Of a stretch of 64,000 nucleotides of DNA, positions 1 to 64,000 are shown one piece after another. The stretch is from assembly GCA_963849325.1 (NCBI GenBank), contig CAWKHF010000007.1, positions 160,001-224,000 on the forward strand, given 5' to 3'. The notes below the pieces were generated by a model. The model was not told the DNA's origin and ran no database searches. It saw nothing but the letters and a program-made list of their open reading frames with translations. Made by a program: the position numbers and the translations under genes. Source of the stretch: an uncultured Planctomycetota bacterium. GTDB lineage: Bacteria; Planctomycetota; Planctomycetia; Gemmatales; Gemmataceae. How positions within the stretch are numbered: position 1 is the first letter of the stretch; each line of letters begins with the position of its first letter.

Positions 1-859
1 GGCTGGCCGCGGACCAGCTCGCCTTCGTGAACGTGGATGCGGAGGATCTTGCCGCCCGTGGGCGCCGGACTTGCGTCTCCTTGAGCCGTTCGTTCGCCTG
101 GGCGATTTGCTGCTCGAGCAGCTCCAGCGAGATGGCGCTCTGGTTGCGCTTCAGCTCGGCCTTGGCGGACTCCAGCTGCGCCTTGGCCAAGCTGCGGTTC
201 AGCTCTTGGCCCTTGCTCATCTTTTTGTACTGGCATTCGGCGGCGACGAGTTCGGCGTGGATCTGGTTCCGCAGTAGTCGTTGCTTTTCCTTGTCCTGAT
301 CGGCGACGGTGTCCCCGGCCGCGACGTAGCGCTCGTAATCCCTCTTGGCGTTTTCTTCCTGGGCCTTGAGAAAGTCGATCTTGGTCTTCTGCGCCTCGAT
401 TTCGAGGGGTTCGACTTCCTCGATCTGCTCGCCGCGAATCTCTTCGACGTGGATCTGGGCGTTGCCACTGGCCGTGATGGCCTGCAAGCGTTTCTTCGCT
501 TCCTCCAGCTGCGCCTCCGCCACTTTTCGTTCCAGCTCGCGCAAGGTCTCGCTATCCAGGACGGCCAGCAACTGGCCCTTCTCGACGTGGTTGCCCTCCT
601 GCACCTTCAGCTGGGCGATGCGATCCGGCACCGACACGCCAACCGAGAGCACGTCGTCCTTGGGCTCGATGCGTCCCAGGGCAACAACCTTGTCGAGGGC
701 GCCGTCCGGCCCGCTGTCGCCGCCCGCTTCCGACGGCGCCGCCGGATTGCCGCGCAGCGAGACCGTGACCCAGCCGGCGGCGAACCCAGCGCCCAGGGCC
801 GCGATGGTCAGGAGTATCCACAACCCCGTATGCCCGCGTCTCTGGGGTTGAGCCGGCAT
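1..859 (-). CDS. HlyD/DevB-type membrane fusion protein (runs off the left edge)
   Basis: Manual translation from ATG at 859: MPAQPQRRGHTGLWILLTIAALGAGFAAGW (TM), VVALGRIEPKDDVLSV...RIAQLKVQEGNHVEKGQLLAVLD (lipoyl half-motif), then coiled coil. Not in the ORF track because it has no stop in the window. Confidence 0.8.
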   Translation of the reverse strand, partial: MPAQPQRRGHTGLWILLTIAALGAGFAAGWVTVSLRGNPAAPSEAGGDSGPDGALDKVVALGRIEPKDDVLSVGVSVPDRIAQLKVQEGNHVEKGQLLAVLDSETLRELERKVAEAQLEEAKKRLQAITASGNAQIHVEEIRGEQIEEVEPLEIEAQKTKIDFLKAQEENAKRDYERYVAAGDTVADQDKEKQRLLRNQIHAELVAAECQYKKMSKGQELNRSLAKAQLESAKAELKRNQSAISLELLEQQIAQANERLKETQVRRPRAARSSASTFTKASWSAAS

Positions 860-1299
860 GGTTAAGCCTCGCCTTCGAGAGAGCCGTCAAGGACAAGAAA
901 CCACAAACGAGTCAAGATCGTTAAAGAATGATAAACCCCGTTTCTCGGTGAAGGCAAGCTGCTTTTCGCAACCGCGCCTTCCGCGTCCGTGGCGCCGCTG
1001 GAAAAATCGGCATCCTCCGCGGGGAGATGGCTCGGCCTTGCGCCGTCTTCCGCGCCGCGGCGCCCCTCGCCACCCCGGGTTGATTTGCCCACCCGCTCGC
1101 ACTACAATCTGAGAGGGTCATGGGTTGATCGCCTGAAAAAATGCCACACCTTTCCGCTACCCTTGTCCCCACAGGATTCAGTGACGTCGCAAGGCGTTGA
1201 GCAGAGCAGAGCAGAACGTTTTACCGACCGCGCTCGCAAGGGGATGCAGAATTCAGTGATGCCGGAAGGCGTTGAGCCAAGCAGCGGGGAGATTATCGG

Positions 1300-3822
1300 A
1301 TGTATGAACGCTTCACGGATCGCGCCCGCAAGGTGATGCAGCTGGCCAACCAGGAGGCCCAGCGCTTCAACCACGAGTACATCGGCACCGAGCACATCCT
1401 CCTGGGCCTGGTCAAGGAAGGCTCCGGCGTCGCCGCCAACGTCCTCAAGAACCTCGACATCGACCTGCGCAAGATCCGCCTGGAGGTCGAGAAGATCGTC
1501 CAGTCCGGCCCGGACATGGTCACGATGGGCAAGCTGCCCCAGACGCCGCGGGCCAAGAAGGTCATCGAGTACTCCATCGAAGAGGCCCGCAACCTCAACC
1601 ACAACTACGTCGGCACCGAACACCTGCTGCTGGGCCTGCTGCGCGAGCAGGAGGGCGTGGCCGCCCAGGTCCTCATGAACCTCGGGCCTCAAGCTGGAAG
1701 ACGTGCGCGAGGAAGTCCTGAACTTACTGGGGCACAATATGGCGACGGAAGAAAGCGGCGGCGGCGGCGGCGGCGAACGGCAGACGAGCAAGGGCAAGTC
1801 CAAGACCCCGGCCCTGGACAGCTTCGGCCGCGACCTCACCGAACTGGCCCGCCAGGGCAAGCTCGACCCGGTCATCGGCCGGCAGAACGAGATCGAGCGC
1901 GTCATCCAGGTCCTCAGCCGCCGCACCAAGAACAACCCCGTCCTGCTCGGCGAGGCCGGCGTCGGCAAGACCGCCATCGTCGAGGGCCTGGCCCAGCTGG
2001 TCGTCGATAGCAACGTCCCCGAGCTGCTGCGCGACCGCCGCATCGTCGTCCTCGACCTGGCCATGATGGTCGCCGGCACCAAGTACCGCGGCCAGTTCGA
2101 GGAGCGCATCAAGGCCGTCATGAACGAGGTCCGCCGGGCCAAGAACACCATCCTGTTCATCGACGAGCTGCACACGCTCGTCGGCGCCGGCGGCGCCGAA
2201 GGGCGCCATCGACGCCTCCAACGTGCTCAAGCCGGCCCTGGCCCGCGGCGAGATCCAGTGCATCGGCGCCACCACCCTCGACGAGTACCGCAAGTACATC
2301 GAGAAGGACGGCGCCCTGGACCGCCGCTTCCAGCAGATCATCGTCAACCCGCCCTCCAAGGACGAGACGATCGAGATCCTCAAGCGGCCTGCGCGACCGC
2401 TACGAGGCGCACCACCGCGTCCAGATCAAGGACGAGGCGCTGGAGGCGGCCGTCGAGCTGTCCGACCGCTACATCAGCGGCCGCTGCCTGCCGGACAAGG
2501 CCATCGACGTGATCGACGAGGCCGGCGCCCGCGTCCGCCTCAAGGCCATGACCCGGCCGCCGGACCTCAAGGAGCATCGACGGCCAGATCGAGCAGCTCA
2601 ACCAGGAGAAGGAGGCCGCCGTCGCCGAGCAGGACTTCGAGAAGGCCGCCCACCTGCGCGACCAGGCCGACAAGCTCAAGAAGAAGAAGGAGACCGATCA
2701 CCCGCGAGTGGCGCGAGAAGTCCAAGGAGATCGACGGCGTCGTCGATGAGGAGGTGATCCCGAGGTCGTCAGCAAGATGACCGGCGTGCCGCTGACGCGC
2801 ATCGACGACGACGAGACGCAGCGCCTGCTGACGATGGAAGACGAGCTGCACAAGCACGGTCGTCAGCCAGCACGAGGCCATCAAGGCCATCGCCAAGGCG
2901 GTGCGCAAGAGCCGGGCCGGCCTGAAGGACCCGAAGCGGCCGATCGGCAGCTTCATCTTCGCCGGCCCCACCGGCGTCGGCAAGACGCTGCTGGCCAAGC
3001 AGCTGGCCAAGTTCATGTTCGGCGACGAGAACGCGCTGGTGCAGATCGACATGTCCGAGTACATGGAGAAGCACAACGTCAGCCGGCTCGATCGGCGCCC
3101 CGCCGGGCTACATCGGCTACGAAGAGGGCGGCCAGCTGACCGAGAAGATCCGCCGCCGGCCGTACAGCGTGGTGCTGCTCGACGAGATCGAGAAGGCCCA
3201 CCCCGACGTCTGGAACATGCTGCTGCAGATCATGGAGGAGGGCCGGCTGACCGACAACGTCGGCCGGACGATCGACTTCAAGAACACCATCCTGATCATG
3301 ACGACGAACATCGGCGCCGAGCAGATCGCCGGCCGCCGCGAGTTCGGCATCCACACCGCCGGCGCCGCAACGAGGACGCGACCTACGAGGCCATGAAGGA
3401 GCAGCTCAAGGACGAGATGGAGACGCAACTTCCGGCCGGAGTTCCTCAACCGCCTGGACGACATCATCGTCTTCCGCAGCCTGACCGAGGACGACCTCAA
3501 GCACATCATCGACATCGAGCTGGCCAAGGTGACGAAGCGGCTGACCGAGAAGGGCCTGACGCTGGTGCTGACCGACGAGGCCAAGGACTTCCTGATCGAG
3601 AAGGGCACCAGCCTCGAGTACGGTGCCCGGCCGCTGCGCCGGGCCATCGAGCACTACCTCGAAGACCCGCTGTCCGAGGACTTGCTGCGCGGCACCTTCG
3701 AGGGCAAGGACACCATCACCGTGCGCGTCAAGGAGGAGAACGGCGAGAAGAAGCTGTCCTTCGACGCCACGACGACCGCCACGCCCGAACTGGTCGGCGC
3801 CGGCAGCGAGGCCAAGAACTGA
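1300..3822 (+). CDS. clpC: ATP-dependent Clp protease ATP-binding subunit ClpC (multiple apparent frameshifts)
   Basis: [20 protein letters not shown]lp-N repeats; Walker A GEAGVGKT and GPTGVGKT; Walker B LFIDELH and [21 protein letters not shown]. Consecutive pieces lie in different frames. Confidence 0.95.
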
Positions 3823-3850
3823 CACCCGCCGGTCCAAAACCGCAACTTCT

Positions 3851-3883
3851 GAGGGGCACCTGGCAAAGGTGCCCCTCTTTTTT
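3851..3883 (+). terminator. Rho-independent terminator of clpC
   Basis: GAGGGGCACCT-GGCAA-AGGTGCCCCTC stem-loop followed by TTTTTT. Confidence 0.85.
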
Positions 3884-3889
3884 CTCTTC

Positions 3890-3956
3890 CGTTTAGCCGC
3901 GACGCGCAGCGGAGCGCGGGAACCTCCCGCGCTCCGCTGCGCGTCGCGGCTAAACG
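3890..3956. repeat. Palindromic REP-like repeat, family A, copy 1
   Basis: CGTTTAGCCGCGACGCGCAGCGGAGCGC-loop-GCGCTCCGCTGCGCGTCGCGGCTAAACG; identical arms at 5403 and 10604. Confidence 0.9.
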
Positions 3957-4032
3957 TGAAACGGGTTGCTCGATGCGTCCTTGAATGTTTCCGATTGGAA
4001 ATGCGCTTCGATAACAACGCTTCCAGGTCGAA

Positions 4033-5332
4033 TCATTTCCCGGGAACTTTAAGGACTTTACCCATCGTTTGAGTTAACAAATGTTCGCTCGGCCGCGCCA
4101 GGGCCACGGTCGGCTCGTAGCCTCCTTCGAGGTATGCCTTGTCGGTCGGGATGTAACCGGGGCCGCCGTCGCCGTAGCCGGCCACGCACACGAAGGCGTC
4201 TTTGCGTATCTCCTGGGCCTTGAGCTGGTACTCGATGAACGGCTCGCCCGGCAGGTGCAGCACGACGGCCTTGCCGAAGTCGAGGCAGGTCAGATCGATC
4301 GGCCGATCCTGGCGCTTCAGCCAGGCGAGTTGGAAGGCGGCGTTGCCGCGGCGCGCCTTGACGGCGGCGGCGTCCGCCAACACCTTGCGGCTCTCCTCTT
4401 CGCCGAACGACTTCTCGCGGCGCGGCGGCAGGTGGATCGGTTCGACGCGCCAGTCCCAGCCGGTTAGCGCGTGTCGCTGGGTCGCTTGCCAGGCCGCTTT
4501 CAAGGCGGCATAGACGCGATCGCGCAGCACGGCGCGGTTGGCCCGCGAACCATCGTTGTATTTTCCGGCCGTGACGTTGCCGGCGCAGCCCGTGAAGTAC
4601 ACTTGAAAGACCTTGGGATCGTCGTCCTGCCGTTTCTGCCGCGCCAGGCCGCAGAAATCGGCACTGACCCGGCCGTCGCCGTAATAGCTCATCGGGTGGG
4701 TGGCGTAGTAACTCAGGGCGGCCAGCGGCCGGTCGTCCTTCCAGAAACTCAGCGTTTTCAGCCAGGGATCGATCAGTCCCTCCGGCGCGTCACGGACTTG
4801 CGGATCCTTGGTGGCGCTGTAGCGCGTGAAGCGGACCTTGCCATTGTCGCCGACGATGCGACGATTGGAGGCGACTTGCTCGACCCGCGCCTGACCGAGA
4901 CCCAGATGCGTGAAAGACGAGGTTTTTTTGAGCGATTCTTGCAGGGCGTCGGCGGACTGACCGACGACGCGATCGAAGAATTTCAGGTCCAGCGACGGCG
5001 GCGCGCCGGGTACGCCGTCGAGAAGCCGCTGCGCCTCCACATCGGCGAAGGGAGCGTTGTGAGCATGGATGCAGTGGACGGCGACTCGTTCCGGCGTGGT
5101 ATGCGCCGCACTGCGCCAGGGTCTCGCGCCACTGGCGATTGGCCTTGTTGCGCAGACCGCACCAGTCCACGGCGCACAGCACGACGGGGGCGCCGGCGCC
5201 GAGCAGGACCACGCCCAGCGCCCGCAGAGGGTCGTCCACGCCGCGCACCGGCTCGATCCAGCCACCGCACAGGGGATGGCCCGCAGGGGGCGTCGCAATC
5301 GACTGAAAGATCGCTAGATGAAGTGCCGGCAT
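4033..5332 (-). CDS. Neutral/alkaline ceramidase-like hydrolase (one frameshift near 5105)
   Basis: ORFs 4790..5332 and 4033..5298 join into one protein: TPPAGHPLCGG, DDPLRALGVVL, HCIHAHNAP, YYATHPMSYYG, FTGCAGNV, LPGEPFIEY, GYIPT...GGYE. Confidence 0.6.
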
Positions 5333-5402
5333 GGTTGTTGCTCTCCCAGAGGTAGGGCGGTCGGCGCGGGTTTATCGTATGAAATTCGAGCAGTAAGTTC
5401 CC

Positions 5403-5461
5403 CGTTTAGCCGCGACGCGCAGCGGAGCGCAATGCGCTCCGCTGCGCGTCGCGGCTAAACG
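5403..5461. repeat. Palindromic REP-like repeat, family A, copy 2
   Basis: Same 28-bp arms as 3890, 3-nt loop. Confidence 0.9.
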
Positions 5462-5654
5462 AAGGGATTTGTAGACAAGACCTTCCACCATGACTCCGAG
5501 GGGGAGAAAGAAAGTTTTTGTCCGCTCGCTCTTATTTTGGCGTTGTCAGAGATGAGCGAAGTCGCTATAGGGCTGCCTTCTTGTCGGATGATTTCGGGGG
5601 AACGAAGCCGCGGGGGCGCCGCGCTGCGCGGTGGCGGCGGGAGGGGGACTATCC

Positions 5655-6021
5655 ATGACGGCCAATCCGTTGCTCAACCACATCTTGAGCGACGAGCGAC
5701 TGACGAGCGGTTTAGGTGACGCGGAAGCCCGCGTTCTGGTAGAATGGCTGGTGGAGCAGGCGGAAGAGCTGACGCGGATCGCCGCCGCCGCAGAGGCCGA
5801 CTCCGCGGTGCGGTGGCTGTGCCGCCGGGGCAGGGCCGTGGCTCATTTCGTCCGCCTGTGGTGCCTGGAAGAAGCGCGGGGCCGCCGGGCAGCTGGCCGC
5901 CGCCGAACGCTTCGCCTGGCCGCTTCCGGAGTCCAACGCCGATCCGTGCGAGCTGATGCAAGCCATCGTTTCCTGTGAGAGCGATCAGTTCTGGCAACAA
6001 CGCCGTCCCCTGGCGGCCTGA
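5655..6021 (+). CDS. Hypothetical protein (frameshift near 5880)
   Basis: RBS GAGGGGG; MTANPLLNHILSDERLTSGLGDAEARVLVEWLV continues after a shift as AAGQLAAAERFAWPLP...PLAA*. Confidence 0.65.
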
Positions 6022-6173
6022 CGAGGATCTTTTTATGAAAAAATCTGCTGATTGGGAAAGATAGGGGCTTGTACGAGGGGCTAGAAGTGAATATGGTGGA
6101 GTGATTTCCAGGGTCAACGTCGAGACGTACACCTTTGTTGTTCAGGTAATCCCCGCGGGGATGAGGTGAAGTT

Positions 6174-8300
6174 GTGAACGCCGCGACTAACTCTCCTTCC
6201 AGTCCTTCCGACCTCGAGCAAGAGCGTCGCCGTATCGCCCATCGGCTGGAAGAAGTCGCCAAGCTGAGCGACACCAACGTCCCGCCCGGGGCCTTTTACG
6301 GCGAAATGCTCAAGCGTCTGCTGGAATCGCTGGCCGCCCCCGCCGGTGCCATTTGGCGCGTACCCCACAGGGCAACTTGCAGCTCCAGTACCAGATCAAC
6401 ATCAAGGAAATCGGTCTGGAGCAGAACGAAGAAGTGCGAAAAAGCCACGAGGAACTGCTGCGGCAGGCGGTGACGCAGACGAAGCCGTTCCACGTGCCGC
6501 CGCGCAGCAGCGTCGGCACGCCGGAGCCGGGCAAGACGCCGGCCGGCAACCTCACCGATTACACCCTGCTGATTTCGCCTATCCTGGTCAATCAGCAGAT
6601 GGCCGGACTCATTGAGGTCTGGCAGGGCGCCAATCGGCCGCCGCAGGCCATCACCGGCTATCTGCAGTACATGGGCTTCATGTCGGAGCTGTCTTCGCGC
6701 TATCAGCGCAATCAGCTCATGGGACAGTTGGCCGGCCAACAGCAGGTATGGTCGCAGCTGGAGGCGTTCGCCCGGCAAGTCCACAACAGCTTGAATCCCA
6801 CCGAGGTCGCCTACCTGGTGGCCAACGAAGGCCGCCGACTGATCGAATGCGATCGCGTCAGCGTGGCCGTGCGCCACAGCTCCAAGGCGCGCATCGAGGC
6901 CGTCAGCGGCGCCGACGTGGTCGAAACGCGCTCCAACCTCGTTCGCTTGATGCGTACCCTGTGCGAGCGCGTGCTGAGCTGGGGCGAGAAGCTGGTCTTC
7001 AACGGCACCCGCGACGACAGTCTGCCGCCGAAGGTGCTGGCGGCGCTGGATGCGTACCTGGCCGAGAGCAATAGCAAGCTGCTGGTCGTGCAGCCGTTGA
7101 AGGACGAGCGCGAGAAGGAGAGTAAGCGGCCGGCACGCTCCGCTCTGCTCATGGAGTGCTTCGAGCCGCCGGCCCAGCCGCAGCAGATCCTCGCCCGTCT
7201 CGACGTGGTCTCTCGTCACGCCACGCCCGCCCTATACAACGCCGTCGAGCATCGCCGCATTCCGATGCGCATGCTGTGGCTGCCGTTGGCCAAGGTGCAG
7301 GAGGGCATCGGCGGCAAGGCCAAGGCCATCTCCGCCGTCGCCGTTGCTCTGCTCAGCGTCCTGGGCGCCGCCCTGTATTTCGTGCCTTATCAGCTGAAGA
7401 TGGAATCGCACGGCAAGCTGGTGCCGTGGGCCCGTCGCGTCATCTATCCGCCGGCCAACGGCACCATCATGAAGTTCGAGGTCGAGCCGGGCGACGTCGC
7501 CCGCGAGGATCGACGCCTGGCGACCGTTTTCGACCTTGAGTTGCAGAAGAAGTTGAACGCCATGATGGAGATGATCGCCGGTGCCGAGACGGAGATGCTC
7601 CAGGCGCAGGCGAACGCCTCGACGCACCGGGCTAGCCCAAGGCGACAAGATCACCTACCGCGAGAAAGCGCGGATGCACGAAGACCTGGTGAAACGCAAG
7701 AGACAGGAGTTGTATGAGTTCATTCAGCGTACCAACGCCCGGCCCGATAAGCCTGGCGAATTTGAACTCCGCGCCCCGCGGTTGACGGACGAGGAACGGC
7801 TGCGCGTCATTCGTCCGGAGTGGACCGTCCTCAACGGCAACTTCAAGGAGGAGTGGACCAATCGCATGGCCCGCCCCTCCGATCCGATCCTGCGCCTGGG
7901 CGTCAAGGATGGACCGTGGGAGATCGAACTGCGCATCCCGCAGAAACACATTAGCCAGGTGCTCAAAGCGTACGAACACAATGGCGGTCAGCCGCTCGAC
8001 ATCGAGTTTTTGCTCCGCAGCGATCCGACGCGGACGTATCGGGGCAAGCTGTACCGCGAGAAAATCGCCGGCGAGGCCCTGCCCAACCGCGACGAAAAGG
8101 ACGAGCCGGAGCCGGAGGTTCTCGCCTACGCCAGCATTGATGACGAGAGCATCGATCCGGCCTACCGCCTCTCACGCGAATCGCTGACCAGCGGCACGGA
8201 AATCCACGCCAAGATTCGCTGCGGCAAACATCGTCTGGGATATGCCCTGTTCTACGGGGTCTGGGAGTTCTTCTACGAAAAAGTCGTCTTCTTCTTCTAA
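6174..8300 (+). CDS. Tandem GAF domains + TM + HlyD-like membrane fusion protein (2 frameshifts)
   Basis: GAF-like segments (LLISPILVNQQMAGLIEVW; VANEGRRLIECDRVSVAV); TM AVAVALLSVLGAALYFVP; lipoyl motif IYPPANGTIMKFEVEPGD; beta-barrel ending SGTEIHAKIRCG. Confidence 0.75.
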
Positions 8301-8402
8301 GAGCCAGGAACACCGAGAAACATCGGCGAGCCGAAGCCAACGGCGCGAGGGCAAAGGTGCCCTCATGCCCACACCCCCGGCTCGCCCCGAGGAGTCGAAT
8401 CC

Positions 8403-10591
8403 ATGATCCGCTGGATAGCCGTCTGTGTGCTGCTGTCGGCGTGTGCCGTCGCCGCCGTTTGGGCGGTCGCCCCGAAAACCATCGTTGAGGACAAGGCTTC
8501 GCCCCCGTCGTCCCCTGCCGCCAAAGCCTTCGAGGCGCAGGGTGCGCCGGCGGCGGATAACAATCCTACACCCAGGGCGCCGGCGACCCTGCCTGGAGTG
8601 CGGCCCACGCCCGAGCTTGTCGAGTACAAGGACACGAAGCAGGCTGCCAGCGCCGAGCCGATCCACATCTATGGCTGCCGGCTGGTCATCGACCCGATCC
8701 AGGAAGTCCCCACGGAAAAGGAAGGCAAGATTGCTATTCATCGGCACCGAAGTGTTGCCCGGCGAGGTCGTGCCTGCGGACAAGAAACTTCCCGAGGCGG
8801 AGATCGGTTTCCTGGCCGTCCCCGTTGGCAAGGATGAAGAAGCTTCACGGACGGGGAGAAGCCCTTCCAACTCGATCCGAATTCCTCGACCCGGTATCGC
8901 CGTCTCCGCGAGACCGATCCGCTAGAGCCAAACAAGATCGCACTGGCTCGGGAGTTCCGGCCTGTCCGCAAGCTCCAGGTCGGCGACAAGGTGAAGCGCG
9001 GCCAGCTGCTGGCCCTGGTCAACCCGCGCAAAGTCGTTCGACGATGTGGCCATGAAGGTTGCCAAGATCAACGCCGCCGAGGCCGACCGCCACTCCGCCG
9101 AGAAACAGAAGAAGGAATTCGCATCGGCGTTGGAAGCTCGGCATGGATGCCAACCGCCGCGTTCCCGGCACCGTGTCCAGGGATGATGTGGAGGCCTGTG
9201 AAATTGCAGCGTGAGAAATACGGTTCGGAGGAGGAAGTCAAGGAGGCCGAGATCATCAAGGCGCAGCGCGAGCTGAACGCGGCCCTGACCGACCTGCGCA
9301 TGCACGAAATCCGCGCCAGCATCGACGGCGTCATCAAGGCCATCTACAAGAACGCCGAGGGCGAGGCCGTCAAGCCGCTGGAGTCGGTCCTGCAAATCCA
9401 GAACCCCGAACGGCTGCGCGTGGAAGGACTGCTGGAAGTGCAGGAGGCGCTCAAGCTCAAGGTCGGCATGAAGGTCATTGTCGGGGCGAGCCGGCCGGAG
9501 GCCCCTCACCTGGTCATCAGCGGGCACCTCGCCACGGTCAACGCCGTCGCCGTCAGCAAGGGCAAACGGCCGATCGTCGTCTCCGGCAGCGACGATGAGA
9601 CGCTGCGCGGCTGGGACGCGACCACCGGCGACAGGTTGTGGAAGTTGGAGGGGCTGCGTCAGCCGTCCGCGCCGTGGCCTGCACGCCGCCGACCGCCAAG
9701 AGCAACCTCGCGCTGTTCGGTTGCGCCGACGGCACGGTTCGCCTGCTCGATTTGGACAATCCCAAGCAGGGATCGCGTGACCTGGCCGAGCGGCATCAGG
9801 GTGGCGTCAACGGCGTGGCCTTCAGCCCCAATGGTGAGGTGTGCGCCACCTGCGGCGACGACCGCACCATTATCCTGTGGAAGACCGAGAGCGGCGAGTT
9901 GTTGCATCGTTTGACGTACCATCGCGGGCCGGTCACGTCGGTGCAGTTCGCGTCGGCCGACCGGCTGGTGTCGGCCGGCCGCGACGGCCGCCTGGCGGTC
10001 TGGGACGTCGAACCGGGCAAGCCGCCCGTCAAGCTGCCGCCGACCTTCGAGGGTCGCACCGCCGAAGTCTCCCAGGTCGGCGTCAGCCCCGATGGCCGCA
10101 CCGTCCTGTTCGACCAGGGCAAGGAACTGCGTCTGTTGTCGTTGGCCGACAAGCGGATCGAGGGCACGGTGCAGAACCCGTCGGACGCCATGAATTTCTC
10201 GACGATGGCTCTGTTCGCGCCGGACGGCAAGACGATCCTGACCAACGGCTCGGCGGCGGCCAAGCTGCAATTGTGGCGGACGCCCGGCCCACAAGGGCGA
10301 GCCTCGGAACTGCGCCAGCTCATCTGGGGCGGGGCTCCGGCCACCTGCGGAGCGTTCGCCCCCGAGGACGGCTCCTTCGCCGTCACCGGCACGCAGGACC
10401 ATAAAGTGCTGCTGTGGACCATGCCGGAGAAGAACGAGATCGAGAGTCGCCTGGAGGCCCACCTGATGCTGGTCGAGAAGTACCTCGACACGCAGTCGCG
10501 GCAGGTCCGCGTCTGGGCCGAGCTGCAGAACCCCGGCTGGCTCATCCCCGGCACTCAGGCCACCATGGTCGTTCCGCCGCAGCAGAAGTAG
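8403..10591 (+). CDS. HlyD-like membrane fusion protein with an inserted WD40 beta-propeller (several frameshifts)
   Basis: Signal/TM MIRWIAVCVLLSAC; GDKVKRGQLLA and HEIRASIDGVIKAI lipoyl halves; WD40 repeats (GHLATVNAVAVS...LRGWD, HQGGVNGVAFSPNG...ILWK); MFP C-terminus DTQSRQVRVWAELQNPGWLIPGTQATMVV. Confidence 0.75.
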
Positions 10592-10602
10592 CTGGAATAA
10601 CA

Positions 10603-10670
10603 TCGTTTAGCCGCGACGCGCAGCGGAGCGCGGCAAGCGACGCGCTCCGCTGCGCGTCGCGGCTAAACGA
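10603..10670. repeat. Palindromic REP-like repeat, family A, copy 3 (inside the operon)
   Basis: Same arms as 3890 and 5403, different loop. Confidence 0.9.
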
Positions 10671-10676
10671 GAATCG

Positions 10677-13250
10677 GTGACATTCATGGATACCACCACT
10701 CCCGCCAAAGACCTCGAACGACGCAAGCAAGTGCGCGTCCGCCTGCGCCGCGACCTTGCCATCGAGGCGCAGAAGTACGAAGGCCGCACCTTCCACGTCG
10801 TCAAGGATCCCGTCAGTCTCCGCTACTACCGCCTCAAGGACAACGAGTATTACCTACTGCAATTCCTCGACGGCCAGCACACCCTCGAAGATGCGCAGAA
10901 GGAGTACGAGAAGCATTACCGCCCTGACCGCCTGAAGCTCGAAGACGTGGAGTCGTTCGCCCAGCAGCTCATCAACGCCGGCCTGGCCCAGAACGAGTCG
11001 CCGTGCGCCGGCAAGCAGCTCTACGACCAGCGGCAAAAACGCCGCCGCTCCGAGTGGATGCAGACGCTGACCAACATCCTCTACATCAAGATACCCGTCT
11101 TCGATCCGGATCGGCTGCTCAAGCGCATGATCCGCTGGCTGGGCTGGATCTTCTCGATGTGGTTCTTCGCCGTCAGCGTCGGCGTCATGCTGGCGGCGGC
11201 GATGCTGGTGATGACCCACTTCGAGACGTTCCGCTCCAAGCTGCCCGATCAGAACCTGTTCTTCCGCTTCAAGACCGTCGTCTATCTGTGGTGCGCCCTG
11301 GGCGTCGTCAAGGTCATCCACGAGTTCGGCCACGGACTCAGCTGCAAGGTGTTCGGCGGCGAGGTCCACGAGATGGGGGCGCTGTTTTTGTGCCTATCGC
11401 CGGCGCTGTACTGCAACGTCTCCGACGCCTGGACGCTGCCGAACAAGTGGCATCGCATCATCATCAGCGCCGCCGGCATCTACGTCGAGCTGGTCATCGC
11501 CGCCATCGCCACCTTTGTCTGGTGGCACACGCCGGCTTATCCGTTCGTCAACAACCTGGCCCTGAGCCTGATGGTGGTATGCAGCGTCAGCACTGTGGTC
11601 TTCAACGCCAACCCGCTGATGCGTTACGATGGCTACTACGTCCTGGCGGACTGGCTGGAGATCCCCAACCTGCGCGAGCGCTCCAATCGCTTCCTCAAGC
11701 ACCTGACGCTGGAGCACTGCCTGGGTGTGGAGGTGCCGCCCGAACCGTACATGGCCCTGTGGCGGCGCATCCTGTTCGTGACCTACGCGGTGGGCAGCTA
11801 CATCTACCGCTGGGTCGTGACCTTCACCATTTTGTGGTTTTTGTATTCGTTCTTGCGGCCGTACAAGCTGGAAGTCATCAGCCAGGTGCTGGCCATCGGC
11901 TCGGCCGCGTCGATGGCTGGCTGGCCGCTGTATCGACTGGGCAAGTCGATCTACCGACGTGGGAGACTCCCTGACATGAAGAAGTGGCGTGTGGTGGTCA
12001 GCGCCGCCGTGCTGACGGCGCTGCTCCTGTTCGCCTGCCTGGTCCCCGTGCCCGTCAGCCGCATTCGCGCTCGGGCCATGCTCCAGGCAGACCCGTCGGC
12101 CTCCGGCAAGGTCTACGTTCGCCACGCCGGCATCCTGACCAAGCTGTACGTGCGGCCCGGCGATACCGTGGATGCGGGCGACGTGCTGGCCGAGTTCTCT
12201 GACCGCGAACTCGACGCCGATCTGCTCAAGGCACGCATCGAGCGCGATCATGCCGCCGAGCAGATCAAGGTGCTCGAACAGCGAAGGATGCGCAACAACG
12301 ATCCCGCGGAAGTCGGGAAGATCAACGAGGAGACCGCCAAGCTGGAGTCCCAGCGGATGGACGCGGCAGTTCGCGTGGCGGCGCTGGAGAAGGTCCACGA
12401 TCAGGATCTGGTGTTGCACGCGCCTTGCTCCGGCGTCATCGGCATGGCTCCCTCGATCGAGGACGTCAGTCGCTTCTTCCAGGACGACCCGAGCGCGCCG
12501 TTTTGTTCCATCAACGAGCCGGGCCGCGTCCGCGTGTGCGTGCCGCTGGAGACGCCGGAGTTCAACCGCCTCAAGGAAAACCTGGAGCAGCTGTCCGACG
12601 CGGCGACGGCCACGCGCAAGCTGATGAAGAAGCGCGTCACCGTCTCTTACGACAAGACGCGCCTGGCGGACGTGCTGGCCGATCTGCAACATCAGGTCAA
12701 GGGGTTGCACTTTCAGCTAGACAAGGACGGCGGCGTCTCCGAGAGCCTGCCCGTCTCGTACCAGGCGAAGAATCAACGGCTGGGATGGGTGCTGGACGGG
12801 GTGTTCGAGAAGCTGGGTCTGGGCTTCGTGCTCCAGTCCGAGCCGGACGGCGAGCACGACGGCTGGCTGCTGGTGCGGGCGGGTCGGGAACGCGGCGAGC
12901 CGGAGGGCGGCCGGCGCCTGGCCGATCTGGACGTGACCATCCGCATCCAGGGCCGCGATACCCAGACGTGGAAGGGCAAGGTCCGCCAGCTGCCCGAGTC
13001 GGAGGCCAAGTCGATCCCGCTGGCCCTGTCCAACCGCGGCGGCGGGCCGGTGGCCGTCAAGGCGGCCGCTCCCGGCAACGCCTTGATCCCGTCCACGCAG
13101 CATTACCTGGTTTATGTCGATCTCGTCGATGCCGACGCGTCGATCCTGCCCGGCGAGATGGCCCAGGTGAAAATCTACTGCCAGCCCGAGACCTGCCTGC
13201 ACTGGCTCTGGCGCACGCTCAATAGCACCTTCGATCTCGGTCTGATGTAA
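10677..13250 (+). CDS. Site-2 protease (peptidase M50) with PqqD-like N-terminus fused to an HlyD-like domain
   Basis: Intact 857-aa ORF. HEFGH zinc motif; ISAAGIYVE; NANPLMRYDGYY (NPxxxxDG); multiple TMs; GILTKLYVRPGDTVDAGDVLA lipoyl motif; N-terminal VVKDPVSLRYYRL...LLQFLDGQHTLE resembles PqqD/RRE. Confidence 0.85.
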   Translation: MTFMDTTTPAKDLERRKQVRVRLRRDLAIEAQKYEGRTFHVVKDPVSLRYYRLKDNEYYLLQFLDGQHTLEDAQKEYEKHYRPDRLKLEDVESFAQQLINAGLAQNESPCAGKQLYDQRQKRRRSEWMQTLTNILYIKIPVFDPDRLLKRMIRWLGWIFSMWFFAVSVGVMLAAAMLVMTHFETFRSKLPDQNLFFRFKTVVYLWCALGVVKVIHEFGHGLSCKVFGGEVHEMGALFLCLSPALYCNVSDAWTLPNKWHRIIISAAGIYVELVIAAIATFVWWHTPAYPFVNNLALSLMVVCSVSTVVFNANPLMRYDGYYVLADWLEIPNLRERSNRFLKHLTLEHCLGVEVPPEPYMALWRRILFVTYAVGSYIYRWVVTFTILWFLYSFLRPYKLEVISQVLAIGSAASMAGWPLYRLGKSIYRRGRLPDMKKWRVVVSAAVLTALLLFACLVPVPVSRIRARAMLQADPSASGKVYVRHAGILTKLYVRPGDTVDAGDVLAEFSDRELDADLLKARIERDHAAEQIKVLEQRRMRNNDPAEVGKINEETAKLESQRMDAAVRVAALEKVHDQDLVLHAPCSGVIGMAPSIEDVSRFFQDDPSAPFCSINEPGRVRVCVPLETPEFNRLKENLEQLSDAATATRKLMKKRVTVSYDKTRLADVLADLQHQVKGLHFQLDKDGGVSESLPVSYQAKNQRLGWVLDGVFEKLGLGFVLQSEPDGEHDGWLLVRAGRERGEPEGGRRLADLDVTIRIQGRDTQTWKGKVRQLPESEAKSIPLALSNRGGGPVAVKAAAPGNALIPSTQHYLVYVDLVDADASILPGEMAQVKIYCQPETCLHWLWRTLNSTFDLGLM

Positions 13251-13271
13251 GCGAGACGTAGTTTCCAACCT

Positions 13272-13335
13272 CTGAGCGGGGGGCTGACGCCCCCTGAGTC
13301 TTGCAAGACTCAGGGGGCGTCAGCCCCCCGCTCAG
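13272..13335. repeat. Perfect 64-bp palindrome between convergent genes (probable bidirectional terminator or REP)
   Basis: CTGAGCGGGGGGCTGACGCCCCCTGAGTCTTGCAAGACTCAGGGGGCGTCAGCCCCCCGCTCAG equals its own reverse complement. Confidence 0.9.
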
Positions 13336-14429
13336 CGTTGCAACACGTCGGGACGCACGAACTCGGCGCCCTGAATGCGGATGCGCTTGAGCGGCCATAC
13401 TTCGGTCGGCGTGACGATCTTCGGCCCTTGCTCGGTGATGAGGAAGGTATCGCAGCTGGACGCGGCGCCGGCGCTGGCGTTCCAGATGACGCTCCAGCCG
13501 GCCTGGAACAACTCCTCCGTCTGCGGCATCAGAGGCATTTCGATGGCGGCGCGGCCGGTGAGGTAGCCTTGCGGCGCCAGTTGCCATTCGTGCTCGAAAC
13601 CACTGATGAGATAAATGCGCCGCCCGGCCAGGAGAATCTCGCGCGGCACGGCGTCCGGCCAGGTCGAGGCGAGATAACTGGCGCTGACCCGGCACACCGC
13701 ATTGTGGTCCTGGCGAAGATCCGCCGGCGGCTCGCCGAAGCACACCGCTCGGCTGGCCGTGACGTAGACGCCATACTTGCGGGCCGTCACCATCAGCACG
13801 GCGTAATGTTCCAGCGTCGCCGACGTGAAGCCGAAACGGCGATACAGGCGCGAACGACCGTCCACGGCGACGCCGACGTGCAAGGGCAGGATGCCGCGAT
13901 GAATGAGGCGATGACTGACGTGGCCGGCGATCTCGCGTTCGGACTCGCCCCGCGACAGCGTGCGGCAGGTTGCTTCGAGGGCGTGTGCCAGGGTCTGTCC
14001 CACGGCCAGTTGGCAGGCTTGTTCGTAGGCCGTCAGACGGCGGCGCAGGCGGCGCATCGGCTCGGCCACGTTGACGACGCCGGGACAGGGCCGATCGCAG
14101 GCTACCTTGCGGTTCTGACACAGGTCGGCCAGGATCTGATCGCGGCCCCAGTGCCAGGGCCATTCCTTCAACTGGAAGCCCAGGCCATCGACTTCCTCGT
14201 CAAAGAGGCGCAGCGAATCGACGTTGCTGGCGATGATCCAGCGATGTTCGCCGTTGCAGTAAGCGGCCGGCTCCGCGGCCGGGTCGCCCAGCCCGCGCGA
14301 CATGGCCCCACCCGTCAGCCAGGCGAAATTGGCCGGGTCCAAAAGCAGCAAGCCTTCGCATCCGACTTCCTGGAGCAGTTCGGCCACCCGCGCCACCTTG
14401 GCGTCGATGTCGGCCCGCCGGTCCGACAT
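13332..14429 (-). CDS. M24 (Xaa-Pro peptidase/creatinase fold) family protein, possibly inactive; start uncertain
   Basis: GLLLLDPANFAWLTGG creatinase-N-like start; GESEREIAG; ARKYGVYVTASRAVCFG; WNASAG...DTFLITEQG. Confidence 0.7.
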   Translation of the reverse strand: MSDRRADIDAKVARVAELLQEVGCEGLLLLDPANFAWLTGGAMSRGLGDPAAEPAAYCNGEHRWIIASNVDSLRLFDEEVDGLGFQLKEWPWHWGRDQILADLCQNRKVACDRPCPGVVNVAEPMRRLRRRLTAYEQACQLAVGQTLAHALEATCRTLSRGESEREIAGHVSHRLIHRGILPLHVGVAVDGRSRLYRRFGFTSATLEHYAVLMVTARKYGVYVTASRAVCFGEPPADLRQDHNAVCRVSASYLASTWPDAVPREILLAGRRIYLISGFEHEWQLAPQGYLTGRAAIEMPLMPQTEELFQAGWSVIWNASAGAASSCDTFLITEQGPKIVTPTEVWPLKRIRIQGAEFVRPDVLQR

Positions 14430-14829
14430 GGCGTCCACGTGAGTTGCACCGGCGATGAGAGTGGTGGGTTGCACAAGCGTTTCCACAGTCACGTCAGGGC
14501 CCTCGAAGCCTTTACCTAGACCACCCTCGTTCGACAAGGAACGCGGACGCTCTCTCGACCCGGACAACCTCGTCCGCCCACTCTGCCCGCGCGTCTCCGG
14601 GCGACGGCACTCCTTGGGAGCTTCGGCCGATGGCTTTCGGGACCTCTCTGTGAGGATACCACGAAGCCGCTCCGAACCGGAATCCTTTTCTCCTCGGCAG
14701 GCACCCGTCGTGGCGCTTCAGAGCGCGGGCGTCCCGCCCGCCGGATGCCGGGAGAGAAATGTTGTCCGTCCAGCGAGGCTTCCGTGGTAAACTGAAAACA
14801 CGCCTTGGTCCCGCATCGAAAGGCCATCC

Positions 14830-16170
14830 ATGCGTCAGCCCTTGCTCCGCGCCGCGCTTCTCCTCGGCTTTGTGGCGAACACTCCATCCCTCCGCGCCGG
14901 ACTGTACTACTCCGGCGAAACCTTCGCCGAGCTGCCGTCGCAGTGGCGCGGCTTCCTGCTCGATCAGCGTAGTCTGCGCACCCTCGCCGTCAAATCGACC
15001 CCGGCCGTCCCCGCGGGACCGATCCGCCAGCGCTACGAAGCGGAAGCGGTTCGCCTGACGAAGCTCGCCGGCCAGCGTCCGCTGACCGCCGACGAGGCTG
15101 CGGATCTCGGGGCGCTGTATGTCCGACTCGGCGAACTGGGGAAGGCCATCGACGTGCTGCGGACGGCCCAGCGCCAATCCCCGAAGCACTTCCATCTGGC
15201 CGCCAACCTCGGCACGGCCTGGCAAATGCAGGGCGACCTCGCCCAGGCCGCCGCCGCGCTGGAGCAGGCCGTCCGCCTGGCGCCCGACAAACTCCGCAAG
15301 GCCGAGGAGCTGCACCTCAAGCTCGTCCGCCTGCGTAGCCGGCAGGCGAAAGATGCTCAGGATCTCGATGATTTGTTCGGCGTCGCGTACGTCGGCCCCA
15401 GCGGCCGGTTCGAGCCGGGACGACTCGCCGAGGCTCAGCGCAAACGCCTGCCGGCCAACGCGGTCGCCCTGGTGCAGCAGCTGGCGCTGTGGCTGCCGAG
15501 CGATGGCCGCTTACTGTGGCAGCTGGCCGAGCTGGCCGGGTCCAACGGCGACATCGCCACCGCCGCCGCCATCATGGACGGCTGCGTCACCGAGTTCGGC
15601 CTGCGCGCCGCCGACTTGCGCAGCCATCGCCGAGCCTATCGCAGCGCCGCCGAGGAACGCACCGCAAAGGGAGAAAGCGACGTCAAGGCGGCGCACGAGG
15701 GCCATCCCGGACTGTTCAAGCCGCGCTCGCCGCGACCGCTCGTGCGCAAGCTCGATCCCATGCCGCTGCCGCCCATCGATCCCAAAGGGGTCAACGCCCT
15801 GCCGTGGTCGGTTGTCACCGAGACGGCGCTGGATCGGCAGTATCGGCCGACCTTCCCGCGCTACCTGAAGGAACTGGACGGCAAGAAGGTGCTGCTGAAC
15901 GGCTACGTACAGCCGTTGGGAGAAGACGCCGAGCTGAGCGCGTTTCTGCTGATCGAATATCCGGTCGGCTGCTGGTATTGCGAGCAACCGGAAATGACGG
16001 CGATTGTGCTGATCGAACTGCCGGAGGGCAAGACATACAACTTCACGCGCGGTCAGGTCCAGGTCCGCGGCAAGCTCGTCCTCAACGCCCGCGATCCCGA
16101 GAACTTCCTCTACACGCTACGCGATGCCGAGGTCAGCCAGAAAGAGGAAGGCTCCTCCGCGAGAAAGTAA
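14830..16170 (+). CDS. Secreted TPR + DUF3299 domain protein
   Basis: Signal peptide; TPR (LGALYVRLGELGKAIDVL, NLGTAWQMQGDLAQA); C-terminal LKELDGKKVLLNGYVQPL...FLLIEYPVGCWYC typical of DUF3299. Confidence 0.75.
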   Translation: MRQPLLRAALLLGFVANTPSLRAGLYYSGETFAELPSQWRGFLLDQRSLRTLAVKSTPAVPAGPIRQRYEAEAVRLTKLAGQRPLTADEAADLGALYVRLGELGKAIDVLRTAQRQSPKHFHLAANLGTAWQMQGDLAQAAAALEQAVRLAPDKLRKAEELHLKLVRLRSRQAKDAQDLDDLFGVAYVGPSGRFEPGRLAEAQRKRLPANAVALVQQLALWLPSDGRLLWQLAELAGSNGDIATAAAIMDGCVTEFGLRAADLRSHRRAYRSAAEERTAKGESDVKAAHEGHPGLFKPRSPRPLVRKLDPMPLPPIDPKGVNALPWSVVTETALDRQYRPTFPRYLKELDGKKVLLNGYVQPLGEDAELSAFLLIEYPVGCWYCEQPEMTAIVLIELPEGKTYNFTRGQVQVRGKLVLNARDPENFLYTLRDAEVSQKEEGSSARK

Positions 16171-16171
16171 C

Positions 16172-16411
16172 GTGATTGTCGTGCTGATTATTTTCCTGTC
16201 GGCCACCGCGTTCTTGATTGTCTTGATTTACTTCCTTTCCCAGGACCGCAAGCGCGGCGAGGTCCGGAGTTTCCGGCAGCGTTTTCGGGAGAGACGACGA
16301 TACCCGCCGCCGGAGCAACCGATCGACCCCATTTTTGCGTTTGATGAACCTTCGGTCGAGATAAAGAGGGACAAACCCGGCGATTCCAAAACGCGGAGGC
16401 TGAGTCGCTAG
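16172..16411 (+). CDS. Small single-pass membrane protein
   Basis: GTG just after the upstream stop; hydrophobic VIVVLIIFLSATAFLIVLIYFL then a basic tail. Confidence 0.45.
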   Translation: MIVVLIIFLSATAFLIVLIYFLSQDRKRGEVRSFRQRFRERRRYPPPEQPIDPIFAFDEPSVEIKRDKPGDSKTRRLSR

Positions 16412-16415
16412 ACCA

Positions 16416-16481
16416 GCGTGGCGACCAGGGTAAAATAACGAAAGAAACATTCCTCCCTCGGCGCGGCGAGACGTTGGGGGC
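16416..16481 (+). repeat. Direct repeat copy 1 (promoter-like, contains TAAAAT), left of vapBC
   Basis: GCGTGGCGACCAGGGTAAAATAACGAAAGAAACATTCCTCCCTCGGCGCGGCGAGACGTTGG aligns with 17461-17527. Confidence 0.85.
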
Positions 16482-16513
16482 AATTCCCATTCGACAGTCG
16501 GAGGTATAGCTCT

Positions 16514-16817
16514 ATGAGCCACCCGTTGACGGTTGAGTTGAGCGATGCGGTCTACGCCGCACTGCAACTCCACGCACGGGCGACCGCGCAATCTCCTGCG
16601 GAATTGGCCGCCGCAGCCCTGGAGCAGCGCTTCGGCATCCCCGATGGAATGCGCAGTCGGCGCGCACCCGGCGACCGAGGCCGAAAAACAAGCGGCGCGC
16701 GAGCGATTTGAAAGTCACTTCGGCGCCGTCAACCTCGGCCACGCGACAGGGGTGGACAACGCGGGCATCGATGCCGACCTGGCCCGCGCTTACGCCGACA
16801 GCCACGAGGAAGGCTGA
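16514..16817 (+). CDS. Putative antitoxin with ribbon-helix-helix-like N-terminus (one frameshift)
   Basis: RBS GGAGG; MSHPLTVELSDAVYAALQLHA; C-terminus FGAVNLGHATGVDNAGIDADLARAY; stop overlaps the toxin ATG. Confidence 0.7.
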
Positions 16818-17209
16818 TGCTCCTGGACACTTCGGGCCTGCTCTGTCTGCACCACCAAGCCGAGCTGTTCCACCGCGAGGCTTGTCGAGCTTACCAGGCA
16901 GCTCGCGTCCGGCTGACGCACGGCTACGTGCTGGCCGAGTTCGTCGCGCTGGCCCAGGCACGGCGTCTCCCGCGTCTGGCCGCGCTGGCTCTCGTGGCCG
17001 ATCTGGTGGCCAACCCGGACATCCAGACGGTGTGGGGAGACGAATTGCTGCATCACAAGGCGATGGCGCTGCTACAGGCCCGGCCGGACAAGACGTATTC
17101 ACTATGCGATGCGGTGAGCTTTGTCCTGATGCGGCAGTGCCAAGTCAGCGAAGCCTTGACCACAGACCACCACTTTGAGGAGGAAGGCTTCCGCAAGCTG
17201 CTGGGATAG
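16817..17209 (+). CDS. vapC: PIN-domain (VapC) toxin
   Basis: MLLDTSGL...VLAEF...YSLCDAVSFVLM...ALTTDHHFEEEGF, the canonical PIN acidic residues. Confidence 0.9.
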   Translation: MLLDTSGLLCLHHQAELFHREACRAYQAARVRLTHGYVLAEFVALAQARRLPRLAALALVADLVANPDIQTVWGDELLHHKAMALLQARPDKTYSLCDAVSFVLMRQCQVSEALTTDHHFEEEGFRKLLG

Positions 17210-17460
17210 GGCAAGGCATAGCGGTCGGGAAAGAGACGCGCAAAGCACGGCCGAACACCTCCAAGGCTCTCGGTGGCCGGATGCTGGAGCCGGCCGAGGC
17301 CATCCTATTGGATTCCAGGAGATCAACGTTACCGGAGACGGGTCTAGTCGAGGCGATGGATTGATCCTCACGATCTCCCCCTCCTCAACCGCAAAAGCGC
17401 CGCATCTGTTCACGGCCATCCTCCCAGCCGTGGCGGTTAGACGGGATACGCGATGCTCCG

Positions 17461-17527
17461 GCGCGGCGACTAGGGTAAAATAACTAAAGAAGCGTTCCTC
17501 CCTCGACGCGACGAGACGCTGGAGGGC
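17461..17527 (+). repeat. Direct repeat copy 2 (likely promoter of the acyl-CoA dehydrogenase gene)
   Basis: GCGCGGCGACTAGGGTAAAATAACTAAAGAAGCGTTCCTCCCTCGACGCGACGAGACGCTGG. Confidence 0.85.
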
Positions 17528-17555
17528 GATGCCTCATTTTTCGGGGAGGTCTCCG

Positions 17556-19328
17556 ATGGCCCTGACCGCCGCGCAGCTGGAACAACAGAAACAAGCGGCC
17601 GAGGAATTGCTCTTTTCCGGCCCGCAAACGCTGGGCTTCGCCAAGGGGCTGTTCTTTGGCCACTTCAACGCCGCCTTGCTCAACCCTTATCCGCACCTCC
17701 GCGCCGAGGAGCGGCCCGGGCCGACGAGAAGGTGGCCGAGGTGCGCCGTTTCTGCGAGGAACACATCGACGCGGCGGCCATCGACCGCAACGCGGAGATC
17801 CCGACCAACGTGGTCGCCGGCCTGGGTCGTCTCGGCGTCCTGGGCGCGACGGCGCCGCCGGAGTACGGCGGGCCGGGCCTGTCACAGCTGGCCGCCTGCC
17901 GCATCATGGAGGTCATCGGCGGCCATGACGCCGCCGTCGGCGTCTTCGTCAACGCCCATCACAGCATCGGCATCCGCGCCCTGCTGTTGTTCGGCACCGA
18001 GGAGCAGAAGCGTCGCTGGCTGCCGCCGCTGGTGCGCGGCGAACAGCTCGCCGCCTTCGCCCTGACCGAGCCGGAAGCCGGCTCCGACGCCAGCAATGTG
18101 CAGACCACGGCCACGCCCACACCGGACGGCAAAGCCTACGTCCTCAACGGCAGCAAACGCTGGATCACCAACGGCGGCATCGCCGGCGTCCTGACCGTCA
18201 TCGCGCGCACGCCGGCGCAGGGGCCAGCAAGAAGAAGGAAATCACCGCCTTCCTGGTGACGCCGGACATGCCCGGTTTCAAGGTGCTCGACCCGCGCATG
18301 GCCAAGACGGGCATTCGCGGCACGGCCACCGGCCGGCTCGCCTTCGAGAACATGGTCGTGCCGGCCGAGAACGTGCTCGGCCAGGTCGGCAAGGGTCTGC
18401 GCATCGCGCTGACCGTACTCGACTTCGGCCGGACCACGTTCGGCGCCTGCTGCACCGGCGCGGCCAAAACCTGCGTCCGCGCCGCCGCCACCCATGCGAA
18501 ACAGCGCGTGCAGTTCGAGCAGCCGATCGCCGATTTCGAGTTGGTCAAAAAAAAGATCGCCTGGATGGCCGCCCATGCCTTCGCCATGGAGGCGACCACC
18601 AGCGAATGCGCCCACTTCATCGACAGCGGTTTCGACGACTACATGCTCGAAACGGCCATGCTCAAGGTGTGGTCCACCGACGCCCTGTGGCAGATCGTCA
18701 ACGACACCATTCAGATTTTCGGCGGCAAGGCATACTTCACCGACGAGCCTTACGAGCGCATGATGCGCAACGCGCGCATCAACACGATCGGCGAAGGAGC
18801 CAACGACGTGCTGCGGGCGTTCATCGCCATGGTGGGCATCAAGCCGGTGGCCGACCAGTTCCTGAGTATCAAGCACGCGCTAGAACACCCCATCCGCGAC
18901 ATTGGCACGCTCCTGAGCTTCGGGGGCAAGCAGCTGCGGCGCGCTGGACGACGCCGGACGTGCCGGTGCAGAACAGCGCCCTGCGCGAGCCGGCCCAGGA
19001 GTTGGCCCGGCGCGTCCGCGACTTCAGCTTCGCGGTGCAATCGATGCTCATGAAACACCGTGAAAATATCCTGTTCCGTCAATACGTGCAGGAACGGCTG
19101 GCGGACGCCGCCTGTGAGCTGTATGCGTCGAGTTGCACGCTGGCGCGGCTGGATGCACTGATGACGACGGGCAATGGCCATGCGGATGAAGTAACGCGCG
19201 ACGGGACGGTGGGACGGTACTTCCTGCGCCTGTCCAATCGTCGCATCAAGCAGTGCCTGGCCGCACTATCCGATAACGACGATGCCGAAACGACGGCGAC
19301 GGCGGATGCCGTGCTGGCGAAGTATTGA
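17556..19328 (+). CDS. Acyl-CoA dehydrogenase, VLCAD/ACAD9-like (frameshifts)
   Basis: GFAKGLFFG; AFALTEPEAGSDA; LNGSKRWITNGG; RVQFEQPIADF; QIFGGKAY; RINTIGEGANDVLR; C-terminal ERLADAACELY extension. Confidence 0.9.
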
Positions 19329-19342
19329 CGGAAAGGTGTCCG

Positions 19343-19396
19343 TCCGAGCCTGAAGCGTAAGCGAAGAGTGCTCTTCGCTTACGCTTCAGGCTCGGA
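19343..19396. repeat. Palindromic repeat, family B, copy 1
   Basis: TCCGAGCCTGAAGCGTAAGCGAAGAG-TG-CTCTTCGCTTACGCTTCAGGCTCGGA; related copy at 61271. Confidence 0.85.
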
Positions 19397-19415
19397 GAAG
19401 TTTTGTCCGCTCGTT

Positions 19416-20810
19416 CTATTCCTTGCCGCCCGATGACGGTTTCGGCATCGGAATGAGTTGGCCGGTACTCGAGCCTGTGCCGCCGCGCAACGGCGTGGCA
19501 CGCGGGCGCGGCGGCTTGGCCGGCACTTCCGGCTCTGGTTCCAGCTCTTCCGGCGTGGCTTCCGGCTCCTTCGGCTGCGCCGCCTTCAAGGACAGCGAAA
19601 TGCGGCGCTGCTCGCGATCAACGCTCAGCACCTTCACTTGCACTTCCTGCCCCTCCTTCACGATGTCGCCGACGCGGAAAACGCGCTGCGGCGCCAACTC
19701 GGAAATGTGGATCAGCCCCTCGATGGCCGGCTCCAACTCCACGAAGGCGCCGAAGTCCATCAACCGCGACACCTTGCCGGAGACGACTTCGCCGACGTGA
19801 TACTTCTCGGACACATTGTCCCACGGACTCGCCGTCAGTTGCTTGAGTCCCAGGCTGATTTTGCGGTGCTCGCGATCGATCTTGAGCACGACCACCTTAA
19901 TCGATTGTCCCGGCTGCACGACGGTGGCAGCGTCCTTGACGCGCTGCCAACTCATCTCGCTGACGTGCAGCAGGCCGTCCACGCCGCCCACATCGACGAA
20001 GGCGCCGAAGTCCTTGACGGAGCGCACGATCCCCTGCCGAACCTGCCCCTCGGCCAACTCGTTCCACGTCTTTTCGCGCATCTCCTCGCGCTGTTTCTCC
20101 AGTAGGGCGCGGCGGCTGACGACGAGGTTGCGCTCGACAACGTCTACCTCGGTCACCAGGCAGAGCAGGCGCTGGTTGACGAATTGTTCGGCGTCCTCGA
20201 CGCGGTAGAGGTCGATCTGACTGATGGGCATGAAGCCGCGGATGCCGTTGACATCGACCGAGAGTCCTCCCTTGTTGGTGGCGGTGACGCGGGCCTCGAC
20301 GGTCATGCCGACGGCGACGCTGGACCAATCGGCCTCGACCGCCGCTCCCTCGCGCGACAAGAGCAGAACGCCGTTGGCGTGATCGAAGCCCTCGATGGTG
20401 ACGTCGATCTCGGTGCCCAGCGCCGGCGGTCCCTCGGGGAACTGCAGCAGCGGCAAGACGCCCTGCGTCCGGCCGCCGGGCAGGTCGATGAAAACGTCCT
20501 GATCGTGGATGCGGAAGACCTTGCCCTTTTTGGGTCCGGCGTCGGCGGCGGAGCGTTCGCGGCGAGCCGGTTCGGCGTAGAGGTCCTTGTCGGACATACC
20601 GGACATCGCTTCTTGTAATTCGCGCTCCATCTCCTCGTCGAAGGCGTCGATCTTCTTGCCGAAGCCGTAGGATTGCTCGTGTTGCAGCGACGGCACCGAT
20701 CCGCCGCGCTGCGGCGGTTTCTCGCGCGGCGGCTTCTTCGAGGCCGGCGGTTCGGCGGGCGCTTCGGTGGGGGGAGACGTGGGCTGGGTGGGTTTCTCGG
20801 CGTCGCTCAT
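19416..20810 (-). CDS. rpsA: 30S ribosomal protein S1-like protein (four S1 domains)
   Basis: NKGGLSVDVNGIRGFMPISQI; KDFGAFVDVGGVDGLLHVSEMSW; MDFGAFVELEPAIEGLIHISEL; RRISLSLK. Confidence 0.8.
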   Translation of the reverse strand: MSDAEKPTQPTSPPTEAPAEPPASKKPPREKPPQRGGSVPSLQHEQSYGFGKKIDAFDEEMERELQEAMSGMSDKDLYAEPARRERSAADAGPKKGKVFRIHDQDVFIDLPGGRTQGVLPLLQFPEGPPALGTEIDVTIEGFDHANGVLLLSREGAAVEADWSSVAVGMTVEARVTATNKGGLSVDVNGIRGFMPISQIDLYRVEDAEQFVNQRLLCLVTEVDVVERNLVVSRRALLEKQREEMREKTWNELAEGQVRQGIVRSVKDFGAFVDVGGVDGLLHVSEMSWQRVKDAATVVQPGQSIKVVVLKIDREHRKISLGLKQLTASPWDNVSEKYHVGEVVSGKVSRLMDFGAFVELEPAIEGLIHISELAPQRVFRVGDIVKEGQEVQVKVLSVDREQRRISLSLKAAQPKEPEATPEELEPEPEVPAKPPRPRATPLRGGTGSSTGQLIPMPKPSSGGKE

Positions 20811-21311
20811 CGTGTTCACCTTGCGCGAAAGGGCGGAAAAAACAGGGCCGCGAGCGTCCCGGTCGTTTCAAGAATGCCAGGACACGTGAGGACTCCGATG
20901 CTCCGTATCATCACGAATGGGAGCAAAGGGTCTCCCCATGCCTTCGTATCATTGTACCATTACGCCCGCTGTCGTCCGCTCCGTCGCTCCTTCTGCGCTG
21001 GAAGCTCTCCGTCCACTTGCCGCTGCGAAGGCGAAACCGCGAGCCCGGGAAGTGAGACGTTGCTCTCCGCAAAGGCGATAATTCTCCTGCGACTCGCCTC
21101 GACCTTCCATCCTGCCCTCTTTCTCCGCCTTCTTTCTGTTCGGTAAGCCTCCCGTTGGGAATCCAGGTATTAGAGTGGAACAAGTGAGAATCGTAAGACG
21201 CCGCACCCGGCGCGGAAGAGCAAGATGCTTTCTCCGTCCAAGGTGCGCGTGGACCAGGCGAGGCTCCCCAATATCGCCTCGCTTCCCCTTATCTCTCCTG
21301 GAGACCCTTTC

Positions 21312-21773
21312 ATGTTCCGTCACCTGTTCCGTTCTCGTAAAGAAACTCGGCCCACGCGTCCGGTCTTCCGGCCGGCCCTGGAAAACCTGGAGAGCCGTGA
21401 GGTCCCGACCAATGTGGCTCAAGTAAGTGCGGCCTTGCAGGAGTTGCCTGGGGCCATCAACAACCTGGGCATAAACATCGCGGCCCAAAACGTCAAGAAC
21501 GGCGAGGCCAACTTCAACATTATCCGTAACAACGTCCAAACGCTCAGCAACAACGCCATCTTCTTCGCCCCCGGCCCGCGCTTGCAGATCGACACCGCTC
21601 TGTTCACGGGCGGTTTCCAGCTGTATCAGGATTCCTTTCAGCTCCTCCAGCTTGGTGATCAGCAAGACGCGAACCTGGTGGCCCAGGTTGGCGTTCAAGC
21701 GGTCCTGGGCGGCTACTTCGACTACCTGGCGATGTCCAACGGTATCAGCAAGGGCAACTTGACCCTGTCGTAG
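21312..21773 (+). CDS. Small protein with the planctomycete extracellular (LExRxxP) N-terminal motif
   Basis: MFRHLFRSRKETRPTRPVFRPALENLESREVP then an Asn/Gln/Ala-rich region. Confidence 0.7.
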   Translation: MFRHLFRSRKETRPTRPVFRPALENLESREVPTNVAQVSAALQELPGAINNLGINIAAQNVKNGEANFNIIRNNVQTLSNNAIFFAPGPRLQIDTALFTGGFQLYQDSFQLLQLGDQQDANLVAQVGVQAVLGGYFDYLAMSNGISKGNLTLS

Positions 21774-21789
21774 ACGCTGGGACCGAGTT

Positions 21790-21842
21790 GAGCCGCGACC
21801 GTCGGGGAGCGATTGCGGATCGCTCCCCAACGGTCGCGGCTC
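21790..21842. repeat. Palindromic repeat, family C
   Basis: GAGCCGCGACCGTCGGGGAGCGAT-loop-ATCGCTCCCCAACGGTCGCGGCTC; half copy near 51893-51916 and a relative at 63595. Confidence 0.8.
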
Positions 21843-21958
21843 GGACGTCGTCCGAGGACCGATGCTCTCTCCGCGTGGTGGCGGCGGCCGAACGTTCCTG
21901 CTAACATAATTTCTTTGGACCGCCACGCCCGCCCCCCGACGCACCCGCGGAGCCGGTC

Positions 21959-23137
21959 ATGGACCCCGTTCTTTTCGACGAACTCGAACGCACCCTCGGC
22001 GCCGAGGGAGCGGACGCCGCCATCGACCGCCTGTGTGATCGGCTGCGTCAGCAGAAGGACTACAGCAGTCTGTTTTACGCCCTGCTGATGCGCAAGCGCC
22101 GGCAGCTGGGCGTCTCGCCCATCCCGACCGGGCCGGCCCAGGAGCTGCCGGAGAACACGCACGCCGACTACGAAGAGTCCATCCGTCAGGCTGCCCGTGA
22201 GGTCGGTCGGCTGTTTTTGCAGGACGGGCAGCTGCCGCAAGCGTGGGCGTACTTCCGCATGCTCAACGAGCCGGAACCTCTGCGCCAGGCGCTCGAGGCG
22301 TACCAGCCCCGAGAGGACGAAGACCTGCAATCGCTGGTGCAAATCGCCTTCTATGAGGGCGTCCATCCGAACAAGGGCTTCGACTGGGTGTTGCAGCGCT
22401 TCGGCCTGTGCAGCGCCATTACCACCCTGAGCAGTCAAGAACTGCCGCATCCCCCGGAGGCGCGGCAATACTGCATCCAGGCCCTGATCCGCGCCTTGCA
22501 CGCCGAGCTGCGCGACCGCCTCACCGCGGACATCGAGCGCCACGACGGTCGGCCGCCCGCCGAGGCCGACACTCCGCCGAATACGGTCGGCGTCATCCGC
22601 AAGCTTCTCGCCGGCCGCGATTGGCTGTTCGCCGACGACTCCTATCACATCGACCTGTCGCACCTGTCCAGCGTGGCGCAGATGAGCATGAACCTGACGC
22701 CGTGCGACGAACTGGAGATGGCACGCGAGCTGTGCGCCTACGGTCAAAGCTTGTCCGGTCGCTTCGTCAACCCCGGCGACCCGCCCTTCGAGGACCAGTA
22801 TCGCGCCATCGGCATTTACCTGGCCATCCTGACCGGCGAGAACGTCGAAGAAGGGTTGGACTATTTTCGCGCTCAGGCCGAGCAGGCCGATCCCGAGACG
22901 GTCGGCACCTACCCGGCGCAGGTGCTGGTGAATCTGCTTCTGCGGCTGGACCGGCCGACGGAGGCGCTGGCCGTGGCGCGGAAGTACCTCGCCGCCGCCG
23001 ACAATCGGCAGCTGTCGTGTCCGAGCATCGTGGATTTGTGCCAGAAGGTGGGCGATTATCGGACACTGGCCGAGGTGGCGAAGGAGCAGGGCGACCCGGT
23101 ACATTTTCTGGCGGGATTGCTGGCCTCGCGTCCGTAG
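21959..23137 (+). CDS. Alpha-helical hypothetical protein
   Basis: Intact 392-aa ORF with RBS GGAG and host-like codon usage; no family recognised. Confidence 0.75.
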   Translation: MDPVLFDELERTLGAEGADAAIDRLCDRLRQQKDYSSLFYALLMRKRRQLGVSPIPTGPAQELPENTHADYEESIRQAAREVGRLFLQDGQLPQAWAYFRMLNEPEPLRQALEAYQPREDEDLQSLVQIAFYEGVHPNKGFDWVLQRFGLCSAITTLSSQELPHPPEARQYCIQALIRALHAELRDRLTADIERHDGRPPAEADTPPNTVGVIRKLLAGRDWLFADDSYHIDLSHLSSVAQMSMNLTPCDELEMARELCAYGQSLSGRFVNPGDPPFEDQYRAIGIYLAILTGENVEEGLDYFRAQAEQADPETVGTYPAQVLVNLLLRLDRPTEALAVARKYLAAADNRQLSCPSIVDLCQKVGDYRTLAEVAKEQGDPVHFLAGLLASRP

Positions 23138-23190
23138 CCGCCTGCGGCTTCGCGCCCGTGGAGCGTGAAGCCATAAGCGGCACCGAACGG

Positions 23191-23943
23191 TCACTCCTTG
23201 GCGACCTCCGCCATCAACTCTTCCGACATGTTCATGTCCGTAAAGACATTCTGCACGTCGTCGTGGTCGTCGAGGGCTTCGTGCAGGCGGAGAACCTTTT
23301 TGGCCGTCTCCAGATCGGCGTCGATCGGCGCCTTGGCCAGTTGGCTGATTTCGGACACGATGGTGGCGATGTTGTTCTTTTGCAGTGCTTCCTGCACCTT
23401 GGCGAAGTGCGACGGATCGCAGGTGATCTCGAAGGTGCTGCCGGCGCGCTTCAGGTCGTCGGCACCGGCGTCCAGGGCAATGCTCATAAGGGTGTCCTCG
23501 TCGGCGCCGAGGGCGTTGACGCTGAACAGACCCTTGCGCTCGAAGCGGAAGGCGACGTTGCCGGCGCTGCCCATCTTGCCGCCGCCGCGCTCGAAAATCT
23601 TGCGGATCTCGCCGGCGGTGCGGTTGCGGTTGTCGGTGACGACATCGACCAAAAAGGCGACGCCGCCCGGACCAATGCCCTCGTAGGTGATCTCCTCGAA
23701 GACCAGCCCCTCGACTTCGCCGGTGCCACGCTTGATGGCGCGTTCGATGTTGTCCTTGGGCATGCTGACCTGCCGCGCCTTGTCGATGGCGTAGCGCAGC
23801 TTGAGGTTCATGTTCGGGTCGCCGCCGCCGTGGCGGGCGGCGATGATGATCGCCCGGCTGAGCTTGCTCCACAGCTTGCCCCGCTTGGCGTCGACGGCCC
23901 CCTTCTTATGCTTGATCGTCGCCCAGTGGGAATGGCCGGACAT
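23191..23943 (-). CDS. yebC: YebC/PmpR family protein
   Basis: MSGHSHWATIKHKKGAVDAKRGKLWSKL; YEGIGPGG; TDNRNRT; LDDHDDVQNVF. Confidence 0.95.
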   Translation of the reverse strand: MSGHSHWATIKHKKGAVDAKRGKLWSKLSRAIIIAARHGGGDPNMNLKLRYAIDKARQVSMPKDNIERAIKRGTGEVEGLVFEEITYEGIGPGGVAFLVDVVTDNRNRTAGEIRKIFERGGGKMGSAGNVAFRFERKGLFSVNALGADEDTLMSIALDAGADDLKRAGSTFEITCDPSHFAKVQEALQKNNIATIVSEISQLAKAPIDADLETAKKVLRLHEALDDHDDVQNVFTDMNMSEELMAEVAKE

Positions 23944-23960
23944 GGCGTCTCCTTCTTCAT

Positions 23961-24016
23961 CAGTTGTCAGTTGTCAGTATCGCTTACTGACAACTGACAA
24001 CTGACAACTGACAACT
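23961..24016. repeat. Inverted heptamer tandem repeat (TTGTCAG)n / (CTGACAA)n
   Basis: CAGTTGTCAGTTGTCAGTA-TCGCT-TACTGACAACTGACAACTGACAACTGACAACT. Confidence 0.85.
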
Positions 24017-24026
24017 CTGGATTGAT

Positions 24027-26345
24027 TCATGGTGTCAGGAGGCGAAGTTTCTCCTTGATCTCCCGGTAGCGTTCGTCGGGCCGGCGGCGTCCGCCCGACT
24101 CGTACAGTTCGATGGCCTTTTTCCAGGCCTGGCCGGCCTTGGCGATGTCCTTGAGACGGAAGCAAACGTCGCCGAGGTGGTCCCAGACAACCGGGTCGTC
24201 GTCGCCGTTGGGCAGCGAGCAGGCTCGCTCCAGCTCACGGCGGGCGCCGGTCCAGTCGCCCTTGCGGAACAGCACCCAGCCCAGGCTATCGACGAAAGCG
24301 GCGTTGTCGCGGTCGCTGTCCAGGCTGACCCGCGTGCTCTTGTCGCTCTGCCGCTGCCGGCGGTCCAGCTCCAGCGCTTTGCGAATGCGCTTCTCCGCCT
24401 CCTCCAGGTTCTTGTTCCGATCCGCCCACAGATAGCCCAGGTCGTTGTTGGCCGTGGCGTCGTCGGGGTCGTCCTTGAGGATCAGCAACAACTGCTCCTC
24501 AGCCTTGTCGTGCTGATGGACGGCGGAATAGATCGCCGACAACTCCGAGCGAATCGTGTGGACGTCTCCGGGTTGATTATACTCGCTCAAGAGTGTCTGA
24601 CACTCGGCGATGGCCTGTTCGGTCTTGTCAGCCTGGCGAAGAAGCTCGGCGCGTTCGAGGCGGCAGCGCAGGGCGGTGTCGCGGGCGGCGGCGGTCTTGA
24701 CGGCCTCGTCGGCGGCCTCCAGCGACTCGCGGACGTGGCCCAGGGCCATGTGCGCCAGAGCCAACTCGCGGAGAAAGAGCAGCCGATTGGTGTTCTTGGC
24801 CGTGTTCAGCCCCTGATTGCACAGGGCGATGATGGCCTCGTTCTTGTGGGCCAAGGCCAGCACCAGGAGCAGGCCGGAGTAAACCTCGTGTTCGTTGTCG
24901 CGGACGTTGAAGCCGCCGGGAGCACGCCCCAGGCAACTGCGGTACAGCGCCTCGGCGGCGTCGAGCTGGCGCGTCCGCGCCGCCAGGTTGGCCAGCATCA
25001 ACCGCGTCGCATACGACAGGCCGGGTCGAAACAACAGACGCTGCCGGGCGGCCGGCAGCAGGAACTTGACCAGCTCGGCGTCGTCGCGCAGCACGACCAG
25101 CATGGCGCGAGCGTGTCCGGCGGCGCGCTGGGCCGCCTCTTTGCGTTCCTCCTCCTGTCGTGCCGTCTCCGGGGCAGCGCCGTCCGCCTTCTTGTCGCCG
25201 ACCGACTCGGTGGCCTTGCTCAGTGCTCCGTCCAGCTGCGTCAGCAGTCGCTCCGCTCCCCGCTGCCGATCTTCCTGATACAGTCCGAACAGACCGCGAT
25301 ACACCTCCGGCGTCGGCGATTCCTGGAGCAGACGTTTGTAGATCGGCTCGGCTTGCTGCTGTCGGCCGGCCCGGCGATACTCGCGCGCAACAGAAGCTGC
25401 AACGCGACGTTGTTGCGATCGGCCAGGGCCGATTTCTCCAGCGACGGCACGACGTCGGCATCGCGGCCCAGCTGGCGCTGCACCTTGATGCGCAGCTCGT
25501 AGCCGTCCATGCCCTGCGGCTGCGAACGCAGGTACTGCTCGATCTGGGTCAGCGCCTGGCCCGGCTGTCCCTGCTCGACGTAAACCTCGGCCAGGTTGAA
25601 CGACAGCCGAGCCGAGCGTGGCCGGTCCTTCTGCATGGCCTTCTGAAAGGCCACGACGGCCGCCTCGATCCGTTTACCCTTCAAGCAGACACGGCCGAGG
25701 TGTTCGTAGGTCTCGGCCGCCTGCGCGTCGATCTCGTCGCGGTTGAACGGCCCCTGTTCCATCAGTGCTTCGGGGTTATCGAGAATGGCCGTCACCTCGC
25801 GCAAGCTTCTTCTCGGCCTTGCCCAGTTCGCCCGCCTCCTCCTGAAGGATGCCGAGGTCGTAGAACACCTGGGCGCGGACCTCCAGGCGGTCCTTCAATC
25901 CCGGACAGGCGGCCGTCCGCGCCAGCACGGCGCGAGCTTCCTTGGTCTGTCCGAGGGCGCGAAGCTGGCGAGCATAGCGGTAGCCGGTCTCGAAGTCGTC
26001 CGGCTCCAGTTCGAGGACGCGGCGACAACTGGCCAGAGCGTCATCGCCGCGATCCAGGGCGGTGTACAAAGAGATGAGCGTGCGATGGATGGCCGCCGAA
26101 TCCGGGTCCAGACGCCGCGCCTCCTCGAAGGTGTGCGTTGCCTCGACAAGGCGGTTGGCGTGCTGTTGAATCACACCCAGGCCGTAGAGCTTGACGGCTT
26201 CGAGGTGGTCCAGCTCCTGGCGCGTGGCCGGCTTGAGCGGGACGTGACGCGCGGGCGGATCGGTCTCCGGCGGCGCCTGGGCCGACAACGCCGACATTCC
26301 CACCAACAGTAAACCCGCCACGGACGAGGAAACGAGCCGCGACAT
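24027..26345 (-). CDS. Secreted tetratricopeptide repeat protein (frameshifts near 25800 and 25350)
   Basis: Signal MSRLVSSSVAGLLLVGMSALSAQA; TPRs; C-terminal ANNDLGYLWADRNKNLEEA...FVDSLGWVLFRKG...WDHLGD. Confidence 0.85.
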
Positions 26346-26592
26346 GGTTTTTATGTACCTCCCGCTCCTGTCCGCCCTCGGTCCTTCCTCGACCGCGGGC
26401 CGTTCGCCGGAAGTCCCGGCGCGGAAGGATTGTACACGGATCGGCCAAGATTTCCTAGCGGGGATCGAGCGAAGGTGCTTCGACGGCTTGATATTTCCCA
26501 TCGGCGGGAGTGCGGAAGATCCCAAGGTAGCCGGCCTGGGCGATGCGTCGCTAGCCAGACGCTCCGCATATTCGTCCACCACCCGCCGCACG

Positions 26593-26736
26593 TCACCAGT
26601 CGGAGGGGAGAGGATGGCCATCATCGGGCACGAGGGCCATCCACCAGGTATTGGGACTCATGCCCTTGGAGCAGAAGCGCACGCTGCCGTCTCCCAGGGC
26701 CGCCACGATGCCTCCAGTGTGCCCACTGCTGGCCAC
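26593..26736 (-). pseudogene. C-terminal remnant of a DUF1559 gene
   Basis: VASSGHTGGIVAALGDGSVRF...WWMALVPDDGHPLPSDW* (H-x9-DG motif) with no N-terminus. Confidence 0.8.
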
Positions 26737-26739
26737 CTC

Positions 26740-26909
26740 CTGGCGGCGTCGAAGCGTGCGAGGCGTTCGATCCAGGCTTGCCGAACGGCGTCGCGTGAAC
26801 AGGGTGCGGTGGGTGCAGGAGCGGGTTCGGTCATGGGAGGTCTTCGTGTTTGGTGGCAAGACCTCGATGGTAACCAACTCGTCAATCACGCGATTCGTCG
26901 GGTGCGTAC
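26740..26909 (-). mobile_element. IS66-like remnant: left end plus truncated tnpA
   Basis: Minus strand begins GTACGCACCCGACGAATC (resembles IS66 GTAAGCG..CG.CGAA ends), followed by MTEPAPAPTAPCSRDAVRQAWIERLARF, like IS66 TnpA N-termini. Confidence 0.45.
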
Positions 26910-26993
26910 CCTGTGCGTTCAAATTGGCACGGTTTGGCCAAATAATTGACACGAAACCAGCCGTTTGCACCTCACCAGTCAGCGGGGAGCGCT

Positions 26994-27947
26994 TTACCAA
27001 TCCGCGGGCAGGGGGAGGCCGTCGTTGGCCACCATAGCGATGTTGAAGGTGTTCTGACTGATGCCTTGGCTGACGACGCGCACGCTGGCATCGCCGAGGC
27101 CAACCAGCAAGGCGTTGGTGTGGCTGCTGGACGGCCAATAAAAGAAGCAGTCGTTACTGTTGGTGACGTTGAACTGTGGCTGAATGCTGGGCGACAGGCC
27201 CGGGAGGCTGCCCGCAGTCATTTTTTTTCCCCAGTAGGTCTTGGCGGCATCAAAGGGCGCACCGACAACGGGACAATCGAATCCGACCCCCGATGCCCAG
27301 TGATTGGTCGCATAAGTCCCTGCCGGGCAGTATGCCGTTCGCTCGGTCCAGAAAATGGTGTTGGACAAGCCATCGGGAATGTCGCTCTGGATCTTGCAGC
27401 TTCCCCTGGACTGGACCCTGGTAACGTTCGTGGTCTTCGGCTTCACCGATGCTTTGCCGAAGACCTGAGCGTTGGCGCCGTAGGAGACGAGGCTGCCCAG
27501 AGTTTCCCCTCTGGCGGACATGGCTGCCGTGAGCGTGACATCGCTGGGACACTGCAAGCCCTTGATGACCGAGGGGGAACCTGTACCGTAGTTGAAAGGC
27601 TTGTCGTAACTTCCCTGTTGGACGACCGCGTCGTACAACGCTTGCTGCTCCAGGTAGGGAAACAACCAAAACAGGGCCGACATCTGAAGGGCACCAGAGG
27701 GGACGGGCCACTTGAACGGGTAGCATGAGTGAGGCGGCGGCAGGTAGCCTTGGTTCGCGTCGGTGCAGTTGTGGGTGGCCAGGCCGATCTGTCGGAGATT
27801 ATTCATGCACTGAGCGCGAGCGGCGGCCGCGCGGACTTTCTGGATGGCGGGCAAAATGATGGCCAAGAGCGTGCCGATGATGGCGGTCACTACCAGCAGT
27901 TCAATCAGCGAATAGCCGTGACGGTGCAGCTCGTGATGTTTTCGCAT
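26994..27947 (-). CDS. DUF1559 prepilin-type N-terminal cleavage protein
   Basis: G/YSLIELLVVTAIIGTLLAIILPAIQKVRAAAARAQCMNNLRQIGLA; CPSD; DGLSNTI; SSSHTNALLVGLGDASVR. Confidence 0.92.
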   Translation of the reverse strand: MRKHHELHRHGYSLIELLVVTAIIGTLLAIILPAIQKVRAAAARAQCMNNLRQIGLATHNCTDANQGYLPPPHSCYPFKWPVPSGALQMSALFWLFPYLEQQALYDAVVQQGSYDKPFNYGTGSPSVIKGLQCPSDVTLTAAMSARGETLGSLVSYGANAQVFGKASVKPKTTNVTRVQSRGSCKIQSDIPDGLSNTIFWTERTAYCPAGTYATNHWASGVGFDCPVVGAPFDAAKTYWGKKMTAGSLPGLSPSIQPQFNVTNSNDCFFYWPSSSHTNALLVGLGDASVRVVSQGISQNTFNIAMVANDGLPLPADW

Positions 27948-27975
27948 GGCAATGCCCTCTGGAGGGTGGCGTGCT

Positions 27976-28750
27976 TCAGTCTCTCTTCTTCGACGCCAAC
28001 CAGTCGTAGAGTCCCTTGGGATCGTAAGCCTCATGCCGAGATCTCATGCCCACCGTCCCGCACCTCCGTGTAACGCACGTCGGCTTTGGCTTCCCGGAGC
28101 TGTTTTACGAGGTCGCGCTCGCGCTTGACGGGGGCCTGTTTGTCTTTGGCTGCGTGAAAGATCCAGGCGGGGATGTGTCGCACCTTGGCTACATCCGGGC
28201 TGATGAAGGAGCTGACCGGGACGACGGCCGCCCATTTGTCCGGATAAGCCTCTGCCAATCGCCAGACGCCCATGCCGCCATTGGAGATGCCAGTCAGGTA
28301 GACCCGCGTTGGATCAATGTGATGGCGGCGGATGACATAGTCCAGCGCCGTCATGGTGTCCTCGACCTCAGCGCTTCCCGTCTCCCATTTTCCCGTCGGA
28401 TCAATGGGGAAGAAGGCGACGAATGGAAACGAACCGTTGGGCTTGTTAGGGCCGAATGAATTGGAGATGGACAGGGGAAGTCCAGCTTTGAAGAGCCGCG
28501 CCTTTGTCTTTTCTCCGTAACCGTGCAAATAGACGATGAGGGGAAACGGTCCCTTCTCCTTCTGGAAATGCGGTGGAACGTACAGGCCGTAGGATACCAG
28601 CTCGGCGTCCAACGGCGTGCCTTTATTGTACTGGCCCAGATAGAACCCCGGCGGCATAAAGGACGCGGCCTCTTCGTGGGAGAGGTTCGCGTAAAGCTCG
28701 CTGGCGATGGGGTACAGACAAAACAGCACCACAAGGACGAATGCACCCAT
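27976..28750 (-). CDS. Alpha/beta hydrolase (predicted peptidase/esterase); 5' end abuts the IS
   Basis: PLIVYLHGYGE; IDPTRVYLTGISNGG nucleophile; WIFHAAKD; GGH. A 1-nt shift near 28037 restores WHEAYDPKGLYDWLASKKRD*. Confidence 0.85.
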
Positions 28751-28764
28751 CGCCACATCCAGCT

Positions 28765-30090
28765 TCAGTAGTTTCCGGTGAGTGTGAATCATGATACCAT
28801 GCCCCAACTCATTCATACATCCGATGTTCCGTGGCGATTTCATCGTGGATACCCAAGCGTGCTTCGGCCCAGTGTTGCAACCACACCAGCATCTTGCGAA
28901 AGCTCAAACGCCCCAGATTGATCCGCCGACCGCCTCGCTGACGACGCGCCAACACCTGCCCATGCAACCACACCCAGACGTTGCGCAAGAGCAACGCCAC
29001 CCCCACGTACAACAAACGCAGCAGCGGATCGCGCGTGCAGGTCCGAATCCGCGCTTGGTGCATCTGACGGTAACTCGTCTCGATGGCGAACCGACTCCGA
29101 TACGTCTCCTTCACCCACGTGTACGACGACGGACGCAACGGCCCGCCGAAGGCATACACCAACGCCTCACGGCCATGCCGCCCCCGCTCGCCGCGACGGT
29201 TGCGACACTTGATACACACCCGGAACCGCGCCCGGCGTTTGGCGGCGTTGGTCATCGTGTACTCGGCCCAGCCGCTACGCTTGCGGCCGGCGAAAACCCG
29301 GCTGCCCGACGGTCCCTTGGGGTGGTCGGCCTTGCGCCGCGCAGCACCAACGGCATCAACCAGGCGTAGCGGGCATTCTGCAGGTAGCGGATGACGTCCA
29401 CGCTGCAAAAGCCGCGGTCCAACAGCAGATAACGCGGGCGGATGCCGGCCCGCGCCGCCTCACGCAGCAGCCGCTTGAGCACCTCCGGCATGGCGTCGTG
29501 GCGGGCCACCGGGGTGAGGGCAACGGTGAAGCGTCGGCCCTTCTGGATGACGTAGGCGGTGGCGTAGGCGTGGAAGTGGCTGGTGCCGCTCTTGGCTTGG
29601 CTGCGGTAGACCTCGTCGGCGTGGTGCAGGGGTCTGCCGTGGTAGGGGATGAGCACCAAGTCGATGGCCAAGGGCTGGCGGCGTCGGCGTAAGGCGTGGG
29701 GCAGGTCGCCTTGCAGGGCGCGGTTGAGGCGGCGTTGCAGTTCGGCGTAGTCAGGGAGGGTGGCGAGCAGGGCGTCGTGGGCGGCGGTGTCGGAGGGCGC
29801 GTCGCGGAGGGCGGCGCAGGCGGCGGCCAGAGAGATGATGCGGCTGGCGGCGTAGCAGAGGACGGCCCACAGGGTATCGGCTCGGCAGCGGGGGCCGTGG
29901 TCAGCCAGGCGGAGATATTGTTGCATCCGGGCGCTGACGTGGGCGTGGACGTGGGCGGGGGTGAGTGTATACTGCCGTTGTCGCATGGCTCCCTCCTGGA
30001 ATGTCCTTGGTGGTACAAGTCATTCTCAGGAGGAGCCTTGCGATTGTCTCCCTCACCCCTCCTCCCTCAGCCCGAACCGGAAACTACTGA
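28765..30090 (-). mobile_element. ISH3-family insertion sequence
   Basis: Perfect 15-bp terminal inverted repeats TCAGTAGTTTCCGGT (28765-28779) and ACCGGAAACTACTGA (30076-30090) enclosing a DDE transposase. Confidence 0.85.
28809..29986 (-). CDS. DDE transposase, ISH3-like (frameshift near 29340)
   Basis: LAIDLVLIPYHG; AKSGTSHFHAYAT; LLLDRGF; YRSRFAIETSYR. Confidence 0.9.
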
Positions 30091-30466
30091 GATTCATCGA
30101 CGTTCGGGCAAACTCTCGTATTTGGTCTATCCTGAGTTCGAGAACGACCCCCATCCGGCGCTGCTGCGGTCTGTCCGCGTGAACCTGCGGACCCGGCAGA
30201 TCGCCTGCTACGACTACGCGCAGAACGCCAATCCGCCTGTCCTGCACCGCAAGGAGTCGTTCCTCGGCCCGGATCATCTGCTCCGTGAAAAGTTCGCCCG
30301 GCTGACCGCGCAGGAAGAGAAGTCCGGCTTGCTGGACGATCCGAGCGGGATAGGCACAAGGGAGGGCTGGTCGAGGAGGCTGGCTGAACGTGGCTTCGCG
30401 CTAAAGGGGCACCGGCTTGTGAGAAGCAACGCTCCGCGTAATGGCCCCCGTGCGCTGCAAACCTAA
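30091..30466 (+). pseudogene. C-terminal fragment of a DNA phosphorothioation-associated putative methyltransferase
   Basis: IHRRSGKLSYLVYPEFENDPHPALLRS...NPPVLHRKESFL...GIGTREGW...GHRLV; begins exactly at the IS end. Confidence 0.65.
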
Positions 30467-30496
30467 ACGGATTCACAGATTTTCAGATTTACAGAT

Positions 30497-31230
30497 TTAC
30501 GGCAGGCTTGGTTCCTGGTCCTTGCCTTGCCGCTCCATCGCAATGCGTTCCTGGAACGTCATCCGCGGCTTCATGTCTGATTTTTCCGCCGATGCCGGCG
30601 ACAGTGCTGCCCCTGTCCCTGATGCGGCCTCGGACTCAATTGGTTGGGCTGAGGCGGGAAGCGCCTCTGTCTTGCGGCGGATGCGCGCCGTGATGGGTTC
30701 CTCGGCGGTGGAGTGCTTCTGCCGGATGCGCTGCGGCGTGGCCTCGATGGTGTGGGCGGCCTTGAGCGCCTTGATCTTCTCGGCCAGTTCGGAAACGCTC
30801 GGCCCCTCCTCTTTGTCTGACTGATATGCCGCACCGGAAAGGCCAGCCCTGAGCTGGTCGCGCAAGGCGGTCAGTTCGGAGAGGTAGGCATCAAGAGTGA
30901 AGGGCTTGCCGAGTTGTGCCTGGTAGTCGCGCAGCTGGGACTCGGCAATGCCGATGTCTTGCCGCACACGGAGGCATTCGGGGCCGTAGCCTCCGGCCAG
31001 GCGTTCCAGGGCGTTCAGGACAGCGCGTGGCCCCTGGTGTTCGCGTGAGAGGCCGGACTGACGGGTCATCGCGCCTTCCAGGTACACGTCGGGCGGGAAT
31101 TGCGGATGCAGGATAAGGCCAAAACGCAGGCTCCGGTAGATGCCGAGCGGCACGCGGGTCGTCTCCTGGGCGTTCCGGGGCAAGGTATCGAGCCGGCTGG
31201 CCAGGATGGCGGGCGCAATCGCGTAAGCCG
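30497..31230 (-). pseudogene. C-terminal fragment of a large DNA methylase/SNF2 helicase (ICE or plasmid type)
   Basis: LGIYRSLRFGL...RAVLNALERLA...ESQLRDYQAQLGKPFTLDAYLSELTALRDQL resembles tails of mobile-element methylase-helicases; no upstream domains. Confidence 0.5.
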
Positions 31231-31577
31231 AGCAGGGCGACCAGGCGTTTGCCGGTCATCGTGCCGTTTGCCTTCAGCAGAGTCCCGCCGTAGGTGCTCG
31301 AAGTGCAAGGACGGCCAGGGCCAGGCCGTCGAGCCCGTCATGGTGGCGATCGCGCGGATCGCGCAGCTCAAGAAGGCACTCCAGCTGTCTCTGGTCGTGC
31401 GGGCCGAGGAGCCGGAGCCCAGCGACGGGCAGCAGAAGGCGAAGTCGGGGGCCAACGGGCACAAGCCGCACAACCGGCTCAACGGCATGACCGCCGCCAC
31501 GGCAAAGTAATCGAGGAAGTCCCTTGGGGGCGGGGCTGGCGCTCCCCGCCTCCAGGATTGAGAGTCCGGCCGGAAGA

Positions 31578-32326
31578 TTACGACTGCACCCCACAGCGCC
31601 AGCGGACCAGGAACTCGCTCACCGCCCGCCGGTCGCGCTCCTCGGGCAAGCTCGACTCCTCGTACGCCCTGTCCAGCAGACCCTCCAACTCCCGCACCTG
31701 GGCGTCGTGAAAAGCCCAGTCCAGGTCCGGCGCAGACCCTTTCTCCTCTCGCTTCTGCGCGATCAGCTCGCCCAGGAATGGCCGCTGGTACTCCTGGGCC
31801 AGCCGGGGCAGGTTCGCCTCCACCTCGCCGGTGCGCAGCAAGTGGATGCCGGTCAGCAGCACGCGGTAGGCGTACAGCACCGTCTTGGTGATCTTCGGCT
31901 CCTGCTTGTCGAGCAGCTTGCGCTGCGTGGCGATGAAGCCTCGATAGTGATGGAAGTGGTGCCGGGTGACGCATCGCCGCGCCAGGGGCCGCAGCGCGTC
32001 CAGGAAGCCCTGGCCGGTCACAACCAGCGGCGAGAAGATCTGCTCCAGGACGTAGCCGTTGTTCTTCACCAGCAGGCGCAGGTACTTGCCCAGGTCGTGG
32101 CTGACCAGCTCGACCTCCACCCCGGCCAGGTCCAGCTTCCGCTCTACTGTCTGGTCAGGAAGATCCAGACCAACGACATCCCGTAGCGGTAACAGGTGCG
32201 CCCGCGCAAATCCACGTCGCTGTCGGGTGACGGGAAGCCGTAGAGGTGAGCGCCGCTGACGGTCACGAACAACGGTCGATACTGCTGCCCCTCGACAAGC
32301 TGTCGCAACGCCACCATGTCAAGCAT
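31578..32326 (-). CDS. Pol-beta superfamily nucleotidyltransferase, PF10127/YcgL/RlaP-like (frameshift near 32195)
   Basis: VSGAHLYGFPSPDSDVDLRG; HDLGKYLRLLVKNNGYVLEQIFSP; LYAYRVLLTGIHLL. Confidence 0.85.
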
Positions 32327-33259
32327 CAACCATCCTCCTCCGCGCCCCGATCAGGAACTCGTCCACCCGTCGATAGTCGGGCTGCTCGGGCAGCATCGTC
32401 CCTCGATACGCCTCCTGGAACTGGCGGTCCAACTCCAACGCCCGATCCCTCGCCTGCTCGAACGATAGCCCCCCAGCCTTGATGGCCAGCAACTCGTCGC
32501 GGTGTTCGCCGACGTCGATGCGGATCATGCCCGAGCGCAGGGCCTCGATGCCCGAGTACAGCAGGCGGATCAGGTGCATCGCGTGCTTCGCCTTGTACTT
32601 GCCGGTCTTCGCATAGGCGTTGGCCATGCGCCGGAACTGGCTGAGGACATAGCCGGAGTACGTCTTGTACAGGTAGCGTGTCAGGAAGACCTCGCGCATC
32701 TCACGCAACCGCTGGGCCACCTCGTCGGCGTGCAACACCAGCGGCGTCCACAGCGTCTCCAGCACGTTCGGGTTCGCCTTGAGCGCCAGCTTCAAGAACT
32801 TCTCCAGATCCCAGTAGACCTCGTCCCTGCCCTCGGCGTTGAACTCCAGCTGCTCGGGCAGTTTGAACAGCGACCAGTGCAGCCGGGCCGGCGGTAGGTA
32901 GACGCCTCGCATGTCGTCGTCGGAATCCTCACCGGCCAGGCCGAAGGCGTGCGAGCCGACCCGGCAGCGGTAGACGACCCAGGGCGCAAGTCTTCATCTG
33001 TCAGGGCGAGCTGATCCTCGACCTCCTTGCGGCGGATGGCCAGCTCGCGGAAGCGCGCCTTGACCGTCTGGCCGTCGGCGAAGCGCAGCGTGTAGGCGTG
33101 CGCGTTGTCGGCCGGGCTTTCGGCGACGACGGCCACGCTGCCCCGCTGCCGCACCGTGCCGTCCGGCAGCGGCTTGTCCACCTTGAGAACGACTTGCGTG
33201 CCGGTCGAGATGATGAACGTCGGCAGCAGGTGCCGGAACGAGTGCTCTTCCAGGGCCAT
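32319..33259 (-). CDS. Second PF10127/RlaP-like nucleotidyltransferase with extra N-terminal beta domain (frameshift near 32980)
   Basis: VGSHAFGLAGEDSDDDMRGVY; KFLKLALKANPNVLETLW; KHAMHLIRLL; LPEQPDY. Confidence 0.85.
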
Positions 33260-33593
33260 CAGGGTGTCCTCCGCGAGGGTGGTGATCCCTTCCATCCTTG
33301 CAGGAGAGGGACGACGACGACAACACCTTGGTTCACGGATCGGCGGGCATACGGGATGTTAGGCCGTGGCGTGAGACAGGGAACGGATTATCATAACCGG
33401 AAGATTCTCCAGGGAGGTCGCCGATGACGAAGAGACGAGGGCTCGGCTGGCTGCTGGTCGTGGCCGCCCTCCTCAGCCCGTTCGCCCTCTGGGCGCTGGG
33501 AGTCCGAGGCGTCGAGGTCATGGCCTGGCCTCCGGCGTGCAAGGCGCGTCCACCGTGGGCCGGGTTCGTGTCACTCACCTTTACGGCTGGAGG

Positions 33594-34058
33594 GACGACC
33601 CTTTCGAGCTGAGCCGCTTCGTCCGCGCGCAGCAGGATGACTTCGAGCGCGCCCTCGCGGAAATCCAGAGTGGCAAGAAACACACCCACTGGATGTGGTA
33701 TATCTTCCCGCAGCTCGACGGGCTGGCTTTCAGCGCCACCTCGAAATTCTACGCGATCAAGAGCCTCGACGAGGCCAGGGCGTACCTGGAACACCCCGTC
33801 CTCGGACCCCGACTATACCAGTGTGCCGAGGCGGCCCTCGGCGTCGAGGGCCGATCCGCGACGGAGATTTTCGGCTCCCCCGACGACTGGAAGCTCCGGT
33901 CGTGTGTGACCCTGTTTGCCTGCGCTTCGCCACCCGACTCCGTATTCCACCGCCTGCTCGCCAAATACTACGGCGGCCAGCGGGACGGCAAAACGCTCCG
34001 GCTGCTGGGTCTGGACCCGGAAGCCGGGCAGATCCTCGGCCGGGCTCGGGACGAGTAA
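33594..34058 (+). CDS. DUF1810 family protein (native start apparently lost)
   Basis: DDPFELSRFVRAQ...HWMWYIFPQ...EARAYLEHPVLGPRL...IFGSPDDWKLRSCVTLF; no ATG just upstream. Confidence 0.8.
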   Translation, partial: DDPFELSRFVRAQQDDFERALAEIQSGKKHTHWMWYIFPQLDGLAFSATSKFYAIKSLDEARAYLEHPVLGPRLYQCAEAALGVEGRSATEIFGSPDDWKLRSCVTLFACASPPDSVFHRLLAKYYGGQRDGKTLRLLGLDPEAGQILGRARDE

Positions 34059-34258
34059 GGCAGAGGCGGCGGCGGCGTGCCACAGCTCTCAAGATGTCGG
34101 CATCCGTGTCGGCGACGGTTAGGGGACGAGGTTTTCGGCCAGGGATGGCTCCCTCCTCCTCGATCCGAGCAAGGGCCTATCCCCATCGTAGCCGTTACCG
34201 CCAATTTGTTGCATTACTTCTGTCCAGGACCACTAGCGCGATCTACCGCCGTTATTTC

Positions 34259-34274
34259 CTTACAAAATCGTAAT
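34259..34274. promoter_or_regulatory. Cop/Cus-box-like site upstream of RND operon 1
   Basis: CTTACAAAATCGTAAT in an AT-rich intergenic stretch; similar to the boxes at 55317 and 55410. Confidence 0.35.
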
Positions 34275-34642
34275 GTTGTTGCGACAGATTTGAAATCGAC
34301 ATTACGATTCTATCGAGCGATTCCACAAAAACTTGAAGAAAAACGCGAAAAAAAGCATGGGGTGCTAGATTTTCACAGGAAGCACCGTATTCAATTCAGG
34401 CTTCTGGTTTTCTATCTCTCCGTTCAACCTGAGGTGGAGAACCCAGGCCGAGGAAAAATGAGGATTACCGGGCTTTGCCACGCATTAGCAGGAAATGGCA
34501 AGATAGCGAACGTAGGTCGGCATCCATCTTCCCTACCTTGCCATTTTTGACAATGCGTGGCAAAGCCGTTTACCAGATGGGCTCCTCATCATACGGTGAT
34601 TCAGTGCGCGACCTGAAAGGAAACCAGCGAGCGAAAAACTCT

Positions 34643-35761
34643 ATGAAAGTCTCACCGATCCTGGCCATCATCCTGGTGCTGATTTTCCTCTTCCTACCTG
34701 CTTGCCAGATGCACAAGGAGCAGCCTCAGCAGGAGCACCATAAGATCGTGGTCACCAGCCCTCAGGGAAAGTACGTCACCATCACCCAGCAATATGTCTG
34801 CCAGATCCACTCGCAGCGCCACATAAATGTCCGTGCCTTGCAGGACGGGTATCTCGACGAAATCCTGGTCAAAGAAGGCCAGTCGGTGAAAGAGGGCGAT
34901 GTACTGTTCAGAATCTTACCCACTCTTTACAAGGCAGAGTACGACGCAGAGTTGGCCGAGGCCCAGCTCGCGCAACTGGAGTTCAATAACACCAAGAAGT
35001 TGTGCGAGGAAAAAGTGGTCTCCATTCAGGAGGTGATGCTGCACCAGGTCAAACTGAATAAGGCCCTGGCCAAGGCGGAGCTGGCGAAGGCCAAATTGAA
35101 CTTTACCATCGTCAAAGCACGTTTCGACGGCATCGTCGATCGCCTGCACGAGCAGGTGGGCAGCTTGATCAAGGAACGGGACATCCTCACGACCTTGTCC
35201 GATAACAGCATGATGTGGGTTTATTTCAACGTACCCGAGAAGCGCTACCTCGAATACATGGCCGGCCTGGGTCAGGATAAAGAGGATCCGAAAATCGAAC
35301 TCGTGCTGGCCAACGGCAGCAAGTTCCCGAAGACCGGCAAGATCGGTGCGATCGAGGCCAAGTTCAACAACGAGACCGGGAACATCCCCTTCCGCGCGGA
35401 TTTTGAGAACCCGTTCCTTGCTGGGAGCATCAAGGAGGATCGCCTGCTGCGTCACGGTCAGACCGGCAACGTGTTGATCCACCGGACATTGAATAACGCC
35501 ATCGTCATCCCTCAGCGGGCGGTTTTCGAAACTCTCGAGAAGCGGTACGTTTATGTCGTCGGCCAAGATGACGTGGTGCATCAGCGCGAGATCGCCATCC
35601 AGAACGAACTGGAGGACATCTTCGTCATCAAGAAGGGACTTGATGTGAACGAACGGATCGTTCTCGAGGGGGTCCGGCAGGTTCGCGACAGCGAGAAGGT
35701 GGAATACGAGTTTCGTCCCCCGGAAGAGGCGATGGCAAACCAAAAGAACCATGCGGAATAG
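34643..35761 (+). CDS. RND efflux periplasmic adaptor (lipoprotein)
   Basis: Lipobox LPAC; GYLDEILVKEGQSVKEGDVLF; IVKARFDGIV; IVIPQRAV. Confidence 0.9.
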   Translation: MKVSPILAIILVLIFLFLPACQMHKEQPQQEHHKIVVTSPQGKYVTITQQYVCQIHSQRHINVRALQDGYLDEILVKEGQSVKEGDVLFRILPTLYKAEYDAELAEAQLAQLEFNNTKKLCEEKVVSIQEVMLHQVKLNKALAKAELAKAKLNFTIVKARFDGIVDRLHEQVGSLIKERDILTTLSDNSMMWVYFNVPEKRYLEYMAGLGQDKEDPKIELVLANGSKFPKTGKIGAIEAKFNNETGNIPFRADFENPFLAGSIKEDRLLRHGQTGNVLIHRTLNNAIVIPQRAVFETLEKRYVYVVGQDDVVHQREIAIQNELEDIFVIKKGLDVNERIVLEGVRQVRDSEKVEYEFRPPEEAMANQKNHAE

Positions 35762-35806
35762 CAACCGCTCCCCGGTACGGAAACCCCATAGGATCATCTC
35801 CAAACC

Positions 35807-38800
35807 ATGTTCTCAAACATCCTCTATCGACCGGCATTGGCGATCGTTATCTCGATTATCCTCTTGTTCCTGGGAGGGTTGGCAATCAACACCCTGCCGG
35901 AATCTCAGTTTCCCTCCATCGCGCCGCCGACCGTGCAGGTCTTCATTGCTTATCCGGGCGCCAGTGCCAATGTTTTGGTGGACTCGACTCTGATTATTTT
36001 GGAGCGAGCCATCAACGGCGTACAGGACATGCGTTACATGGCCTCCGCGGCCACCAGTGCCGGCGAGGCAACGATCATGATCTACTTCGAGCCAGGCACG
36101 GACCCGAACATAGCGGTCGTGAACGTGCAAAACCGGATCGCCATCGTGAAGAACCTGCTTCCTCCCTTGGTGCAGCTGGAGGGGATCGTCGTTAATCAGG
36201 TCATGCCGAGCATGCTGATGTACGTGAACGTCTACAGTACGGATCCAAACGTCGATCAGAAGTTCCTTTACAACTACACCACCGTCAACGTCCTGCAGGT
36301 GATCCGGCGGGTCCGGGGTATCGGGTAGCGCCACGATTCTCGGCAGCCGCGAGTATGCAATGCGGATCTGGCTGAATCCCGACCGCCTGTGCGCCTATAA
36401 CATGTCTACCGAGGACGTCATGAAGGCGGTGGGGGAACAGAGCATTATTGGTTCGCCCGGACGACTCGGCCAGGCCACGGGCAAGACGTCGCAATCCATC
36501 GAGTACGTCCTGACCTATAAGGGACGCTACAACCAGCCGGAGGAGTATGAAAACATTATTCTGAAGGAAAATCCCGAGGGTGAGATCCTGCGGCTCAAGG
36601 ACGTCGCCCGGGTCGAGCTGGGCCCTCGGTTCTTCGACATTTACTCGGACATCGATGGCCAGCCCTCTGCTGCCATCGTTATCAAGCAAACCCCCGGCTC
36701 CAACGCCAAATCCGTCATTGAAGAGGTCAAGAAGCAGCTCGAGGAGATCAAGAAGGAGTCGTTCCCTCCCGGCATGGACTATGAGGTCACCTACGACGTT
36801 TCCAAATTCCTGGACGCCTCCATCGAAAAGGTGCTCCACACGCTGTTGGAGGCCTTCGTGTTGGTGTCTCTGGTGGTCTACCTGTTCCTCGGGGATTTGC
36901 GTTCCACGCTGATCCCAACCCTGGCGGTCCCGGTATCCCTGATCGGAACCTTCTTTTTCCTGCAGTTGTTCGGTCTCTCAATCAACCTGATCACGCTCTT
37001 TGCAATGGTACTGGCGATTGGGGTCGTGGTGGACGACGCGATTGTGGTGGTCGAAGCGGTGCATGCCAAGATGCACGAGAAGCACCTTTCGCCCTATCGG
37101 GCGACCCGGGAGGTTATTCAGGAGATCAGCGGCGCGATCATCGCCATCACCCTGGTGATGACAGCTGTCTTCGTTCCGGTGACTTTCATGACCGGGCCGG
37201 TCGGCGCCTTCTACCGTCAGTTCGGCATCACCATGGCCACGTCCATCGTTCTCTCCGGCGTGGTGGCCCTGACGCTCACGCCGGTTCTCTGTGCGATGAT
37301 TCTCAAGCCCCACACGAACCAAGTGAAAAGGCGCGGGCCGCTGGGCCTATTGCTGCATCTTTTTGACCGTGGCGTCGAGAAGGTCACGGGCGGTTATGCC
37401 GTGATCCTGCGCCGGATCGTAACGCTTCGCGCGCCGACCTTGCTCGTCATCCTGGCCTTTGGCGCCGGCATTTTCTATGTGAACACGCTGCTTCCGTCTG
37501 GCTTTATCCCGGGCGAGGATCAGGGCATTATCTATGGGATCATCCAGACGCCTCCAGGCTCGACGCTCGAGTACACGAACGCCAAGTCCCACGAGCTGCA
37601 GGCCTTCGCCAAAGAGATCGACGGAGTCACCTCGGTCTCCTCGTTGGCCGGTTACGAGGTCCTGACCGAGGGCCGAGGCTCCAACGCGGGAACCTGTCTC
37701 ATCAATTTGAAGGACTGGTCCGACCGCAAGCTGACCGCGCGCAGATCATCGAGGAGCTTGAGGAAAAATGCCGTAACATATCCAATGCGAAGATCGAGTT
37801 CTTTGAGCCGCCCGCGGTTCCGGGTTTTGGCGCGGCTGGGGGGTTCTCCCTACGTTTGCTCGACAAGAACGACACGACCGACTACAACCGGCTCGGAGAA
37901 GTGACCGGCAAGTTCATGGACGCCTTGTCCAAACGCAAGGAGCTGAATAACCTGTTCACCTTCTTTGCCAGCAACTACCCGCAGTATGAACTGGTCATCA
38001 ACAACGACGCGGTCATGCAGAAGGGTTTGTCGATCAAAAAGGCGATGGACAATCTCAACATCCTCATCGGTAGCACCTACGAGCAAGGCTTCATTCGCTT
38101 CGGCCAGTTCTACAAGGTCTATGTCCAGGCCTCGCCGGAGTTCCGGCGGTTCCCCGAGGATTTGGACAATCTGTTCGTCAAAAACGATCACGGGGACATG
38201 GTCCCCTACTCCGCGTTCATGACGATCAAGAAGCAGCAGGGCTTGAACGAGATCAACCGCTATAACCTGTATCCCTCCGCCGCCATTCAAGGTGCCCCGG
38301 CTTCCGGCTACAGCAGCGGTGAGGCCATCAAGGCGATCCAAGAGGTCGCCGCCGAGACGCTGCCGCACGGTTACGGCCTCGGCTGGGAAGGTCTCTCTTA
38401 TGACGAGGCGCGAAAGGGGAACCTGGCTCTTTACATCTTCATCATCGTCGTCGTCTTCGTCTATCTGGTACTGGTTGGGCAATACGAGAGTTTTATGCTG
38501 CCGCTGGCCGTGATCCTGTCGCTGCCGATTGGGATCTTCGGTTCCTTCCTGTTCCTGCAGGCAATGGGGTTGTCCAACGACGTTTACGCCCAGATTGGCC
38601 TGGTCATGCTGGTCGGTTTGCTCGGTAAGAACGCGATCTTGATCGTCGAATTCGCGGTACAACGGCGCCGGGAGGGCGTGCCCCTCCAGCAGGCAGCCAT
38701 CGAAGGAGGAAAATTGCGCTTCCGGCCCATTCAGATGACCTCCTTCGCCTTCATCGCGGGTCTGATTCCGTTGGTCCGTGCCACCGGCGCCGGGGCGATC

Positions 38801-38998
38801 GGAAACCGCACCATTGGCACGACCGCGGTCGGCGGGATGCTCGTGGGCACCTTGATAGGAGTCTTGGTAATTCCCGGCCTTTATTACTTGTTCGGCAGGA
38901 TTGCCGACGGGCGAAAGCTCCTCCGGGACGAGGTGGATAAACCTCTCAGTGAGACTCTCGAACACACAAATCATACCGGCGTCGCTCGAGCCGATTAG
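35807..38998 (+). CDS. RND efflux permease, HAE1/AcrB-like (frameshifts near 36325 and 37740)
   Basis: QFPSIAPPTV; MRIWLNPDRL; LAIGVVVDDAIVVVE; GLLGKNAILIVEFA; RFRPIQMTSFAFIAG. Confidence 0.92.
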
Positions 38999-39129
38999 GT
39001 CTCGGCGGGAGGGCAAGGTCTAGCTCGGTGCTTTGCACCAGGACAGCGTTGCGCCGCCCGAACGGTCATTTGGTCTTGCTCAGTCGTGCCCAGTTGCTAT
39101 CCTCACGCTCATTCCAGGGGGATGGAGAG

Positions 39130-39521
39130 ATGGCCTTTCGGGCAATCCGTGTTGCTTTGCTGCTCTCGAGCCTGCCCATCGCAGGATGCGGGACCGTTGC
39201 AAACCTGGCCAAGTTGACTCCCGAGCAGGGTGGGAAGATCCCTTTTGGCGGGGTGAGACAAGATGTGTGCTGTATTAAGAAGGCGGAAAATGGAGAATTG
39301 GTGCTCCCAAGTCGGAGTCGGAGCAACATCCCCAGGTGGCGCGAATGCTATTCTACGCCGCAGACCTGCCGTTCAGTCTTATCGGTGATGTCGTGACGTG
39401 GCCTTATACGGCGACGTATACCTACATTAATCAGCCAATCCCTACCCCACCTGTCACACTGGCCCCTACCTATCCTGTGATACAGGCAACGGCCGACGAT
39501 CGGCCTCAGACCTCTCCGTAA
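39130..39521 (+). CDS. YceK/YidQ-like lipoprotein (frameshifted)
   Basis: Lipobox IAGC; CGTVANL...PFGGVRQD; ADLPFSLIGDVVTWPYT. Confidence 0.65.
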
Positions 39522-39816
39522 GTGCTTGCGAAAGCCGTTCCACTCCTATCCGACACTCACCCCCTATCGGCACCGCCTGCACTGGCTGGAGTTCCGGTAA
39601 CTGACTGGAGTTCCGGTAAATGTTGGAACGCTTGTCGCGGAGTCAAGGTCGGTCTCGGCGATAATCAGGGAAGATCCGCACCTGGAAGAATTGCTGTTGC
39701 GGGGGAAGACCCCGGACGCTATCAATGCCGACAAACAGGATCGCCACACACTGTTCCGACGTATTACTCGTTCGGCAGGATTGCCGACAGGCGCAAACTC
39801 CCCAAGGACGAGGCCG

Positions 39817-41589
39817 ATGAACCTCTCCGTGAGATTCTCGAACACAAAGCAAGTGCAGCACGTGGTTGCGAGAGCGGTCGTTTGCAGCATGCTGTTGCTG
39901 GTTCTGCCGTCCTGTGGAATCCCCGACCTCCGTCAGGCGCAGCCGGGACCAATCCTGTCGGCAAATTACACGGCAGGCTACAAGGGAGCCGCCAGCCTGG
40001 AAAACTCCTCTCAGGTCCCGATCGAAGATTTTTTCAATGATCCGATGCTTACGCGCTTGATCTGCCAGGCACTGGCCGGCAACATGGACCTGAAGATGAT
40101 GTATGAGGACGTCCAGATCGCTCGCAACGAGGTCCTGGGGCGGTCAGGGGCATACCTTCCCTCCATCAGTCTCGGGGCCGTCGCGGGGCTGGAAAAATTC
40201 AGCCAATTCACGCCTTTGGGGGCCGCCGAGAAAGACCTCCAATATCTCCCCGGCAAGAACTTTCCCGAACCGTCGGGAATTTTCCTGTTGACCGCCAACG
40301 TCTCCTGGCAGGTGGACATCTGGAGGCAGCTGCATAATGCCAAGGACGCGGCCGTGCTGCGCTTCCTCGCCACCAATGAGGGGCGGAACTACTCCATGAC
40401 TCGTCTGGTCGCGGAGATTGCCGAGAATTATTACATGCTGATGGCGCTCGACAAACGGCTGGAGAATCTGGATAACATCATCAAGCTTCAGGAGGAAAGC
40501 CTGAAGATGGCCGAGGCCAAGATGAAATTCGCCCGCGGCACCGCGCTGGGTGTCCAGCGTTTCCTGGCCGAGGTCCGCCGGAACCAGAGCCAAAAGCTGA
40601 TCGTTAAGCAGGACATCATCGAGGTCGAGAACCGTATCAACTTCCTCGTCGGTCGCTACCCGCAGCCTGTCGAACGCATGTCGGGGAATTTCATTGATCT
40701 GAACTTACACGCACTGAGCGTGGGAGTGCCCGCGCAGCTGCTTCAGAACCGACCCGACATCCGCCAAGCCGAGCGCGAGCTGGCGGCTGCCGGGCTCGAC
40801 GTGAAGGTCGCCCGGGCCCAGTTCTTTCCCCGGCTGGACATCGCCGGTCCCGAAGGCCCAACGGGGCCGGCTGGCCCCGTTGGCTTCCAGGCCTTCAACC
40901 CCAAATATCTGTTCTGGACTCCGGAATCCTTGATTGCCAATGTCGCTGGTAACCTGATCACGCCGTTGATCAACAAGAGAGCGATCAAGGCCGACTACAA
41001 ATCCGCGAACGCCAGGCAATTGCAGAGCGTCTACAACTACCAGCGCGTAATCCTCAACGCCTTCACCGAGGTTGTCAACCGCGTGTCCAAGGTGCAGAAC
41101 TACAGCAAGAGCATCGAGATCAAGAAGCAGCAGGTGCAATCGCTCGAGACCTCCGTCGATATCTCCAGCAAAATTTTCAAGCTGCCTACGGCGGCGGTTC
41201 CATCCGATTACATGAACGTGCTATTCACCCAGCGTGACCTCATGGATGCGAGAATGATCTTGATCGAAACCAAACAGCAGCAGCTGTCCGCCATCGTAAA
41301 CGTCTATCAAGCCCTCGGCGGCGGTTTGTTGGGGTGCAGTCGCGCTGATCCAAGACTCCCTCAACCCGGTCCCAGCCTCGACCAATCCCAGCAAGGAGGA
41401 AGCGATCCGTCCGGGACGGAACAACTCCCTGCCCCCCGCAAACAGCCTGAGCAGCCCCTGCCCCCCGGCAAACAGCCTGAGCAGCTCTCCAGCCCTAGCC
41501 CCGCCCAGCCCGGTCGGCTCCCCGAACCCCAGCAAGCTCCCGACGTAACTCCCTCCTCCGGACGCGACGCTGGAGTAGAAAAGCGGTGA
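39817..41589 (+). CDS. TolC/NodT-family outer membrane efflux lipoprotein
   Basis: Lipobox LPSC; FFNDPMLTRLI; SWQVDIWRQL; GVPAQLLQNRPDIRQAERELAAA; VYQALGGG; Pro/Gln tail with a KQPEQ repeat (41427-41485). Confidence 0.9.
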   Translation: MNLSVRFSNTKQVQHVVARAVVCSMLLLVLPSCGIPDLRQAQPGPILSANYTAGYKGAASLENSSQVPIEDFFNDPMLTRLICQALAGNMDLKMMYEDVQIARNEVLGRSGAYLPSISLGAVAGLEKFSQFTPLGAAEKDLQYLPGKNFPEPSGIFLLTANVSWQVDIWRQLHNAKDAAVLRFLATNEGRNYSMTRLVAEIAENYYMLMALDKRLENLDNIIKLQEESLKMAEAKMKFARGTALGVQRFLAEVRRNQSQKLIVKQDIIEVENRINFLVGRYPQPVERMSGNFIDLNLHALSVGVPAQLLQNRPDIRQAERELAAAGLDVKVARAQFFPRLDIAGPEGPTGPAGPVGFQAFNPKYLFWTPESLIANVAGNLITPLINKRAIKADYKSANARQLQSVYNYQRVILNAFTEVVNRVSKVQNYSKSIEIKKQQVQSLETSVDISSKIFKLPTAAVPSDYMNVLFTQRDLMDARMILIETKQQQLSAIVNVYQALGGGLLGCSRADPRLPQPGPSLDQSQQGGSDPSGTEQLPAPRKQPEQPLPPGKQPEQLSSPSPAQPGRLPEPQQAPDVTPSSGRDAGVEKR

Positions 41590-41689
41590 TCGTGATGGGG
41601 CCTTGCTATGCAATTGAAGACCGCAAGAAAACGCCGTGCAATGCAATAGAACGTGGCAGCTTGCAAGGAAACGGGGGCCGGGAGACGAG

Positions 41690-42109
41690 TTATTTGCCGA
41701 GCTTGACGCGGCGGAGGATGAGGTAATACTGCCCGTCGCCGGAATGGAAGGACGTGGGACGTTGCTTGCCGACCGGGCGAAAGCATATTTCGAGATGGTC
41801 GCGTTCCTGCCGGTAGATGCCGTGGATTCTGGTGTCGGGCACGTTACACCAGCCGCGCAGCCGACTATTGCCCTCGTCGATGATTTCGCAGAGGCAGATG
41901 AGTGTTCCCGACCGCGTACATGCCTTCCCCCGAACGCCGAGCAGTAGGTTCCACATTGCGTGTCCGTTGAAGATTTTCACTTCTCCGCCCACGCACCAGA
42001 GTCCCTCCCACTCCCCACGCAGGTCTAGCCCCCGCTCCGTCTCTGCGGAAACCCACTCCGGCCCACTCGCCGTCACCGTCGCCAGGACCATCGCCAGAAC
42101 CGAAGACAT
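41690..42109 (-). CDS. TIGR03067-like planctomycete domain protein
   Basis: DLRGEWEG...IHGIYRQERDHLEICF...RPTSF...LILRRVK. Confidence 0.55.
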   Translation of the reverse strand: MSSVLAMVLATVTASGPEWVSAETERGLDLRGEWEGLWCVGGEVKIFNGHAMWNLLLGVRGKACTRSGTLICLCEIIDEGNSRLRGWCNVPDTRIHGIYRQERDHLEICFRPVGKQRPTSFHSGDGQYYLILRRVKLGK

Positions 42110-42269
42110 TGCATCCGCCCTCCGTGCGTAATTCCCCGATTCGACCCGACACGCCCGGTAGTCTACCCATGCCGCCCGGCAGCACGCCAGCGGATCTGGG
42201 TGCCGAATGCTCCTCCTGCTGACCTCCCCTCCCCGCTTGCTGAGCATTCCATTCCCCTCACGGCCCGCT

Positions 42270-42490
42270 CTCCCTCCCACCGGCTGGGCGAGTTGATTGT
42301 CACCATGCTGCGCGAGAGCACTGGCCCGTTGACGGGACGGCAGCTGCTTGAAGAAGCGCAGCGGCGTGGCTATCAGTCCAAGAGCCACGATCCCCTCAAG
42401 GCGATGGAGAACCGGCTCCAGGTCTTGAAGAGCAAGCGTGTCATTCGCCGCGCCGCGGGCCAGTACGGCTTCCTCGTCCCGAAACGGTGA
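42270..42490 (+). pseudogene. Winged-helix domain fragment
   Basis: LGELIVTMLRESTGPLTGRQLLEEAQRRGY...LQVLKSKRVIRR; runs directly into the WD40 fragment. Confidence 0.4.
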
Positions 42491-43665
42491 GCTTCTCGCC
42501 TTCTCCTTCCGCGATGAAATCCGGCTGTGGGATTTCCGCGCCGAGAAGCTGCTTCGCCGGTTGACCGATCACCACAATTCCTCGTCGCGGGGTGCACACG
42601 GCCTGATGTTCTCGCCGGACGGTAAGCGATTGGCGGCGGTGATGGGCGACAAGGCCGTTCACGTCTGGGATACGGCGAGCGGCCGTCGCCTGCTCGATTA
42701 CCCGGAGACCCATCGGACGGTGCTTGACTCGGTGGCCTACTCTCCCGATGGCGGGCAAGCCGCGACGGGTGACCGGGATGGGATTGTGCGTTTGTGGGAC
42801 GTGGCGACCGCCAAGGAAGTGGGCCGTCTTCATTTCAGTGACGCCCCCACTTCCGGTGTCGAAGCCGTCGCGTTCTCCGCCGATGGACGAACGCTTGCGG
42901 CCGGTGGTTATGTGTTATCGGAACGAAAATCGCCCGGTTTGCTCAAGCTGTGGGACCGCAAGAGCGTCGTAGAATTGTGGTCGCGGAAGGCGGAGAGCCG
43001 GGTGAGCGCGCGTAACTTTCTCCCCCGATGGGCGAACCGTGGCAATGGCCAGCGGCGATCTCCCCAATGAAGGTCGACGGCGCGGCGTCAACCAGAATGC
43101 GATCCGCATCCACGAGCGGGACACGGGCAAAACGTGCGCGGAGCTGACGGGGCTGACAGGCCGCGTTCGCTCTCTGGTTTATTCTCCCGATGGAAAGTCC
43201 CTGCGTTCCTTGGGGGAGGATCGGACCCTGCGTGTCTGGGACTTCTCCTCGAAAAAAATGCAGACGCAACCTCTTGTGGATGGCGAGCGTCGCTTTCTTG
43301 ATTCGATGGCTTTTTCTCCGGATGGCAAGCTGCTGGCAACGAGTGTGATCTTCACCGATACGGTCCAGTTATGGGGCGCGATTGCTGGCACGAAGTTGAG
43401 CACAATCCGGGTGGACAAGAGCATGGGCAGCATCCTCGCTTTCTCACCGGACGGGAGAATACTGGCGACCGGCTCGATTGGCCTCACCAATGTCGATAAG
43501 CCATTCGATTATAACCTTCATCTCTGGGATTTGCTGACGGAGCATGAGATCCGCGCGTGGCATCCCGGCAGTACCACGGTGCATGCCCTGGCATTTTCGC
43601 CGGATGGGCGAGAACTTCTGGCGGGCATGGACAACGGTACGGGTTTGATTTGGAGCGTTACCGTG
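42480..43665 (+). pseudogene. WD40 repeat fragment lacking its N-terminus
   Basis: Repeated FSPDGK.LA...WD units in ORFs 42438..43070 and 43039..43782. Confidence 0.75.
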
Positions 43666-43669
43666 GAAG

Positions 43670-43830
43670 CCCGCAACTCATGGCACTCGGGCGTCTCCAG
43701 CAGCTGCTTCATGCAATCCCACCGCAGCGGATCGGTGCAGCCCTCGTTGAGCTGCGGATCAAACTCGAACGCGGCGCCGTGAAAATCGGCAACGGCCTGG
43801 GCCTGGCGCTCCTCGTCACCCAGGCCGGCG
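43670..43830 (-). pseudogene. Internal fragment, possibly of a VWA (ViaA-like) partner protein
   Basis: AVADFHGAAFEFDPQLNEGCTDPLRWDCMKQLLETPECHELRAST; recognised from memory only. Confidence 0.3.
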
Positions 43831-43834
43831 AGAC

Positions 43835-44251
43835 GTAGTCGCCGACCAGCCGGGCCATGCTCTCCGTCGCCGCCAAGCGCAGAGCTTGACAGATGGCCTC
43901 CCAGCCGGCGTCGGCCGGCAAGCCCAGCGCCTTTCGCGCTTCCTCCAGGCCCATCTTCGCGCTGAACGCCCGCTGCCACTCGGCGGTACTGCCGTGCCCG
44001 GTGCTGGTGTCGTAGGTCTTGTAGCCGTCTAGAAAGCCTTTCTTCATTGCCTGATCCTTCTCGATCTCGAAGGGTTTCTCGCAGCCGGGCAGGCCAAGGC
44101 GTTCCAGGTGCTTACATTGGCATCTTGTCCGCCATGCTGGGCAACTGCACCCCCAGAAGCGCTTGGTCGCATGCTGGCTGACGACGTAGATTCGGTCGCT
44201 CGTCTCTGAGCGGATCTCGGTTCGGTTGATCCAGGTGTTCTCCTTGCTCAG
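43835..44251 (-). pseudogene. SWIM zinc-finger protein, truncated (CTG start; N-terminal part missing from the ORF track)
   Basis: After RBS AAGGAG: LSKENTWINRTEIRSETSDRIYVVSQHATKRFWGCSCPAWRTRCQCKHL, in frame (204 nt) with ORF 43709..44047. Confidence 0.6.
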
Positions 44252-44551
44252 TAGGACTCCTTCTCAAGTAGAATGGCCGTTGTCGAACGAGGGATTTACC
44301 GTGCCGGTCTTGACCGAGTTCGCAGGGCGGCAAGGAGCGTGGACTTGGCTTTGAGAGTCGTCAGCAGAGACCCGAAACAGAACCGGCTCTTCCCTTTGCC
44401 GGTACAGCGAGCAATGTCCCCTGCTACGCCTCCTCCTTGAGGAGCGTGGGTGAGAAGGTGGAAGCCGGCCCAGAAGTGACCGTCCGAGTATTCGATGGGC
44501 GATGTGCAGCGGCCTTCGGCCCCCAACGATGAGCGACAAGAGAGCGCGTCG

Positions 44552-45190
44552 ATGAACGAGCGTCAGTGGCTGGCATGCAACGATCCGGGGAGGATGTTGA
44601 GGGAAATCGGCCACCTGGGCGTGAGCTATCGAAAGTGCCGCCTGTTCTGCTGTGGGTACTGTCGCTGCTTCTTTTGGGATCATCTACCCAATGGCATCAG
44701 GGACGCCATCGAAGTAGCGGAGGCTTACGCGGACGAGGCCGCAAGTAAATACAGGCTGCGGAAAGCCCAGAAAGCCTTCGGTTCCGTGGAGGAACTGACG
44801 AACGCCCAATGGCGGGCAAACCTGGTCGCCCAAGTTGCCGTTTCTCCCGTCAGCCCCTTCGCCTCGGCTTGCCTGCTGCTGGAGAACCGGAACACTCTGC
44901 CTTGGAGGGGCGGCAAGAAGGCTGTCGCCCGACTCATCAGGGAGATCTTCGGTTACCCATTCGGCCCTGCCATCGTCGTCGCGGACCCCGTCCTCACCTG
45001 GAACGACGGCACCATCCAACAACTGGCGCGAGCGATCTATGACAGGCGATCCTTTGACCACTTGCCCGTCCTGGCAGATGCCCTTGAAGAAGCGGGTTGT
45101 ACCAACCAAAGCCTGCTCAACCACTACCGGAGTGGTGAGGAGCATGTGCGCGGTTGCTGGGCGGTAGACGCGATACTTGGAACGGAGTGA
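44552..45190 (+). CDS. Gemmataceae-expanded hypothetical family protein (often labelled SMI1/KNR4)
   Basis: MNERQWLACNDP..ML; RKCRLF; REIFGYPF; LPVLADALEEAGC; HVRGCWAVDAILG. Confidence 0.75.
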   Translation: MNERQWLACNDPGRMLREIGHLGVSYRKCRLFCCGYCRCFFWDHLPNGIRDAIEVAEAYADEAASKYRLRKAQKAFGSVEELTNAQWRANLVAQVAVSPVSPFASACLLLENRNTLPWRGGKKAVARLIREIFGYPFGPAIVVADPVLTWNDGTIQQLARAIYDRRSFDHLPVLADALEEAGCTNQSLLNHYRSGEEHVRGCWAVDAILGTE

Positions 45191-45254
45191 TCCCTCAACT
45201 CCTTCTTGGACCTTCACGGTGGGGCGTCCATGCCCCGGTATCGTTCTCCCTGAA

Positions 45255-45510
45255 ATGGCCTCGATGCTGGCCAGCTTGATCCGCTTGATCTGGCTCTGGA
45301 CGTAGTCCTTCGCCTTGGCCACGCGGCCGTCGCCGCCCTTGAGCGTGTTCAACTTCTTGAAGATCTCCTGGAGCTTGCCGGCGGCACTGGCGGCCTGGGC
45401 CAGTTGCTTGACATCGGTGGCGGCGAGGATCTGCTCCACTTCCAGCAGGAGACTATTCACGCGCATGCCGGTCGGGTTGGCGATGCGAGCGACGATGCCG
45501 ACCACCTTTA
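45255..45510 (-). pseudogene. C-terminal fragment, probably of a MoxR/RavA-type AAA ATPase
   Basis: VARIANPTGMRVNSLLLEVEQIL...KIKLASIEAI-like helical tail; no Walker motifs remain. Confidence 0.35.
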
Positions 45511-45690
45511 CTTCGTGTTGCCGAAGTCGTACTCCTCCAGCGTGATGCCCGCCGCCTCGAAGGCGTTGACGAGCCGCTTGCAGGCCGGACACGGCACCGC
45601 CGTGCTCTCGACACGAAGCAGAAACTGGCGCTGCCGATCCACTTCACGCAGCCGTACCTTGGGTGTCTGGAGGATTGCCCGGTTGGTCAT
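45508..45690 (-). pseudogene. Small CxxC protein, apparently truncated
   Basis: RBS AGGAGA; MTNRAILQTPKV...VPCPACKRLV. Confidence 0.4.
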
Positions 45691-45989
45691 GGGTTCTCCT
45701 TTCTGCTGGAATCAGCAACCCTTGCCGGCGAGGGCCGGGAAGCCAGCCAGAAGATCGGCGAGGGCGTCGGCGGCGCATGCCTGTGTGCCCCGCTCACGCA
45801 CCTGGACGTAACAGGACCAGCAGCCGAGCGGGCGGCCACTCTCCTTATCGTTGGCCGGCTGGTAGCTCACCTAGAGCCGCGTCCGGCCGTTCTCGAAGGC
45901 GAGCAGATCCGTCAGGCGCGACAGCACGGCGTCGATGAATGCACGGCTGCCGGTGATGCGGGTGTTGGCGCTGGCCGTGAAGACGCCGC

Positions 45990-46134
45990 CGGCGGGTAGA
46001 AGGGGTACAGCCGGTTGGCGTGTGGGGGCCAGCGGCGGAACTGGCGGTCGTGCCGCGCGGATGGGCTGGATCGGCCCCCACGCCTCCTGCGGCGGGATGA
46101 CGGCCAGGACGGTATGGTGCGTCTTGCTCGACAT
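45990..46134 (-). pseudogene. N-terminal fragment of a 2'-5' RNA ligase/2H phosphoesterase family gene
   Basis: MSSKTHHTVLAVIPPQEAWGPIQPIR then, in a shifted frame, HDRQFRRWPPHANRLYPF (first 2H His motif). Confidence 0.55.
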
Positions 46135-46405
46135 ACTCGACGGTTCCCAGAACGAATCGCTCCGCAACAGAAACCATGCAGGATTTCTTGCCGCGCTGAG
46201 TCTCGCGCCCACCATCCGTTCCTTCAAGCTCGATGCCGAGGTTGACCAGAAGCTGGAAACCGATCTGTGCTCCGCCACCCGGACACGCTGTCCGACACGA
46301 TGGCCCTGTTGTCGATGCCGTGAAGGTCCAGGGAGGATGGCTGGATCAGAAGGGACTATGACAGGCGATGATCCGAGCGTAGACAGGATCGGCACCAGTC
46401 GAAGG

Positions 46406-47074
46406 CTACGAGACAAGTCGCTGGCAGACCCGGTTCAGAAGTTCGGCCATGCTCTCCTGATACAGTTCGACCTGGAACGATTCGGCAACGCACTCGAACG
46501 TCGTATCGTGGAACCAGAAGACGTAATGGTTCAAGCCACGCCACCGGGTAGGATCGTAGCAGTGGTGGACCTTGTTGATCGCCTCCAGTTCCGCCAGCCA
46601 GCGAGAGTTCACGATCTTCTGGGCGGTGTAACCGTCAAGTCCTCGCCCGCTCAGGGGGTGGCCCTCGAATACTTCGTCGTTCGGCGTTCCCAGCTTGGCC
46701 GAGGCACAGCCAAAGAACTCGACCAGTGCCAAGTGTGCCATCTTCGAGTCGGCTGGATTCCTGACGCGGACGTAGCTGCCGTCCCAATTCGGGTCGCTTT
46801 CTCGGACGTAGAACGTCACGAAGGTCTTGAGATCGTTGCGGAAGAGATGGGGCAAGGGGGCACCAGCATCCCATTTCACCGGGAAATCAAGCGGGACAGC
46901 GTACTCCTCACCTCTCGCCGCGGCGAGTTCACGTTCCAGTTCCAGAACGGCGTAGTAGGCTGACCAGTATTCCTCCCACTCCCCACCGTGATGCTTCGGG
47001 GCCAGGGCTTTGCCTGCTCTGTCAAACCGTTCCACAGCGGCAGCCAGACGTTTTTCGATCGCTTGGATGGCCAA
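46406..47074 (-). CDS. Hypothetical protein
   Basis: Intact 222 aa; WDAGAPLPH...GTPNDEVFEGHPLSGRGL...NSRW...HYVFWFHDTTFECVA. Confidence 0.7.
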   Translation of the reverse strand: MAIQAIEKRLAAAVERFDRAGKALAPKHHGGEWEEYWSAYYAVLELERELAAARGEEYAVPLDFPVKWDAGAPLPHLFRNDLKTFVTFYVRESDPNWDGSYVRVRNPADSKMAHLALVEFFGCASAKLGTPNDEVFEGHPLSGRGLDGYTAQKIVNSRWLAELEAINKVHHCYDPTRWRGLNHYVFWFHDTTFECVAESFQVELYQESMAELLNRVCQRLVS

Positions 47075-47298
47075 TGGTACTCGGTCGATGTCAGTGTCTT
47101 GTTGCTCGGGGCAGCACGTTTCCCGCTGCGTTCATTCTATCGAGCGGGAGTTCAGTCGAATTGCGGGCGATCTCGCCTCGTGCGGACGCACGCCATCTGG
47201 CTCCCAGAAGCCTTTCAGCCGTTCCAATAAAAGCCAGATGGCAGCGAATAACCTGTCAGGCAGGAGAGCGAGGATCACCTTCCACGAAAGGGACCAAC

Positions 47299-47517
47299 AT
47301 GCAAGAGCAGGCTCAACAATACGCCATCGGCTGGGGTACACTTTCCCTCATCAACGCTGGCCTGGCACAGTCGAAGGGGCGAAGCGGTCTGTTGTGGTGG
47401 TTGGCTTCGCTGTTCTTTGGCCCGCTGGCTACTTTCCTCATCGTCGTGCTGCCCGCGGTCGAGCTTCACCCTTCCGTTCGAGACGAAGAGAGGAGATCGC
47501 TGACTTCCGCGAGATAA
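47299..47517 (+). CDS. Small membrane protein
   Basis: RBS AAAGGGA; GWGTLSLINAGLAQSKGRSGLLWWLASLFFGPLATFLIVVL. Confidence 0.65.
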   Translation: MQEQAQQYAIGWGTLSLINAGLAQSKGRSGLLWWLASLFFGPLATFLIVVLPAVELHPSVRDEERRSLTSAR

Positions 47518-47682
47518 CTGAAAAACGACGGACGCAGCACCCGTTTGTTTATGCCTTCTTCTTTGCCAGACTTTCAATCTGCCCGAGGTCCAGCTCGCCC
47601 TTGGCTCCCCACCGCTTTTGCCGGACGGAATCTCGGGGCGGAACGCCTCGTACAGCGAATAGGCTTCCTCAGCAAGCTCCCT

Positions 47683-47724
47683 CCTTCACAGGGTCGCATG
47701 CTCGCCGGTTACACCACAAACACC
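47683..47724 (-). pseudogene. 5' half of tRNA-His(GTG)
   Basis: GGTGTTTG TG GTGT AACCGGCGA GCAT G CGACC CT GTG AA GG, then unrelated sequence; G-1, D-arm and anticodon loop present, T-arm absent. Confidence 0.6.
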
Positions 47725-47740
47725 ATCACTACCGGAGCAG

Positions 47741-47823
47741 TGACCAGGGAGGGACTTGAACCCTCACGCCACGGTGGGCACGGCCTTCTGAGGACGGCGT
47801 GTCTGCCCTTGCACCACCTGGCC
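47741..47823 (-). tRNA. tRNA-Leu(CAG), slightly degenerate, no encoded CCA
   Basis: Acceptor GGCCAGG/CCTGGTC-A; anticodon loop CT-CAG-AA; long variable arm; T-arm GAGGG-TTCAAGT-CCCTC; one C-C mismatch in the anticodon stem. Confidence 0.85.
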
Positions 47824-47877
47824 AGCCCATCGCGCTGCAAGTGCTGCTCGCCGGGCTGGTGACCAGGGCCACTCTCT

Positions 47878-48938
<1,061 letters not shown>

Positions 48939-49827
48939 CGCTTCTCTCCTCGCGTCCGTGTACGTCAGGGCTTCCGCGATCTCTCGGCGTTCGCGGTGTT
49001 CCAGCCAGGCCTTGGCCGCCAGCGTCACCAGGGCCAGCAGCGTCAGCACCGAGGCGACGGCGAACGAGCCGGGCGTGTTGTACTCCTGAAACAGCTTCTC
49101 CACGCGCAGCGGCATGGTGTCGGTGCGGCCGGCGATGTGGCCGGAGACGACGTAGACGGCGCCGAACTCGCCCATGGCGCGGGCGTTGCACAGGATGACG
49201 CCGTACAGCACGCCCCAGCGGATGTTCGGCCAGGTGACGCGCCAGAACATCTGCCAGCCGTTGGCCCCCAGGCTGACGGCGGCCACGTCCTCCTCCGGCC
49301 CGACCGCCTCCATCACCGGGATCAGCTCGCGGGCCACGAACGGCAGCGTCACGAACGCCGTCACCAGGATCAGCCCCGGCGTGGCGAAGAGGATCTTCAC
49401 GCCGTGTTCGCGCAGCCAGGGACCGAAGTAGCCCTGCAGGCCGAACAGCAGCACGAACATCAGCCCGGCCACGACCGGCGACACGGAGAACGGCAGGTCG
49501 ATCAGGGTCAGCAGCAGGGCGCGTCCGGGGAAGCGGAAGCGGGCGATGGCCCAGGCGCCGGCCACGCCGAAGACGAGGTTGGCGAACACCGCCGCCGGCG
49601 CCACCGTCAGCGTCAACAGAATGGCGTGCCGCGTGTTGGCGTCGCCGAACAGGTTGTGCGCAGTACACGGCCACACCCCGGCTGAGAGCCTGGCAGAAGA
49701 CGTTGACGACCGGCACGATCACCAGCACGGTGAGGACCAGGACGGCGGCGAGCGTCAGCCCGACGCGCACCGGCCAGGGATCGCGGTTGAGGGGGCGGCC
49801 CAGCACATTCGTTCGATCACGTTGCAC
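48939..49827 (-). CDS. cysW: Sulfate ABC transporter permease CysW (frameshift near 49660)
   Basis: [40 protein letters not shown]. Confidence 0.92.
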
Positions 49828-50643
49828 GATTCTTGCTCCATCGCTCCAGCAGGTTGATGGCGCCCAGCAGGACGAACGACAGCAGCAGCAGCACGACGGC
49901 CAGCGCCGTCGCCTCGCCGTAGGCGAACTCCTCCAGGCGGGCGACGATCAGCACCGGGGCGATCTCGGTGTGGAACGGCTTGTTGCCCGAGACGAAGACC
50001 ACCGAGCCGTACTCTCCCAGAGCACGCGGCGAAGGCCAGGGCGAAGCCGGTCAGCAGCGGCGGCAACAGCGGCGGCCACAGCACCCGACGAAACGTCTGC
50101 CAGCGGTTGGCCCCCAGCGTGGACGCCGCCTCCTCCAGCTCCGGCTCCAGTCCCTCCAGCACCGGCTGCACGGTCCGCACCACGAACGGGAAGCCGGTGA
50201 AGATCAGCACCAGCACGATGCCCAGCCGCGAGTACGCTCCCTCGATGCCCAGCGGCACGAGATACCGTCCCAGCCAGCCGCTGGGCACGTAGAGGCTGGA
50301 GTACACCAGTCCCGCCACCGCCGTCGGCAGGGCGAACGGCAGATCGACCAGGGCGTCGAAGAGCCGCTTGAGCGGGAAGGCGTAGCGCACCAGCACCCAG
50401 GCGACGAGCAGGCCGAGCACGGCGTTGACCGCCGCCGCCGTCAGCGAGGCGCCGAAGGTCAGGGCGTAGGCCGACCGCGTGCGTTCGTTCCAGACGGCGT
50501 CCCAGAACTGCGCCGGACTCAGCGAGGCCGCCTGGAGAAAACAGGCCCCCAGCGGGATCAGCACGAGCAGGCTGAGATAGACACACCGCGTAGCCCAGGC
50601 TCAGCGAGAACCCCGGCAGTACGCGCCGGCTCACCACAGACAT
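49817..50643 (-). CDS. cysT: Sulfate ABC transporter permease CysT/CysU (frameshifts)
   Basis: [44 protein letters not shown]. Confidence 0.92.
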
Positions 50644-50819
50644 GGACCGTCCTCCTCATACCGATGGAGTACGTCGCGCAGCTCGCGCCACAACTCCAAC
50701 TCCACATCGATAAACGGTCCCTTGAGACCGTGCCGCAGGGCCACGCCATACGCGGTTGCCGTCAACTCGGCCAGCAAGTCCTCGGCAACGGACACCGACT
50801 CTCCGTCCGCGGTTGTCAT
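50631..50819 (-). CDS. Small hypothetical protein inside the sulfate operon
   Basis: [60 protein letters not shown]; overlaps the cysT start. Confidence 0.6.
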
Positions 50820-50840
50820 GATTCGCCTCCCTTCCCCCAA

Positions 50841-51865
50841 TTAACGACTCGGTTGGTAGATTGCGTCGAAGACCCCGCCGTTGGCGAAGAACTTCTGCTG
50901 GGCGTCCTCCCAACTCGCGGCGACGGACGGTGACTGGGAACAGCTTCAGCTCCGGCAGCTGCGCCGAGTACTGGCGCCGCACGTCCTCGTTGATCGGCCG
51001 ATAGTGGTGATGCGCCAGGATGTGCTGGGCCTCGTCGGTGTAGAGGAAGCGCAGGTACGCCTCGGCGACGGCCCGCGTGCCTTTGCGATCGACGTTGGCG
51101 TCCACCACGGCCACGAACGGCTCGGCCCGGATGCTCCGCGACGGATAGACGATCTCCAGCTCGCCCGGCGTCTCGGCCACCTCCAGATACGCCTCGTTCT
51201 CCCAGGTGAGGTGGACGTCGCCGATCTTCTTCTGGGCGAAGGTCGTGGTCGAGCCGCGCGCCCCGTTGTCGAGGACCGGCGTGTGCTGATACAGTTGCGT
51301 CACGAAATCGCGGGCCTCCTCCTCCGAACCGCCGCGCTTGCCGCACCGCGCCCCAGGCCGCCAGGAAGCTGAGCCGGCCGTTGCCGGACGTCTTCGGGTT
51401 GGGCGTGACGACCTCGACGCCCGGCTTGACCAGGTCGGGCCAGTCCTGGATGTCCTTGGGATTGCCCTTGCGGACCACGAAGACGATGGTCGAGAAGTAC
51501 GGCAGCGAATGCTCCGGCAGGCGCTCCTCCCAGCCGTCGCGGATCAGCCCTTGCTTGCGCAGCGCGTCGGTGTCGGACCACAGGGCCAGGGTAACCACGT
51601 CGGCTTCCAGGCCGTCGATGACCGCCCGCGCCTGGCTGCCGGAGCTGCCGTGCGACTGCCGGATCAGCACCGCTTGCCCCGTTCGTTGCTCATATTGCGG
51701 AATGAACTTCGCGTTCAGGTCTCGCCACAGCTCGCGCGTCGGATCGTAGGAGACATTCAGCAGCTCAACCTGGTCCGTATCTCTCCTCCCGCAACCCATT
51801 CCGAGGGCGGGAATCGACCCCAGGATGAGTGTTAAAGCCAACGCCAGTCGCGTCTTCCGTCTCAT
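50841..51865 (-). CDS. sbp: Sulfate-binding periplasmic protein (frameshifts)
   Basis: [68 protein letters not shown]. Confidence 0.92.
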
Positions 51866-51938
51866 AAGCGTTCTCCTCGAACGAAAGAGTTCCCGCTCCC
51901 TAACGGTCGCGGCTCGGTCGAATTGGTAACGAAAAACT

Positions 51939-51974
51939 ATGTTTATCATATTAGTCATGTTTATCATGTTAGTG
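51939..51974. promoter_or_regulatory. Four tandem 9-bp AT-rich repeats upstream of sbp
   Basis: ATGTTTATC ATATTAGTC ATGTTTATC ATGTTAGTG. Confidence 0.5.
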
Positions 51975-52238
51975 ATTATCGGTTTTTCTCTGCTAAAGTC
52001 AAGCAGAAAAACAGAGCGAAAAAGCGAAGGCAAGTTCTGATCGAGAATTCGAACTCGCAAGTCCTTCTATGATAAGAGCTAATGGAAAAGACTTGGTGAA
52101 GCACCAAGAGGAAGTGGAATCGAGAATGGCTGCATTGTCGGCAGATCCCGATCCGATTTGAAGGCAGGAGACCATTTTTCCGGCATCACGTCCCGAGGCG
52201 CGATGCCTGGAAAGTCGAAGCACCCCGGAGGCCAGTTG

Positions 52239-53001
52239 ATGCCGCGGACCATCCCCGTCGCCCTGTTCGCCCTGTTGGCGGTGACGTCACTGGGACGCGC
52301 AGGCGGAGATAGCCTGGGCTGCAAGCTGCGCTGCGTGGTGCCGCCGCCGCCGCCGCCCTGCCCCGATTGCTCCACCGGCCCCTGCGATCGCCGATTGGTA
52401 TGCACTCTGTTTCCTCCGTCGCACGCCCGCAACCTCGTCTCGGAGTTGGCGTGTGAGGACTCCTGCAAGCGGGTCGGCGTGGTCCGCAAGCTGGGCTGCC
52501 GCCTGCACGCCGATGTCTGCCGAGAGCACCTATGTGCTGGATGCCTTGCTCCGCGCCTTGCAGTGCGATCCTTGTTGGGAGGTACGGCGGCAGGCCGCCT
52601 GGTCCCTGATGCTCCAGAACGCACGCACGGAACCGACCGTGCTGGCCCTGTATCTGTCGGCCCGGATCGATCCGCACTACATGGTCCGCATCCGCGCCGC
52701 CGAGGCGTTGGACATCCTCACGCTCGGCAAGGAAGAGTGCTACAAGGAGTTGTACAAGGCCGCCGATCCGCTCCTAGTGGTTCTGCGGAGCAAGGGCTAT
52801 CAGCCCGGCCGAGACTGCTGTCTGATCACCGCCGCCACGTCCTGCTCGCCCGGAGGGGGATTATCGGTATCGACAACGCTGCCGGAGACGCCCGAGGAGA
52901 AGCGCGGCGAAGAAGAAACGCCTTCCGAGCCGGAGAAAGTCCCCATCGAGAAACTGCCGCTGCCCAAAAAGCCTGAAAAACTGCCCAAGCCCAAGGAGTG
53001 A
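52239..53001 (+). CDS. Secreted Cys-rich HEAT-repeat protein (frameshift near 52525)
   Basis: Signal peptide; CKLRC, CPDC; HEAT-like DALLRALQCDPCWEVRRQAAWSL and DPHYMVRIRAAEAL. Confidence 0.6.
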
Positions 53002-53052
53002 ACGCCTCGCCGTCCGCCTGACGTTTGACGGCGGCACGCGCGGCTTCCCCGT

Positions 53053-54506
53053 CTACGCCAACGGCAACGGCGTCGCGGGGACGGACGGCAACACCTCATC
53101 CGGGCGCGTGCAATCGGGCAGCCGAACCGTGAACGTCGTACCCTGGCCGAGCGTGCTGGCGACCTTGATGGTCCCGCCATGAGCGGCGACCACGGCCTGG
53201 CAGATGCTCAAGCCTAATCCCAGTCCCCGCGAGGGGTCCGCGCGCTGACGGGCCTTGTCGCCCTGGTAGAAACGCTCGAAGACGTGCGGTAAATCGTGTG
53301 GGGCGATGCCGGCCCCGCTGTCCGTCACTTCGAGGACACACTGATGCTGGTCGTCGTCGAGGAAGAAAGCGAGAGAGACTCGACCGTGCGCAGGCGTGAA
53401 CTTGATGGCGTTGTCGAGCAGATTGTTGACGACTTGCCACAGTCGGTTGCCGTCGCCGTGGATCAGGGCGGGTTCGAGACGGCGGGCAGCCAGCTCCACC
53501 TCGGCCGCCTCCGCCACCACCTGAAACATCTCCAGCGAGCTGGCGACAATCTGGTCCAGGCGCAACGCTTGCGAATGCAGGCGCAGTCGGCCGGCATCTC
53601 CTTCGGCCAACAGAAGCAGTTGATTGACCAGGACGCGCATCTGTCCGCACTCTTCCAGCAGGACCGACAGCACCTCCTTGTACTCCTCGGCGCTGCGATC
53701 GGCGTTGAGGGCGATCTCCAGCGAACTTTGCAGGGCGGTGAGCGGCGAGCGCAGCTCGTGGGCGGCGTTGGCGGTGAAGTCGCGGCTCTGCCGTAAATAG
53801 GCGGCAATGCGGTCGAGGAAACGGTTGATCGTCTGCGACAGTTGATCCAGTTCATCGCGGCTGCCGCGCAACGGCAAGCGTTCGTCGAGGTGCGCCGGAT
53901 CGAGCCGTGCCGTCGTGTCGATGATGTGGCCGATGGGACGGGTGGCGCGTCCGGCGAGCAGATAACCGCCGATCGGGGCGGCCAGCAGCAAGAGCATCGC
54001 CACGCCCAGCATCATGCGGGTGAAACGGCCCATCTCCAGATGGGCCTGCGCCAAAGAGCAGCCGACGCGCACGATCCGGGTCTCGCGGCCGGGGAGGAGT
54101 ACCTGCCGGCAGACGACGCGATGATCGCCCACCGTTGCCGGCACGCGAAACGACAGGGCGCGGGCGTGAGAAGATCGGCAGGAGGAGATTGCTCGCTGGA
54201 CCATTCGAGCGTTCCTTGTTTGTCCAGGAGCTGGACGAACAGGCGGCGGCGAGGGTGCCCGGTCGCCTGCCGGTCGAACCGCGCGTGCAGTCGATCCGGT
54301 TGCTCGGCCAGCCGGTGGAAGTCCTGGACGGCGGAGTACAGTTCTTCCGTGAGAAACTCGTCCACCATTTGAAAGCGCGTCAAGCGCAGTCCTTCGTGGA
54401 CGGCCACCAGGTTTACCAGCAGAACGGCCAGGACGACGGCGGTGTTCCACAGCGTCAAGCGGAACCGTAAGGTCTGACAGAAATTCCTAACCCGTTCGAA
54501 TCGCAT
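53053..54506 (-). CDS. Sensor histidine kinase, CusS-like (HAMP-HisKA-HATPase; frameshift)
   Basis: TLRFRLTLW; DELDQLSQTIN; FTANAAHELRSPL; NLLDNAIKFT; GLGLGLSIC. Confidence 0.9.
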
Positions 54507-55159
54507 AACCGCGCCCTCGGATGGTCTGGATGGCCGAGGCGTCGAAGCCGCGATCGAGTTTACCGCGAAGGCGATTGATGTGGACTTCGACGACGTTGGT
54601 CATACCTTCCCAGTCGGCGTACCACAGGTGTTCGCACAGCATTTTGCGGGTGACGACCTGGCCGGCGTGGCGCATCAGGTATTCGAGGAGACTGAATTCG
54701 GTCGGGCTGATGGTGATCTCGACCTCGCCGCGCGTGACGCGCCGCGAGGCCAGGTCCAGGCGCAGATCGCCGACTTGCAAGGTCGGGGAAGGGCGCGTCA
54801 TGGACCGCCGGCACACGCGCCTGGATACGGGCCAGCAGTTCCGGGAAGGCGAAGGGCTTGACGAGATAATCGTCGGCGCCGGTTGTCAATCCCGTCACGC
54901 GCTCCTCGACGGCCCCCAGGGCCGTCAACAGAAGCACGGGCGTCTGGATGCCGGCGTCGCGGATTTCGCGCAGGACGTCCAACCCATTGCGCTTGGGCAG
55001 CAGCAGGTCGAGGATGATCGCGTCGAATTGCTGCGTGCGGGCCAATTTCAGGCCTTTCTCTCCATCCCGCGCCCATTGGCAATCGAAGTTCGCCTCCGAG
55101 AACCCTTGTTGCAAGGCCCGCCCCACCACCGGATCGTCTTCGACAATCAAGAGCTGCAT
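54487..55159 (-). CDS. OmpR-family response regulator, CusR-like (frameshift near 54810)
   Basis: MQLLIVEDD; ILDLLLP; GADDYLVKPF; TNVVEVHINRLRGKLD; TIRGRGY. Confidence 0.92.
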
Positions 55160-55316
55160 TCCTGGTTCTCCTCAACTCTTCGTGCCGGCCGCGACCCTCT
55201 TTTCGGCCGCGCCGAGGTTCCCTTCGATGCCAAAAAGGGGGAGGTCCGACTTTTCTATCCATATTGTAATCCAAACGACCGGACGAGGGAAATAGTCAAG
55301 AGGTCGTCGGGTGCAT

Positions 55317-55447
55317 CTAACAGCTTTGTAAGACGAATCGCTATAGCTTTTTTCGGGGCGAGACTTAGATTAGAATCAATGATATGCGAAGGCGTAGCGC
55401 GTTGGCGTCCTAACAGGTTTGTAAGTCGAATTGCCGTGGCTTTTTTG
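55317..55447. promoter_or_regulatory. Two copies of a ~38-bp repeat with near-palindromic CTAACA-N4-TGTAAG boxes
   Basis: CTAACAGCTTTGTAAGACGAATCG (55317) and CTAACAGGTTTGTAAGTCGAATTG (55410), between the divergent regulator and RND operon 2. Confidence 0.6.
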
Positions 55448-55587
55448 GGATGAAGACGTAAAATTGATAACGTAAAAGGCACTTTGTTGGGAGAAGATTA
55501 TCACTTGTCCTTGGTTCGCGTGAATTGCCACAACGTACCGGCGGGTTATATGCTAGGGACCGTGCCGTCCAGGGGATGCTGAGAATT

Positions 55588-55914
55588 ATGAAATCTCCGT
55601 TTTCGCAATGTCTGATTTCCGCTCTGGTCACGGTGGCGGTCGTGGCATCTCCGATTCTGTACGCCACGGTGCCTGGCGCACACCAACCCCACCACGCCGC
55701 TACTCACCTGCCGCGGAATCAACATCGAATTCCCCGCGTCGTCAAGATGCGCGTCGCCTTGGCGACTTCCGCCCGATCCTCCTCCCGGAGTGGTCCGGGG
55801 CCGAGGCCGTACGCCGCCAAACGACTTTCTTCCCTCTCCTCTCGCTCTTTCCCTCCTGGCCTCTCCCGGGGCAGCGTCGGCTTGCCTCGCGTGTTTCGTC
55901 CCTTACGCTGCTAA
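55588..55914 (+). CDS. Possible small secreted His/Arg-rich protein
   Basis: Hydrophobic LISALVTVAVVASPILYA, His cluster HQPHHAATH, ends PLRC*. Confidence 0.35.
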   Translation: MKSPFSQCLISALVTVAVVASPILYATVPGAHQPHHAATHLPRNQHRIPRVVKMRVALATSARSSSRSGPGPRPYAAKRLSSLSSRSFPPGLSRGSVGLPRVFRPLRC

Positions 55915-56223
55915 CGCATGACTTGGCCTTCACCCCCGCGCGCCGAGGCCGCACCAGCGGTCAGGCGCACCATCCCGTCACAATCGCCGAGATGAGCCGT
56001 CCTGACTGTACTGATAGGCGCAACGTCTGTTGCTCGATCGAGTCGCACGGCTCAACTCCGGCATGGATCGGGAGCAGATTCCATACTTTCCGTCCGAACC
56101 AAAATACGGCCGCGTCGGAGCCTTGCGTGAGAGCGGGAGCAAGCCGGCCCAAGGAGCATTAGGTAATGGCATCGGAATCAACCCATCAATCCAGGATCCG
56201 GGGCGAACCCGACCGTCTTCGCC

Positions 56224-59200
56224 ATGCGGCACCCGATCACGACCTTGATGTTGGTCGTGGCCCTGATCAGCGGCGGCATCCTCGCCTACAGTCGAGATGC
56301 GGGTGGACATCTTCCCGCCCCTCAACACCCCGAAGATCTACGTTTTCCTCGATTACGTCGGCATGAGTCCCGACCAGGTCGAAGGCTTCATCGTCAACCA
56401 GCTCGAACTGTATTTCCAGTACGTCGATGGCATCCAGGACATCAATACACGCAACATCCAGCAGGTCGCCTTGTGCGAGTTGTCGTTCTTCCCCGGCACC
56501 GACATGGGGCAGGCCATGGCTCAGGTGGTGGCCATGTCCGACCGAGCCATGTCGTGGATGCCCAAGGGCACGCTGCCGCCCATGATTATGCGCATGGACG
56601 CCGGCAGCGTCCCCGTCGGCTACCTCGTCTTCGAGAGCGAGACCGTCTCGCTGGGCGACATGGGCGACCTGGCGCAGAACGTCGTCCGGCCGCTGGTGCA
56701 GAAATACGTCCCCGGCACCGTCGCCATCTCGCCGTTCGGACCCGAACATGCGTTCGATCGTCATCAACGTCGATCCGCACAAGCTCCGCAAATACAACCT
56801 GACGCCCCAGCAGGTCAGCGACGCCCTGGCCAAGGGCAACAACATCATTCCGGCGGGGAACATCTACCTCAAAGACTCGATGCCGGTGGTCGCCAACAAC
56901 GCCACGGTCGTGGACAAAAATCGCCTGGGCGACATCCCGCTCAAGCTGGGCGAGAACGTCTACATCCGCGACATGGCCACCATCGAGGACAACACCGACA
57001 TCACCTACGGCTATGCGCTGGTCAACGGCAAGAAATCGGTGCTATCTGCCGATCATCAAGAAGGACACCGGATCGACGCTGACCGTCGTGGCCGATACGT
57101 CCGCAAGTCGATGCAGATGTTCCGCGATGCCGTCAACAGCACCATCAAGGAACGCCGCGAGCTGCGTCGCAGCCAGTCGAAGAAGTCGTCCGGCGGCGCC
57201 GTCGCCAAGGACCAGGAAGACGAGAAGGAACCCGTGAAGGTCACCTTCGAGTTCGACGAGTCGCCGACGGTGGTGGCGGCGGTGGAGAGCGTGGCCACCG
57301 AAGGCGCCATCGGCGCGGGCTTGACCGGCCTGATGATCCTGCTGTTCCTCCGCGACCCGCGCAGCGTGATCGTGGTGGTGTCCAACATCCCGCTGGCCCT
57401 GCTGGGTTCGTTGTTCGGACTGTGGTTGACGGGCAACACCATCAACATCATGTCGCTGGGCGGCCTGGCTCTGGCCATCGGCATTCTCGTCGATGAGGCG
57501 ACCGTGACCATCGAGAACGTCCACGTGCAGATGGGCCACACGTCGAACCTGGCCACGGCCGTGCTGCGCGCCAGCAACGCCACGGCCGTGCCGCGTCTGT
57601 TGGCCTTGCTGTGCATCCTGTCGGTGTTCATCCCGGCGTTCATCATGGGCGACCCGCTGCGGGCGCTGTTCATGCCGCTGACGTTGGGCGTCGGCTTCGC
57701 CATGATCTCCTCGTACCTGCTCTCCAGCACGTTCGTGCCGATCCTGTGCGTGTACCTGCTCAAGCCCATGCACGGACATGCGGAGGAGAAGGGAGGACTG
57801 TTCGACCGCATGCTCAAGGTTTACGGCAAGGCCGTGAGCTGGTTCGTCCGCCTGCGTTGGGTGGTCGTTCCGGCCTACCTGGCGGGATGTCTGCTGATCC
57901 TGGGCGCGATGGGCTTGCAGGTCGGCACCGAGTTGTTCCCGCAGATCGATTCGGGACAATTCGTGCTGCGTTTCCGTCCGCCGCCCGGCTCCAACTACGA
58001 GCTAACGCGGCAGATGGGCGTCAAGTGCCTGGAGGAGATCGAGAAGGAGGCGGGGGCCGACAACATCGAGATCACCATGGGCTACGCCGGCCAGGTGGCG
58101 CCGAACTTCGGCATCGACAACATGGTGCTGTTCATGCGCGGGCCGGACGACGGCCAACTGCGCGTCGCCTTCCGCGAAAGCACCAAGATCCAGCTCGATG
58201 AGTTCCGCGAGCGGACTGCGCAAGGTTCTGCCCGAGCGAGTGGTGCCGTGGCTGGCCCAGCGGCTGGAGAAGGGCGGATTGTCCACGGTGGAAGCGCAGG
58301 TGGAAGCCAAGAAGGCCACCTTCGGCTTCGGGCCGGGCGACATCGTCACCAACGTCATGAGCTTCGGCTCCTCGACGCCGATCGGCGTTCGCATCGTCGG
58401 CACCGATCTGAAAATGGTCCGCCAGCACGGCGGAAAAGATCGCCGCCGAGATGAAACGCATCCCCTACCTGCGCGACGTCGATTTCGAGCAGCAGCTCGA
58501 CTATCCCACCGTCGAGGTCGATATCGACCGCGAGAAGGCGGGCTTGAGCGGCGCCACCGTCGAGGACGTGCGCAGGGCCATCGTCATGGGAGCCTGCTCG
58601 ACCCGTTTCGCCAACCTCAATTACTGGGTCGATGTGAAGACCGGCTTCGATTACCTGGTGCAGGTGCAGATGCCGCCGCTGGAATCGGGTGCCGCCCTGC
58701 AAAAACCGGAAGACATCGAGATTTTGCCGCTGGAGTCGGTCAATCCGCTGGTCAATCTGATGGTCCGCGACGTGGCGACGGTTCGCACAGGGCGTGCGTC
58801 CCGGCGAGCTGGACCGCGACATGTCGCAGCGCTACCTGACCCTGACCGCCAACGTCGAGGGCGAGGACATGGGCCGGGCCTCGCGCCAGGTCGCGACAGG
58901 CGATCACCGCCGCCGGCGAACCGCCCCGCGGCGTGCGCGTGGAGGAGATGGGCCAACTGCCGCCCATGATGGCCATGTTCCAGGCGCTGGGCATCGGCCT
59001 GGCGGTCGCCGTGTTCGTCATCCTCGTGCTCTTGACCGCCTATTTCCAGTCGCCGCGTCTGGCGATGATCTCGATCGGCGCCGTGCCGGGCGTCGCTGGC
59101 CGGCATCGCCGTCATCCTCTACTTCACCCACACCTCGCTGAACATCGAATCGTTCATGGGCTCGATCATGTGCCTGGGCGTCTCGGTGTCCAACTCGGTC

Positions 59201-59766
59201 ATGCTGGTGACGTTCATGAACGAGCACTGGAAGGGCGGCGCGCTCCTCGACCGAGGCGGCCATCGTCGGCGCGGGCGAACGTCTGCGTCCGATTTTGATG
59301 ACGGCCTGCGCCATGACGGTCGGCATGGTGCCGATGGCGTTGGCGTTGGAGAAGGGCAGCCAGATGCAGGCGCCGCTGGGTCTGGCGGTGATCGGCGGCC
59401 TGGTGATGTCCACCTTCGCCACCTTGCTGGTGCTGCCGTCGATCTTCGCCGTCGTGATCGGCCGGAGCGTGGCTCCGCTCGCCGTCGATCTACCCCGACG
59501 ATCCCGACAGCGCCCACTACGACCCGCACGCCTACGAGCACGTGGACGAAAAGGTCACGCCCCATGAGGTCGAGCAGGTGCCGTCGCACGCGCAACCCGG
59601 CGAACACGGCCGCCTCTTCGAGCAAGGAGAAGTCGTTCACGTCGAACAGGTGACGTCGCGCACGCAAACCGATAAGCCCGGCCACGCCTCCGGCGGCCAG
59701 GAGTCAAGGGACGCCACGAACGCGCCCCGGAGTTACCCCCCTTTCCAGGAGATCTGTAATGCGTAG
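56224..59766 (+). CDS. RND efflux permease (many frameshifts)
   Basis: [79 protein letters not shown]. Confidence 0.9.
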
Positions 59767-61247
59767 AGCTTTTTGTTCCCGGGTTTGGAATCGTTGCGGC
59801 CGGCGTCGGCTGGCTGGCGTTGGGTCTGCTGGCCGCCCTGGCGCTGCCGGGTTGCGGCCATAAAGCCGAGGACAATGCCTCCAAGCGTCGCGGAGCCGCC
59901 CACCGTCCGCGTCATCAAGCCGGAGTACCGCAAGATCGTCCGCGTCGTCGGCCAGCCCAGCTTCGTCGAGGCCTACGAACGCACGTCGATCTATCCCAAG
60001 GTGACCGGCTATATCGAGAAGTGGAACGTGGACATCGGCGACAAGGTGAAGAAAGGCGACGTGCTCGCCACCTTGTTCGTGCCCGAGCTGGTCGAGGACT
60101 GCGAGACCAAGCACCGTACCGTCAAGCTCGACGAGGAACGGGTCGAGTTGGCCCTGCAAGTCGTCGAGGTGGCCAAGGCCGACGTCCAGGCGGCGGAGGC
60201 ACGCCTGGAGGAAGCCAAGGCGATCGTCGAGAAGTACAAGTCCGACGACGATCGCTGGGAGTCGGAGGTCAAACGGCTGCGGCGCGAGGTGGATCGGGGC
60301 GTGGTCGATCCGCAAGTCCTCCTCGAATCGGAAAATCAGCTCCGCATGTCCGTCGCCTCCTGGAAAGCGGCCAAGGCCACCGTCTGGAAGGCGGAGGCGC
60401 AACTGCTCTCCGAAAAGGCCACGCTCGCCAAGGCCAAGGTCGATGTCGAGGTGGCCCGCCGCGACGTGGCCGTGGCCGAGAGCGATGCCAAGCGGATGGA
60501 TGCCTGGGTGGGCTACCTCAAGCTCATCGCACCCTACGACGGCGTCATCACGGCCCGCAATGCCAACACCTGGGACTTCGTCCTGCCCTCCACCGGCGAT
60601 CCCACGGCCGATCACCGGGCGCCCCACCTGTCTCCGGGCGGCAAGGCCGCGCCGATCTACGTGGTCGATCGCACCGACATCGTGCGCATCTTCGTCGATG
60701 TTCCCGAGGGAGACGCCAACTATGTCCAGATCGGCACGAAAGCGACCGTCCAGGTCAAGGGCTTCCGCGACCAGTGGATTCGCGGCACCGTGACGCGGAC
60801 CTCCTGGGCCCTCAACGTCAAGAGTCGTACCTTGCGCGCCGAGATCGACCTGAAAAACCCCGACAGTCAGATCCTGCCGGGGATGTACGCCTACGGCAAG
60901 GTCATCATCGAGCGACCCAACGTGCGGGCGTTGCCGGAGTCGGCCCTGGTCCGTAGCGGCGACCAGACCTTCTACTGGAGGTACGAGGACGGCCATGCGG
61001 TGCGAACCGAAGTGCAGACGGGCGTCAGCGATGGCGATTGGGTCGAAGTCACCAATCGTCAACAAGACGGCGAAAGTCGCCCGGCGACGATTCCTGGACG
61101 CCGATCGACGGCTCGGAGCAGGTGATCGTCGGCGACCTGTCGGTCCTCACCGAGGGCGGCGCCGTGCGACTCGCCGGCTCTCCGACCGCGAGCGAGGGGA
61201 AACTCGCTCGCACAACCGCGGACCATGCCGCGGGGAAGATTGACTAG
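59759..61247 (+). CDS. RND efflux periplasmic adaptor (frameshifts at both ends)
   Basis: Lipobox LPGC; KVTGYIEKWNVDIGDKVKKGDVLA; IAPYDGVITARN; SRTLRAEIDL...LPGMYA. Confidence 0.88.
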
Positions 61248-61270
61248 TGCCCGAACAAGCGATCTTCTAT

Positions 61271-61323
61271 CCGAGCCTGAAGCGTAAGCGAAGGGTTTTT
61301 CTTCGCTGACGCTTCAGGCTCCG
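61271..61323. repeat. Palindromic repeat, family B, copy 2
   Basis: CCGAGCCTGAAGCGTAAGCGAAG-loop-CTTCGCTGACGCTTCAGGCTC. Confidence 0.8.
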
Positions 61324-61350
61324 TAAGACGATCCCTGGCAAGGCCCTCCC

Positions 61351-62354
61351 ATGAATCCTTTCACGAACATCCTGGTTGGCGTCGATCTCGCCCGCTTCAA
61401 CCCCGTCGAGGTTTCCGGGCCGAACCCGGTTGCCCTGGAGCCGATTCACTGGGGCATCCAGCTGGCCAAGGCCAATTCGGCTCGCCTCTTGTTCTTTTCC
61501 GCCAGCGACATCGGCGAGGAGGCCTTGCTGCCGCTTGCCGAAGCGGACCGCGTCCAGGTGCGCGAGGCCATCCTCCAGGGTGGCGGCAAGGTACTCCAGG
61601 GTCTGGTGCAACAGGCCCAAACGCAAGGGGTCGAGGCCCAAAGCCAACTGGTGCCGGGCACGGGCTGGCTGGAGATCATCCGCCAGGTACTCCGCGGCAA
61701 GCACGACCTGGTCGTGGTCGGCACGCGCGACCTGACGAACCTTCACCACCGACTTTTCGGCAACACGGGCATGAAGCTCGTGCGCCGCTGTCCCTGCCCC
61801 GTTCTGGTCACCAAGCCCCTGACGTTCGCCAGTGGCGTCCTGGGGGCCGACGTGCGCCGCAGCCCCGGCACCAACGTCTCTCCCCTCAACATTCTCGTGG
61901 CCACCAGTTTGCAGCCTCCCTCGGAAGAGGCGCTGCGGCTGGGCATCGCCCTGGCCAAGCAGATGAACGCCTTCCTCCACGTCCTGCACGTCGTGGAGTA
62001 TCAGCTCGATGAGGTCTGCAATATCGGTTTGCCGGACGCCAAGCAGGACGAATACCGCCGCAAGGTTCGGACCCATGCCCGGGAGGCCTTGCATGCCCAG
62101 CTGGAAAAAACCGAATACCGGACGCTCGGCACGCGATCGAGGTCCACCTGGCCGGCGACGTGGGGCTTCCGGACGTCGCCATCCAGCACTTCATTCAAGC
62201 CCACGCCATTCACCTGCTGGTCATGGGCACCATCGCGCGGGGTGGCATTCGGGGCATCATGATCGGCAACACGGCGGAGCGATTGCTTCCCGAAGTCCAT
62301 TGTTCCGTCCTCGCCGTCAAACCGCCCGATTTTGTTTGTCCCGTCGAGGGATAA
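61351..62354 (+). CDS. Tandem-domain universal stress protein (UspE-like; frameshift near 62135)
   Basis: FTNILVGVD; HDLVVVG...FGNTGMKLVRRCPCPVLV; LLVMGTIARGGIRGIMIGNTAERLL...SVLAVKP. Confidence 0.9.
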
Positions 62355-62399
62355 GAATCGGACGGTATCGTCTGGCAATAACCATGAAGGAGGGCAACG

Positions 62400-63557
62400 A
62401 TGCTTACGAAGGTCCCGGACGTTCCGAACGTGATGGAACAAGCCTGCGCGCACGTCGAAGCCCGCGAAGGGCCGTCCAGCGCGGCGAACGGGCTGTGGAA
62501 CGAGGCACGGAAGTATCCGCGTGGTCTGGCGGCGGCGTTGGTATTGCTGTCTCTGCTGTTGGCGGCCGCCGTCGTGGGCGGCTGCCTGACAGTCTGGGCG
62601 ATACGGACGGAGGCGGGGGCGCGGACGGCCGGGCAACAAGCCGCGGAGGAACGCGACCGTGCGCGGAAAGAAGCAGAGGAAGCCAAGGGCCAGCGCAACC
62701 AGGCGGAGGCGGCGCGGCGAGTCCTGTCCGAGGAACGCGATCGGGCTGTGGCGGCAGCCCAGTCGGCGAAGCGTTCAGAGGAAGACACGAAGGCGGTGCT
62801 GGCTTTCTTCCGCAATAAGCTGTTGTCGGCCGGTCATCCGCGGGGCTGGGTGGGCGGCAACTGGGCCGGAGCCTCCAGCAAGGATGTGACCTTACGCCAG
62901 GCGGTGGACGCGGCCGAGGCGAAGGTCGCCGAGTCGTTCGCGGATCAGCCGTTGGCGGAAGCGTCGGTTCGAGAGACGCTCGGCTCGACCTACCTAGATT
63001 TGGGAGAAGCGGGGCGGGCGGTCCAACAGTACGAGCGGGCGTTGACGTTGCGGGAAGCGATGCTCGACTCCGACGATCTCCTCACCGTCGCCTGTCGCAA
63101 TCAGTTGGCCGTGGCGTACCGGCAAGCCAATCGTCCCGTCGAGGCCAGCCGCCTCTACGATCCGAGTCCCGATACGCCCTCCCACGCCGCGGCGCTGGCC
63201 CTGCACGGATCGACACTGCTCTCCCAAAAGAAACCCGTCGAGGCCGAGTTGAAGCTGCGCGAGTGCCTGGCCATCCGACAGAAGATACAGCCGAACGACT
63301 GGACCACGTTGGACGCCAAGTCGATGCTCGGCGAAGCGCTCATGGACCAGAAGAAATTCGCCGACGCCGAGCCGCTATTGCTGTCGGGCTACGAGGGTCT
63401 GAAACAACGCGAGGCCAAGCTCCCGCCCGAGGCCAAGGTCTCCCTCACCAAGGCGCTCGAACGCCTGGTGCGGTTCCACGAAGCCCGGGGCCACAAGGAC
63501 GAGGCGGCCCGGTGGCGGAAGGAGCTGGAAACTTCGGGGTCCACCAAGAAATCCTGA
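62400..63557 (+). CDS. Membrane-anchored coiled-coil/TPR protein
   Basis: TM LAAALVLLSLLLAAAVVG; coiled coil; DQPLAEASVRETLGSTYLDLG; AEPLLLSGYEGL. Confidence 0.8.
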   Translation: MLTKVPDVPNVMEQACAHVEAREGPSSAANGLWNEARKYPRGLAAALVLLSLLLAAAVVGGCLTVWAIRTEAGARTAGQQAAEERDRARKEAEEAKGQRNQAEAARRVLSEERDRAVAAAQSAKRSEEDTKAVLAFFRNKLLSAGHPRGWVGGNWAGASSKDVTLRQAVDAAEAKVAESFADQPLAEASVRETLGSTYLDLGEAGRAVQQYERALTLREAMLDSDDLLTVACRNQLAVAYRQANRPVEASRLYDPSPDTPSHAAALALHGSTLLSQKKPVEAELKLRECLAIRQKIQPNDWTTLDAKSMLGEALMDQKKFADAEPLLLSGYEGLKQREAKLPPEAKVSLTKALERLVRFHEARGHKDEAARWRKELETSGSTKKS

Positions 63558-63594
63558 TGCTCCCTTATGGAGTCGCGCATCGTGACAGATACCA

Positions 63595-63646
63595 AGGCGC
63601 GACCGTTCGGGAGCGGGAAACACCCCGCTCCCGAACGGTCGCGCCT
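63595..63646. repeat. Palindromic repeat, family C relative
   Basis: AGGCGCGACCGTTCGGGAGCGGG-loop-CCCGCTCCCGAACGGTCGCGCCT. Confidence 0.8.
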
Positions 63647-63660
63647 CGGTTTTTTCCGTT

Positions 63661-63751
63661 AGAGGCACTAACCGAATGTGGCGGCACGTTTGTAACGTGC
63701 CGTACAATCCAACACGTTGAAAACGTGTTGCCACATTTTGTTAGAGCCTCT
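63661..63751. repeat. Long imperfect inverted repeat between convergent genes
   Basis: AGAGGC.CTAAC..AATGTGGC.GCACGTT ... AACGTGTTGCCACATTTTGTTAGAGCCTCT. Confidence 0.6.
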
Positions 63752-63757
63752 TAGGAA

Positions 63758-64000
63758 TTAATGGGCCGTGGCTGGACCGTCCTCCCGCAGCAGTACTCCC
63801 TGCGGGAGGGGTTTGCCCTCCAGCCACGGTTGCAGCACCTCTCGGCCCAACCGCCGCGAAAACGGAGCGGCGGCCCAGCGGACCATGTGGCAGTAGTCGG
63901 CGAAATCCTCGTCCGTCAACCAGTCGCGCATGTCGATAACGGGGAGTTGGTATTCTCGGGCCACCTGGCCGAGATGACGGCGGACCAGCTCTCGCGACGG
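63758..64000 (-). CDS. 3' end of a hypothetical SGNH-like protein (partial)
   Basis: LPVIDMRDWLTDEDFADYCHM (DxxH) ...FSRRLGREVL. Confidence 0.5.
   Translation of the reverse strand, partial: PSRELVRRHLGQVAREYQLPVIDMRDWLTDEDFADYCHMVRWAAAPFSRRLGREVLQPWLEGKPLPQGVLLREDGPATAH

Follow-up and report, generated by a model that had tools for sequence, protein, structure and literature searches.

What could an operon of three membrane fusion proteins without a pump do for the bacterium that carries it? The question is raised by three co-oriented genes, here called g1, g2 and g3, on the plus strand (6174–13250) of a 64,000-nucleotide stretch of planctomycete DNA (the window). An initial annotation had read all three as carrying an HlyD-type adaptor (MFP) module, and profile matches on the window pieces or on orthologues bore this out for each gene.

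The third gene is intact. g3 (10686..13250) forms one open frame of 854 amino acids, in which Pfam and NCBIfam profiles and an AlphaFold2 model (pLDDT 82.3) delimit a PqqD/RRE-like domain, an M50 core, a last TM helix and a periplasmic HlyD-type adaptor. Peptidase_M50 (34.0 bits; cut-off 27.2) and HlyD_D23 (E 1.1e-5) were matched in Pfam and RND_mfp (E 2e-10) in NCBIfam; PqqD reached 19.4 bits (22.1 in the orthologue from L013), under the cut-off of 23.4. The N-terminal domain (residues ~14–105; 10725..11000) is modeled as four short strands plus helices and is predicted to be cytoplasmic; by hydropathy, the N-terminal sides of TM1 (four basic residues) and of the last TM helix are basic. At E ≤ 0.001, the N-terminal half of g3 matched 11,878 cluster representatives. 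The M50 motifs are intact, as previously claimed: the zinc-binding HEFGH (11319..11333) and the second motif, NPLMRYDG (11610..11633), were located in the window translation, and H212, E213, H216, N309, P310, D315 and G316 were invariant in an alignment of 52 sequences. No PDZ domain was matched by Pfam in the M50 domain of g3 or its orthologues. The adaptor part (12060..13232), assigned from the model, HlyD_D23, RND_mfp and Foldseek, matched the solved adaptors MexA, AcrA, MacA, ZneB and EmrA (Foldseek E 5e-12 to 9e-9), with an α-hairpin at residues 507–574 (12204–12407) in the secondary structure of the model. It also carries an α/β insertion of about 110 amino acids (12588..12926), which alignment A1 and split matches found only in the window's genus and in none of seven orthologues from other genera. 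This insertion had no Pfam match, resembles stand-alone ORFs (e.g. G000:C14:51398-51724) and gave Atlas matches (0.77) that were uninformative.

For g1 (6174..8300), the window pieces gave no Pfam match because the gene is frame-broken, and its make-up was taken from tblastn and from intact orthologues. Those from L013, L021, L023, L024, L098 and L118 matched GAF and HlyD_D23/HlyD_3, orthologues also matched GAF_2/GAF_3 and Biotin_lipoyl_2, and intact orthologues cover residues 10–723 in three frame pieces of the window. A cytoplasmic tandem GAF region is thus followed by one TM helix (7325..7390 in the window translation) and a periplasmic HlyD-type adaptor; the single TM helix of the L013 orthologue lies at residues 398–416 (hydropathy peak 2.28), after ~395 cytoplasmic residues. 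Upstream lies a small gene, smallUp (5655..6021, plus strand), encoding a cytoplasmic protein of ~115–120 amino acids. Among 64 planctomycete loci with at least 5 kb of upstream sequence, 22, all of Gemmatales type, have a homologue of this gene ahead of g1/g3. Mean column identity was 58% over 14 sequences (alignment A2), and the orthologue from L048 was modeled by AlphaFold2 as a five-helix bundle (pLDDT 92.3). smallUp had no match in Pfam or NCBIfam, and no kinship with DUF3467 was detected by hhalign (probability 0.13%).

g2 (8403..10591) comprises an N-terminal membrane anchor (from hydropathy and the window translation), a Pro-rich linker and an HlyD-type adaptor into which a WD40 propeller (9513..10423), probably periplasmic, is inserted ahead of the last β-barrel strands. 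Pieces of the window gene matched HlyD_3 (35 bits; cut-off 22.2) and WD40 (E 2.1e-25) in Pfam, the WD40 piece being 77% identical to L013; orthologues matched HlyD_D23, HlyD_3, Biotin_lipoyl and WD40. The WD40 type of g2 was present in 32/64 loci, all of Gemmatales type, and its place is taken in Pirellulales-type loci by a plain HlyD gene of 339–485 amino acids.

A full-length g3 orthologue was found in 20 of 21 relatives. The order of the trio was kept in 13/14 loci from relatives, the fourteenth ending at a contig edge, and among the 64 planctomycete loci with enough upstream sequence, 60 had g1 on the strand of g3 at a distance of up to 4 kb upstream. Co-occurrence of the three genes is widespread; the arrangement is not due to chance and is conserved across Planctomycetota.

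The reported lack of a pump gene also held. No ABC, RND, MFS or TolC gene was found within 20 kb of the trio, and no ABC, RND, MFS or OEP domain was detected in the ORFs tested at 1–34 kb of the window. A separate, self-contained MFP–AcrB–OEP operon (34433–41586) comes closest. Scans of the flanks of homologous clusters (5 + 7 loci, 3 plasmid loci and 1 further locus) revealed neither ABC nor RND genes, and two OEP queries found no OEP gene within 10 kb of the trio in 80 loci. The many OEP genes of the source genome (22 matches) are unlinked to the trio, as are its DUF3467 genes. A TolC-type gene joins the trio cluster in some relatives.

The initial annotation had pictured a system without an energized motor, and this part did not stand: a short SecA-like ATPase is encoded in the genome, and in many relatives it shares an operon with the trio. 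In the source genome, it lies unlinked at C1:105925-107920, covering residues 56–716 of a 716-amino acid orthologue, and combines SecA_DEAD, PP_bind and a P-loop without the wing/scaffold. Such a second SecA_DEAD locus exists in addition to the canonical gene in 20/21 relatives, encoding 649–738 amino acids (~650–740) where whole. In two of three alphaproteobacterial plasmid loci, the short SecA occurs in the same operon, and the "prepilin peptidase" genes of two such loci encode SecA_DEAD proteins (E 1e-103 and 8.5e-99); it is missing from the Thalassospira locus. A phylum sample of 121 genomes, with counts given for 32 g3-positive and 88 g3-negative genomes, was also examined. Among the matches listed, at least 23 of the 32 and none of the 88 had a short SecA covered at its N-terminus; it was not seen in at most 9 of the 32.

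These data bear on the possibility that the adaptors serve an ordinary ABC, RND or MFS pump encoded elsewhere and have nothing to do with the SecA-like protein. The genes for an adaptor and its pump need not be neighbors, the source genome has RND pumps in addition to its OEP matches, and the short SecA is unlinked in Gemmatales, where in five relatives it sits among varying housekeeping genes. Nevertheless, none of the examined loci conserves an ABC, RND or MFS gene by the trio, whereas the short SecA is adjacent and on the same strand in 13/80 planctomycete loci, is found no farther than 5 kb from g3 in 15/32 g3-positive genomes and, among the matches listed, is confined to such genomes. We consider an unlinked pump unlikely.

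Candidate cargo was sought among giant proteins bearing the LEPR-XLL tag. NF012209 matches were present in 15/32 g3-positive and 0/88 g3-negative genomes (Fisher p 1.2e-10, uncorrected for phylogeny; the sampled genomes are related, so that the counts are not independent). The source genome has 12 credible tagged ORFs, all unlinked to the trio, and 1 of 9 tested tags passed the NF012209 cut-off. No enrichment of tags beside the trio was observed over 80 planctomycete loci (4 matches in 1.31 Mb, compared with 17 in the 8.16-Mb source genome). Giant LEPR-XLL or LamG genes lie directly upstream in all three alphaproteobacterial plasmid loci, and one planctomycete genome (G123) has the order HlyD, OEP, PBP-like, GAF-HlyD, M50-HlyD, SecA-like and a tagged open frame of 5105 amino acids. 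The neighborhood survey that had been suggested for TolC, ATPases and giant proteins thus found all three beside the trio in some relatives.

M50 enzymes are classic site-2 proteases. The trio might accordingly work in trans-envelope signaling with no export, the M50 domain cleaving a membrane-bound regulator by regulated intramembrane proteolysis, on periplasmic cues from the WD40/adaptor parts or cytoplasmic ones from GAF. Its protease class and the sensory nature of GAF domains fit such a role, as do an ECF sigma gene near the trio in L020 and a response regulator after g3 in L023. No sigma/anti-sigma pair is conserved by the trio, however, the flanks differing in all five genera compared, and the M50 domain is devoid of a PDZ domain. 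Three adaptor paralogues with hairpins of the TolC-docking type point instead to transport, as do the SecA-type motor and the operons elsewhere that also contain TolC and genes for giant cargo, and a purely signaling function seems improbable.

A RiPP-like pathway, in which the RRE-M50 protein frees a short precursor of its leader for passage outward via the adaptors, as in daptide or epipeptide clusters, is more doubtful still. g3 matched daptide_HExxH (E 3.8e-56, residues 35–382) and YydH/LiaK (E 1.7e-12), and its plasmid homologues are named "PqqD family peptide modification chaperone" by PGAP. For the daptide peptidase MpaP, RRE-dependent intramembrane removal of the leader has been described (Ren et al. 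2023, PMC10036551), and MpaP/DapP (NF041824), the curated family closest to g3, likewise has an N-terminal RRE/PqqD-like domain fused to M50. Both matches, however, fall under the NCBIfam cut-offs (190.8 versus 300 for daptide_HExxH), the C-terminal adaptor fusion lies outside the 379-position profile, and daptide biosynthetic context is lacking: modifying enzymes, an ABC exporter and short variable precursor genes were absent beside the trio in 5 + 7 loci and in the window. The sole conserved small gene encodes a confidently folded helical bundle, not a leader–core peptide. It is giant tagged proteins that accompany the module instead, and their tag is the presumed substrate of g3, whereas that of the daptide enzyme is a short precursor.

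The indels flagged in the initial annotation were mapped by comparison with intact orthologues. g1 has two frame breaks (near 6356–6360 and 7632–7648) and smallUp one (near 5875), whereas alignment of g2 to the 741-amino acid L013 orthologue gave at least five (near 8740, 8860, 9050, 9200 and 9657), with a stop at 8835–8837 in one frame. Breaks also occur in the neighboring gene at 4036–5341, in the AcrB gene (35792–39500), in the SecA-like gene and probably in canonical SecA, which is open over 1048 amino acids against 1101–1349 in relatives. With neighboring and unrelated genes also broken and the orthologues of relatives intact, the breaks in g1 and g2 look like assembly indels. That these genes are real pseudogenes in a decaying locus, as at least seven breaks in g1 and g2 together might imply, is the least probable reading, given that several breaks sit at short G or C runs, that the assembly is 84.7% complete in 14 contigs, that the trio is broken likewise in the few-contig relatives L018 and L019, and that the g1/g2 pieces between breaks remain 69–77% identical to orthologues.

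In comparison with known systems, the trio shares the lipoyl, β-barrel and α-hairpin architecture and single membrane anchor of AcrA, MexA, MacA, EmrA and HlyD. It differs in uniting three paralogues in one operon, each with an extra module, and in having no ABC, RND or MFS partner there, the energy probably being supplied by the SecA-type ATPase. Accessory SecA2 of Actinobacteria and Firmicutes is a second, divergent SecA that specifically serves some of the exported proteins. The short SecA-like protein is also a second, divergent paralogue; unlike SecA2, it has no wing/scaffold, is found in diderms and has its links with adaptors, M50 and TolC instead of SecY2 or SecYEG. How SecA clades relate is noted by Kamneva, Poudel and Ward (2015; PMC4452313), whose computationally found secondary SecA_DEAD/type-I-secretion-related locus, with Planctomycetes among the phyla named, is the closest counterpart. 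It likewise contains GAF-HlyD, Peptidase_M50(-HlyD), an HlyD/biotin-lipoyl adaptor and a short SecA_DEAD protein, with OEP sometimes present and an ABC transporter absent; that an M50 membrane domain replaces the channel of the ABC transporter was already proposed there, and the paper also notes that components of the module may be located elsewhere in a genome. The present locus differs in having its SecA-like gene on another contig, WD40 in g2, smallUp before g1 and the g3 insertion. The main text of that paper never mentions WD40 or PqqD and leaves the cargo unnamed. No experimental study of any module member was found in the literature.

On balance, and by a modest margin of confidence, the sequence evidence favors the trio as the inner-membrane and periplasmic core of an ABC-less, envelope-spanning exporter of this secondary SecA_DEAD/type-I-secretion-like kind, with the motor and cargo likely encoded elsewhere in the source genome. 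This exporter may recognize, and perhaps trim, N-terminally tagged giant proteins. Cargo would be giant proteins whose N-terminus has a basic stretch and then LExLEDRxLLS, for which the 12 credible tagged ORFs of the source genome are candidates. The tag would be bound by the cytoplasmic PqqD/RRE-like domain of g3, by analogy with the binding of RiPP leaders by RRE-peptidase fusions; the SecA-like motor encoded on contig C1 would then drive the polypeptide through a channel whose lining comes from the M50 domain and the TM helices of the adaptors, and the M50 site would remove the tag. The three adaptor paralogues could form a mixed periplasmic tube docking an outer-membrane channel, of TolC type in some lineages and possibly a BBP7 porin in Pirellulales. 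Tandem GAF domains of g1 may provide a cytoplasmic docking or sensing platform, and the WD40 propeller of g2 and the small helical smallUp would be Gemmatales-specific additions. The trio is neither orphan nor new, being the core of the module already described by Kamneva, Poudel and Ward (2015), a probable exporter that is widespread in bacteria.

For domain assignment, a combination of Pfam and NCBIfam searches was applied to three co-oriented genes on the + strand of the window, g1 (6174-8300), g2 (8403-10591) and g3 (10686-13250), and to smallUp, a small conserved gene upstream of g1 (5655-6021, also on the + strand). The last gene of the trio, g3, is a single open frame of 854 aa, on which Pfam returned Peptidase_M50 (PF02163) at 34.0 bits against a cut-off of 27.2 and HlyD_D23 at E 1.1e-5, and NCBIfam returned RND_mfp at E 2e-10. 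PqqD (PF05402) fell below its Pfam cut-off of 23.4 bits, scoring 19.4 bits on the window's g3 and 22.1 on that of L013, a related locus; plasmid homologues of g3 are named PqqD family by PGAP. The pieces of g2 matched HlyD_3 (35 bits, cut-off 22.2) and WD40 in Pfam, and g2 matched RND_mfp in NCBIfam (E 7.8e-11). No Pfam match was obtained for the pieces of g1 in the window because this gene is split, and its GAF and HlyD assignments were taken from intact orthologues, which matched GAF (two regions across orthologues), HlyD_D23, HlyD_3 and Biotin_lipoyl_2; in the orthologue from locus L023 the two HlyD profiles gave E 1e-11 (HlyD_D23) and 4.7e-10 (HlyD_3). A lipoyl/beta-barrel adaptor domain, of the HlyD-type periplasmic kind, is therefore predicted directly for g2 and g3, and for g1 by way of its intact orthologues only. 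On the strength of these matches, the three chimaeric adaptor genes described in the initial annotation are borne out.

The split state of g1 and g2 was assessed by comparison with intact orthologues. Two frame changes were located in g1 (near 6356-6360 and 7632-7648), at least five in g2 (near 8740, 8860, 9050, 9200 and 9657) and one in smallUp (near 5875). An unrelated gene of the window (4036-5341) is likewise frame-broken, the window's AcrB gene lies in at least two frame pieces, a SecA-like gene on contig C1 of the same genome in four to five, and the genome's canonical SecA, with 1048 aa open versus 1101-1349 in relatives, is probably broken as well. Several of the break sites coincide with short runs of G or C, the assembly, though in 14 contigs, is only 84.7% complete, and two further few-contig relatives show like frame breaks. 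For these reasons the breaks in the trio are read as likely assembly indels.

For structural analysis of g3, an AlphaFold2 model was built from a 52-sequence alignment (pLDDT 82.3). Residues 7-105 were modelled, as part of the whole protein, as a small strand-and-helix domain (strands 17-20, 25-31, 34-40 and 47-50, plus helices), residues 142-452 as a helical membrane core and residues 459-849 as an adaptor, the last with a two-helix hairpin at 507-574 (H507-536/H540-574) and an extra alpha/beta domain at 638-716. The M50 motifs HEFGH (11319-11333, + strand) and NPLMRYDG (11610-11633, + strand) are invariant in the 52 aligned relatives, and both fall in helices of the model. With its motifs in predicted membrane helices and its Pfam score over the cut-off, g3 is a candidate M50 (site-2) protease. 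Foldseek comparison of the model with the PDB returned MexA (1vf7, E 5e-12) as well as AcrA, MacA, ZneB and EmrA; for the g3 model, to which this evidence applies, the hairpin and the overall likeness to solved adaptors argue for an adaptor fold. A sequence search with residues 1-455 found no relatives in the PDB. Among curated families, the nearest to this RRE-M50 part is that of the daptide leader peptidase, an intramembrane enzyme described as RRE-dependent (PMC10036551); its NCBIfam profile, daptide_HExxH (NF041824), matched residues 35-382 at E 3.8e-56. However, the score of 190.8 bits lies below the cut-off of 300, and the aminotransferase, decarboxylase and methyltransferase set is absent beside g3.

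The adaptor part of g3 carries an alpha/beta insertion of ~110 residues (12588-12926, + strand) that occurs in the window's genus only. A similar stand-alone ORF (61-367 aa open) is present in all 21 related genomes searched, and one lies at 51398-51724 of contig C14 in the window's own genome; nothing usable was returned for the insertion by Pfam at E<=1 or by the Atlas. Judging by hydropathy and charge, the N-terminal domain of g3 and the ~395-residue GAF region of g1 would be cytoplasmic, and the adaptor parts of all three proteins would be periplasmic, as would the WD40 propeller of g2, which interrupts the g2 adaptor ahead of its last strands. The predicted fold of smallUp is a confident five-helix bundle, for which the best fold-search hits were designed helical proteins (Z 7.6, below the tool's noise guide for helical bundles). 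A relationship of smallUp to DUF3467 was ruled out (hhalign probability 0.13%). A promoter and terminator consensus scan of 5300-13600 was uninformative, giving 2 and 3 matches, respectively, at or below shuffled expectation.

Conservation of the trio was then surveyed in related genomes. Of 21 genomes from the same order, 20 have a full-length g3 orthologue and one matches the insertion domain only. Fourteen relatives' loci, spanning seven genera and two families, were compared; the trio is intact, in the same order and closely spaced in 13, and the remaining locus ends in g2. Intact proteins measure 685-738 (g1), 686-815 (g2) and 736-920 aa (g3), and the genes flanking the trio vary among genera. 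A one-genome-per-species scan gave 80 loci, Planctomycetota by title except for three bins (L059, L069 and L087), titled Candidatus Kuenenia, Bacteroidales and Alcaligenaceae. These three carry Gemmatales-type trios, with 51-60% identity to g3, and probably have mis-assigned labels or mis-binned contigs. Sixty-four loci include 5 kb or more of upstream sequence. In 60 of them g1 precedes g3 by no more than 4 kb on the same strand; 32 carry a WD40-type g2, all of the Gemmatales type, and 22 carry smallUp. In loci of the Pirellulales type, the place of g2 is taken by a plain adaptor gene (339-485 aa) that lacks WD40. In Zavarzinella formosa (L071, NZ_JH636441.1, locus 7883-11878), smallUp lies ~1.7 kb before g3 and no g1 or g2 match was found in the 10 kb upstream; the trio of this species has therefore undergone rearrangement or splitting. 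On a wider scale, the N-terminal RRE-M50 half of g3 retrieved 11,878 cluster representatives (50% identity, E<=0.001), most of the best of which are 720-760 aa long, the length of the fused form; 5,981 g3 relatives were scored among 8,000 candidates.

The initial annotation had also placed no pump gene near the trio, and the domain searches agree: window ORFs tested from 1 to 34 kb contain no ABC, RND, MFS or OEP domain, and no energised transporter (ABC, RND or MFS) lies within 20 kb of the trio in the window. Nor was an ABC, RND or MFS gene seen beside the trio in sets of 5, 7, 3 and 1 loci from other genomes. The nearest such genes form a separate tripartite RND efflux operon 21 kb downstream (34433-41586), consisting of an adaptor (34433-35758), an AcrB-type pump (35792 to ~39500) and an OEP (39601-41586). 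Elsewhere, the window holds an AcrB-type fragment (56586-58451) and another adaptor gene (59767-61122), as well as two adjoining RlaP-family (RNA repair pathway DNA polymerase beta family) genes on the - strand (31581-32993). Canonical type I secretion needs an ABC transporter of the HlyB type, an adaptor and TolC, whereas the trio locus has neither the ABC transporter nor TolC/OEP. TolC/OEP genes are present in some homologous clusters; a tblastn search with two queries found an OEP beside the trio in 0/80 loci, which is weak evidence because OEPs diverge fast.

A likely motor is encoded outside the window. In addition to canonical SecA, the genome contains a second SecA_DEAD locus (C1:105925-107920), frame-broken and covering residues 56-716 of a 716-aa orthologue. 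Such a locus occurs beside canonical SecA in 20/21 relatives, with whole open frames of 649-738 aa, and the proteins examined comprise SecA_DEAD, PP_bind and P-loop_SecA domains, with no wing or scaffold (hereafter short SecA). Its gene lies among varying housekeeping genes in five Gemmatales genomes and adjoins the trio, on the same strand, in 13/80 loci: in ten of the Pirellulales type it precedes g1, in L070 it separates g2 from g3, and in L072 and L074 it follows g3. In an even sample of the phylum, g3 was found in 33 of 121 genomes, the window's own included. Short SecA was present in at least 23 of the 32 other g3-positive genomes versus 0 of 88 g3-negative ones, among the matches listed (150 of 256, with the match start before query residue 135), which were read manually and come from genomes related to each other. 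Again among the matches listed, it lies within 5 kb of g3 in at least 15 genomes. A 'prepilin peptidase' in two of three alphaproteobacterial plasmid loci with g3 homologues has the same SecA_DEAD, PP_bind and P-loop_SecA make-up (E 1e-103 and 8.5e-99).

Clustered genes for a GAF-HlyD, an M50-HlyD and an HlyD adaptor protein, together with a short SecA elsewhere in the genome, make the trio a member of the secondary SecA_DEAD, or type-I-like, module. Kamneva, Poudel & Ward 2015 (PMC4452313) describe loci that combine a short 'secondary SecA_DEAD' protein with Peptidase_M50, GAF and HlyD/biotin-lipoyl proteins, sometimes with an OEP and never with an ABC transporter. They suggest that SecA_DEAD provides ATP hydrolysis and the M50 protein membrane passage, note that parts of the module may be scattered in a genome, and assign no function; in the genome studied here, short SecA lies outside the window. 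The reading of the trio as a pump-less, non-canonical machine is thereby kept in part: no pump is found at the locus, but the trio is not motor-less, since a likely SecA-like motor is encoded elsewhere in the genome, and the module itself has been known since 2015. That paper is purely computational. Its main text leaves WD40 and PqqD unmentioned and specifies no cargo; no account was found there of the WD40 insertion, an RRE-like domain, the helical smallUp protein, links to DUF3467 and BBP7, or the co-occurrence with a cargo tag described below. A literature search returned no later paper on the module.

Presumed cargo was suggested by giant genes at homologous loci. In all three alphaproteobacterial plasmid loci, a giant gene lies directly upstream: 38.7 kb in Pseudosulfitobacter and 12.1 kb in Thalassospira, both annotated LEPR-XLL, and 26.5 kb in Methylosinus, annotated LamG-like. 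Two of the three loci end with a short adaptor and TolC. In G123, a complete planctomycete genome, one strand carries in succession an adaptor, an OEP, a PBP-like gene, a GAF-adaptor, an M50-adaptor, a SecA-like gene and a 5105-aa open frame that begins with a match to NF012209, the LEPR-XLL profile of the N-terminal tag LExLE(D/P)RxLL. At E<=0.01, NF012209 was found in 15/32 g3-positive versus 0/88 g3-negative genomes of the 121-genome sample (Fisher p 1.2e-10, uncorrected for phylogeny). In this one sample, and among the matches listed, short SecA and the tag were both limited to g3-positive genomes.

The window's own genome was then inspected for the tag. Twelve credible tagged ORFs were identified (L129-L140, on contigs C1, C2, C4, C5, C6, C7 and C12), each with a Met and a basic stretch of 20-40 residues followed by LExLEDRxLLS; many are open for more than 1000 codons, and several for 1100-3200. 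Of nine such tags compared with NF012209, one scored over the cut-off, two more matched at E<=0.03 and six gave no match. On C2, two near-identical tagged ORFs (694077 and 700825) are 6.7 kb from each other. No tagged ORF is in the window, the nearest being ~34 kb before its start, and the 80 planctomycete loci show no enrichment of the tag near the trio (4 occurrences over 1.31 Mb vs 17 over the 8.16 Mb of the own genome). The conserved daptide leader motif ELExMEAP (PMC10036551), which an RRE-M50 peptidase system recognises, is similar to the tag's core, LExLE(D/P)R, a likeness that we note as a lead only.

Two further gene families recur at trio loci. DUF3467, a small protein, is present in 19/80 planctomycete loci, mostly directly 3' of g3, and precedes the GAF-adaptor gene in two of the three plasmid loci; copies lie in L098 (12221-12703), L111 (12273-12707), L123 (12212-12778), L127 (9669-9989) and L128 (9642-9938). 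The two DUF3467 matches of the own genome (C2:838782 and C10:355070) are not near the trio, and a sequence search of the profile against the PDB gave one chance match only. A gene for a BBP7 beta-barrel porin (PF07585) immediately precedes the SecA-like gene, in divergent orientation, in 9 of the 10 loci with SecA-like before g1, the tenth being cut; it occupies ~2000-4200 of the Pirellulales-type loci L096, L098, L107, L111, L112, L119, L120, L121 and L123. The own genome has five BBP7 genes, none near the trio. BBP7 is a candidate outer-membrane partner replacing TolC. Across other genomes, the trio is thus physically linked to the SecA-like ATPase, to TolC, to DUF3467 and to giant tagged genes.

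A mechanism can be proposed from these parts. The RRE-like domain of g3 would bind the tag and the M50 site would cut it, with the SecA-like ATPase powering export. Passage through the inner membrane may be provided jointly by the M50 domain and the anchors of the adaptors, and the three adaptors could assemble into one mixed tube leading to an outer-membrane channel; the GAF tandem might serve in docking or sensing. Taken as a whole, this would be an undescribed diderm route in which a cut-down SecA, an RRE-guided M50 channel and tag peptidase, and a three-adaptor hetero-oligomer pass giant proteins N-terminus first by means of LExLE(D/P)RxLL, perhaps with BBP7 in place of TolC in planctomycetes and with a periplasmic WD40 propeller in Gemmatales. 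We hold this reading tentatively, as somewhat short of an even chance.

The g3 family is very large, yet one paper was found on the module. The present data provide testable links among g3, short SecA and tagged cargo, and add DUF3467, the BBP7 porin, the WD40 insertion of Gemmatales and the small helical protein as candidate parts. If the proposed route is true, it would serve the secretion of the giant surface proteins that abound in planctomycetes and in many proteobacteria, and would rely on a tag at the N-terminus and a motor derived from SecA, unlike type I secretion with its C-terminal signal and ABC transporter.
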